Shown here: positions 1-43,779 of the stretch, in pieces
Layout: every line of letters starts with the position of its first letter
Numbering within the stretch: the stretch's first letter is position 1
Source: Candidatus Lindowbacteria bacterium RIFCSPLOWO2_12_FULL_62_27
GTDB taxonomy: Bacteria; Lindowbacteria; 2-12-FULL-62-27
Reading direction: 5' to 3'
Length of the DNA stretch: 43,779 bases
NCBI GenBank assembly: GCA_001784175.1
Contig: MFPR01000031.1
Location: 1-43,779 of the forward strand
Position numbers and translations under genes: made by a program
The notes under the pieces: generated by a model
Seen by the model: only the letters and a program-made list of their open reading frames with translations
Databases searched by the model: none
What the model was told of the DNA's origin: nothing

Positions 1-224
1 GGCAGCGCGCACGTGTGCTTCATCGCGCTCCCCTGCACCGTGTCCCCGTTCAGCGGACACGGATTCGACGTCGTGTCGAACACGATCGCCTTCGAGAAAT
101 TCGCAAACCCCAGCGCGCCGTTCTGAAACCCGGCCACCGTCATGGCGTCGGCGCTCATCGCCCAAACCCCGACGATCGCCACGGCAAACACCGCCGCCGC
201 CCATATGCAACTTGCTGCTTTCAT
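1..224 (-). CDS. 5' part of a secreted protein paralogous to the 296..1483 protein; runs off the left edge and is absent from the ORF track
   Basis: My translation from ATG 224 is MKAASCIWAAAVFAVAIVGVWAMSADA-MTVAGFQNGALGFANFSKAIVFDTTSNPCPLNGDTVQGSAMKHTCAL. It has a signal peptide and an SD GAGGTG within 231-240. It aligns with YTVAGVGKRGFADFSKAIVFTGAACPVNAETIQTSAGAKNCAIP of the neighbouring gene. Confidence 0.85.
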   Translation of the reverse strand, partial: MKAASCIWAAAVFAVAIVGVWAMSADAMTVAGFQNGALGFANFSKAIVFDTTSNPCPLNGDTVQGSAMKHTCAL

Positions 225-295
225 CTGCGTTTCACCTCTTCCTTTTTTCGCCGACCGCTTCTCGCCGTCAGCCTTTCGCTTGAATCCATCTATGT

Positions 296-1483
296 TCATC
301 CGCCCCTCGCCGCCAAAAACACCGTCGTCCAGAACGACCGGAACGGCTGCGGCACGCCGTCCACATACGGCGTGACCTTCACCCGCCCGACCGTCTTCCC
401 GTCCGGGAACACGACGGCGGGATCGAATTGCTCGACGAGGAACAGCACGTCGCTGCGACCGCCCCGCACGAACGTGGCGTTGCCGCCGCTGAAGTTCTGA
501 TTGGTGGTGTCGTTCGTGTTGCCATAAGCGTCCTGCCAGAGCACGGCGTAGACGAACGAATCGCCGATGGCCGTGCCGGCCGGCAGGGACGTATCGGTAA
601 ATGAGATGAGTCCGTCGTACCAGCCGAGCGCGATGTCGTTGCGGTTCGGCGACCAGAACGTGTCGCCGGTGACCTGATTGACGATGGTGTCCTCAAACGC
701 CAGATTCGTGATCGGCGACGCGGCGGAACTTGCGGTCAGTCGCGCCCGCAGAATCTTGAACCCGTACGGCGTGGCCGTCGACGTCGTGTCGAACTCGCGG
801 GCACCCTCCAGGCTCGGCGAAAATCCGTCGCCGCCGTGGCCGTGACGCCAGCGGATCGTGACGACCGTGTCCTGGTTCTGGGTGGTCTGTAGATTGAAGT
901 TATTGTTGTTGTCGAAATTGCCGGTGTCGCCGTCGCCGGTGTTGTCGACGTCGGTGACGCCGCGGTACACCGCGACGTCCGGGTTCGAGATCGTCAGCTC
1001 GGTGTCCCAGGAGGCCCCCTGTTTGGCCATGCCCTGCTTGCCGCGAACGTCCCGGTCGCCGAAAATGTGATAGAAGATGTACCCCTCGGTGATGGCGGAG
1101 GGCACCGTGACGTCCCTGACCGGATCCTGGTTCCGCGACCCTCCGGGCGTCGTGCTCTTCCAGCCATTGGTGTCCTCAAAGGCGGGGATGCGGTACTCGA
1201 AGTAGTAGGTGTAATTGGCGCCGGGGAAAACCGTGGCGGTGCAGACCCACGATCCGTCGCCGACGGGTTTGAGGGGAATGGCGCAATTCTTGGCGCCGGC
1301 GCTCGTCTGGATCGTCTCCGCATTGACCGGACACGCGGCGCCGGTAAAAACGATGGCCTTGGAAAAATCCGCAAACCCGCGCTTGCCAACGCCGGCCACC
1401 GTGTAGGCGTGGGCGGAGCCCGCAATCGCACACAGCCACAAAAACGCCGCAATCCCGATCAGAATCCGGCGCTTCGTGGCCAT
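296..1483 (-). CDS. Secreted protein: CBM20-like N-terminal beta-domain, FN3-like domain and short C-terminal beta module
   Basis: Signal peptide MATKRRILIGIAAFLWLCAIAGSAHA. Start is ATG 1483 or GTG 1489 (GGAG near 1503-1506), not 1597. CBM20-like pattern LKPVGDGSW..TVFPGANYTYYF..RDVTVP; FN3-like pattern VTIRW..GFKILRA..FTDTSL..FVYAV..DAYGN. Confidence 0.8.
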   Translation of the reverse strand: MATKRRILIGIAAFLWLCAIAGSAHAYTVAGVGKRGFADFSKAIVFTGAACPVNAETIQTSAGAKNCAIPLKPVGDGSWVCTATVFPGANYTYYFEYRIPAFEDTNGWKSTTPGGSRNQDPVRDVTVPSAITEGYIFYHIFGDRDVRGKQGMAKQGASWDTELTISNPDVAVYRGVTDVDNTGDGDTGNFDNNNNFNLQTTQNQDTVVTIRWRHGHGGDGFSPSLEGAREFDTTSTATPYGFKILRARLTASSAASPITNLAFEDTIVNQVTGDTFWSPNRNDIALGWYDGLISFTDTSLPAGTAIGDSFVYAVLWQDAYGNTNDTTNQNFSGGNATFVRGGRSDVLFLVEQFDPAVVFPDGKTVGRVKVTPYVDGVPQPFRSFWTTVFLAARGG

Positions 1484-1810
1484 CTTCACGGCGTTGGCCG
1501 TGCTCCTGTCATACACCAAAGGCACGCCACCTGCGTCCAGCGCAGGGACGCAGACGGACGTATTCCTGCCATAGGAAGAAGAACTATAAACCCCCAATAT
1601 ATATCCTTAAGTTCTTTACTGCCCCAATCAATCATGGGCGCAGACCTCTCCCCTGACTTTTCCGCGCAGATGAAACGCACGGAAAAATCTCTTCCGAAGC
1701 AGGACACTCCTGCTCCGCTCAGAACCGAATGGTTCTCAGTTGAATCTCTCTGTTATCCCTCTGTTATCCGAACCTCCGGAATCGAACCGGCATTAATATT
1801 TATTACCAAG

Positions 1811-3313
1811 TTACCAATCGATCACCGTAATCCTGCCCTCATCCCGTAGATTGTTTGCCGACGCCTGAAACAAATAAACGCCGGCGGCCACGGTCTGGCC
1901 CCCGGCGGTTTTTCCGTCCCACTGGACTTCGTTTGTCCCATTGATTGTCCGAAGCAAACGCCCGTCGAGGCTATACAGCCGGACGGTGAACGCGCCCACA
2001 TCCTGCGGCGGCCGGATCGTAACGGACCCGCCCTGGCGTGGGCGGTACGGATTCGGATAGCCGATCACGTCTTTTCCGGCGCTGACTTGAAACGCCGCCA
2101 CGCGCAACGCCGCCGCCGCGTCGACGCACCCTTCGCCGGTCAGTTCATCCTTGCCTGGGGTGTTCAAATCTTTGGCCGTGCTGTACAGCCGGTCCCGGAC
2201 CTCATCCCGCGACAGCCCCGGATTCTCGCTCCACACCAGTCCCGCCACGCCGGCCACGATCGGGGAAGCAAACGACGTACCGCATCCGAAACAGTTGCCG
2301 CCCGCGGGGTCCGGAAAGACAAACGGCTGCACGTTCCCGCCATACGTGTCGCTGTAAATGCCGACGCCCGGCGCTGTGAGGTCCAGGACATCCTTCTCGT
2401 AATTGGAAAAATCGGCTTTTGCGCCGGAGGTCGGATCGATTGCGCCGACGGCGATCACCTGATCGTTGTACCGGGCGGGATACGAAACAGAATTGCGGTA
2501 GTCATTTCCCGAAGCAGCCACGAGGAGAATGCCCTGATCGTAAGCGAATTGGATGGCGTCTTTCACCAGAGAACTGGGTTCGGATGTCCCGAAAAACCCG
2601 ATGCTCATGTTGATGATCCGCACATTGTTCATCGCCGTCCACCGGAGCGCTTCGATCAGATCCCCTGCGACAAAAATACCGTTGTCGTTCAGCACCTTCA
2701 CAGAAACGATCTTGCATGTCCAGCAAACGCCCGCAATCCCGATCCCGTTGTTCGCCTCCGCCGCGATGATCGACGACACGTAGGTCCCGTGCCCATGTTT
2801 GTCTCCGGGATTCGAGTCGCCGGTCACAAACGACACGGCCTCCGCGAGATTTCCGTCCAGATCCTGATGCGTGGTATCGATCCCCGAGTCCAGCACGCCG
2901 ATCCGAACATCGGTCGAGCCGGTGTGATATTCCCACGCATCTGGGAGATTGACATATCTCAAAGGAAGGTCATCTGCGGAAAGCTGGTTCGTAAACTGCG
3001 GGTCGGTCGGCGTCTTGCTGAATGCGCCGCCGATCGTATTGGGCGCGAACCGTGAGTCCGGCGCAATCGCGGTGTCGGTGGCGGGCGCCACCCAGGAAAG
3101 ATTGCTGAGCGGATAATAACGCCGTTCGGTGTAACCGAGTTTTCCCAAGTCCTGCTGCCGGTCCGCCGACGCTTTAACAGACCCCCACACATACAGCCAT
3201 CCATCCTGTGCGGCATGGCAGTCGGGCGTGATACTTGCGCAGACTATAAGGACAAGCACAGACCCGCAGGCACGTATCCTGCTGCGGATCCGGACAGCGG
3301 CTGACAAACCCAT
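1811..3313 (-). CDS. Secreted S8 subtilisin-like serine protease with a T9SS-type-A/FlgD-like C-terminal domain
   Basis: Catalytic motifs VLDSGID, HGHGTYV and GTSFASP, with oxyanion motif AASGN. C-terminus YPNPYRP..VRLYSLDGRLLR..WDGK..G..VAAGVY. Start probably ATG 3313 (GGAGG at 3326-3330). Confidence 0.92.
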   Translation of the reverse strand: MGLSAAVRIRSRIRACGSVLVLIVCASITPDCHAAQDGWLYVWGSVKASADRQQDLGKLGYTERRYYPLSNLSWVAPATDTAIAPDSRFAPNTIGGAFSKTPTDPQFTNQLSADDLPLRYVNLPDAWEYHTGSTDVRIGVLDSGIDTTHQDLDGNLAEAVSFVTGDSNPGDKHGHGTYVSSIIAAEANNGIGIAGVCWTCKIVSVKVLNDNGIFVAGDLIEALRWTAMNNVRIINMSIGFFGTSEPSSLVKDAIQFAYDQGILLVAASGNDYRNSVSYPARYNDQVIAVGAIDPTSGAKADFSNYEKDVLDLTAPGVGIYSDTYGGNVQPFVFPDPAGGNCFGCGTSFASPIVAGVAGLVWSENPGLSRDEVRDRLYSTAKDLNTPGKDELTGEGCVDAAAALRVAAFQVSAGKDVIGYPNPYRPRQGGSVTIRPPQDVGAFTVRLYSLDGRLLRTINGTNEVQWDGKTAGGQTVAAGVYLFQASANNLRDEGRITVIDW

Positions 3314-3424
3314 GGATAAATTGTCCCTCCACAATTTACCCTCTATTTTGCCCCTCGCAATCGCTTCTGCGGTTACTCTTTCTAATACTTTTTGTAATTA
3401 GGTCGAAAAGCTATTCAACCAGTA

Positions 3425-3454
3425 TTTATACCACACGACAGGCCCGCGAAGCAA
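3425..3454 (-). promoter_or_regulatory. Candidate sigma70 promoter for the subtilase gene
   Basis: Minus strand TTGCTT-N18-TATAAA with an extended TGn, in an AT-rich intergenic region. Confidence 0.4.
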
Positions 3455-3639
3455 AAAAAATATGCTTAAACGACCCAAAGCCGTGCAATAAAACATACCC
3501 GTTGATTTCCCGTCCTTTGTGCGTGAGAAACCTCTCCCGTGTATCTGTAACCCTATTGAATGTCAATACGTTTTTTCAAAGCGTTTTCGAAAATGACCCA
3601 ATCACGGAGAACGTGTGAAAAAATTGAATAAACCACTTT

Positions 3640-3740
3640 TTATCCACGAAGGGACACGAAGCTGACACGAAAGCGAATCAAGATATTCAATATGTTATCT
3701 AAATGTTTCTTCGTGCCCCTTCGTGCTCCTTCGTGGATAA
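3640..3740. repeat. Palindromic element of tandem CACGAA / TTCGTG units
   Basis: ttatccacgaagggacacgaagctgacacgaa ... ttcgtgccccttcgtgctccttcgtggataa: three units per arm, just downstream of the 546-aa gene. Confidence 0.8.
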
Positions 3741-3763
3741 GGGATTTATTCACACGTTCGGAC

Positions 3764-5404
3764 CTACGGGCGGGCTTTCTGCTTCCTCTTCTCCCCTTTT
3801 CGCGCCATCTCCGTCTGCCGCTGCCGGCCAGACGGCTCCTGTTCCTGCTTGCGGATCAGAAACATCGCCTCTTTTGCGTTCGTGACTGTCGTCGACGCGA
3901 AATTCTTCCAGTCGCTGGATTTCTGCGACAGGTCGATCGAATAAATCCGGTAATAGTACGTGTCGCCCACGATGATGTTTTGATGGATGTAGGTCGAACT
4001 GTCGGAGTGGACCGTCACCAGCGTGATCCAACTGTTGGTGTCCCCCGGGTTTTCCGAATACTCGATCCGGTACGAATCGATGTCCTCCACCTGCGACACC
4101 TTCGACCACGTGATCAGCACCGTGCTGTTGGTGTTCGGCATCGCCAGAAAATCGGTCGGCGCGTACGGCGTGTCCTCCCAATTGGCCGACACCACCGCCG
4201 TCACCGTCGTCTCCGGCACCACGAGTCGCCGCATCGTGCTGGCGTTTGGCGTCGCGTCGATCCCAATCACCGAATTCGCGCCTTTCATGTAGGGATTGTA
4301 CACGTCCGTTTCCCATGTCCCACCGTTCACTTCGAATCCATACTCATACACCCCCGCGTTCGCTATGTTCACGTCCGCGCGCCAGTAACTGTCCGGATTC
4401 TGTTTCATCGTCGCCGGCGCACCCCAGTCCCAGCTCCCCTTCGCCTTCACCGCCGTCACGCCCGCCCGGGACGGAAAGAGAAACAGGTGCTTGCGCCCGC
4501 CGCTCACTGGAAACTCGAACGTCTTGTTCGCGGCCGTGTCGACCACCACAAACTTGAACGCCAGGTCAAACCCGCGGTTGAGCGCGATCGTGTCGCTCCA
4601 CCAGTGGCTGTCGGCATTCTCCCGGTACAACTGCCGTTCCGACCATCCCCCCCCAGTGTCAAATCCTACATAGACGACGCTGTCGTTCGGCCGGCCCAGG
4701 AAAACCCGGAACTGCACGTTGGTCCGCACACCCGGCCTCACCGTCACCGATTCCCCGGAGGGACCCGGGAGCGGCGAGAGCAGCGGTCCCGTGTCAAAAT
4801 ACGCATCGACTGCGCGGACATGGAAAAAATAGACGGAATCGTTGGTCAGATTCGTGCAGGTGGTGGTCGTGACGGCAATGGTGTCCTTCCGGAACAACAG
4901 CCACGTGTCGAACGCGGGGCCGGTGTCGTAATAGATCCAGTATCCGCCCCCGTACCGCACGTCGTGATTGCGGTCGGACGACCCGGCGGACCACGTCAGC
5001 GTCACCTGCCCGGTGTCCGAATAGGCCGTGAGACCCGTCGGCGCATCCGGCGTGTCGGCCCAGTTCATGTCAACGGTGGTATTGACCGTCGGGATCGTGA
5101 AGGTTCGCCGACCGGTGGCGGTGGCAAAATCGGGCTCGAATTTCGTGTCGCCAAGCTGCAGAAACAGTGCCTTGAAGGTCACCACCGAATTCGGCACCAG
5201 CCACAGGTCAATGTAATTGCGTCCGTTCACGTCCGTGTCCGTCATCGCGTACTCCCGCCAGGCCCCTTGCGTGTCCGTGAAGACCCCGCCCACGCCCCGA
5301 GCGACCGTCCACCACGAGTCGGCCACGTCGGTGTCGCGGGCGTCGGAAGGGCAGGGAAAAGTCAAACCCAGGACGAGGAGCGACAAAACAAGTATTTTAA
5401 TCAC
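3764..5404 (-). CDS. Secreted non-catalytic alpha-glucan-binding-type protein: CBM20-like, FN3, CBM20-like with nested CBM48, FN3, basic tail
   Basis: Signal peptide. FN3 motifs PDAPTGL..VTLTW..NLTN...YFFHVRAVD and PYAPTDF..VLITW..YYYRIYSID. CBM48 motif VKAKGSWDW..M..YEYGFEVNG..W.TD..NP. GTGA overlap with the upstream gene. Confidence 0.85.
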   Translation of the reverse strand: MIKILVLSLLVLGLTFPCPSDARDTDVADSWWTVARGVGGVFTDTQGAWREYAMTDTDVNGRNYIDLWLVPNSVVTFKALFLQLGDTKFEPDFATATGRRTFTIPTVNTTVDMNWADTPDAPTGLTAYSDTGQVTLTWSAGSSDRNHDVRYGGGYWIYYDTGPAFDTWLLFRKDTIAVTTTTCTNLTNDSVYFFHVRAVDAYFDTGPLLSPLPGPSGESVTVRPGVRTNVQFRVFLGRPNDSVVYVGFDTGGGWSERQLYRENADSHWWSDTIALNRGFDLAFKFVVVDTAANKTFEFPVSGGRKHLFLFPSRAGVTAVKAKGSWDWGAPATMKQNPDSYWRADVNIANAGVYEYGFEVNGGTWETDVYNPYMKGANSVIGIDATPNASTMRRLVVPETTVTAVVSANWEDTPYAPTDFLAMPNTNSTVLITWSKVSQVEDIDSYRIEYSENPGDTNSWITLVTVHSDSSTYIHQNIIVGDTYYYRIYSIDLSQKSSDWKNFASTTVTNAKEAMFLIRKQEQEPSGRQRQTEMARKGEKRKQKARP

Positions 5405-6483
5405 AAATCAACTCTCCGGATCACGCCCATCACCCGGCGCGCGAAAATCGGGTCGGGCGCGTCCTCCCGCGTCATGTACACGACCTGTCCGTGAGACTGG
5501 ACGTAGTTCCAATCGAAATGGTGGACCTTGAACCGGACCCGCACCGGCGCGCGGGGCACGGCCGTGTCCTGCGGCGTGGTGTCGGACATCAGGCGCAGGA
5601 AGGGTGAATCGTTGACCGTGCCGGACGTCAGGCCCTTGTAGGCGTCGACCGCGACCAGGACGTAGTAGTACGTCGTATTGGCCGACAATCCCGCGTCCGT
5701 GTAATTGGTCGCGGATCCATCGACCTCCTTGACCAGCGTGTAAGAGGTCGTGCTGCCCGTTGTGTTGCGATAGACGCGGAAGAGTCCCCCCGCGATCACG
5801 TCCGCCGCCTTGAAACTCTCGCCGCCCGTGCCCCAGCTCCCGTACGGCGCGCCCCACGTCAGCCGGACGGTGGTCGTGTCGACCGCCATGGCGTCGAAAT
5901 TGGTGATGGTGATGGGCCGCTCGCCGAAATTGGCGTAGACATAGAACGTATCGCCGGGATCCAAATCCTGCGGCACCGTGATGAGCCGCCGGGCGTCGTT
6001 GCTCGTCCCGACCGTCCCGTATCGAACGGCCGGCGCCGACGTCGAATCGACCTTGAGCGGCTGGGTCCCGCTCTGAATGGCGCCGCCGGTGGGAATCACG
6101 TCATAGTACGTCGTGTTCGGCTGCAATCCCGCCGGCGCGCTGGGACCGGTCTTGGCAAAGAAAAGGAAATTGTAGGTCGCCTTCGGCGTCAGTTGGATGA
6201 TCGCCTGGTACGTGCCGTCGCCGACCGCCGTCATGGTCTGAAGGCCGTTGGTGATGGACGCGCGGCTGACGTCCGACCAGACGGAGGTCTGCGTGCCCGG
6301 GTGGACGGCGATGTACCGCGGGACCTGGGCCCAGGTGTCGGAGGCGTAGGTATCGGCCGCTTGCGCGGGGCTGAGAGAAGACAGGATACAGAATACGGAA
6401 TACAGAAGTGAGAAAAAAAAGCATGGAACCTTCTGTCTTCTGTCTCCTGTCTTCTGTCTTCTCTCAATTCCTGAAATCGACAT
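5401..6483 (-). CDS. Secreted protein: CBM20-like domain, FN3 and short C-terminal beta module
   Basis: Hydrophobic segment ending AQA. CBM20-like pattern MTAVGDGTYQAIIQLTP..YNFLF..RRLITVP; FN3 pattern VRLTW..FRVYRN..YTDAGL..YYYVLVAVD. Overlaps the giant gene by 20 nt. Confidence 0.85.
   Translation of the reverse strand: MSISGIERRQKTGDRRQKVPCFFFSLLYSVFCILSSLSPAQAADTYASDTWAQVPRYIAVHPGTQTSVWSDVSRASITNGLQTMTAVGDGTYQAIIQLTPKATYNFLFFAKTGPSAPAGLQPNTTYYDVIPTGGAIQSGTQPLKVDSTSAPAVRYGTVGTSNDARRLITVPQDLDPGDTFYVYANFGERPITITNFDAMAVDTTTVRLTWGAPYGSWGTGGESFKAADVIAGGLFRVYRNTTGSTTSYTLVKEVDGSATNYTDAGLSANTTYYYVLVAVDAYKGLTSGTVNDSPFLRLMSDTTPQDTAVPRAPVRVRFKVHHFDWNYVQSHGQVVYMTREDAPDPIFARRVMGVIRRVDL
6373..6465. repeat. 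Imperfect 36-bp inverted repeat built from heptamer units
   Basis: 6373-6408 gagagaagacaggatacagaatacggaatacagaag pairs with 6430-6465 cttctgtcttctgtctcctgtcttctgtcttctctc. Confidence 0.85.
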
Positions 6484-9400
6484 ACACGTATCCTCCCGGG
6501 GTGACGTTGACGACGTTGGAGTTGGGGCTTTCGAGCACCAGGGCGCCGGTATCGACGGAGCGGACGGCGAAGGAATAGCTGGTGCCGTTGGTGAGGCCGG
6601 TCACATGGTAGTTGGTGTTGGCCAGGATCGCCGAATTGACTTTGGTGAACGCGCCGGACGTTTGGAGCTGATAGACGTTGTATCCGATCAGGTCCTGGTC
6701 CTTGGTGTTGGCGTCCCAGAACAGCCACGCGGCGCCCGAGTCAGGCTCGCTCTTCAGGTTCGACACCACGTCCGGGTCTTCCTGCCAGTCGTCGAAAAAT
6801 GTTTTCGAGGCCACGGAGGGCACGGTGACTTCCCGGTTCCGGGACGACGTCGTGAAGTCCTTCTCCTGCGTGTCCGCCGCGAAATAGCGGTACTGCAGGT
6901 TGAATCCGGTCAGCATGTCGGTCGTGTAGGTCCAGGTGTACAGTCCGGAATCAAGCATGGCTTTTCCGCTCCATGTGATATAGGCGTCGTTCGAGAGGAT
7001 CTTCACATTCCCGAACGTAGTGATGGTCCCGACATCCACGGTAAATGTCAACCGGGCGAGCTTGGCCGACAGGACCGTTGAGCTGTCCGACTCGTTCTGG
7101 AAATCGTCCACGGCCGACACGGCGTAATAGTACTGCGTGTTGGTCTGCGCCGTGCTGTCGTTCCAGAAGGGCGAAAAGGACGGGCTGATGAGGGACGCGT
7201 TCAGTTTTTTGTCGGAGGTGAGATTGAAGTTCGGCGTGGCGCTGCGGTAGACGTTATAACCGGCAAGGTCGGCCTCGGTGCTGTAGTCCCATTTGACGAC
7301 GACGCTGTTCAGCCCGCCATTTTCGCCGATGACGCCGGCCGGTTTGGCGGGCGCCGTGTCGTCCGTGTTGGTCGTCGGACGGGCCGATACCGAATCGGTG
7401 GGCAGGGAACTGAAATTCTTGTTGATGTCCACAGCCTTCATCTTGTAATAATACAGCGTTCCGTTGGTCAGGCCGCCGTCGGTGTACGAGATGACGTCCT
7501 TGCCCACGCCGGTCAGTGAGGTGAACGTGACGCCGTCGGTGCTTCGGTGGATTTCATAGTGGCTGATGTCGGCCTCCAAATTGAACGACCATCCCAGCCG
7601 GATGGCGCCGTCGCGGGGGACGGCCGACAGGCCCTGCGGGGCTTGGGGCGCCTGGTCGCCCACGACGTTGAACCGGTTGACCACGGCGAACGTGTGGTCC
7701 GGCGTGTTGGGAACCAGGAATTGCCGGCACGGCTCATAGGTATAGGAATTCCAGTGCGCGCCCGGACCGGCCGCGTTGTAATCGACAAAACAGTCTCCGT
7801 CGTTTTGCGCTCCCGCCAGGGAAGTGGGATTGCATCCGCCCGAGTTGATTTCAGCAATGAAGATGTAATTACAGCTCAACGTCGGATCGAGGTTCACCGC
7901 CGCCTCATAGATGCCGCGGCCTTTCAAGGTCATCTGCACCGGCAAGAAGCCGGCGTCGTAGCGGATGGCCGAATTGTTGTTGAAATCGAATTTGCCCAGG
8001 ACGGCCGGATTTCCCGCCACGTACATTTTGGTGATGCTGCTCGTGTTGATGCCTCCCGGCGCGCTCGTCACATCCGTCTGGAACGTGACCTTGACGGTGC
8101 CCGGCGTCGCCATCGCCTCGTTGGAAAACCCGCTGAGGTTGCCGTTGCGGTCGAGCGCCTTGATTTTGTAATAGTAGGTATCGCCGTTGACGAGCTTGTA
8201 GTCGAAATCGTTGTCGAAAAACGTCGACCGGATGACTTCGATGTAGAGCGGGGGACTTGCGTCGTTCTGGGTTTTGGAACGATAGATGTAATACGATTCG
8301 ACCGTGTCCGAGGATGGATTGTCGGGCCATTCCAGTTCCACCGCGCGGTCGCGCGCGACCGCCATGAGTCCGGACGGCGGCTGGGGCGGCGTGTTGTCGA
8401 CGTAGCCGGCGGGGTCGGTCGCAAGATCGATGGTGGAGACGACGTCGACGCCGTCCGTGAAATTCCAGAGCGCCCGGTACTCGTAGGGCGCTTTCCAGAT
8501 GTTCATCCGGCGCTGGGTGGTGCCGCCGGAAGAGGTCACGATGTCGACGATCCAGTCGGTGGTGCCGGAATTTTTGCTTTCCCGGGTCCAGACGGCCTTG
8601 TCATCGATGGAGACGACCGCGTCGTTCTGGTTCACGCCGTTGATCTGGACCGTGATCTGCGCGCGGGTTTTGCCGAAACTGTTGACCTTGAGATAGGCCG
8701 CCGTGCTGTTTCCGACGCTGAACGCGCTGCTCAGATTTCCGGAACCGTCGGTCGTCGCGGTGCCGCCGGAGAACCAGTCCTTGTAGGTTTTGTTGGCCTG
8801 CAGCGCCCCAATGGCGATCCCACCCGACCCGAAGGTGCGGGCGCCGGACTGACTGGCGTTCATCAGCACCAGAACTTCCTCGGTGGTCGTCCGGCCCCGG
8901 ATGAAGGCCATGGCCTTGCCGTTCTCACTGTACGACCAGTATTGATCCTTCTGATCATATCGGAACGCCGGAAAAATCTGCCGGGCACGCTGGGCCGAGG
9001 CGGCGCTGGCCTGGATGTCGCCCACCGAACCGTCATGAACGATCTGCCCGACCACGCTGCCTTCGTGATTCCAGGGAAACCGGCGGGTCGTGCCGAAAGC
9101 TGATAATTCGCCGGTCGACTGCCAGTCGGGGTAGGTCAGACCTCGTTTGCCCATCATCACCAGTTCGTCGCCGTAGAAAATATAGGGCACACCCGGCATA
9201 CTGCCCTCCCAATACATGATCATCAGCAAGGCGCCGATCGATTTCGACCAGGTGTGCCCTTCGCCCGTGTAATGGTAGGCCCGGTCGTGGTCATGGTTTT
9301 CATAATAGATCGTCATCACCGGCGTGCCGTTCGCGTTCAGCGTGCCGTAATCACTCTCCCATCGGCTCTTGAGGTCGTCACTGGTGTTGCCGCTGCCGGT

Positions 9401-12400
9401 CCATTCAGCCGTCGCCCACCCTTTGAGCCGTTCATCAAACCCGCCCATATGGATCATCCCGATCAGGCGGTTGCCGTCGCCGCAGTAGGCGCTTTGGACA
9501 TCAGCTCCGGACGGAGCCTCGCCGAAACTGTAGAGATCCGGCGCGTAGTCCTTCAATTTGTTGCCCCAGTACGCGTAGAAGGGAAGCCCGCGTTCGGGAG
9601 GAGACGCGTCCGCCGTAAATTTCGCGTTGTCGACCCGGAGGAAATCCATGCCCAACGCGTACAGGAACCGGGCATGATCGGAAAAATACTGGCGGGATTC
9701 CGCGACACCCGGCAGTATGGCGTCGCCGAACATCGGGAAGGTCGTTCCATCGGCCTTGAGGTAATTTCCAGAATTTTGAGTCACGAGAAACGTACTGGAC
9801 CCGCCGGAATGGGGCGTGATCCAGTCCTGGCCGCATCCAAGATTGTGGCGTTTGGCCTCCTTGATCGTGCGCACGTATTCGTCAAAGCCCTTGTAGGTGC
9901 CCCACGTGGTGGGGTTGGCGTAGGACCAGTCGACCGCGTACTGATTTTTCGGGTCGTATCCCCAGCCGGTGTTGCTTCCGAAATCGAGCGCGGGGCTGAA
10001 ATTGATGTGGGTAATGCCGAACCAGTTGAAATAGCCGTCCTTGATGTAGTCGATCAATCCCTGCAGGTCGCCGTTGATGTCGTACTTGCTGGTGCTGGAA
10101 GCGCCGGTTCGCTGGTTGTCCTTCCGGCCGTCCCACCAGCGGCTGATCCAGAGGTTGTAAATCTGGATGTCCCGCATTTTCCCGAAATGGGTGGTGCGGC
10201 TCGGGTTCAAGGGCGCGGCGCCGAACGCCGCGGTGTCGAGTTTAACGCCGGAAAGGCGGGTGGAGGAATCGACGCCGACCGCGAGCCACGCGTCGACCGA
10301 CTGGTCCTGGACGTCATTCCAAGTGGACAGGCGATGGGTGACGACGTCGACGAAGTTGGCGTTGTTGGCGCCGAACTGGCCGATGCCGCCGTTGTCGTTC
10401 CAGAACACGGTCGGCGTGATGCGGACGGTGTCCGACGTGTACTCGGCGGCGCCGCCGATGAGGCTCAGGGGCACGCAGATTTCGACGAAGCTGTCCTGGG
10501 CGTTTTCGGTGTAGCGGCCTTCGCCGACGATGGTGAAGTTCTCGTTGTAGATCGTGACGTCGTCGTTGCCGGTCCGGGCGCTGATCAGATATTCCCAGGG
10601 CACGGACGAATTCACGAACCCGTCCTCGGCGTAGATGTTCCTTCCGAGAAAGGCCCGTTCGCTGGACAGCGACCCGATATCGAGCGCCACCTGAATGTAC
10701 GGCGTGCCGTCTTCCCAGCGGAAAAATTTCATGAAGAGATACAGATTATAGGGATCCATCGCGAACCGGACCTGGTCGAGGTCGAGGTACGGTTCCTTGG
10801 ACGCGTTGTCGTTCCGGTGATCGCTCTGACTGTCGCGCCAGGCGGCTTCGTACTTGGTCAGGATGTACGTCTCGCGGCTGTTGGACAGGCCGAGATTCGG
10901 CGCCCAGTCGCTCGAATCGCCGTTGACGTTTCGCATGCTGTAGTAGATCCCGTCGCTCGGCGGGCTGTTGGGACTCCAGTTCTGTGTCGCTGCGGTGTCG
11001 CCCGCGCGGATGCGGGCGTAGTAGGTCCTCCCGCGAACGAGCACGGCGCCGGAATCCGACCGGATCGTGTAGTTCGTGGTGCACCCGGCGGCCGCAGTGC
11101 CGATGAGGGTATCGACGAGGACGACTTCGACGAAATTCGAATCGTGCGAGATTTCGATCGCGTAATTCTGGATGACCCACGTGTTGGAATGCGTGGCCGG
11201 CGCCCACTGCCAGTAGATGGCCGAATCCGCCGATTCCTTGTCCTGATACCGGTTCATGTTGTTCTTGTTGTTGATGTCCTGCGGACGGTTGACGGTGATG
11301 GTCGGTTTGGTCGTCCGGAAATTCCAGAGCACCGTGTCGGACAGCGTGCCGGTCCGGTCGCGGGCGCGGACGCGCCAGTAATAGATGGTGTTGGTCGGCA
11401 TGTCGGCCGGGATCGTGTAGCTGGTGTCGTTGCCGGAGACGTTCACGCGGTACCGGATGACGCCGTCCAGGTTCGTGTCGGTGCCGAGCTCGACCAGATA
11501 GGAGGTGACGGTGTCGTCCGCATCGGAATCGGTCGTCCGGGTCCAGCGAAGCGTGGGCGCGAGCACGTCCGTGGTGTCACCGCTCCTGGGGAACGGGCCG
11601 GTGCAGGTATTGGGTTTGAGGTTGGCCAGGAGGCCCGCAGAGGTGTAACGAAGCTGAACCCAGAAATCGATGTCGCCGTCCGACAGGTCCTCCTGGTCGG
11701 CCGAGATCGACCGGGCGGCGTCGTTGGTGAACGAGGCGGTCCCGTCGCGGGCGGGAATCGAGACGGCATCGAGCGCGTCGTAGGCGCCGAATTCAACGGT
11801 CGAGTTGATGGCCGACGCCTTTCCGACGCGGTTCTTGAACGACGCGATGGCGATCTGGATCGTATCGGACCCGACAAGCCCAATGGCCGATCGCGAAACT
11901 TTGCCTTCGATCACGTAGGCCGCCGTGTCCATCTCGATGCCGGCGGTCGTGTCCGTCCACCCGGCGGCGGTTTGAATCTCCAGAATCGCGCTGTCCGACA
12001 CGTGGGTATGCACCACAAGCTGGACTTCCGCCGCGAGGGCCGGGGCGACGTAGCTGTCCCCGAAGGAGGTCTGGCTCTCATCCCCGATCGTGGCGTTCCC
12101 GGACCCGGACGCGCCGTCGGTATCGATGGCGATGGCGATGTTCGGATAGTTGGCGACGGTGAGTTTCCGCAGGGACACGCGGAAATAGAGGTTCTCGGTA
12201 TCCATTTTCAGCCGGCACTCCTTGAAGTCGAAATGGTCCGAGTGGGTGACGACCGCGCGCTCCTCGTTCGACTTGTCCAGCCATATCCATTCGCTGTCGG
12301 TCACGCGGGCGGTGTTGATCTCGGCGGGCGCGGTCCCGGTCCAATCCGTGAACGCGCCGAGATTGACCGCGTTGCTCTGCGTCACGGCCGACGTCTCCCG

Positions 12401-15400
12401 CCCGTCCCCCACGCTCACCCGACAGTACCAGACGTCCCCCTGTGCCGTGCTGTCGGCGCTGAGGGTATCGGTATAGGGCGGAACGCTGTCGACGAAAACG
12501 AGCCCGGCGACCGCGCTGTGATTCTGGTACCATTCGAACTGATAGAAAATCGTGTCGCCGTCCGCATCGACGGAACCGGTGCAGGACGCATTGAGGCTCG
12601 AGCTGTTCAGAGGCGTCAGGGGCGTGAGCGTCACCGAATCGAGGGCGGTCGGGACGGCGTTGATCACCGAGAAGACGAAGGCGCTGTCCTGCGCCGCCGT
12701 CTTGGACAGGGTGACGGTGGAACTCGCGTTGTCGCCGTACACGTAATTGTTCTGGGCCTCGCTGATCTGAATGTAATACCGCACGCTGTCCCCCTTGGCG
12801 AACGACGCGGGAATGACGCCTTCGAAAAATTCGTCCGCGCCGTTCGTGTAGGCCGAGGCCATCGCGACGCTGTCCGACGTCGCCCAGGTATCCTTGGAAT
12901 AGACGACAAACAGGTTATTGAAATTCCCTATGGGCGAGGCGCCCGCGGTGATGGTGATGGACTGGGATTTGACGGGCGTCACCGGGCTTCGCATCGTCTC
13001 CTTGCCTGCGACCGGCTGGTCCGCCGGACGGTGGTAGACGTTGGAATTGCTGGTGGACTGGATGACGTACCGTTTGGCGAGCGTGGCGTCGATGCGCGCG
13101 AAGGTGTCGCTCCAGGTGCTGACGGCGTTGCCCTGAAAGGGCGTAATGTCGGAGATGCCCGGTTTGGGGCTGGCGTGCCGGGCGATGTGAACGATCCCGA
13201 CCGTATCGCCGGCTTTGAGGCCGAGGGTGGTCAGGGAAACCTTCAGCTCGCCCCAGCGGTTGGATTCCGAAACCTTGAAATCCGTCCCGCCGGTCATGCC
13301 GGTGGAGGTCCAGTCCGTGTCCCTGCTTTTGTAGAGCGTCATGCCCCCGTAATCCTGGGCCTGGTATCCCATCCATGCGTTGGCCCAGAAATCGGCGCTG
13401 TATTTGTAGACCCGCGTGGCCGGCGAGACCCCCGTTTTCCACGGATCGCCGGATGTGCCCGCCGGGTTGGTGTCGGTGAAGAAAATAAACTCGTAGTGTC
13501 CCGGCTCCGACACGCCGTTTTCCTTGTCGTAGTGCCGGCCCATCGCCTCCCAGCCGAGGTAGAGGTTGCTGATGTCGTTGGTGATGTAGAGTCCGCGGGC
13601 GAGACCGGTGTCGTCAAAGGTGAAGTCGTCCTCGCCGACGTCGGGGACGACGCCGTTGGGCCGCTGGGCGCCGAGGCCGGTCGTATCGGCGGTCGATCCC
13701 CACCCCGGATCCTTGGCGCCGTCGATGAACGGCGTGAAGGCCTTGACCTTCGTTTCGCCGGCGTCCCGGAACGCAGCGGAGCTTCGGAGATAGCCTGCCG
13801 CATTCGGGGTGGTTGGCGCGGGTGTCAGCGAATCGTAATAGATGTAGGACGTGAACGAGACCGGAGCGCTGTCGACGGCGTTGGAATTGGGGGCGGAGGC
13901 TTGGACGTTGCCGTTGTCGCCCTGGTTGGTGTAGAGAAGAAATTTAGCCTGTGTGATCGGCGCTTCCGGCGTGTCGCCGAGGTCTTTCCAGGGGATGCTG
14001 ATTTCGGCGAGTCCGCCGCCGTTGTTTTTGGACACGGCGCCGTTCCAAGTCTGGCCGCCCACCCAGGCCGAATCGGAGGCGCGCCACTTGCGAAGGTCGG
14101 TGTAATCCGCGCCGCCGCCGTTGTTGGGGGCGTAGAGGAACACATAGTCGGGCCGCATGCCCGAGGGAAGATTGTGGACACCGCTCCAGCTTACCGTGGT
14201 TTCAGCGCCGAAATTGGTCACGTGACCGGTGTCGATATAAATCTGGATCACGTCGTTGGCGGCGGTGGTCGGAAAGGCGCTGCCGCGGCTGACGGCCGCA
14301 AAGAGGAACGTCGGGTCCCACCAGAGCCGGTAATCGCGAACGCCGTACGCCGGCAGGATGGTGGTGTCGGGCCAGTCGGCCAGGCCGGCGTCGATGTTGA
14401 CGAGGGTCTTGAAGAGGGAATTGGGAACGAATGTGTCGGAGGCGTCCAGGAACTGGTAGAAATACGTCAGATCGGCCTCCGATCCGCCGCCGGGGTTGGC
14501 GGCCGGATACGACGTCCAGATGTTGGATTCGGATTCATACTGCTGGAACGCGACGATGTTGAACGTGTCCGGGCGTTTTTTGTTGTTGGTGAGATACATC
14601 CAGGGAATCCGGACTTCGGTGTATGGGACGCCGGCCGTACCGATGACACGTCCCCACCCTGCCGATGTATCGATATCGTTTCTGTTGAGCATCAGGCGCC
14701 AGCTTGAGTTGTTCAGCACCTGCTGGAACTCGATGCCCGGTGTGCTGGCGGAATCCTCGATGCAGAACGAGGCATCCCACTTGGCGCCGGTGTCGGTCGG
14801 GAGGTTATGGATGCCGCCGCCACCCCAGTCGATGCTCGTGTTGATGCCGCTTTCGGGCATGATGTCCATGTAGACGAAGAAATCTCCGCTGTTGGAGGTG
14901 TTGATGTCCTTCGGCTGATAGGCAAGGTACAGGCAGGTGTCATCCCAAGCGAGCATGAACCAGATATTCTCGTTCGAGTCCACCTGCATCTTCTCGTCGC
15001 CCTGCCAGTCGGAGACGCTGCCGTTGATGGTGATCGGCTCGTAGTAGATGTGGATATAGCGGGTCACCGACCAGCCGGCCTGGTCGTAGAGCCGGACAGC
15101 GACGGCGTTGACGTTGACGGTGTCGAGCGCGGCAAAGGCCGGGCCGGACAAAAACCAGTCCCCGACGCGGCTGTCGGCGTCGGTGGTGAAAACATCATAC
15201 CATGCGCCGCCGACCTGAACCTGGGCGGTGTCGAGCAGGGACACGGAGTCGCCGTTATAAAAATCGATCTTGATCGCCGGCGCGCGCGTGAAGGTGTCGG
15301 CCTTGAAGACGTAGGTGTCGTCCCGGACGATCATGGTTGGCACGGTGTCGTCGACCCGGAAGGTCTGGGAATACCGGATCGTCGTGGTGTCAAATGTGCC

Positions 15401-18400
15401 GGGCGAGGGAACATTCACGAGCTTGACGACCACCGTTTCGCTGGTGTCGGTCACCGTCGAGACGAATTTGTTCAGGTTGAGCACGAACGAGTCGGTCTGG
15501 GTGTCGGTGGCGTCGCTGTCGTCGGCGACCGTAAAAGTGCAGAAATACGTTTTGGGGCTGACCGTCGTGTTTTTCATGTAGACGGTCAGACCCGCCCACG
15601 TCACCGACTGGCCGGCCTGGAACCATCGGTCGGTGTCGACCGCGCCGTTCGTGACGCCGGCGCCGGTCAGCGTGCCGGAAAGGGTCAGAACGTTGGAATA
15701 AGTCCAGGAAATGGTGGAATCGGTCCATGTGCCCGTGTCGACGTAGGTGTCGGTGGCGCGGGCGCCGATGAGATAATTGGTCGCGTTCGCGAAATTCCAG
15801 CCGAACGCGAGTTTCCAAGTACACGTCACGTCGTTGCCGCTGATGGAGGTGTCGAGGGTGACCGAGTCGCTCAGGTAGGTGTCGCCGGACACTCCGATGG
15901 CGGTGTCACCGCGGACAGAATAAACCCAGATGGTGTCGGCACCGTTGGTGATGCGCAGGTCAAACCGCTGGATGGAGGCGCCGCCGTTGGCGTCCGTGTA
16001 TTTGACGCGGATGCGGTACGTGTCGCCGGGAACGAAGGCCGGGGAGCCGAGAGTCTGGATGATGTCGGTGGCCGCGACGGTCGGCGCGTCGTTGACGCGG
16101 TTGGTGCGGCCGGGCGTGTAGTTGTTCTCGGTCCAGTTGGTCGTGGAGTTGCTGTCGACGCCGTTGTCCGTCAGCATCATGGATTTTTGGCTGCCCGAGA
16201 CGTCGCTGGCGGCGGTGTAGGAGAAGGAATCGTAAGCGGTCCAGATGCCGGTGTCGATGGCGTGGATCATCTCGGGCATGGTTTCGCCGGCGGTGTCGGA
16301 CCGGTGCCACGCGAAATAATCGACGATGGTGCGTGAATCCTGCGTGGTGCGGTTGTTGTAGAGAGCGACCTGATTGAAATTCGTCTGGACGAAAAAGTTG
16401 CTGCCGGAATAATAAATGCCGCTGTCGGCGACGCCGGCTGAGAGGTTGATGTTGTTCGGCGCGGTGTCGCGGTAGATCGTCACGAAGTCGCCCGGACCCA
16501 TGTTGATCGAGGGCGAAATGAAAAAGTCCCGGGTGTCGGCGCGTTCGGCGACGTACCAGTTCCGAAGGTCGATCCAGCCGAACTCGGTGTTGTTGAGAAA
16601 AAAGAGTTCAATGAAGGCGCTGTCGGCGTAGGACCCGGCCTGCGGGTAGACCTCGTTGATCTTGACGGCGGTGTCGTAGCCGGTGACGTACGAATCGAGC
16701 GCGCGGGCGGCCGGGGCGGCTAGAAGACCGGCCGGCAGGGAACTGGTGCCGAAGGCCGCGCCGGAATCAGCGGCGACAAAGAGCGTGCTGTCCTCCCAGA
16801 GGGCGATGGTGTTTCGCTGGGCGGTCGTGAGGACGAGCGTGACGCCGTTGGAGTCGCCGGCGTTTTTGACCGACGCGCCGGAGAGGTTCTGGAGGTTGCC
16901 GCTGCCGTCGGCGTTCGCCTGGACGGTGCAGCGCGAGACGTCGACGGTGCTCGTGTCGATGGGCCGCGAGAAATACAGGAACAGTTCCTTGTTTTTGTGG
17001 CTGTAGGTGGACCGGGTCAGGTAGGGATAGGTGTCGATCATGACCGAATCGGATTTGGTCGTGTCGATTTTCGTCCGCGCGGTGATTCCGCCAACCGACG
17101 GGAGGCGCGCGGAGTCCTCGGCGCTCGCGTACGTCGTCGATGAGCCCAAGAGCGTGCGCAGAATCCCGCGAAACGAACTTGAATTGGTGCCGTTTTCGTA
17201 CGCCACAAGGTCCAGATTGCCCGACCCGTCGATTTCGACGACCACGGCCTCGGTGTTGCTCGTGTTGATGTTCGTCGCCGTGACCAGGACGTAGACCGTG
17301 TCGCCCGCGAGAAAGACGTTGCGGTCCGTCGAGAAATCCGAGTCCTTGAACGCGACCGACGTGATCGACGTCGGCCCGCCGCGGGCGGCGTTGGTGATGC
17401 CAGGCAGAAACGTGAGTTCGATCTGCTGCCATTCGGCGGATGCGGCGCCGTCGGAATCGAGGCCGTCGGTTTTCCGGATGAGGGGGCTGTCGGTGTTGCC
17501 GCTCGTCGTCTGCACGTCGATCGCCACGCCCGCACGCCATATCCCGGCGGTCACGGCGGTGTCGTCCCATAGCGTGCTGCCGATCGAGCCGTTGTTGCTC
17601 CACGTCACGAAATCGATCAGCGTGTCAGATCCGAGCTGGCTTCCCCGGTACAATTCGAGCGCGCCGCTGTCGTCGGACCCGCCGGCGCCGCCGATGTCCC
17701 AGGCCGTGGCCGAATAGAAATGCCGGACACCGAAACTGTCGGTGTAGTTCGTGCCGGTCGCGGGATGAAATACGACAAACTTACCCGGCTGCAAAAGAGT
17801 GTTGGACGGAAAGCTGTACGAGTTGTTGGTGACGGGATCTTTGAGCGTGTAATTGGAGATGTCGAGGACATAGGCGCGGGGATTGTAAAGCTCCACGTAC
17901 TGCTCGGCGGCGACGGCCGAGTTCCAGAGCACCTCGTTGATCTTGACCGTGCCGCGGCGAACCTGGGAATCGTTCCGGGGATTCGTGTCGGGACCGGGAT
18001 TTTCCCAGTAATAGTAATAGGCCAGCGTGTCGCCGACCTCGGTGTAGGTCGCGGGGTTCTGGGTCGGAAAGGAGTGCGAGATGTTCCGCGTCGCGTCCCA
18101 TTTCTGGTAGGCGAGGATGCCGAGCGTCCTCGGAAACCCGCCGAGATTGCTCCAGCGGATGCGGAACTCGCTGAAGGTCGTCCCGGCCGCCGCCCCGATC
18201 GTGCCGCCCTTGATGCTGCTGTCTCCCGGATTGTTCCACTGGGTGTCGACGGCGTTTCGCACCGATTTGTAGTCTCCGCCCTCGACGGTCAGCAGGTAGT
18301 CGGCCTTGAAGGGAAGGAAATGATATCCGCCATCCCAGTCGTCGGAAAACTCCGTTTCCCCCGAAGTCGATCCGACATCGATGGCGACAAACAGGTCCTG

Positions 18401-19027
18401 CGAGCCGGCCGCGAATCCATCGTAACCGATGTACAGAAAGGTCGTGTCCCAGTAGACGTGCAACGTGTCGGCGGCCTCGCCGTTGCGGTCGTCCATGCCG
18501 AGGACGGATTTGGCGGGCCATTCCTTCCACATCTCAACCGATGACGCATTCCATTTGTTCCCATCTGTGCGAACCTGCCCCGCGCCAACGCGAACGACTC
18601 CGTCGGCCCCGTCATCGTCCGAGTACAAGTAATAGTAGCCGCTGTCGGTCAATTGAATCAGGATATTATCATTGGGTGGATTATCGGTAGGCACGTCGAA
18701 ATCCGGATTTCCTTCGGATGAGCTTTGATTCTTATTGATCGAGCCGCCGTTCCCGCGCCATTGCAGACCTGCGCCGAAATTCACACGAAATTTGAAATAC
18801 TCGGTGTCCGGCAGATCCCTTGGCACATGGACAATATTGAAGTAATCGCCGTTGCCCTGGTCAACCCAAAGGGAATCCGTCCCCCAGTTGTCGTACAGGC
18901 CGGTCCATCCGAACTGAGTGATCGCAGCGTGGGCGGCAACCGGACAGAGGACAACCCACACAAGGCCGGCCAGAAGGCTCTGCAGGCAAAGCCTTAAACG
19001 AAATGATAATCGCCACACGTATCCCAT
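6464..19027 (-). CDS. Giant (4187 aa) secreted multidomain GH13 alpha-amylase-family enzyme with lamin-tail, DOMON/CBM9-like, FN3 and CBM20-like domains
   Basis: Signal peptide ending AHA. GH13 barrel and C-domain at about 10170-8680, with GDLQGL, DWITPH, FLRVDNAKF (Asp codon 9629-9631), FGEAP (Glu 9518-9520), ENHDH (Asp 9290-9292) and PGVPYIFYGDE. Two VKINEV lamin-tail domains, about six DOMON-like repeats, and C-terminal FN3/CBM20-like repeats. Confidence 0.93.
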   Translation of the reverse strand: MGYVWRLSFRLRLCLQSLLAGLVWVVLCPVAAHAAITQFGWTGLYDNWGTDSLWVDQGNGDYFNIVHVPRDLPDTEYFKFRVNFGAGLQWRGNGGSINKNQSSSEGNPDFDVPTDNPPNDNILIQLTDSGYYYLYSDDDGADGVVRVGAGQVRTDGNKWNASSVEMWKEWPAKSVLGMDDRNGEAADTLHVYWDTTFLYIGYDGFAAGSQDLFVAIDVGSTSGETEFSDDWDGGYHFLPFKADYLLTVEGGDYKSVRNAVDTQWNNPGDSSIKGGTIGAAAGTTFSEFRIRWSNLGGFPRTLGILAYQKWDATRNISHSFPTQNPATYTEVGDTLAYYYYWENPGPDTNPRNDSQVRRGTVKINEVLWNSAVAAEQYVELYNPRAYVLDISNYTLKDPVTNNSYSFPSNTLLQPGKFVVFHPATGTNYTDSFGVRHFYSATAWDIGGAGGSDDSGALELYRGSQLGSDTLIDFVTWSNNGSIGSTLWDDTAVTAGIWRAGVAIDVQTTSGNTDSPLIRKTDGLDSDGAASAEWQQIELTFLPGITNAARGGPTSITSVAFKDSDFSTDRNVFLAGDTVYVLVTATNINTSNTEAVVVEIDGSGNLDLVAYENGTNSSSFRGILRTLLGSSTTYASAEDSARLPSVGGITARTKIDTTKSDSVMIDTYPYLTRSTYSHKNKELFLYFSRPIDTSTVDVSRCTVQANADGSGNLQNLSGASVKNAGDSNGVTLVLTTAQRNTIALWEDSTLFVAADSGAAFGTSSLPAGLLAAPAARALDSYVTGYDTAVKINEVYPQAGSYADSAFIELFFLNNTEFGWIDLRNWYVAERADTRDFFISPSINMGPGDFVTIYRDTAPNNINLSAGVADSGIYYSGSNFFVQTNFNQVALYNNRTTQDSRTIVDYFAWHRSDTAGETMPEMIHAIDTGIWTAYDSFSYTAASDVSGSQKSMMLTDNGVDSNSTTNWTENNYTPGRTNRVNDAPTVAATDIIQTLGSPAFVPGDTYRIRVKYTDANGGASIQRFDLRITNGADTIWVYSVRGDTAIGVSGDTYLSDSVTLDTSISGNDVTCTWKLAFGWNFANATNYLIGARATDTYVDTGTWTDSTISWTYSNVLTLSGTLTGAGVTNGAVDTDRWFQAGQSVTWAGLTVYMKNTTVSPKTYFCTFTVADDSDATDTQTDSFVLNLNKFVSTVTDTSETVVVKLVNVPSPGTFDTTTIRYSQTFRVDDTVPTMIVRDDTYVFKADTFTRAPAIKIDFYNGDSVSLLDTAQVQVGGAWYDVFTTDADSRVGDWFLSGPAFAALDTVNVNAVAVRLYDQAGWSVTRYIHIYYEPITINGSVSDWQGDEKMQVDSNENIWFMLAWDDTCLYLAYQPKDINTSNSGDFFVYMDIMPESGINTSIDWGGGGIHNLPTDTGAKWDASFCIEDSASTPGIEFQQVLNNSSWRLMLNRNDIDTSAGWGRVIGTAGVPYTEVRIPWMYLTNNKKRPDTFNIVAFQQYESESNIWTSYPAANPGGGSEADLTYFYQFLDASDTFVPNSLFKTLVNIDAGLADWPDTTILPAYGVRDYRLWWDPTFLFAAVSRGSAFPTTAANDVIQIYIDTGHVTNFGAETTVSWSGVHNLPSGMRPDYVFLYAPNNGGGADYTDLRKWRASDSAWVGGQTWNGAVSKNNGGGLAEISIPWKDLGDTPEAPITQAKFLLYTNQGDNGNVQASAPNSNAVDSAPVSFTSYIYYDSLTPAPTTPNAAGYLRSSAAFRDAGETKVKAFTPFIDGAKDPGWGSTADTTGLGAQRPNGVVPDVGEDDFTFDDTGLARGLYITNDISNLYLGWEAMGRHYDKENGVSEPGHYEFIFFTDTNPAGTSGDPWKTGVSPATRVYKYSADFWANAWMGYQAQDYGGMTLYKSRDTDWTSTGMTGGTDFKVSESNRWGELKVSLTTLGLKAGDTVGIVHIARHASPKPGISDITPFQGNAVSTWSDTFARIDATLAKRYVIQSTSNSNVYHRPADQPVAGKETMRSPVTPVKSQSITITAGASPIGNFNNLFVVYSKDTWATSDSVAMASAYTNGADEFFEGVIPASFAKGDSVRYYIQISEAQNNYVYGDNASSTVTLSKTAAQDSAFVFSVINAVPTALDSVTLTPLTPLNSSSLNASCTGSVDADGDTIFYQFEWYQNHSAVAGLVFVDSVPPYTDTLSADSTAQGDVWYCRVSVGDGRETSAVTQSNAVNLGAFTDWTGTAPAEINTARVTDSEWIWLDKSNEERAVVTHSDHFDFKECRLKMDTENLYFRVSLRKLTVANYPNIAIAIDTDGASGSGNATIGDESQTSFGDSYVAPALAAEVQLVVHTHVSDSAILEIQTAAGWTDTTAGIEMDTAAYVIEGKVSRSAIGLVGSDTIQIAIASFKNRVGKASAINSTVEFGAYDALDAVSIPARDGTASFTNDAARSISADQEDLSDGDIDFWVQLRYTSAGLLANLKPNTCTGPFPRSGDTTDVLAPTLRWTRTTDSDADDTVTSYLVELGTDTNLDGVIRYRVNVSGNDTSYTIPADMPTNTIYYWRVRARDRTGTLSDTVLWNFRTTKPTITVNRPQDINNKNNMNRYQDKESADSAIYWQWAPATHSNTWVIQNYAIEISHDSNFVEVVLVDTLIGTAAAGCTTNYTIRSDSGAVLVRGRTYYARIRAGDTAATQNWSPNSPPSDGIYYSMRNVNGDSSDWAPNLGLSNSRETYILTKYEAAWRDSQSDHRNDNASKEPYLDLDQVRFAMDPYNLYLFMKFFRWEDGTPYIQVALDIGSLSSERAFLGRNIYAEDGFVNSSVPWEYLISARTGNDDVTIYNENFTIVGEGRYTENAQDSFVEICVPLSLIGGAAEYTSDTVRITPTVFWNDNGGIGQFGANNANFVDVVTHRLSTWNDVQDQSVDAWLAVGVDSSTRLSGVKLDTAAFGAAPLNPSRTTHFGKMRDIQIYNLWISRWWDGRKDNQRTGASSTSKYDINGDLQGLIDYIKDGYFNWFGITHINFSPALDFGSNTGWGYDPKNQYAVDWSYANPTTWGTYKGFDEYVRTIKEAKRHNLGCGQDWITPHSGGSSTFLVTQNSGNYLKADGTTFPMFGDAILPGVAESRQYFSDHARFLYALGMDFLRVDNAKFTADASPPERGLPFYAYWGNKLKDYAPDLYSFGEAPSGADVQSAYCGDGNRLIGMIHMGGFDERLKGWATAEWTGSGNTSDDLKSRWESDYGTLNANGTPVMTIYYENHDHDRAYHYTGEGHTWSKSIGALLMIMYWEGSMPGVPYIFYGDELVMMGKRGLTYPDWQSTGELSAFGTTRRFPWNHEGSVVGQIVHDGSVGDIQASAASAQRARQIFPAFRYDQKDQYWSYSENGKAMAFIRGRTTTEEVLVLMNASQSGARTFGSGGIAIGALQANKTYKDWFSGGTATTDGSGNLSSAFSVGNSTAAYLKVNSFGKTRAQITVQINGVNQNDAVVSIDDKAVWTRESKNSGTTDWIVDIVTSSGGTTQRRMNIWKAPYEYRALWNFTDGVDVVSTIDLATDPAGYVDNTPPQPPSGLMAVARDRAVELEWPDNPSSDTVESYYIYRSKTQNDASPPLYIEVIRSTFFDNDFDYKLVNGDTYYYKIKALDRNGNLSGFSNEAMATPGTVKVTFQTDVTSAPGGINTSSITKMYVAGNPAVLGKFDFNNNSAIRYDAGFLPVQMTLKGRGIYEAAVNLDPTLSCNYIFIAEINSGGCNPTSLAGAQNDGDCFVDYNAAGPGAHWNSYTYEPCRQFLVPNTPDHTFAVVNRFNVVGDQAPQAPQGLSAVPRDGAIRLGWSFNLEADISHYEIHRSTDGVTFTSLTGVGKDVISYTDGGLTNGTLYYYKMKAVDINKNFSSLPTDSVSARPTTNTDDTAPAKPAGVIGENGGLNSVVVKWDYSTEADLAGYNVYRSATPNFNLTSDKKLNASLISPSFSPFWNDSTAQTNTQYYYAVSAVDDFQNESDSSTVLSAKLARLTFTVDVGTITTFGNVKILSNDAYITWSGKAMLDSGLYTWTYTTDMLTGFNLQYRYFAADTQEKDFTTSSRNREVTVPSVASKTFFDDWQEDPDVVSNLKSEPDSGAAWLFWDANTKDQDLIGYNVYQLQTSGAFTKVNSAILANTNYHVTGLTNGTSYSFAVRSVDTGALVLESPNSNVVNVTPGGYVYVDFRN

Positions 19028-19104
19028 CGGTAACCCTGCCCTCCCCAGTGATTACCCTCTCCATGCGCCGAGCTGAAACGAAACACTACTGTGGATACAG
19101 GACT

Positions 19105-19134
19105 ACTCTACCAGATGGGTTTATATAAAATCAA
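19105..19134 (-). promoter_or_regulatory. Candidate sigma70 promoter for the giant GH13 operon
   Basis: Minus strand TTGATT-N18-TAGAGT with an extended TGn, about 80 nt upstream of ATG 19027. Confidence 0.4.
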
Positions 19135-19148
19135 ATGAGTCACTGCCC

Positions 19149-20249
19149 TCAGAACTCAAAAACCGTATTGTCATCCTTGTCCTTGCTGGAGACTTGAGGG
19201 TCCGGATGCCACGCGTGTTCGCCCTTGTCGTTTTCGACCACGAACTTGTACGCATGCGCGCCGGGCGTCAGCGCGACGATTTTTTTCCAGATTCCGTCTT
19301 CCCCGCGTTCCATTTCGAACGAGGGGTCCGTCACGCGGCCGTTGTCGTTATTGGCGAAGTTGTTGAAATCGCCCGCGAGATACACCTTCTGCGCGTCTTT
19401 CGATTCGAACGTGAACAGGTATCCACCCTCGACCGGTCGCGGTGCGGACGCGGCAACCGCCGGACGACGATCGCGCAACGTCGCCATCGTGTTGTCGTCC
19501 TTGTCCCGGCCGGACACATGCAGATCGGGATGCCACGAACACTCCCCTTCGGCATTCGCCGCCACAAATTTATAATGGACCTCGCCGGGATTCAGCGGCA
19601 ATACCTTCCGCCACACGCCGTCACCGCCGCGCTCCATCTCGCAGGCCGGGTCGCTTACCCGGCCGTTGTCGTTGTTGGCCCAGTTGTTGAAGTCGCCGGC
19701 CAGATACACCTTGTGCGCATCCGCGGACTCGAACGTGAAAAGAAATCCTCCCGCCACGGCCTTCGGCGCGCCCGGCCCGGTGTCGTTGTCCTCGGGAGAG
19801 GGGAGAGGCGCGGCGCCGGCGGCGCGGACCGAAGCCAAATCGAGCACGGTGTTGTCGTCCTTGTCGCGCTCCGTGACGAACGGGTCCGGTTGCCAGGCGC
19901 ACTCCCCTTGGTCGTTCGCCACGACGTATTTGTAACGGACCGCACCGGGCTCGAGGCTCAGGATTTTGGTCCAGACGCCGTTTTCCTGCCGCGTCATTTC
20001 AAAGGCCGGATCATTCACCCGGCCGTTGTCGTTGTCGGCGAAGTTGTTGAAATCGCCCGCGAGATAGACCTTGTGCGCGTCTTTCGATTCGAAGGTAAAG
20101 AGGTATCCCCCCTCGACTGCAACGGGCGCCGCGGCGGTGTAGATGACCGGGGCGGCCGTCTCCTGCGCGGCGGCCGGGTCAGCGCCTCCGGCGCCCCAAG
20201 TGCCGGCGAGCGCCAGGAGGGTGAAGAGCATTAGATGACGAGTTTTCAT
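19149..20249 (-). CDS. Exported protein with three tandem CBM48 (AMPK-beta-like glycogen-binding) domains and no catalytic domain
   Basis: Three copies of GG(Y/F)LFTFES.DA.KVYLAGDFNN(F/W)A.NDNGRV.DP..EM.R...G.W...L.L.PG...YK(Y/F)V...W.PD....DKDDNT. Signal peptide and SD GAGGTG upstream. Confidence 0.9.
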   Translation of the reverse strand: MKTRHLMLFTLLALAGTWGAGGADPAAAQETAAPVIYTAAAPVAVEGGYLFTFESKDAHKVYLAGDFNNFADNDNGRVNDPAFEMTRQENGVWTKILSLEPGAVRYKYVVANDQGECAWQPDPFVTERDKDDNTVLDLASVRAAGAAPLPSPEDNDTGPGAPKAVAGGFLFTFESADAHKVYLAGDFNNWANNDNGRVSDPACEMERGGDGVWRKVLPLNPGEVHYKFVAANAEGECSWHPDLHVSGRDKDDNTMATLRDRRPAVAASAPRPVEGGYLFTFESKDAQKVYLAGDFNNFANNDNGRVTDPSFEMERGEDGIWKKIVALTPGAHAYKFVVENDKGEHAWHPDPQVSSKDKDDNTVFEF

Positions 20250-20429
20250 GAAGGATCACCTCGCTTTGTATTTAACTCCGGTCAAACCTTAGTTCGGCAT
20301 CAGGCGTTTGGCAAGGCGTCCAGATTCGTGTTACTCGTACCGGATCAAGACGACTCCGAACACAGTAAGGTTCGGTATCCTCGCGTGAACCTGGCCGGCA
20401 CTTGGGGCGCCGGAGGCGCTGACCCGGCC
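20172..20429. repeat. Perfect 36-bp inverted repeat pair (20172-20207 and 20394-20429), both copies inside coding sequences
   Basis: ggccgggtcagcgcctccggcgccccaagtgccggc and its exact reverse complement, separated by 186 nt. Confidence 0.9.
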
Positions 20430-22289
20430 CGCGCTGAGTGTCCAATCCACCGGGCGGGGAATCAGGAATTCATCCGAGTCCGGGGAGGCATAATATATAT
20501 GGAGAGGCCGCTTGCCGGCGGGCATTGGAACGACGAGTTCCGTGTCGGTCAGCGGGTCGGGCGGCGCAATGGGGCGGCACCAATCGCGGTTGCCGCCGGT
20601 GCGGAGGATCTGGACGGCCATCCAGCCTTCGTCCGAATCGAAGGACCGGACGACACAGCCGGGCAACCGGACATCTGTCTCGAGATTCCGCACGTTGGAC
20701 CCGTGCGTGATCCGGTACAGGAGGGCGTCGAGAAAATTGTAATTCCGCAGGATGTCAAAATTCTCATTCGACATGGCGACGTTGTCCGGATAGTAAAGGC
20801 TGTTCAGCGCGTGCATTTCGCCCCGCCGCTCGGCCGGCTCGCCTGCGACCATCACGGACCCGCCGCCGGTGAGGGCGGCGGCGAGGACATACCGCAGATT
20901 TTCCGCCGGCCAGGATTTTCGCGCCGGTTTCATGTCAGCCGGATAGACTTTGAGGATCACACGCTGGTTGTTTGGCCGCCGGTGCCGGAAGCAGATGTCG
21001 ACCAGATCCTCCAGGCGGCTCTTGTGCGACGCCCAATTTTCGATGAACAGAAAATCGACGGCGCCGTACATCGATTCGATGCCGTATTCGTCCACGCAGT
21101 TGAACGATACCGCCGCCGGGTCCTTCATCCCGTGCGTCATGACCCGGACATCGGTCACGAGTTCCATGATGACGTCGGAAAGCAGCCGGCCGCTATGACG
21201 GCTTCCCCGGCTGTAGTACCGGTCGTTCCGGTCATGTCCGTAGGAGTCGATTTCGAATCCGTCGAAAGAGAATATGTCGGCGGGGCTGTCGTCCAGAGCG
21301 CGGCGGAATTCGTCCATGATGTACGCGCGCCATTTCGAGTCCCGGTCGATGGCCATCAGATGAAACCAGACGGGCTTGCCCCGCCGCTTCGCTTCCGATT
21401 CGGTCATCACCGATCCGTTGAAAATCCTCGGCGTGCCGGCCGCGTCCGTCATCGGATACGGGTATCGCTCATAGACGCTGCGGGACGCCGCGTAGGCCGC
21501 GACGTAGGCGATCGAAAGGATCCCGCGACGCCGGGCCGATTCGATCTTGCGGCGGACATCGTCCCCGAGGATCCGGATGCCGAACGGCTCGTACGTATAG
21601 ACGGCGGCGGTGGGCGCATACCGGCCGTGCGCGGGGAAGTAGTCGTAGTATTCGATCGCGTTGATGTGGAGACGCGCGAAGAGGCCGGCTTTTCGGTCAT
21701 AGTCGGCGCCCGGTTTGTCCCAGTTGGCGTAAAATCCATAACGGAGATCGTCCGAGATGTTGCGCGCGACCGTCAGGACCTCGCGGGCGGCATCGGTCAC
21801 GGCGCCGTTTTCCTCGAGGGTTGCTTCGATCAGGTACCCGCCCTCCCGCAGGTCCGGTGTCGGCACGGGAACGTGGGCCGTCTCGGGCAGGTTCGCCATC
21901 TGCTGCGAAAAAACGATCTCGCCGTCAAAGCGCTTGAGCCGAACACTGAGCGATGGATCCGACGGGGACGAGTCGAAGAATTGAAACGCAACCGCGACGC
22001 TTGCCGTTTCCCCCGGCCGGACCCAGACGCGGTCCGCCGTCAGGCTCTGTATCCGGACGGTCGCGCCCGCATCTCCGCACATGCACACGATCAGGGCGCA
22101 CATGAGCAATACACTGAAATGGATCGATAAACAGGGGAACCCATTGGCCACGAACGGCCACGAACGATCACGAACAGACACGAAAAAAATATTCTTCCCA
22201 TATGAAGTTCGTGTTCGTTCGTGTTCCAAGTTCGTGTCCGTTCGTGTCCGATGTTTATCGCCGCGATTTACCGAGAGCCTACCATACAC
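20331..22289 (-). CDS. Glycoside hydrolase family 66 (dextranase / cycloisomaltooligosaccharide glucanotransferase-like), exported; start uncertain
   Basis: LRYGFYANW, HINAIEYYD, FDGFEIDSYG (candidate nucleophile Asp), FNCV and FLFIENW (candidate acid/base Glu). Hydrophobic stretch ending AGA. The first ~45 codons are repeat-derived. Confidence 0.8.
   Translation of the reverse strand: MYGRLSVNRGDKHRTRTDTNLEHERTRTSYGKNIFFVSVRDRSWPFVANGFPCLSIHFSVLLMCALIVCMCGDAGATVRIQSLTADRVWVRPGETASVAVAFQFFDSSPSDPSLSVRLKRFDGEIVFSQQMANLPETAHVPVPTPDLREGGYLIEATLEENGAVTDAAREVLTVARNISDDLRYGFYANWDKPGADYDRKAGLFARLHINAIEYYDYFPAHGRYAPTAAVYTYEPFGIRILGDDVRRKIESARRRGILSIAYVAAYAASRSVYERYPYPMTDAAGTPRIFNGSVMTESEAKRRGKPVWFHLMAIDRDSKWRAYIMDEFRRALDDSPADIFSFDGFEIDSYGHDRNDRYYSRGSRHSGRLLSDVIMELVTDVRVMTHGMKDPAAVSFNCVDEYGIESMYGAVDFLFIENWASHKSRLEDLVDICFRHRRPNNQRVILKVYPADMKPARKSWPAENLRYVLAAALTGGGSVMVAGEPAERRGEMHALNSLYYPDNVAMSNENFDILRNYNFLDALLYRITHGSNVRNLETDVRLPGCVVRSFDSDEGWMAVQILRTGGNRDWCRPIAPPDPLTDTELVVPMPAGKRPLHIYYASPDSDEFLIPRPVDWTLSAGRVSASGAPSAGQVHARIPNLTVFGVVLIRYE
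22147..22250. repeat. Second CACGAA/TTCGTG palindromic element
   Basis: gccacgaacggccacgaacgatcacgaacagacacgaa ... ttcgtgttcgttcgtgttccaagttcgtgtccgttcgtgtcc, with four units per arm. Confidence 0.8.
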
Positions 22290-22301
22290 TTAATTTATCG
22301 T

Positions 22302-22329
22302 TTGACATTTGAGGAATATGGATTAACCT
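22302..22329 (+). promoter_or_regulatory. Candidate sigma70 promoter for the ABC transporter operon
   Basis: TTGACA-N16-TAACCT in the divergent intergenic region. Confidence 0.45.
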
Positions 22330-22383
22330 GTATCATATTCGTCGACCAATACAACGGCACGCGCAAAGGGGGCGGCATATTTC

Positions 22384-23373
22384 ATGAAACGGATGGCGAT
22401 CTGGCTGTGTTTGATCGGCCTTGCAGTCCAGGGCTGCGGGAAGGCGGCGGAGGTGCACAAGGTCAAAATCGGATTTATTCTGGCGACCGAGCAGGAAGAG
22501 CGGTACCAGAGGGACAAGCACAGTTTCCTGGAGACGGCGGCGAGGATGGGCGCCGAGGTTTTGTTTTTGAGCTGCGACAATGACGAGAACAAGCAGGCGC
22601 TCAATGTCGAGACGCTGATCTCCCGCGGCGTGAAGGTTCTCGTCATCCAGCCGGTCAACAGCGACAACGCGGCGGTGTTTGTCGACAAGGCGCATGAGAA
22701 AGGCATCGTGGTGATCGCCTACGACCGGATGATCAACCACCCGGCCCTGGACTTCTACGCGGGCCAGGACTCGTTCGAGGTCGGCCGCGTGCAGGTCAAG
22801 GCCGCGCTGGAGTGGCTGAAGCAAAAGGGACTGAAGGGCAGGGCCATCCTTTGCAGCGGCCAGCAGGGCCACAGCGTGGCGGAGGCGATCACGAAGGCCA
22901 ACCGGGAGGAACTGCAGAAAGCCGGTGTGGCGGTGGCCGTTCAGCAGTACCACGACGCGTGGGGGACGGAGCAGGCGCTGAGCACGGTCGAAAACGCGCT
23001 GGTGACGTATCCCGACGCGCGCATCGTTCTCTGCAACAACAGCGGCATGGCGCGCGGCGCAGTCCAGGCGGTGGAGAAGGCCGGCAAGTCCGGGCAGATT
23101 TTCATCAGCGGGGCGGACGCGGACAAGGCCAACGTCGAGTACATCCTCGAAGGCAAACAGCAGCAGGACGTGTACAAGGACGAAATCTCTCTCGCGCGCG
23201 GCGCGGCGGACCTCGCGGCGAAAGTCGCGGCAGGGCAGGCGCCGCCGAATCTTGCGGCCACCGACTACAAGGACGCCAAAGGCGTCAAAACCATTCTCAC
23301 GCCGGTGCAGGCGATCGACGCATCGAACTACAAGGCGGTCGTCGTCGACGCAGGGCCGAAATATCAGATGTAA
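22384..23373 (+). CDS. Monosaccharide ABC transporter substrate-binding lipoprotein (XylF/ChvE-like)
   Basis: Lipobox LAVQGC; ERYQRD, VIAYDRMI, ISGADAD and DVYKD motifs. Confidence 0.88.
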   Translation: MKRMAIWLCLIGLAVQGCGKAAEVHKVKIGFILATEQEERYQRDKHSFLETAARMGAEVLFLSCDNDENKQALNVETLISRGVKVLVIQPVNSDNAAVFVDKAHEKGIVVIAYDRMINHPALDFYAGQDSFEVGRVQVKAALEWLKQKGLKGRAILCSGQQGHSVAEAITKANREELQKAGVAVAVQQYHDAWGTEQALSTVENALVTYPDARIVLCNNSGMARGAVQAVEKAGKSGQIFISGADADKANVEYILEGKQQQDVYKDEISLARGAADLAAKVAAGQAPPNLAATDYKDAKGVKTILTPVQAIDASNYKAVVVDAGPKYQM

Positions 23374-23393
23374 ACGGCCTCTTCCGACACCCC

Positions 23394-24905
23394 ATGCTTG
23401 AGATGCGGAACATCAGCAAGGAGTTTCCGGGCGTCCGGGCGCTGTCCGAGGTCAGCCTGACGATCAGGCCCGGGGAGATTCTGGGGCTGTGCGGAGAAAA
23501 CGGCGCGGGAAAATCCACCCTGATGAAAATTCTGAGCGGCGTCATTCCCTATCCGGAGTATGACGGGCAGATTTTGATGGACGGCCGCGAGACGCGGTTT
23601 CGGGCGCCGGCGGAGGCTGAGGCGCGGGGGGTCGCGATCATTCACCAGGAATTGAATCTGTTTCCGGAGCTGGCCGTTTCCGAGAATCTCTTTCTTGGCG
23701 CCGAACGAACACAGTGGGGCGTGATCGACTGGTACGAGAGCAAGGCGGCGGCCAAGGCGCTCCTGGACCGGTACCGGGTCGCAGTCGATCCGGACGCGAA
23801 AGTCAAGGACCTGAGCATCGGGAAGAACCAGCTTGTCGAGATCGCGCGGGCGCTGTCCAAGAACGCGCGATACCTGATCCTCGACGAGCCGACCTCGGCG
23901 CTGACCGAGGAGGAAGTCGAGAACCTGTTCCGCATCCTGCGCGATCTTCGGGCCGGAGGGATGGCCGGCGTTTACATTTCGCACAAGCTGGATGAAATCA
24001 AAAAAATCTGCGACTCGATCGCGGTCCTCCGGGACGGCCGGCGCATCGGCGAGGTGTCGCCGACGGCCGGGCTGAACCGGAACGACATCGTGAAGGCGAT
24101 GGTGGGGCGGGACATCGAGAATTTGTATCCGCGCGTGGAGTCCAGTCCCGGGGAAGTTCTGCTGGACGTCCGGGATTTTTCCGTGGACCATCCGCTTCTC
24201 CCGGGCGAAAAAATCGTCGAGGATGTTTCCTTCCGCGTGCGCGAGGGCGAGATCCTCGGCGTGTACGGCCTCATGGGCAGCGGCCGGACGGAACTCTTGA
24301 CTGGGATTTTCGGGGGATTCGGTCCGGAGGACTATTCGGGGGAAGTTGTGATCCGCGGTCAAGCAGCGTCGATCCGTTCGCCGCACGACGCGATCACGGG
24401 CGGGCTGGGGCTGTGCACGGAGGACCGCAAGGTTCTCGGCCTGTTTCTCGAAGCCGCCGTGCAATTCAACATGTCCATCGTCGCGCTGGACCGTTTCGTC
24501 GAGGGCGGTGTGGTGGACGGCGTCCGGGAGATCGGTGAGATCCGGACGTTCATCCGGGACCTCGAGATCAAGACGCCGTCGGAGTTTCAAACCGCCAGGG
24601 CGCTGAGCGGCGGCACGCAGCAGAAGGTACTGCTCGCGCGGTGGCTCATGCGCGACCCCGCCGTGCTTTTTCTCGACGAGCCGACCCGCGGCGTGGATGT
24701 GGGCGCCAAGACCGAGATTTACCGGATCATGAACCGGATGAAGGAATCCCGCAAAGGCATCGTGATGGTGACGTCGGATCTGTCGGAACTCCTCGGCATG
24801 AGCGACCGCGTCCTGGTCATGCGGGAAGGCCGGTCGGTCGGGGCGTTTGAGCGGAGCGAGGCGACGGCCGAGAAGATCGGCGCGCTGGCGACAGGGAACG
24901 TCTGA
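23394..24905 (+). CDS. Sugar ABC transporter ATPase with two NBDs (XylG/GguA-like)
   Basis: MLEMRNISKEFPGVRAL, GENGAGKST, LDEPT, LSGGTQQKV and DEPTRGVDVGAK. True start about ATG 23394. Confidence 0.92.
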   Translation: MLEMRNISKEFPGVRALSEVSLTIRPGEILGLCGENGAGKSTLMKILSGVIPYPEYDGQILMDGRETRFRAPAEAEARGVAIIHQELNLFPELAVSENLFLGAERTQWGVIDWYESKAAAKALLDRYRVAVDPDAKVKDLSIGKNQLVEIARALSKNARYLILDEPTSALTEEEVENLFRILRDLRAGGMAGVYISHKLDEIKKICDSIAVLRDGRRIGEVSPTAGLNRNDIVKAMVGRDIENLYPRVESSPGEVLLDVRDFSVDHPLLPGEKIVEDVSFRVREGEILGVYGLMGSGRTELLTGIFGGFGPEDYSGEVVIRGQAASIRSPHDAITGGLGLCTEDRKVLGLFLEAAVQFNMSIVALDRFVEGGVVDGVREIGEIRTFIRDLEIKTPSEFQTARALSGGTQQKVLLARWLMRDPAVLFLDEPTRGVDVGAKTEIYRIMNRMKESRKGIVMVTSDLSELLGMSDRVLVMREGRSVGAFERSEATAEKIGALATGNV

Positions 24906-24909
24906 CGCG

Positions 24910-26106
24910 ATGATCCGGAAATACGGCATCTTTTTTTCCCTGATCCTCGTCTTTGTCGCCATGGCCGGCGTGACGTACCTCAAGAACGGCGACTGGAGCT
25001 TTCTCTCGCCTGAAAATCTGTCCAACCTCTCCCAGCAGATCACACAGACCGGGATCCTTGCGATCGGGATGACACTCGTCATCCTCATCGGCGGAATCGA
25101 TTTGTCAGTCGGCAGCATCGTCGCCGTCGCGGGGATCATGCTGGCGTTTACGGCGGAGCAGTTTGAATCCGCCGGCGCGGCGGCGCCGTATTTCGCGATG
25201 CTTTGCGCGATCCTGGCCGGGATGGCGCTCGGCGCGATCAACGGGGGGCTGATTGCCGGCTTGGGGATGATCCCGTTCGTCGTGACGCTGGGCATGCTCA
25301 CCATCGCGCGCGGCATTGCCTACCTCATTACGGGATCGCAGTCGATCCGAACCAAGGATCCACTCTTCAAAACCATCGGCGTCGATTCGATCGACAAGGT
25401 CCTCTACCGATGGATCGGCGGCGCTCCGGAGGCGGGCGCGGCGCAGTTTCCGTGGTTCACGGTCGCGCTGGCGGTTCTGGCGTTTGGCGCGTGGCTCGCG
25501 TTTCATCTGGCGTCGATCCGCAAGTCCCGGCGGCACGGGTTGCCGGTGGAGGGCGGGCGGGAGACGGCGTTCCTCATCGCCCTGGTGTTCGCCGCCTTCT
25601 TCTTCTGCGGCTGGGTCTTCGCGGCGCATCAGGGCCTGCCGGTCATGGTGCTGATCCTGACGGTCCTTGCGATGGTGGCGTCGTTTGTTCTGAACCGCAC
25701 GCCCTTCGGCCGGCACCTCTATGCGATCGGGGGAAACAGGGAAGCGGCGCGGCTGTCGGGCATCCGCGTTCAGCGATGCACGTTCCTGGTGTTCACGCTG
25801 ATGGGATTCCTCTGCGCGATCTCGGGCATCGTGTCGACCTGCCGGGCGCAGGGCGCGGCGCCGGCGACGCAGGGCGTGCTGGCGGAACTCGAAGCGATCG
25901 CGGCGGCGGTGGTGGGCGGCACGAGCCTGATGGGCGGCGTCGGCACGATCGGCGGCACGCTCATCGGCGCGCTGATCATCGGGGTCGTGGTAAACGGCAT
26001 GAGCATCATGGCCCTGCCGAACCCGGTTCAGTTGGTGTTCAAAGGACTCATCATCGTTGTGGCGGTGTGGATCGACATCAAGACCAAGAACAGGAAATCG
26101 AAGTGA
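24910..26106 (+). CDS. Sugar ABC transporter permease (XylH/GguB-like)
   Basis: GGIDLSVGS, IPFVVTLG, GRHLYAIGGNREAARLSGI and ELEAIAAAVVGGTSLMGG; many transmembrane segments. Confidence 0.92.
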   Translation: MIRKYGIFFSLILVFVAMAGVTYLKNGDWSFLSPENLSNLSQQITQTGILAIGMTLVILIGGIDLSVGSIVAVAGIMLAFTAEQFESAGAAAPYFAMLCAILAGMALGAINGGLIAGLGMIPFVVTLGMLTIARGIAYLITGSQSIRTKDPLFKTIGVDSIDKVLYRWIGGAPEAGAAQFPWFTVALAVLAFGAWLAFHLASIRKSRRHGLPVEGGRETAFLIALVFAAFFFCGWVFAAHQGLPVMVLILTVLAMVASFVLNRTPFGRHLYAIGGNREAARLSGIRVQRCTFLVFTLMGFLCAISGIVSTCRAQGAAPATQGVLAELEAIAAAVVGGTSLMGGVGTIGGTLIGALIIGVVVNGMSIMALPNPVQLVFKGLIIVVAVWIDIKTKNRKSK

Positions 26107-26175
26107 CCTCCCTGCGGGAAATCAAAAAAACGGCCTCTTGCGCTTCGCTCGCATTCGTGGTCTGCTTCCTCCATA

Positions 26176-27162
26176 ATGAAAGTCATTGATCTTGATCCGA
26201 GCGGAAGGATGCCTCCCGATTTTATAAACCGCCTGCTGGCCGGAATCGCAGCTCTGATCGTCCTGTTCGGGCTTTCAACCACGGTTTACACCGTTGACAC
26301 GGAAGAAATCGCCGTGGTGACGCGGTTTGGCCGGGTCGTGCGCGAGGAGCCGCCGGGACTCAGGTTCAAAATGCCGGCCGGGATCGAGCGCGTCTACAAG
26401 GTCAAGACCGAACGGGTTCTGAAGGAAGAATTCGGGTTCCGGACGGAGGCGCCCGGCATCCGGACGGTGTACGCCTCGCGCGATCTTTCGGCCGAATCCC
26501 TCATGTTGACCGGCGACCTCAACGTCGCGGTCGTCGAGTGGATCGTCCAGTATCGCGTGATCGACCCCAAAGCCTATATCTTCCGCGTGCGCGATCCGGA
26601 ACGGACGCTTCGGGACGTCTGCGAGGCCATGATGCGGCTGGTCGTCGGAGATCACAGCGTCGACGAGGTGCTGACGGTCGGCCGGGAGGAAATCGAGATG
26701 GACGTCCAAAAACGCCTCGATGAGCGGATGCAGCATTACGGCACCGGCATCCGGATCGTTACCGTGAAACTTCAGAACGTAACGCCGCCTGAGGAAGTTC
26801 GCCCGTCGTTTGATGAGGTGAACAAGGCCAAGCAGGATTCGGAACGCATGGTGAACGAAGCCTGGCAGGTCTACAACGCCAGCGTACCCCAGGCGCAGGG
26901 CGAAAAGGAAAAGGCGGTTTCCGAAGCGCGCGGCTACGAATCTGAGAGGCTCAACATCGCCAAGGGCGACGTGAACCGGTTTGACGCGATTTTGAAGGAA
27001 TACCGCAAGGCGCCGGAAGTCACCCGCAAACGGCTCTACCTCGAAGCGATGGCCGAGATTTACGGGAAGACCAAAGAGAAATATATCCTGGACGAATCCG
27101 CGCGGTCGGTTTTGCCGTTTTTGCAGCTCGGATCCCCCCAGGCCGCGGGAGAGAAAAAATGA
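26176..27162 (+). CDS. hflK: FtsH modulator HflK (SPFH domain)
   Basis: N-terminal TM segment; VVTRFG, MLTGDLN, VQYRVIDP, PPEEVRPSFDEV and KAPEVTRKRLYLE motifs. Confidence 0.9.
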   Translation: MKVIDLDPSGRMPPDFINRLLAGIAALIVLFGLSTTVYTVDTEEIAVVTRFGRVVREEPPGLRFKMPAGIERVYKVKTERVLKEEFGFRTEAPGIRTVYASRDLSAESLMLTGDLNVAVVEWIVQYRVIDPKAYIFRVRDPERTLRDVCEAMMRLVVGDHSVDEVLTVGREEIEMDVQKRLDERMQHYGTGIRIVTVKLQNVTPPEEVRPSFDEVNKAKQDSERMVNEAWQVYNASVPQAQGEKEKAVSEARGYESERLNIAKGDVNRFDAILKEYRKAPEVTRKRLYLEAMAEIYGKTKEKYILDESARSVLPFLQLGSPQAAGEKK

Positions 27163-28085
27163 AAATCGCCGGATCGTTCCTCGCCGCGGGCCTCCTCGTC
27201 GTCGCTGTCTTTCTCTTCGCCTCGGCCTTTGTCGTCACCGAAGGCGAGACGGCCATCGTGACGCAGTTCGGCGAATTCGTCCGGACCGTCAACCAGGCCG
27301 GGCTTTACTGGAAAACCCCGTTCGTTCAGACCGTGCGGTATTTCGACCGCAGGATTTTGGAATGGGACGGAGACGCCAACCAGATGCCGACCAAGGACAA
27401 AAAATTCATCTGGGTCGACGTCACCGCGCGCTGGCGGATTACCGACGCCTTGATCTTTTACCAGCGCCTGAAAAATGAGTCTTACGCCCAGTCGCGCATC
27501 GATGACATCCTCGACAACGCCACGCGCGATGTCATCACCAACCTCGACCAGTTCGAAACCATCCGCATGTCCAACCGCCCCATGCGGTTTTTGGACGAGG
27601 CCATTTTGCCCGACGAAGCCAAACAGCCCATCTCGGTCGGCCGGGACCAGGCGACCCGCCACATCCTCGACCGCGCGCGGGAGGGCGTCAAGGATTTCGG
27701 GATCGAGATCATCGACATCCAGATCAAACGCATCAACTACAACCAGGACGTCCAGGCCTCCGTCTACCAGCGCATGATCTCCGAACGCACCCGCATCGCC
27801 AAACGGACAAGGTCGGAAGGCGAAGGCGAGCGGCAGAAGATTCTGGGAAAGATGGAACAGGAACTCCGGCGCATCCGGTCCGAAGGATACCGGGAAGCGA
27901 CCGAAATCAGGGGCCGGGCCGACGCGGGCGCCACGCACATCTACGCCGAAAGCTACAGCCAGGACCCGGCTTTCTACGGATTCCTTCGCACTCTCGAAAC
28001 CTACCGCGCCACCATGGACGCCAACACCACGCTTCTCCTCTCTACCGACAACGAGTACTTGCAGTTTCTTAAAGGCAGAAAATAA
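27159..28085 (+). CDS. hflC: FtsH modulator HflC (SPFH domain)
   Basis: AIVTQFG, TKDKKFIWVD, VYQRMISER and FYGFLRTLETY motifs; ATGA overlap with hflK. Confidence 0.92.
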   Translation: MKIAGSFLAAGLLVVAVFLFASAFVVTEGETAIVTQFGEFVRTVNQAGLYWKTPFVQTVRYFDRRILEWDGDANQMPTKDKKFIWVDVTARWRITDALIFYQRLKNESYAQSRIDDILDNATRDVITNLDQFETIRMSNRPMRFLDEAILPDEAKQPISVGRDQATRHILDRAREGVKDFGIEIIDIQIKRINYNQDVQASVYQRMISERTRIAKRTRSEGEGERQKILGKMEQELRRIRSEGYREATEIRGRADAGATHIYAESYSQDPAFYGFLRTLETYRATMDANTTLLLSTDNEYLQFLKGRK

Positions 28086-28363
28086 CCATCTCATCGGCAT
28101 GAGAAGACCCGAGATCCCGGTGGCGATCCGGCGTGCTCCGGGTTTCTTGCTTTTGATCATCGGCATCCTCATCCGCCAAGCCATGGCCCAGTACGTCAAA
28201 GCCAACAGCCCTCTTAGCCGTCCCGACCCAAGATGGAGGTGAATAAGCATGGCGTCACACTTGGTTTTGCAGTTTTCGGCGACCCAATTGGTCCGATTAC
28301 TGCAAAAGTGCAAGTGTACCCCGGATTCGCGGATTCGCCACATCCGCGCCGGGTGGACTTGGG

Positions 28364-29530
28364 CTAGGGCAGAGACGCAAGAAGTCGGGCGGCCGGAATG
28401 GAATCCTTGTAGGCGGTACGGTCGGCCGTGACCAGATACGCATGCGGGACGCGGAGCTTTCGGCGAAAATAATCGAGCCTGCCATCCTTGTGACGTTTGA
28501 GCTTCGATTCAATCAGCACCCACGGTTTTGATTCCTTCAGAATGAGAAAATCAACCTCGCGCTTCTCCCGGTCTCGCACGTAGCGCACCTCCGCGCGGAT
28601 GCCTTCGATATCCTCCAACCAGTGGCAGAATTTGAGAAGATGCGAAGCGACGAAATTTTCGAACCGGGCGCCATCATCTTGTACCTCCGACCAATCCCAG
28701 AAATAAACCTTGCTCTCCTTCCGAAGCGTCCGGGTCAGCGAGCCGGCGAATGGGCGGACGCGGAAGACCATATACAGCCGTTCGAGCGCCTCGATCCAGT
28801 GGGTGACCGTCTTGTGGTCGACCTCAAGATCCTCCCGCAGACTGTTGATGGAGACGGGTGAGCCAACGCGGGCGATGAGCATATCAGAAAGTTGCTCGAG
28901 CAGGGAAAGATCGCGGATGAGCGTCAAGTCCCGCGCATCCTGCCGAAGGACAAGATCGCGCCGGGCCAGCCTCCAGCGGCGGACCGTCCGATCGTTCCCC
29001 TGAAGAAACGGCTCGGGGAATCCTCCCCTGCCAAGGAGGCCCTCCTGAAGGTCCCCCGGGACCTGTGGAGAATCCGACCATCGCGCCGGATTCAGCAGGA
29101 TTCTCGTCGACGGCGGCTTGCCGCCACGATTGGCTTCGCCCAGGCTGAACGGATGGAGACGGTGGCGAAAATACCTTCCAAACAAAGAGTCTCCGCCACG
29201 CCGGTAGACATCGAGCCGCGCACTGCCTGTGATAAGCAGCTTCTGCCGCCCCCCCTCGACATCATGAAATCCCTTCAGAAGAGTTTTCCATCGGCCGTAT
29301 TTGTGCACCTCGTCCAGCACGGCCACGGATGGGGTGCGGTCCCACGCGAGCGTCCGAATGATTTTTCGATGGTCCGGGTTGTCCCAGTTGAGATACACGC
29401 CCCGGAGCGGGTCTGTCCGGTCGAGGATCCGCCGGGCCAGCGTCGTTTTCCCGGCCTGTCTCGGTCCCGTCAGGAAGACCATTTTTCGTTTCAAGTCCCG
29501 CACGACGAATTCCATCCATTCCCGGTCCAT
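28364..29530 (-). CDS. AAA_14 ATPase with DUF4143 / PD-(D/E)XK-like C-terminus
   Basis: GPRQAGKTT, LDEVHK, TGSARLD, GGFPEP, KVYFWD, FENFVA and REVDFL..IESK. Confidence 0.88.
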   Translation of the reverse strand: MDREWMEFVVRDLKRKMVFLTGPRQAGKTTLARRILDRTDPLRGVYLNWDNPDHRKIIRTLAWDRTPSVAVLDEVHKYGRWKTLLKGFHDVEGGRQKLLITGSARLDVYRRGGDSLFGRYFRHRLHPFSLGEANRGGKPPSTRILLNPARWSDSPQVPGDLQEGLLGRGGFPEPFLQGNDRTVRRWRLARRDLVLRQDARDLTLIRDLSLLEQLSDMLIARVGSPVSINSLREDLEVDHKTVTHWIEALERLYMVFRVRPFAGSLTRTLRKESKVYFWDWSEVQDDGARFENFVASHLLKFCHWLEDIEGIRAEVRYVRDREKREVDFLILKESKPWVLIESKLKRHKDGRLDYFRRKLRVPHAYLVTADRTAYKDSIPAARLLASLP

Positions 29531-29536
29531 ACTCCA

Positions 29537-29595
29537 AGTATAGGCATATATCCAAAAATGTCAATACAAATTTGGGTATATATCTAAATTTGTCA
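29537..29595 (-). promoter_or_regulatory. Near-consensus sigma70 promoter (probably leaderless) with overlapping repeated operator-like boxes
   Basis: TTGACA (29559-29564)-N16-TATACT (29537-29542), with only 6 nt to ATG 29530. Palindrome acaaatttgggtatatatctaaatttgt at 29566-29593. Confidence 0.6.
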
Positions 29596-30015
29596 TACCT
29601 CGGCTGGCCGCCAAGATAAGGGCCGCGTGATGCATCCCCTCTCCCCCGAATGGGGGAGAGGGTCAGGGTGAGGGGGTTCTTCCGTTCGACCTCGGCAGCG
29701 CCACGGCCGTTTGAATCCGACGGCTTCCAACAAATCATGAATCAGATGCTTGTTTCTCCGAAATGCGAAACCGAAGCAGACGCTCAACCAAAGAGTGAGT
29801 TTGCGCCGCAACGGTTCCGGGGCACGCCAGACACAGACGAGATATTCGTAAAATAGCCGCCAGTGGGTCAGCCACATATTGAAAACCCCGCCTTTTCGGG
29901 ATTCTGGATAAAACGTCACCTTGTATCGATCGATGTGGTCCCTCAAATGCATCGCGGGGCGCGTGTGTCGGAACAGCATCAGCACTTCGGGCACGCAGGC
30001 AATCGTGCCGATCAT
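29593..30015 (-). pseudogene. Probable C-terminal fragment of a GT2 glycosyltransferase
   Basis: G.IACVPEVLMLFRH...WRLFYEYLVCVWRAPEP resembles the post-catalytic C-terminal part of GT2 proteins. The nucleotide-binding N-terminal half is absent and the tail runs into a repeat. Confidence 0.4.
29636..29676. repeat. BoxC-like palindromic repeat
   Basis: cccctctcccccgaatgggggagagggtcagggtgaggggg; same family as 32454-32494, in the opposite orientation. Confidence 0.75.
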
Positions 30016-30016
30016 T

Positions 30017-30202
30017 ATGGCAAAACTCTACGGAATCAAGACCAAGGCCTTGGTTCAGGCGGTCAAACGAAACCCGGGGAAATTTCCGCCGGACTTTGTT
30101 TTCCGATTGACGTGGAAGGAACACCGTTCTTTAAGGTCACAATTTGTGACCTTATTGACCTCAGTGTATTTAAAGTATGTCATCCTCAACCGCTCATGGT
30201 GA
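30017..30202 (+). pseudogene. ORF6N-domain (phage-type DNA-binding) gene fragment
   Basis: AKLYGIKTKALVQAVKRNPGKFPPDFVFRLTWKEHRSLRSQFVTL matches the ORF6N core. The N-terminal GQKVMLD-type and C-terminal PYAFTEQG-type motifs are missing. Confidence 0.75.
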
Positions 30203-30271
30203 GCTTGTCGAACCATGAGCGGCCTGTGTCGAGCGGCCCCGCTCATCCTTCGACAAGCTCAGGATGAGCGG
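30190..30271. repeat. REP-like doublet of the GAGCTTGTCGAA / TTCGACAAGCTC family
   Basis: ccgctcatggtgagcttgtcgaaccatgagcgg (30190-30222) and ccgctcatccttcgacaagctcaggatgagcgg (30239-30271). Each is a hairpin and they are inverted relative to each other. Confidence 0.85.
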
Positions 30272-30321
30272 TATGCGGCGGCAGACTAACATTAGAAACG
30301 CTGGACTCAATAGCGCGACTC

Positions 30322-32508
30322 CTATCGTTTATCCAGAAGTACGGCGGCGCCTTTTGGCGGGAGGGTGACTGTGAGTTTCCCGCGGCGGGGTTTCAGTTTG
30401 GCCGCGCGGGCGTTGACTTCCACGAGGGATCGAACGGAACCGATGCCCTGAACGATCCCTTTTTTCATTTCGACGGCGGCGGTGTCCAGCAGATTGACGA
30501 AACCGGCGGAGGTTCCGCCCTTGACCGGAATCTCGATCGACTGCGGAGCGGCGCTGTTGTTCAGCGCAACAATCAATCGGGCCCGATCGTCCCGGCGCTC
30601 GAAGGCGAGAAGTTCGCGCTCGTCGTCCGACGCCAGCATCCGCGCCGCGCCGGTCCGGAGCGCCGGGAAGGTGTTTCGGATCGCGATGAGGCGCCGGTAA
30701 TGGTCCAGGACGTCCGGGTGGACACGGTACTCCGGATTGTCATACGGCATCCGGTCCGGCCACCACATCGGCATGCGGTTGGTCGGATCGTCGGCGCCGA
30801 ACATGCCGGCCTCGTCACCGTAATAGACCATGGGCGCGCCGGCCCATGTCATCTGAAAGGTGACGATCAGCTTCAAAATGTCGTACGACTCCTGTTTCGG
30901 AACGGAAGCGTCATACGCGGGATTGTCGTCCTGGATGCGACCGCGTTTCCAGCCGGCTCGGTTGTGGATCGCCGACACGATGCGGTCGACGTCGTGGCTG
31001 CCCAGAAGATTCTGCAGCACAAAATTGATATCGGGCGCATACCAGAGCAGCATCGATTCCATCGACCGGCCGAACTTGCCGGCGGACAGCGGTCGCGCAT
31101 TGCCACCCGGAAGGAAAAAGCGGTAGACCTTGCGGGTGAACTCGTAATTCATCACTGCGTCGAAGTGGTCGCCCTGGAGCCAGTCTCCGGCGTAGTCCCA
31201 GATTTCTCCGCTGATGTAGGCGTCCCGGTTCACTCCCTTGACGACCTTTCGCCAGTCGACCCAGAAATCGGGGACGACGTTGCCCGGAACGTCCAGCCGC
31301 CAGCCGTCGATGCCGTCGGCGGGATCTCCGTCGCCGTTCGGGTCCATCCAACGGCGGGTGACGTCGAACACATGCTCGCGGATGCCGGCCGCAAGGCCGC
31401 GGGTGTCCTCGGCGTATTCCGGCAGACCGTCAAAGCCGGCCCATCCATCGTACTCGAAGGCGGGGCCGCCCGGGTATTTCGGGGGCACGCCCCATTTCCG
31501 GATGGAAAACCATTTTCTGTACGGAGATTTCTTCCCGTTTTTAACGATGTCCTGAAACGCCCAGAAGTCCGTGCCGCTGTGGTTGAACACGCCGTCGAGA
31601 ATGATTTTGAATCCCCGCCGGTGCGCTTCTTCGAGAAAGTCCAAAAACAACCGGTCCGTCTTCGTGAACGCCCACGTTGACGGGTCGGCCGTTTCGTCCC
31701 GCTGGCGTTCGGCGATGTCTCCTTTGAAACCGAAATGATCGTCGATGTGCCGGTAATCGGACGTGTTGTACTTGTGATGGCCCGGCGCTTTGAATACCGG
31801 ATTGAAGTAGATGCCCGTCACGCCCAGATCCTCGAGGTAATCGAGCGATTCCATCATCCCCCGGATGTCCCCGCCGTACTGGCGGTCCCAGATCGCGCCG
31901 CCGCCGTAAAATTTCCGGCGCTCGGCGTCGTTGACCGGCTCGAACCAATCCCACGTCCAGGGGACGGCGTGCGCCGGATCGTTTTCGGTGTCGCCATTGC
32001 GCCAGCGCTCCGGCATGATCTGATACCAGACGACATGCTTGGCCCAGTCGGGCGTCACGACGTCGCTCGAACGCGCCGACAGATTCCACGCAGTCGATCC
32101 GGTCACGAACGAGAGATCCCACGTATCGCTTTTCAGGTCCAGCCGGATCCGGTAGAGACCCGGCCGATCGATGGCCAGAATGATGTTGTCGCCCGGTTGC
32201 ACGAGCCGGCCGTCCGGCCCCGATCCGCGATGGACGTCCCAGCCTCCGTCCATCACGAACTTGAACTCGTGTTCGCCGGGCGGAAACTTCTGGGCGAGAA
32301 CCCAGAGGTTCGGCCCGGCCGCATTCATGCGCATGGCCGGGTCCTGCGTGTTCCAGCCGTTGAAGGAGCCGGCCAGGCCGACGGACGAAATACTGAAAGC
32401 CGGGAGCGGAGATAAAAGAGGAGCGACAACGGCAAGGACAAAGAAAAGCGCCACCCTCACCCCAACCCTCTCCCGCCTTTGGCGGGAGAGGGGGAAAGCG
32501 TCAGACAT
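30322..32508 (-). CDS. Exported GH13 enzyme, neopullulanase/cyclomaltodextrinase-like, with an N-terminal CBM48-like domain
   Basis: LAGSFNGW..HEFKFV; WYQIMPERWRNGD, GGDIRG, HHKYNTSDY, DGVFNH, GWRLDVP, GEIW, GSHDVDR and GAPMVYYGDE. Confidence 0.92.
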   Translation of the reverse strand: MSDAFPLSRQRRERVGVRVALFFVLAVVAPLLSPLPAFSISSVGLAGSFNGWNTQDPAMRMNAAGPNLWVLAQKFPPGEHEFKFVMDGGWDVHRGSGPDGRLVQPGDNIILAIDRPGLYRIRLDLKSDTWDLSFVTGSTAWNLSARSSDVVTPDWAKHVVWYQIMPERWRNGDTENDPAHAVPWTWDWFEPVNDAERRKFYGGGAIWDRQYGGDIRGMMESLDYLEDLGVTGIYFNPVFKAPGHHKYNTSDYRHIDDHFGFKGDIAERQRDETADPSTWAFTKTDRLFLDFLEEAHRRGFKIILDGVFNHSGTDFWAFQDIVKNGKKSPYRKWFSIRKWGVPPKYPGGPAFEYDGWAGFDGLPEYAEDTRGLAAGIREHVFDVTRRWMDPNGDGDPADGIDGWRLDVPGNVVPDFWVDWRKVVKGVNRDAYISGEIWDYAGDWLQGDHFDAVMNYEFTRKVYRFFLPGGNARPLSAGKFGRSMESMLLWYAPDINFVLQNLLGSHDVDRIVSAIHNRAGWKRGRIQDDNPAYDASVPKQESYDILKLIVTFQMTWAGAPMVYYGDEAGMFGADDPTNRMPMWWPDRMPYDNPEYRVHPDVLDHYRRLIAIRNTFPALRTGAARMLASDDERELLAFERRDDRARLIVALNNSAAPQSIEIPVKGGTSAGFVNLLDTAAVEMKKGIVQGIGSVRSLVEVNARAAKLKPRRGKLTVTLPPKGAAVLLDKR
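32454..32494. repeat. BoxC-like palindromic repeat inside the 5' end of the GH13 gene
   Basis: ccctcaccccaaccctctcccgcctttggcgggagaggggg; encodes PLSRQRRERVGVR. Confidence 0.75.
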
Positions 32509-32527
32509 TTTCCCCCGCCGCCCTTGC

Positions 32528-35344
32528 CTATCTGCGCTTCGCGGCGACGATCGCCGCCGAGTGGCCGCCCAAGGGCAGCGTCAAGCTGCCATTCTTGACG
32601 GTGAGTTTCCGGCCGTCCAGCTCATTTGTATACGTTCCGTCCTTGAATTCGGGCGCAACCGCAAGACTCACCGTCGCCGTGTCCGGCGAGCGGTTGAGCG
32701 CCACGAGCACGCGATCTTCGAAGTAGGTTTTCAGGAACACGTATCGGTCCGGTTCCACGAGGAGGGCGCGCCGGCTGCCGTAGCGGAGCGCCGGATGGCG
32801 CCGGCGCAGAGCGGAGACGCCGGAAAAATGCGCGAGGACATCCTTTTCCGCAGCTGTCAGCTGCTCTCCGAACCGCATGTCCCGGCGGTTGTCCGGATCG
32901 CCCGCGCCGGAAATCCCGAACTCGTCTCCATAATAGATCATCGGCACGCCGTCGAGCGCGAGGAGGAACGTCATCGCGAGTTTGATCCGAGCGTAACGTT
33001 CGGGACGGTCCACCGCGGGCGGCCGACGCCAGCCCACTTCCTCCTCGTCCGGTTCCTTTGGGTCCGGCAGATCGCCGTCGGCGTAGGCCATGAAGCGGGA
33101 TTTGTCATGATTGCCGATCAACGTCGACATGATCGTTTCCTTCCCGTAAATCCGTTCGGACGCCGACAGCGACGCTTCGAGATCCTGAAAGCCGGACTGT
33201 TCCAGCGCGAAAACGGATTTGACCGTGTCGTAGAGCGGAAAATCGAACTGGCCGTCCAGCATGTTCGGCCCGACGAAGGACATGATACCGCGGCGGTCCC
33301 GGAAGGTTTCGCCGACCAGATACAGGGGTTCGCTCCGCTCGCGCTCAAGCGTGTCCCGGAACGCCGACCGGAACTTTCTCCAGAAGCTCGGCGGGATGTG
33401 TTTGACCGCATCGAGCCGAAACCCGTCCAGTTGCGCGGTCCTTGCCCACCAGATGGAATTCTCGATGAGCGCGCGTTCGGCTTCGGCGTTCGAAAAATCA
33501 AACGCGGGCAGGAAAGGCTCAAACCATGTCGTGAACGCATATTCGTCCCACAGCCGCAAATTCTTGCGGCCGTCCGGCAGGAGGAGCGAGCCAAACCAGT
33601 CCGGGTGCGCAAGCCGGTACGGATGGGATTCGTGAACATGCTTGAGCACGAGGTCGACGATGATCCGGATGCCCCGGCGGTGCGCGCGGCCGACCAGACC
33701 GGCCAGCCCCCGCATGTCTCCGAAATGCGGATCGACCTCCGTACTCGAGACCGGCCAGTATCCGTGGTATCCGCTGTACCAGCGATAGGGCGGCAGGTAT
33801 TCGAGGAACGCGGTGTCAGGATTGCGGTTGAGCGGCGAAAGCCACAGGACGTTGACGCCGAGCCGGTCGAAATATCCATCGTCGATTTTTTTCGCGAGGC
33901 CCGCAAGGTCCCCGCCGTGATAATTCGCCTGCGGGAGAAGGTCGGCATGGGAAACGGGCCGGTCGTTGGACGGATCGCCGTTGGCAAAGCGATCCAGAAA
34001 AACAAAATAAATGACGCCATCCTGCCAGCGGAATTTTTCGGCCTCGGCCAGAGGACACCGGACCGCCGGGCTGACGCGGCCTTTGCGGTCGGCGGCCACC
34101 ACCCGTACCCAGGAGCCCGCGGGCGCGCCCTTGCGGGAAATCCGGACACGATCGCTCAACCGCTCGAATGCTACGGGGCGGCTCGATCCTTCCCGTGTCT
34201 GAAGGACGACCGAAACGTCCCGGATCGGCTCGTCGCCCGGCACAAGCGCGACTTCGATGTCCGAGCGGGTTTGGCGGTCTGCATAAGCGTGCGGGTTTCG
34301 ACCGGTCCCCGCTCCTTCCAGCGTGATGATCGAATTGAATCCGCCGAACCCGTCCGGCGTCGAGTCGGGATTGGACGGATCGGGAATCCAGTTGCCATCG
34401 ACGACGAATTTGTAGGTGTACGCGCCCGGCTCCAGCCAAGCGCGGGCCTCGTAGGTTCCGTCGCCGTCCGGATCGGTCATGGGCGTTTTGTCCTGGTTCC
34501 AGTCATTGAAGGATCCGGCCACGATGATTTTTTGCGGCTGGGCGGAAGGCTTGTGCGAAAACACCTGAACGCCGCGGCGGGCGACCGCCAGCGTCAGAAC
34601 AGCGCTCAGGCGCGTATCGCCGGATTCGTCCAGCACCCACAGCGGCAGATCGAGGATGCCGGAAAAGTTCGCGTTGGGCCGGACGTGCAGTTCAAACGAC
34701 TCCGGCACGAACGCGGCCCCCACGTTCGGGTGCGGCGCGATCTTCAAACGATTGTTTTTTCCAGGAGAAAAAAATCGGTGCAGGTCGATGATCTCGACCT
34801 CGCCGGCGTTGACCGGCATGACCGGAATCCAGCCCACATACGCGGCGGGCGAATCCGACAGTCCGCCGGCCGGCGGAAGGTCGTACCACTCGCGCGCGGG
34901 CGGCAGCGGCGGCGCCGGCGGGACCTTGCTGACCTGGCGGTCATCGGTCACATAAAAAAGGGCGTTGTCATCCTGGTCCTTCTTGAATCCCGGCGGCGAT
35001 ATCCACTCATGGTCATCGAGGACGAATTTGAACCGGTGCTCGCCGGGCGCGATCGCCAATTTTATTTCGTACAGATGCTCGTCCACCCTGGACATCGCAT
35101 GCCGCTCATCGGTCACTACGCCGCCCTGGTTGTCGCCCCAGTTGTTGAAGGACCCCGCCACATAGACGCTCCGGACGTCGCGAACCTCGATACGGAAGAC
35201 GACGCTTCCATCGGACGACGCCAGATCGTGGATTTTGACGATCTCGAACGCGAACGCGCGATCCAAAGTCCCCGCCCGATCCGACAGAGCCCAGAAGACA
35301 GCCCAGACAAGAGCAAGCCGCACACCCCGCGACTGTAGGATCAT
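32528..35344 (-). CDS. Exported GH13 alpha-amylase-family enzyme with two CBM48 domains
   Basis: VYVAGSFNNW and IIVAGSFNDW..YTYKFVVDGNWIPDPSNP; IYFVFLDRFANGD, GGDLAG, YHGYWP, DLVLKH, GFRLDAVKH, GETF and GNHDKSR. Start is ATG 35344 or TTG 35401. Confidence 0.92.
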   Translation of the reverse strand: MILQSRGVRLALVWAVFWALSDRAGTLDRAFAFEIVKIHDLASSDGSVVFRIEVRDVRSVYVAGSFNNWGDNQGGVVTDERHAMSRVDEHLYEIKLAIAPGEHRFKFVLDDHEWISPPGFKKDQDDNALFYVTDDRQVSKVPPAPPLPPAREWYDLPPAGGLSDSPAAYVGWIPVMPVNAGEVEIIDLHRFFSPGKNNRLKIAPHPNVGAAFVPESFELHVRPNANFSGILDLPLWVLDESGDTRLSAVLTLAVARRGVQVFSHKPSAQPQKIIVAGSFNDWNQDKTPMTDPDGDGTYEARAWLEPGAYTYKFVVDGNWIPDPSNPDSTPDGFGGFNSIITLEGAGTGRNPHAYADRQTRSDIEVALVPGDEPIRDVSVVLQTREGSSRPVAFERLSDRVRISRKGAPAGSWVRVVAADRKGRVSPAVRCPLAEAEKFRWQDGVIYFVFLDRFANGDPSNDRPVSHADLLPQANYHGGDLAGLAKKIDDGYFDRLGVNVLWLSPLNRNPDTAFLEYLPPYRWYSGYHGYWPVSSTEVDPHFGDMRGLAGLVGRAHRRGIRIIVDLVLKHVHESHPYRLAHPDWFGSLLLPDGRKNLRLWDEYAFTTWFEPFLPAFDFSNAEAERALIENSIWWARTAQLDGFRLDAVKHIPPSFWRKFRSAFRDTLERERSEPLYLVGETFRDRRGIMSFVGPNMLDGQFDFPLYDTVKSVFALEQSGFQDLEASLSASERIYGKETIMSTLIGNHDKSRFMAYADGDLPDPKEPDEEEVGWRRPPAVDRPERYARIKLAMTFLLALDGVPMIYYGDEFGISGAGDPDNRRDMRFGEQLTAAEKDVLAHFSGVSALRRRHPALRYGSRRALLVEPDRYVFLKTYFEDRVLVALNRSPDTATVSLAVAPEFKDGTYTNELDGRKLTVKNGSLTLPLGGHSAAIVAAKRR

Positions 35345-35433
35345 GGTCAGGGACCGTATCACGTTCCGCGAACCTTGTCGAATAGGCGGTCTGATTGTCA
35401 AACCCTTTTCCTTCGTGGTAGCCTCGCAATGAC

Positions 35434-37692
35434 ATGATCACGAGCATTGATCCGGATGACGCTCTACGACTGGTTCGGTCGACCCATCATGATCCTCAGC
35501 GGGTGCTGGGGATGCACATGGTCGAGGCGATGGGCAAGCGGGTGACCGCCGTGCGGGCGTTTTTTCCGGACGCGAAAGAGGTTTTTGTCCAGGACAAGGG
35601 AAACGCGCGGCGGGCCTATCGGATGGACCGGGTGCATCCGGACGGGCTGTTCGAGGCGATTTTGTGGCGGCGGCCGGCGCCGTTCGAGTACGAGTTCCGG
35701 ATCGTCGATTACGCCGACCGCGAGCAGGTGGTGGAGGACGCCTACCATTATCCCGGCGATGAAGTCACGCCCTTTGACCGCTACCTGTTCAACCGGGCCG
35801 TCCACTACCGGATTTACGAAAAAATGGGAGCGAACCTGCGCACGGTGAAAGGTGTCGCCGGCGTGCACTTTTCCGTCTGGGCGCCGAACGCCCAGCGCGT
35901 GAGCGTCATCGGCGATTTCAACCGGTGGGACGGGCGGAAGCACCAGATGAAAGTTCATGAGGACTCCGGCGTGTGGGAGCTGTTCATCCCGAAGCTCAAG
36001 GAGGGGGAGAAATACAAATTCGAGATCAAAACCCGCGGGGGCGATCTGTACGTCAAGACCGACCCGTACGGATTTTATTTCGAGCCGCCGCCCGGCAACG
36101 CCGCCATTGTGCGAGACATCGGAACGTTCACTTGGCGGGACGGCGAATGGATGGAGGCGCGGCGGCAGACCGATCCACTCAAGCGGCCGATGATCATTTA
36201 CGAAGTCCACCTCGGCTCGTGGCGGCGCGTGCCGGAAGACAATTACCGTCCGCTCACGTACCGCGAAGCGGTCGACCAGCTGATTCCCTACGTCAAGGAG
36301 ATGGGATACACCCACATTGAGATGATGCCCGTCATGGAGCATCCCTTCGACGGGTCGTGGGGATATCAGGTCACCGGCTATTACGCGCCGACGTGGCGGT
36401 ACGGCACGCCGCAGGATTTCATGTATTTCGTCGACACGGCGCACCAAAACGGCATCGGAGTGATTCTCGACTGGGTGCCGGCGCATTTTCCCAAGGACGC
36501 GCACGCGCTCGTTTTTTTCGACGGCACCGCGCTTTATGAGCACGCCGATCCGCGCCAGGGTGAGCATCCGGACTGGGGCACGAAGGTGTTCAACTTCGGT
36601 CGAGCCGAGGTCAAGAATTACCTGATTTCGAACGCGCTGTTCTGGCTCGACAAGTTTCACATCGACGGCCTGCGGGTGGACGCCGTCGCATCCCTGCTGT
36701 ATCTGGATTACAGCCGCAAAGAGGGCGAGTGGATTCCGAACTGTTACGGGGGCCGGGAGAACCTGGAGGCGATCGAGTTTGTTAAGCATCTCAACTCGAA
36801 AGTCTACGAATATTTTCCGGGCGTCCTCATGATCGCCGAGGAGTCGACGGCATGGCCGATGGTGTCGCGGCCGGCCTATATGGGCGGGCTGGGATTTGGC
36901 CTCAAGTGGAACATGGGCTGGATGCACGACGTGCTGGACTACATGACGAAGGACACGGTGTACCGGCGGTTCCACCACAACCAGCTCACGTTCGGACTGC
37001 TTTACGCCTACAACGAAAATTTCATCCTCCCCTTTTCGCACGACGAGGTGACGCACGGCAAAGGCAGCCTCATCGGCAAGATGCCGGGCGATCCCTGGCA
37101 GAAATTTGCGAACCTCCGGCTCCTCTTCACCTTCATGGCGGGCCACCCCGGGAAAATCCTGCATTTCATGGGCTCGGAGTTCGGGCAGTTCGACGAGTGG
37201 AATTTCCAGAAGAGCCTCGACTGGCACCTGCTCGCCTACGGACCGCACTGGACGCTGAAGGAGGCGGTCAAGCGCCTGAATTTCCTGGTGCGCCGCGAGC
37301 CCGCGCTGCACGAAATCGACTTTTCCCATGAAGGATTCCAATGGATCAACGCGAACGACTCGGACAACTCGGTGCTGTCGTTCGTGCGCAGGGGCGCGAA
37401 GGCGGACGATCACCTGGTGTTCGTCCTGAATTTCACGCCGGTGCCGCGCTACGACTACACGATCGGCGTGCCGGCGTCCGGATTTTATTTCGAGATTTTC
37501 AACAGCGACGCCAAACGGTTCGGCGGATCCGGCGTCGGCAACGGCCGGGGAGTTGCGGCGTGGAAAGAGGAGGGATTCGGCCAGCCGGCGATGACGCGCG
37601 TTACCGTGCCGCCGCTCGGCGGGATCATTCTCAAGCCCGCGGCCGGCCGGGCGCCTGCGCCCTTTCCCGCGACGGAGGACGAGAAGGCATGA
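35434..37692 (+). CDS. glgB: 1,4-alpha-glucan branching enzyme
   Basis: [52 protein letters not shown] and [12 protein letters not shown]. Confidence 0.96.
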
Positions 37693-39536
37693 CCATCGAA
37701 TCCGTTCTCTCGACGGTCAACGGGCCCAAGTGGCAGAGGATTGGCCTCGACCGGAAAGCCGGCGTGATGGTTCCGCTCTGGTCGCTTCGCACGCGGCGGA
37801 ACGCCGGCATCGGGGAGGTTCTCGACTTGGAACTGCTGGTCGACTGGTGCGCCGCCACGGGCCAGAAACTCATCCAGCTTCTGCCGGTGAATGATACCGC
37901 CTACGACGCGCCGCCCTACTGCTCCTGCTCGGCCTTCGCGCTCAACCCCGTGTACCTGTCGCTCCGGGACATTCCGGGCATCGATCCGAGGGAGGTCGAC
38001 CATATCCGGCGGGAATTCGAGCGGCAGGATCGAATCGTCTATTACAAAATCCGCGGCGAAAAAATGCGGCTTCTGTGGGGCGCCTACCAGCGCGCGAAGG
38101 AAAGCCTGGGGCACGATCAGAGTTTTATTCAGTTTTGCAGGGACACGGCATTCTGGCTCGACGTGTACGCCGTGTTCATGGTGATGAAGGACAAGCACGA
38201 GCAGAAAAGCTGGAAGAGCTGGACCGACGCGCCGCGCGGCACGCCGCAGTTCATCGCGGAAACGGCGCAGCGGTACCCGGACGAGGTGGGGTTCTACCGG
38301 TACCTGCAATGGCACTGCGACCGGCAATGGCGGCGGGTACGGAAATACGCGAACGACCGCGGCGTGCTGATCAAGGGCGATATTCCATATTTATTGAACA
38401 ACGACGCGGCCGACGTCTGGGCGTGGCCGGAATATTTCCACCTGGACCTGGCCGCCGGGTGCCCGCCGGATTTTTACAACGCCGAAGGCCAGTACTGGAG
38501 TTTCCCGACCTACCGCTGGGGCGACATGGAAAAGGAGGGAAACCACTGGTGGATCGAGCGGCTCCGGCACGCGGAAAAATATTTCGACATTTTCCGCATC
38601 GACCACGTGCTCGGGTTTTTCCGCATCTGGTCCATTCCCGCCGGCGAGTCGGCGGTGTACGGCCAGTACGTGCCGGCCAGCCGTGTGACGCAGGACATCC
38701 TGCGGCAGCATCACATTTCCGAGGAGGAAGAGCGGGACCTGCGAGACCGCCGGATACTTTTGCCCGCGTATCAGGAAAACGGCGCTTACGCCTTTCGGTG
38801 GGAATTCGTGAAAGACGCGGCCGGCCAGTCGCTGCCCGAGGATTTGAAACAGAGGCTGCAGGGACTCGAACGATATTTTCCCGAAAACGACGAAATCCAA
38901 AACGACCTCTGGAAAGAACACGGCGCGAAACTCCTGTCCCTCCTCAGCCGCAACACCGATATGCTCATCTGCGCGGAGGACCTCGGCACGGTCCCGCCGT
39001 GCGTGCGGCCGGCGCTGGAAGACCTGGGCATCACGAAGCTTCTGGTGGACCGCTGGACGAAGTACGCGCCGACGAAGGCCGAGAAGGAGCGGGGCTTTCA
39101 GGAATACTGGATCGAACCGTGGGAATACGATCCGATTTCCGTTTCCTCGCCGAGCAACCACGACATGCCGACGCTCCGGGGCTGGTGGCTGGAACTGGGC
39201 GCGACGGAGGCCGGCCGGAAGGACCGCTGGGAGCAATTCAACCGGTTCGGCTGGCACGGCGACATGCCGGAGGAGCTGAAAGCGGGAAACGTCCGGTTCC
39301 TGTTGAAACGCAACCTCGACGGCGAATCAATTTTCGTGATTTTTCTCATCCAAGACATCCTCGACACCAATCCCGCATGGCAGAACGATAACCCCAACGA
39401 CGACCGCATCAACCTCCCGGGCACCTACTCCGACACCAACTGGAGCTGGCGGATGCGGGTTCCGCTGGAAGACCTGTGCGGAGACCGGGAGTTCAACCGC
39501 AAGTACAGGGAGATGGTGAAGGACAGCGGGCGGTGA
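37689..39536 (+). CDS. malQ: 4-alpha-glucanotransferase (GH77, amylomaltase)
   Basis: [42 protein letters not shown] and [15 protein letters not shown] overlap with glgB. Confidence 0.93.
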
Positions 39537-39549
39537 GGTTCAGCCCGGA

Positions 39550-40518
39550 CTAGAACTCGTACCCGAAATTGAACCGGTGCGCGTTTTTCAAATCGCCGGC
39601 GGGCGTGAACGTGTAGTTGAATTCCATCGCCTTCATCCGGATTCCGAATCCGCCCGTGAACCACCGGTCCAGATCCCGCCGACGGCGGTCATAGCCGATC
39701 CGAACGGCAAATATTTCCGCCGGCCAAATTTCCAGTCCCGCATTATAGTAGGGACGATGGTCCGACGGCAGATTCATGTCGATCCCGAGGCGCAGGGGCG
39801 TCTGGCTCTTGAACACGAGCGGATGAAAGGCCGCACCGAACTTGTAATTGAGCGGCAGGTCGAATTTTTCGCTCTGGAACTTGATGTCCGTCCCAAAATT
39901 CTGAACCGCGGCCCCCACGTAAAACTGCTCAAACAGCCGCCACCGAAGACCCGCGTCCAGCGCCCAGGCTTCGCCTTTGATCGAATCGATTCTGGACTGA
40001 ATAAATTTTCCCGACACGCCGAACGCGCCATGACTGTTGATCCGGCGGCCATACGAAACGGTCCACGCCAGATCGGCGGCGCTGAAATTGCCGATCCCCG
40101 TGACGGGATCACCGGCGGCGTCGACCTCCGTTCTCGCCATGTTCCCGGCGTCGAGATGAAATAACGCGAATCCCCATACGCCGTTGGTTTGCGTGGGTTG
40201 AACATACGCGAGGTAATTCATGTTGATGTCGGCGATATAATCGTGACGCGTAAACGAAACCCGCCGGCGATCCGTCCCGGCCAACCCGGCCGGGTTCCAG
40301 TAAATCGCGTCCACGCTCGACGCGTCGGCCACCCCCGACCCGCCCTGCGCCTCATATCGCGCGCCCGGATCGATTTTCAGAAATTGCGCGCCCGTGGTCC
40401 CGGCGTTCCGGTGCGGACCTCCGGCCTCGGATAAGGAATCGGTGTTGAACATGACCAGGAGCGACGCCAGACACCATGCAACGATCAGCCGTCCCAGCCG
40501 TCGAATCCCGTCGTTCAT
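39550..40518 (-). CDS. PorV/PorQ (UPF0164)-family outer-membrane beta-barrel
   Basis: AGTTGAQFLKIDPGAR..A.GG..A..AIYWNPAGLA; amphipathic strands; C-terminal YEF. Start ATG 40518 (ATGA overlap). Confidence 0.88.
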   Translation of the reverse strand: MNDGIRRLGRLIVAWCLASLLVMFNTDSLSEAGGPHRNAGTTGAQFLKIDPGARYEAQGGSGVADASSVDAIYWNPAGLAGTDRRRVSFTRHDYIADINMNYLAYVQPTQTNGVWGFALFHLDAGNMARTEVDAAGDPVTGIGNFSAADLAWTVSYGRRINSHGAFGVSGKFIQSRIDSIKGEAWALDAGLRWRLFEQFYVGAAVQNFGTDIKFQSEKFDLPLNYKFGAAFHPLVFKSQTPLRLGIDMNLPSDHRPYYNAGLEIWPAEIFAVRIGYDRRRRDLDRWFTGGFGIRMKAMEFNYTFTPAGDLKNAHRFNFGYEF

Positions 40519-43500
40519 CTCACCACCGCCAGTTTGCCGATTCTCTTTTCGTTTCCGTCGCCGTCGATATGATAGATGTAAATCCCGCTCGACACCTTCT
40601 GCCCGCGCGAGTTTTTGGCGTCCCACTGAACCCTGCCCTGGCCGGTGGCGGACAGCTCGTCCACCAGTTCGCCTGTGAGGGTGTAGATGCGGATTTTGAC
40701 GTTCTGGGTCAGGTTGGCGAACGTGACGCCGGTGCCGGCCGCGCCGGTGAATTCAACGCCCGTCCGGGTATTGCCGTCGTTGGGTTTGAACGGATTCGGA
40801 TACACCACGATCGTGGACAGGTCTGGCGACACCGGCACGTTGACGAGGACTCGGAAGAAGGAAAACCCGCTCGTCATCGCCGTCACCGTGCTGTTCGCCA
40901 GATCCACGACTTGATTTTTCTCGTCGTCCACCAGTTCCCACACATTGGTGGTTTCGTTGAGCTTGAAGGCTCGCAGGTTGCTGCGCTCCAGCGCCGACGA
41001 CACGTCGGTCGCGTCGAATTTCAACTTGACTTCGATGTCCTTCGTCGCGGTCAGCGAACTCTTCGACGCCTTGATTTGGACGATGGACGCCTCCAGGGAC
41101 GTGTAGGACTTCAATTTGAAATCCGAGGTGACGGTGGCGTTCGCCGTGGTGATCGCCGGCGTGGTCGGATTGATGACGACCGAAAATGTCGTGCCTTCGG
41201 GAAATTTCCCGCCCGGAATCGCGGCCGCCACTTTCTGCTCGCCGCCGGAGGTGGAACTCACCGTGAAGTTCTGGCTGACGTTGAAGGCCGCGAACAACTC
41301 GAACGTGTCGGTGATCGACGTCGAATTCGACGCGCTCGCGTCCGCGCCGCTGTTGAGGTCCGCGCCGCGCGGTCGGCCCGATTTCAACGTCGCCGTGATG
41401 ACGCCGACCGCCGTGTCCGCTTTGGTGTCCGGTACCGTCGCTCGAAAGACGGCCGACTTGGTATCCAACCCTGCGATGGTGTCGGGGAAGCTGAGCAGCT
41501 CGACGTAAAACGCCGTGGTGATGTCGGCGCCGGAAGAGCTTTTGAAGACGAGGTCCGACGTGTCCACGGTGGCGTCGACGTTGGCCTGGCCGTTGTTCTG
41601 GATCGTTACGGTGATCAAAAACGTGTCGGTCAACACACCGGTGCCGACGCCGTCTTCCTTCAAAAACGTGTCCGAGGCGATCGTCAGCGACGCGATGGTC
41701 AAGTCCGCCGCGCGCTGGACATTCCACGAATCCGGCGTCGTCGCCGTCGTGTCGGTCGACGTGTTTGCGCCGCCGGAGACGGTTCCGCTGACGGTCGCGT
41801 TGAGGTCGACGTCCCCGGTCGTGGCCGAGGAGGAAATCGTCACGCTGTAGGTGCAATTGACGACCGCACCGATGGGCAGCGTATCGATGGTGAAGGTGGT
41901 GTCGGCGCTCGTCAGTGTTCCTGTAAATTGCGAAGTGAGGTCGGTCGATCCCTGACTGAATCGCAGGGTCGGGGTGGCGATGTTCGTGACGACGCCGTCA
42001 CCGATGTTGCGAAACTGCATCGTCACCACCAGACTCGTCTCGCTCCGGCTCACCACAAACGTCTCCGAACGCACTTGAACGATGTCCAGCACGCCGGCGC
42101 CCTGCAAATCCCACACGGCCGTGTCCGCCCCGGCTGTCGTGTCGGACAGCGTCAGGCTCGGGCGGTTGCCGTCGGCGCCGGTGCAGATCGCGTCAACGTA
42201 CACGGTCCCCGTTTCTACTTTCGCGTTGATGCTGACGGTGAACAGATATGTGTCGGTCCGCCCGCCCCCGACGCCGCTCGGATTCGAGCCGGAGGGGCTG
42301 ATCGTAAAACTGTCCGTGACATACCGGTTGTCCTCCGGCCGGAAAAAGGACAACTGAATGCTGTCGGACGGCAAACTCAGGCGGGCCTCGCCCGCGTTTT
42401 TAACGTACACCACGGCCGTGTAGCCGCTCTGACCCTGAAACACGATGGTGTTCGGCGACGAAACGGTGTCGACCAACAGTTGCGCCGGCGCCTGCACAAT
42501 CCATGTGTCCGGCCTCGTCGCGCGCGTATCCTCCGTGCCGCCCTGACTGTTCGCGTCGGTCCCGCTGCACGTCGCCTCGATCACCACCGGGCCCGTGTTC
42601 GCCGTGTTGCTTACGCTCACCACGTACGTGAACGTGTCCGACGTGTTGCCCGCGATGCTCGTCGGATTCGTTCCCGTTTTCCACAGGGCCGTAAAACTGT
42701 CGCCCGTGGCTGTCCCGTTCCACAAAAACGTCAGCGTGTCCATCGTGAGGTTCGCCGTCGCGTCTCCCGTGTTGCGCACCTCCACCGTCACCGTCACGCT
42801 GTCCGGTCCGTCCTGCGCGCGCGTCACCGAATCCGCAGCCGCCGCGACCTGCACGACCGACAGGGCCGCCCTGTTCTGAACCAGCACGGTGTCATACACC
42901 GTCGTGTCGTCGCCCGACGTTCCCCTGGACAGCCGGAGGTTCAGGTTGAATATGTCAAAGCCCGTCAGCGTCACGTCCACGCGAAGCTCGCCCGCCGAGT
43001 CGCCCGTCTGCGTCACTGTGTAGATGATCGTGTCCTCCGCGCCCGGCGCCAGCGTGGTCGTCCCGCTCATGAAGGTCGCCGTCGCCGTGCCCAGATAATC
43101 CGCCGCCGTGCCCGCCTCGCCGCTCGTCAGCCGGAACGCCAAATCGTCGAACGTAAACGTGTCCATGAGGGCCGTATCCAACGTCATGTTCTTGACAGTG
43201 ACCGTCACCGTCCAGTTCCGGGTCTGGCTGTCGCTCACGGTCTGACGCGACGCCTCCACGCGCGTGAACCGAAACGGCCTTGGAATGTCCACGGTCACGC
43301 TCGCCGTCGTGGCCGCGCCACTGTCCGACACCGTCCGCGAATCGTTCGCGTCCACGCCGTGGACGATCTGATTGACCGTCACAGTACCCGTATCCGACGC
43401 CGTCTTGTAAATCTGATAGAACGTGTCGTACGACCCGCCGGCCAGCGTCGCGCCGCGCGTGCTCGACACTTTCGTCCAAGAATCGGTGACGTTCGAAAAG

Positions 43501-43779
43501 ACGGCGGTGTCGCCGGTGTAGATCAAGGTCGCTTCGCCCGTGTTGCGCGCCACCACCGTGAGCAGGATCGTGTCGTTATTGTTGTTGTCGATGGTCGACG
43601 TGTCTACGGAGACGCTCACGATCTCGACCGCCGCCGGCGTCTGCACGATCCACGTCTCCATCTGCGCCTTCGAGTCGGCCGTGATGGTGTCTGTCGCGCC
43701 CGTGATGGCGCCGCTGCAGAGCGCGAGCGCGTACACGGCGCCGGTTCCGGCGGTGTCCGCCACGCTCACCGAGAACGTG
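40515..43779 (-). CDS. 3' part of a large Thr/Asp-rich surface protein with ~130-aa Ig-like repeats and a T9SS-type-A/FlgD-like CTD; 5' end lies outside the window
   Basis: Repeats V.V.N.G.A ... G.D.N ... W.VQ.PA.L.+..V; C-terminus YPNPFKP..IRIYTLTGELV..WDAKNSRGQKVSSGIYIY..KLAVVR. Confidence 0.88.
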   Translation of the reverse strand, partial: TFSVSVADTAGTGAVYALALCSGAITGATDTITADSKAQMETWIVQTPAAVEIVSVSVDTSTIDNNNNDTILLTVVARNTGEATLIYTGDTAVFSNVTDSWTKVSSTRGATLAGGSYDTFYQIYKTASDTGTVTVNQIVHGVDANDSRTVSDSGAATTASVTVDIPRPFRFTRVEASRQTVSDSQTRNWTVTVTVKNMTLDTALMDTFTFDDLAFRLTSGEAGTAADYLGTATATFMSGTTTLAPGAEDTIIYTVTQTGDSAGELRVDVTLTGFDIFNLNLRLSRGTSGDDTTVYDTVLVQNRAALSVVQVAAAADSVTRAQDGPDSVTVTVEVRNTGDATANLTMDTLTFLWNGTATGDSFTALWKTGTNPTSIAGNTSDTFTYVVSVSNTANTGPVVIEATCSGTDANSQGGTEDTRATRPDTWIVQAPAQLLVDTVSSPNTIVFQGQSGYTAVVYVKNAGEARLSLPSDSIQLSFFRPEDNRYVTDSFTISPSGSNPSGVGGGRTDTYLFTVSINAKVETGTVYVDAICTGADGNRPSLTLSDTTAGADTAVWDLQGAGVLDIVQVRSETFVVSRSETSLVVTMQFRNIGDGVVTNIATPTLRFSQGSTDLTSQFTGTLTSADTTFTIDTLPIGAVVNCTYSVTISSSATTGDVDLNATVSGTVSGGANTSTDTTATTPDSWNVQRAADLTIASLTIASDTFLKEDGVGTGVLTDTFLITVTIQNNGQANVDATVDTSDLVFKSSSGADITTAFYVELLSFPDTIAGLDTKSAVFRATVPDTKADTAVGVITATLKSGRPRGADLNSGADASASNSTSITDTFELFAAFNVSQNFTVSSTSGGEQKVAAAIPGGKFPEGTTFSVVINPTTPAITTANATVTSDFKLKSYTSLEASIVQIKASKSSLTATKDIEVKLKFDATDVSSALERSNLRAFKLNETTNVWELVDDEKNQVVDLANSTVTAMTSGFSFFRVLVNVPVSPDLSTIVVYPNPFKPNDGNTRTGVEFTGAAGTGVTFANLTQNVKIRIYTLTGELVDELSATGQGRVQWDAKNSRGQKVSSGIYIYHIDGDGNEKRIGKLAVVR

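What the first reader, a model, noticed from the sequence alone, without database searches (positions are those of the whole stretch)
1..8110. Candidate strand-complementation 'amylo-filament': subunits start with a CBM20-like domain lacking strand A and end with an orphan strand A
Seen: inside the giant enzyme, each complete CBM20-like domain follows an FN3 and opens with a V.F.V strand (TPGTVKVTFQTDV..MYVAGN; AKLARLTFTVDV). The giant then stops right after its last FN3 with only TPGGYVYVDFRN. The downstream secreted proteins begin at the second strand or later (433 aa: YTVAG; edge ORF: MTVAG; 546 aa: WWTVARG; 360 aa: RYIAV). The three complete ones keep the rest of the fold (..G.G.(Y/W)...L.P...Y.(F/Y)...R...VP) and, after their last FN3, end with a strand-A-like motif (VRVRFKV, DVLFLVE, EAMFLIR). 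The giant, 360-aa and 546-aa genes overlap each other. Known: donor-strand complementation builds chaperone-usher and Bacteroidia type V pili, and FN3 termini lie at opposite ends, which makes intramolecular completion awkward. Inference: the subunits chain head-to-tail into a cohesin/dockerin-free amylosome or glucan-binding filament displaying the giant GH13.
Basis: partly seen in the sequence, partly recalled or inferred. Interest (0 to 1): 0.88.

Follow-up and report, generated by a model that had tools for sequence, protein, structure and literature searches.

The report
Strand-linked surface tether for giant amylase
A giant starch-cutting enzyme and the small secreted proteins encoded after it each seem to lend a beta-strand to the incomplete first domain of the next protein, which would join them into a chain anchored to the outer membrane, a way of building surface enzyme complexes that I did not find described.

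Summary
The giant GH13 protein ends in an orphan strand (YVYVDFRN). Every downstream secreted protein starts, right after its signal peptide, one strand short of a CBM20-like sandwich. Each also carries a strand-A-like segment after its last FN3.

The decisive evidence is fused relatives:
- In 8 related loci the giant carries the 360-aa-type module fused to it, so the orphan strand and the 360-aa protein's mature N-terminus are one continuous sequence.
- 14 of 14 fused modules have the strand; 24 of 24 stand-alone ones lack it.
- A 9114-aa protein of the same genome shows the same for the 433-aa type (4 of 4 fused modules).

The operon order is conserved across several phyla:
1. a donor-only giant;
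2. 1-7 adaptors;
3. an acceptor-only protein with a T9SS-type tail;
4. a PorV/PorQ-family barrel.

Structure prediction gave little: weak support for tail-to-N-domain binding (0.45; best control 0.00) and mediocre monomer models.

- Two families carry about 45 conserved residues after the donor strand.
- The assembly is more likely a finite anchored tether than an open filament.

Earlier notes of this scan proposed similar strand-linked, T9SS-anchored modules on other DNA (Elusimicrobia, Zixibacteria). I did not test those.

The parts
6464..19027 (-). Giant secreted GH13 protein (4187 aa), the proposed distal, donor-only subunit. It has a signal peptide, two LTD domains, an alpha-amylase catalytic region (aa 3146-3295, nt 9143-9592), FN3 repeats and two complete CBM20-like domains. 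It has no T9SS-type tail.
   Evidence: Pfam. Orthologues P0052 and P0060.
6467..6490 (-). Orphan terminal strand YVYVDFRN, placed directly after the giant's last FN3. It is the proposed donor strand for the p360 N-domain.
   Evidence: coordinates. It is conserved at the very C-terminus in 3 of 3 orthologues and in L001-L003. In fused giants the equivalent strand (QVFVHFG and similar) runs straight on into a p360-type N-domain.
7031..7063 (-). Strand A (KLARLTFTVDV) of the giant's last complete CBM20-like domain. It serves as the reference for what the downstream N-domains lack. A second example, GTVKVTFQTDV, lies at 8069-8101.
   Evidence: Weak Pfam CBM_20 match at aa 4030-4074. This domain is the first row of the complete-domain profile used.
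5401..6483 (-). p360 adaptor (360 aa). Signal peptide aa 1-42; strand-A-less N-domain aa 43-~190 (nt 5914-6357); FN3 aa ~193-300 (nt 5584-5907); C-terminal donor region aa 314-360 (nt 5404-5544), made of VRVRFKV plus 40 conserved residues.
   Evidence: Profile comparison with the p433 family: Prob 98.2%. AF2 model with pLDDT 71.
3764..5404 (-). p546 adaptor (546 aa). Signal peptide; strand-A-less CBM20-like N-domain (aa 23-~112, nt 5069-5338); FN3; a complete CBM20-like domain opening with TNVQFRVFL (nt 4697-4723); a further sandwich domain; FN3; donor strand AMFLIRK (nt 3848-3868); and a basic tail.
   Evidence: hhalign of the N-domain family against complete domains: Prob 97.7%, with the first 23 template columns unmatched. 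Relatives end VDVYFKVEK* and IAVYFKVEN....
1811..3334 (-). S8 (subtilisin-type) peptidase with a T9SS type-A sorting tail. It sits inside the adaptor run only in this genome, so it is probably an accessory.
   Evidence: Pfam Peptidase_S8, E 3e-56. TIGR04183 24.4 bits, cut-off 23. No S8-sized extra gene sits between the adaptors in the gene maps of L001-L019, but those ORFs were not all scanned against Pfam.
296..1483 (-). p433 adaptor; the likely start is M39. Signal peptide; strand-A-less N-domain starting YTVAG (nt 1028-1405); an FN3-like domain with insertions; C-terminal donor region DVLFLVE plus 44 residues (nt 299-451).
   Evidence: Fused paralogue. Complex prediction.
3..224 (-). N-terminal part of a second p433-type adaptor (signal peptide, then MTVAG...), cut by the contig end. 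Its C-terminal part is probably the fragment at the end of contig C21 of the same genome.
   Evidence: Near-identical full-length relative P0015.
19149..20249 (-). Context: a secreted protein with three CBM48/CBM20 modules just upstream of the giant. GH66, two GH13, GlgB and GH77 genes lie further upstream. The locus is devoted to alpha-glucans.

Best explanation
The operon encodes one long surface protein broken into separately secreted pieces. The pieces are held together by beta-strand (donor-strand) complementation in trans.

Each piece after the giant begins with a CBM20-like sandwich that lacks its first strand. Each piece before the last one carries that strand after its final FN3.

The proposed chain, from the cell outwards:
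1. A PorV/PorQ-family outer-membrane barrel.
2. A 902-aa base protein (on contig C21), held by its T9SS-type C-terminal domain, with a free acceptor N-domain.
3. Five p433-type adaptors.
4. p546.
5. p360.
6. The 4187-aa GH13 giant, attached only through its last eight residues.

All C-termini point to the cell and all N-termini point outwards. The result would be a starch-binding stalk that displays the amylase, without cohesins or dockerins.

Shown:
- the missing and extra strands;
- their conservation;
- their continuity in fused homologues;
- the conserved gene order.

Inferred:
- that the strand inserts into the next subunit;
- that gene order equals chain order;
- the role of the anchor;
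- export to the surface.
For: 1. Fusion evidence for giant->p360. In 8 of 19 related loci (L008, L009, L012, L013, L015-L018) the giant carries one or two p360-type modules fused to its end.
- The junction reads FN3-QVFVHFG-VPYSAGLSSSPWGDSTRLKMYLAV... This equals the window giant's tail plus p360's mature N-terminus.
- 14 of 14 fused modules have the strand 8-12 residues before the conserved W.
- 24 of 24 stand-alone ones have a signal peptide there instead.

2. Fusion evidence for p433->p433. A 9114-aa ORF on contig C6 of the same genome holds four tandem p433 modules.
- Each is preceded by ITVIFKD or ITALFTV.
- The last module, which is followed by a different domain, has no such strand after it.
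- FN3-to-FN3 junctions in the giant lack it too. The strand therefore belongs to the following N-domain, not to the FN3.

3. The p546-type N-domain profile aligns to complete internal CBM20-like domains with Prob 97.7% and E 1.9e-12. The alignment starts at template column 24 of 107, after strand A. Those complete domains pass Pfam CBM_20 (40.5 and 24 bits, cut-off 23.3).

4. Conservation.
- The donor region is the best conserved part of the p433 family (invariant F323, V325, E326, G341, T346, P347, G351 in 24 sequences).
- It is also conserved in the p360 family.
- Every giant whose C-terminus is visible (17 loci; none in L004 or L019) ends at such a strand or up to about 40 residues after it.

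5. Bookkeeping in this operon plus C21: 8 donors and 8 acceptors.
- The only donor-only protein is the first gene.
- The only acceptor-only protein is the last gene.
- Neither could be completed in cis.

6. The order giant, adaptors, acceptor-only base, barrel recurs in L002, L011-L014, L016 and L019. L018 shows the base, but its contig ends before any barrel.
- The barrel next to the C21 base scores 159 bits on NF033709 (PorV/PorQ family, cut-off 90).
- The bases' last ~100 residues match the C-terminal part of the PorZ model in 5 of the 7 tested (six bases, including p915, plus P0040), with E from 1e-12 to 1.4e-3.
- P0040 and P0042 combine a p433-type acceptor with a T9SS-type tail and no donor.

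7. Both other giants examined in this genome end in T9SS-type tails. The window's giant has none.

8. Weak: complex prediction of the p433 N-domain with its C-terminal region.
- Score 0.45; best of 3 controls 0.00.
- In the tool's calibration the pass mark was reached by 58 of 80 solved complexes and 2 of 110 mismatched pairs.
- A passing score of 0.60 or under, as here, was seen in only 7 of those 80 solved complexes and in both passing mismatches.
- The runs agree in at least 39% of contacts; the partner's pLDDT is at least 46.
Against: 1. No model shows the strand in the groove. The complex tool gave no interface, the partner's own fold was uncertain, and the pass is of the kind the tool calls 'more often wrong than right unless the guess was likely beforehand'.
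2. The AF2 monomers were poor or mediocre (pLDDT 54 and 71), and I could not inspect coordinates.
3. p360- and p433-type donors carry 40-44 extra conserved residues. By eye these look like a shortened copy of the next N-domain segments (W-segment and strand B). A plain one-strand insertion does not explain them.
4. Adaptors hold both a donor and an acceptor, so cis closure is not excluded for them.
5. In 4 of 13 loci where the downstream region is visible (L005, L006, L007, L010), a giant and one adaptor are followed by unrelated genes with no base. In L004 the adaptors have no giant within 10 kb upstream.
6. Only the base has a T9SS-type tail, so export of the other pieces across the outer membrane is unexplained. 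A canonical T9SS core was not demonstrated in this genome:
   - SprA model: only 69.9 bits over positions 350-706.
   - No full-length PorU.
   - GldM: nothing found.
7. Direct profile similarity of the p360 and p433 N-domains to CBM20/48 is weak (Prob 0.1-73%).
Confidence: 0.6

Rival explanations
1. Cis completion (circular permutation). Each adaptor folds its own C-terminal strand back into its own N-domain and forms a closed, monomeric starch-binding protein. The giant's tail and the base's open domain would be leftovers, or would pair only with each other.
For: Every adaptor has exactly one donor and one acceptor.

The linkers would allow a fold-back. In p360 about 12 residues separate the FN3 from the strand. 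In p433 about 45 residues separate the N-domain from the FN3-like domain (sequences).

The complex test used cut domains, so it cannot tell cis from trans.
Against: The donor-only giant and the acceptor-only bases (p915, P0040, P0042 and the bases of L002, L011-L014, L016, L018, L019) cannot be completed in cis.

The giant's tail is conserved to the last residue in 3 of 3 orthologues. In fused homologues it is strand A of the very domain that p360 starts with.

In p433 the FN3-to-strand linker is as short (about 4 residues) as in the fused protein, where the strand feeds the next module.

In the AF2 p360 monomer the strand (mature residues 272-278) is unpaired coil. That model is mediocre, so this counts for little.
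Confidence: 0.1
2. No complementation. The N-domains tolerate the loss of an edge strand and fold alone. The C-terminal segment would be a small separate domain or a sorting or retention tag, an alternative to the T9SS-type tail. The operon would simply encode several independent secreted glucan-binding proteins.
For: In p360 and p433 the C-terminal region is about 50 residues long, more than a single strand.

It is mutually exclusive with the T9SS-type tail: P0040 and P0042 versus the other family members.

The tails are often basic.

The structure predictions gave no clear groove or docking.
Against: In fused homologues the same strand is internal and directly precedes the N-domain, so it is a domain element and not a terminal tag.

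The giant and the p546-type proteins carry the strand with little or nothing after it (YVYVDFRN*, VDVYFKVEK*).

An HMM of the p433 C-terminal region finds only the five p433 paralogues among 57030 six-frame ORFs of the genome, so it is not a general tag.

Gene boundaries fall after the strand in every case examined, never before it.
Confidence: 0.2
3. Assembly or annotation artefact. The 'split' genes would be one gene broken by sequencing errors, and the signal peptides would be spurious.
For: The genes overlap or abut (20 nt and 4 nt). The window is a whole short contig of a metagenome-assembled genome.
Against: The same split, with a hydrophobic signal-peptide-like start after each stop, recurs in 19 independent loci from several phyla and in 14-24 database homologues per family.

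No continuation of the reading frame exists after p546 or after the giant in any frame.
Confidence: 0.02

Closest known systems
Type V pili of Bacteroidia (FimA/Mfa1 of Porphyromonas gingivalis)
   Same: Subunits polymerise without a chaperone-usher pair. A C-terminal strand or strands fill a groove left by a missing N-terminal strand of a neighbouring subunit. Separate tip, stalk and anchor subunits are encoded in one operon. The lineages involved carry T9SS-type machinery. The mechanism is as I recall it. I saw only the listings and abstract openings of PMC5954841, PMC8512630, PMC4789730 and PMC13655056.
   Different: - The groove here is exposed by signal-peptide cleavage, not by removal of a strand from a lipoprotein precursor by an Arg-protease.
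- No lipobox is visible by eye.
- There is no FimA/Mfa Pfam match.
- The acceptor is a CBM20-like module.
- The tip is a 4187-aa enzyme.
- The base carries a T9SS-type tail next to a PorV/PorQ-family barrel, not a lipid anchor.
Chaperone-usher pili (type 1, P, Csu)
   Same: Donor-strand complementation between Ig-like subunits. Gene clusters encode tip, adaptor, rod and terminator subunits.
   Different: Those pilins lack the last (G) strand and donate an N-terminal extension; here the first strand is missing and the donor is C-terminal. No chaperone or usher family was hit in the operon proteins scanned.
Chaperone-free donor-strand fibres: archaeal threads, cannulae, Tafi, TasA
   Same: Self-assembly by strand donation without dedicated assembly machinery. 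I saw only the listings and abstract openings of 10.1101/2022.04.26.489512, 10.1101/2024.12.30.630787 and PMC11821415.
   Different: Those are homopolymeric structural fibres. Here the subunits are heterogeneous multidomain glycan-binding proteins, and the cargo is an enzyme.
PorZ-PorQ and PorU-PorV pairs of the T9SS attachment complex
   Same: The base protein's last ~100 residues match the C-terminal part of the PorZ model. Its neighbouring gene is a PorV/PorQ-family barrel (159 bits, cut-off 90) whose best equivalog is PorQ. I did not read the papers.
   Different: The base protein is not PorZ (19.8 bits against a cut-off of 260). It carries CBM20/CBM48/FN3 modules and an open N-domain. The genome holds about 20 such barrels and at least 32 such tails, so the pairing is used as a general anchoring device.
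Cellulosomes and the Ruminococcus bromii amylosome
   Same: Non-covalent assembly of glycoside hydrolases and binding modules on a cell-anchored scaffold.
   Different: Those use cohesin-dockerin pairs. None was hit here, and the join would be a split domain.

Membership tests
CBM20 (Pfam PF00686) for the N-terminal domains | Score above the Pfam gathering cut-off (23.3 bits) over the domain | tested here: not met
   The N-domains of p360, p546 and p433 give no CBM_20 hit. p546's only CBM_20 match (17.4 bits) lies in its internal domain, aa 252-297.
CBM20 (Pfam PF00686) for the N-terminal domains | Profile-level homology to bona fide CBM20 domains, covering all strands | tested here: inconclusive
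   - The p546-type N-domain aligns to complete internal CBM20-like domains with Prob 97.7% and E 1.9e-12, but only from template column 24 of 107, so strand A has no counterpart.
- Those internal domains pass Pfam CBM_20 in p915 and L011.
- p360-N against p546-N: Prob 94%.
- p433-N is linked only through p360 (98.2% over the full length) and through CBM48 (73%).
- p360-N directly against CBM48 or against the complete domains: Prob 0.1-9%.
Type V pilins (FimA/Mfa1) | FimA/Mfa-type fold or family match | tested here: not met
   No such Pfam family at E<=1 for p360, p546 or p433. Foldseek on the p360 model returned only generic tandem FN3 arrays.
Type V pilins (FimA/Mfa1) | Lipoprotein precursor whose N-terminal strand is removed by a protease | tested here: not met
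   By eye, the signal peptides end in A-x-A-type sites with no lipobox cysteine at the cleavage site. No predictor was run. The strand is absent from the gene itself.
Type V pilins (FimA/Mfa1) | C-terminal strand donated to the neighbouring subunit's groove | tested here: inconclusive
   Supported by fused homologues and by a weak complex score (0.45; best control 0.00). No structure.
Chaperone-usher pili | Periplasmic chaperone and outer-membrane usher genes in the cluster | tested here: not met
   None among the Pfam hits of the operon and flanking proteins scanned.
T9SS cargo (type A sorting domain, TIGR04183) | C-terminal sorting domain at or above the cut-off (23 bits) | tested here: inconclusive
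   - The S8 peptidase passes (24.4 bits).
- Bases score below the cut-off: L013 21.3 and L002 19.7.
- p915 has no TIGR04183 hit, but it matches the C-terminal part of the PorZ model (E 2e-4) and Pfam FlgD_ig (20.2 bits, cut-off 27).
- The giant, p360, p546 and p433 have no such domain.
PorV/PorQ family (NF033709) for the gene after the base protein | Score above the curated cut-off (90 bits) | tested here: met
   159.1 bits for C21 15801-16655. L011's neighbour passes Pfam PorV (27.5, cut-off 27) and PorP_SprF. L016's neighbour gives only sub-threshold hits.
Cellulosome/amylosome | Cohesin and dockerin modules | tested here: not met
   No cohesin or dockerin family among the Pfam hits of the proteins scanned.
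GH13 alpha-amylase family (giant) | Pfam Alpha-amylase above the cut-off (22 bits) | tested here: met
   43.4 bits, aa 3146-3295. Only part of the catalytic domain matched, and the catalytic residues were not checked.

The most novel reading that the evidence does not exclude
A single T9SS-type tail with its dedicated PorQ-like barrel exports and holds a whole train of separately translated proteins. The proteins snap together in the periplasm by split-domain strand complementation, so secretion is by piggyback. On this view, giant surface proteins of several candidate phyla have repeatedly been broken into modules at one precise point, just after strand A of a CBM-like domain. That would make a natural plug-and-socket system for building surface enzyme stalks of variable length.
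Probability: 0.3. Interest if true: 0.9.

Novelty: new variant of a known kind. Interest (0 to 1): 0.8.

Why it matters
If true, this is a new use of donor-strand complementation. It would tether a giant glycoside hydrolase and a stalk of starch-binding modules to the cell, and not build an adhesive pilus. The acceptor would be a carbohydrate-binding-module fold and the anchor a T9SS-type device.

It would give a third principle for surface multi-enzyme complexes, beside cohesin-dockerin cellulosomes and Sus-type utilisomes.

It would explain how giant enzymes without any sorting tail stay on cells of Lindowbacteria, Hydrogenedentota, Elusimicrobia, Ignavibacteria and Brevinema-like spirochaetes.

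It would raise the testable question of whether T9SS-type systems can carry passengers that lack a sorting domain.

The short donor strands and small acceptor domains could also serve as natural protein-joining tags.

Tried and rejected
- **AF2 of mature p433** with 19 sequences: pLDDT 54, pTM 0.38. Not usable.
- **AF2 of mature p360** with 15 sequences: pLDDT 71, pTM 0.56. Only the secondary structure was usable, because coordinates are not visible.
- **Foldseek of that model against PDB**: only generic tandem FN3 arrays with rmsd above 13 A.
- **ESM Atlas for p360**: feature hits to a CBM20 cluster (0.91, 152 shared features), to Glucodextran_B (0.91) and to SusE/SusF (0.86-0.87). These are leads only. 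The structural rows had TM below 0.5.
- **hhalign of the fused p360-type N-domain against CBM48 repeats of this genome**: Prob 9%.
- **Is the p433 C-terminal region a genome-wide sorting tag?** No. The HMM finds only the five paralogues.
- **Is p546's short tail a frameshifted longer domain?** No continuation in any frame.
- **Exhaustive HMMER search with the p433 profile**: only 14 cluster representatives, so no deeper alignment could be built.
- **T9SS core genes in this genome**:
  - SprA_N (Pfam): nothing found, but the controls were silent too, so this is uninformative.
  - SprA (TIGR04189): one partial sub-threshold match.
  - PorU model: only tail matches.
  - GldM: nothing found, and the controls were silent.
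- **Earlier notes of this scan searched by sequence with p360**: nothing.
- **S8 peptidase as a conserved maturation protease**: rejected as a conserved part. No comparable gene sits between the adaptors in the gene maps of the 19 loci. This was judged from ORF maps, not from a family scan.

Full report
**What is in the window**

The window is a whole contig (C31) of a 4.39-Mb, 44-contig genome, 94% complete by the tool's estimate. Its closest related locus, L001, comes from a record with that name.

On the minus strand lie, in order:
- a 4187-aa secreted giant with LTD, alpha-amylase and FN3 domains;
- p360;
- p546;
- an S8 peptidase with a T9SS-type tail;
- p433;
- the start of another p433-type gene, cut by the contig end.

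Upstream are a triple CBM48/20 protein, GH66, two GH13 genes, GlgB and GH77. The locus therefore deals with alpha-glucans.

One correction is needed. p360 and p433 do not end at the strand-A-like motif: they carry 40 and 44 further residues. p546 carries a 27-residue basic tail. Only the giant stops at the strand.

**Families and conservation**

The p433 family is small. The word-indexed search found 19 proteins, and the exhaustive search of 1.84 billion cluster representatives found 14 representatives.

In the 24-sequence alignment, every member has a signal peptide that ends one or two residues before the first conserved residues of the fold. The C-terminal ~50 residues are the best conserved part of the protein.

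The p360 family (14 sequences) shows the same pattern. Profile comparison shows that the two families are collinear homologues: N-domain to N-domain, FN3 to FN3, C-terminal region to C-terminal region (Prob 98.2%, E 4e-14).

The giant's two orthologues in the protein database (60% and 51% identical over the last 408 residues) end in YVDVDFRN and VVWVHFRN. These are the same length, to the residue, as YVYVDFRN.

**Is the N-domain really a sandwich minus its first strand?**

For the p546 type, yes, at the profile level. Eight such N-domains align to five complete internal CBM20-like domains with Prob 97.7% (E 1.9e-12). The alignment begins only at template column 24 of 107, so strand A and its loop have no counterpart. 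The complete domains pass Pfam CBM_20 in two proteins.

The p360 N-domain matches the p546 type (Prob 94%). The p433 type is linked through p360, and weakly to CBM48 (Prob 73%).

Direct comparisons of the p360 type with CBM48 or with the complete domains fail. For those two families, 'CBM20-like' therefore rests on a chain of profile matches.

**The decisive evidence: fused relatives**

1. In the same genome, a 9114-aa ORF on contig C6 holds four tandem p433 modules (57-61% identical to p433).
   - Each N-domain there is directly preceded by ITVIFKD (or ITALFTV after an FN3).
   - This aligns with p433's C-terminal DVLFLVE.
   - The last module, which is followed by a different domain, has no such strand.

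2. A scan of species-representative genomes found 19 loci with p360 relatives, from Lindowbacteria, Hydrogenedentota, Elusimicrobia, a spirochaete/Brevinema lineage, Ignavibacteria and unclassified bacteria.
   - In 8 of them the upstream giant has one or two p360-type modules fused to its end.
   - The junction reads FN3, then QVFVHFG, then about 10 residues, then PWGDS..K.YLAV.
   - This is the window giant's tail and p360's mature N-terminus as one chain.
   - 14 of 14 fused modules have the strand. 24 of 24 stand-alone proteins have a signal-peptide-like hydrophobic start (judged by eye) in its place.

Gene boundaries thus always fall just after this strand, never before it. FN3-to-FN3 junctions lack the strand. 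It is therefore an element of the following domain, left on the preceding polypeptide.

**Operon logic**

The contig end is very probably joined to the end of contig C21. That contig carries the missing C-terminal part of the edge gene and then, in order:
- three more p433 paralogues;
- a 902-aa protein with a strand-A-less p546-type N-domain, CBM20 and CBM48 modules and a T9SS-type C-terminal domain, but no donor;
- a PorV/PorQ-family barrel (159 bits, cut-off 90);
- a protein made of CBM48 repeats.

Counting both contigs gives eight donors and eight acceptors. The only donor-only protein is the first gene, and the only acceptor-only protein is the last.

The order giant, 1-3 adaptors, acceptor-only protein with a T9SS-type tail, PorV-like barrel recurs in L002, L011, L012, L013, L014, L016 and L019. 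L018 shows the base but ends before any barrel could be seen. That makes 9 of the 13 places, counting the window with C21, where the downstream region can be seen.

Two database proteins (P0040, P0042) combine a p433-type acceptor with a T9SS-type tail and lack the donor region.

The two other giants of this genome that I examined end in T9SS-type tails, and one of them is followed by a PorV-like barrel. The genome holds at least 32 such tails and about 20 PorV/PorQ-family genes.

The window's operon therefore reads as a giant tail-anchored surface protein that has been cut into separately secreted pieces.

**Mechanism proposed**

Each piece is exported by Sec. Its N-terminal sandwich is one strand short. 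The strand after the last FN3 of the preceding gene product fills that place. This gives a chain with all C-termini toward the cell.

The base is held by its C-terminal domain on the dedicated PorQ-like barrel. This is by analogy with PorZ-PorQ, which I recall and did not read. The giant amylase sits at the far end.

The extra ~45 residues of the p360- and p433-type donors may act as a clamp that replaces the lost covalent link. By eye they resemble a shortened copy of the segments that follow strand A, but I could not test this.

**What speaks against it, or remains open**

- Structure prediction did not deliver. The cut-domain complex test gave weak support only:
  - Score 0.45 (runs 0.45, 0.34, 0.46); best of 3 controls 0.00.
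  - Partner pLDDT 46-49; at least 39% of contacts shared between runs; no interface reported.
  - In the tool's calibration, passes at 0.60 or under came from 7 of 80 solved complexes and from both of the mismatched pairs that passed.
- Cis closure of the adaptors is not excluded. The only hint against it is the unpaired strand in a mediocre p360 monomer model.
- Four loci have a giant and one adaptor but no base nearby. One locus has adaptors without a giant within 10 kb.
- How pieces without a sorting tail cross the outer membrane is unknown. A canonical T9SS core was not demonstrated in this genome.
- Whether p433 paralogues polymerise or occupy fixed positions is also unknown.

**Comparison with what is known**

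The logic is that of donor-strand complementation. It is closest to type V pili, which also use a C-terminal donor and a missing N-terminal strand and have tip, stalk and anchor genes. None of that family's defining sequence features is met, and chaperone-usher components are absent.

Full-text searches found no paper that combines strand complementation with carbohydrate-binding modules and glycoside hydrolases (0 hits). The only link found between donor strands and type IX secretion was type V pili (8 papers, listings only).

Earlier notes of this scan describe conceptually similar strand-linked, T9SS-anchored modules in an Elusimicrobia genome and a Zixibacteria genome. They are unchecked, involve other proteins (no sequence look-alike), and I did not test them.

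**Verdict**

- Confidence in trans strand complementation is about 0.6.
- I class it as a new variant of a known kind (donor-strand assembly) in a new role.

Noticed in passing
G000 contig C6, 121122-146060 and 153699-181040 (L021 holds the start of the second): Two giant ORFs of 8313 and 9114 aa (stop-to-stop) end in T9SS-type tails. The second holds four tandem p433-type modules. The first is followed by a PorV/PorQ-family gene (C6 146150-146989).
   Followed up: partly
whole genome G000: At least 32 ORFs carry a T9SS-type C-terminal domain, several in open frames of 5,000-22,000 aa. There are about 20 PorV/PorQ-family genes. Only a partial sub-threshold SprA match was found and no full-length PorU. 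The genome may use tail-plus-barrel anchoring on a large scale with a non-canonical secretion core.
   Followed up: partly
window 39553-40398 and 40515-43769 (minus strand): Another pair of this kind inside the window: a PorV/PorQ-family gene (189 bits) next to a 1084-aa protein with sub-threshold T9SS-tail matches.
   Followed up: no
L002 18543-19796: The PorV-like protein after the base subunit carries a CBM48-like module at its C-terminus (...VTITGPFNNWDL...GRYFYKLKVDD...).
   Followed up: no
L001 1629-3635; L002 9082-9807; L003 6681-7046: In three loci, unrelated genes sit between the giant's stop and the p360 gene: a 668-aa membrane-like protein, two small paralogous ORFs of 112-125 aa, and a 121-aa helical protein. 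The junction seems to tolerate or attract insertions.
   Followed up: no
window ~6425-6470 (minus strand), at the giant stop and p360 start: A purine-rich near-repeat (GAGAGAAGACAGAAGACAGGAGACAGAAGACAGAAGG) encodes p360's N-terminal RRQKTGDRRQK segment and overlaps the giant's stop.
   Followed up: no
window 23364-25316 and 27060-28343 (minus strand); 28364-29530: Two ORFs of 650 and 427 aa have no Pfam match. Beside them is an AAA_14/DUF4143 ATPase gene, in the middle of the alpha-glucan locus.
   Followed up: no
L020 1196-3787 (C21 13195-15786, minus strand): An 864-aa protein with six CBM48/AMPK1_CBM repeats separated by long Pro/Ala-rich linkers, encoded right after the PorV/PorQ-family gene. 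It may be a further glucan-binding surface component.
   Followed up: partly
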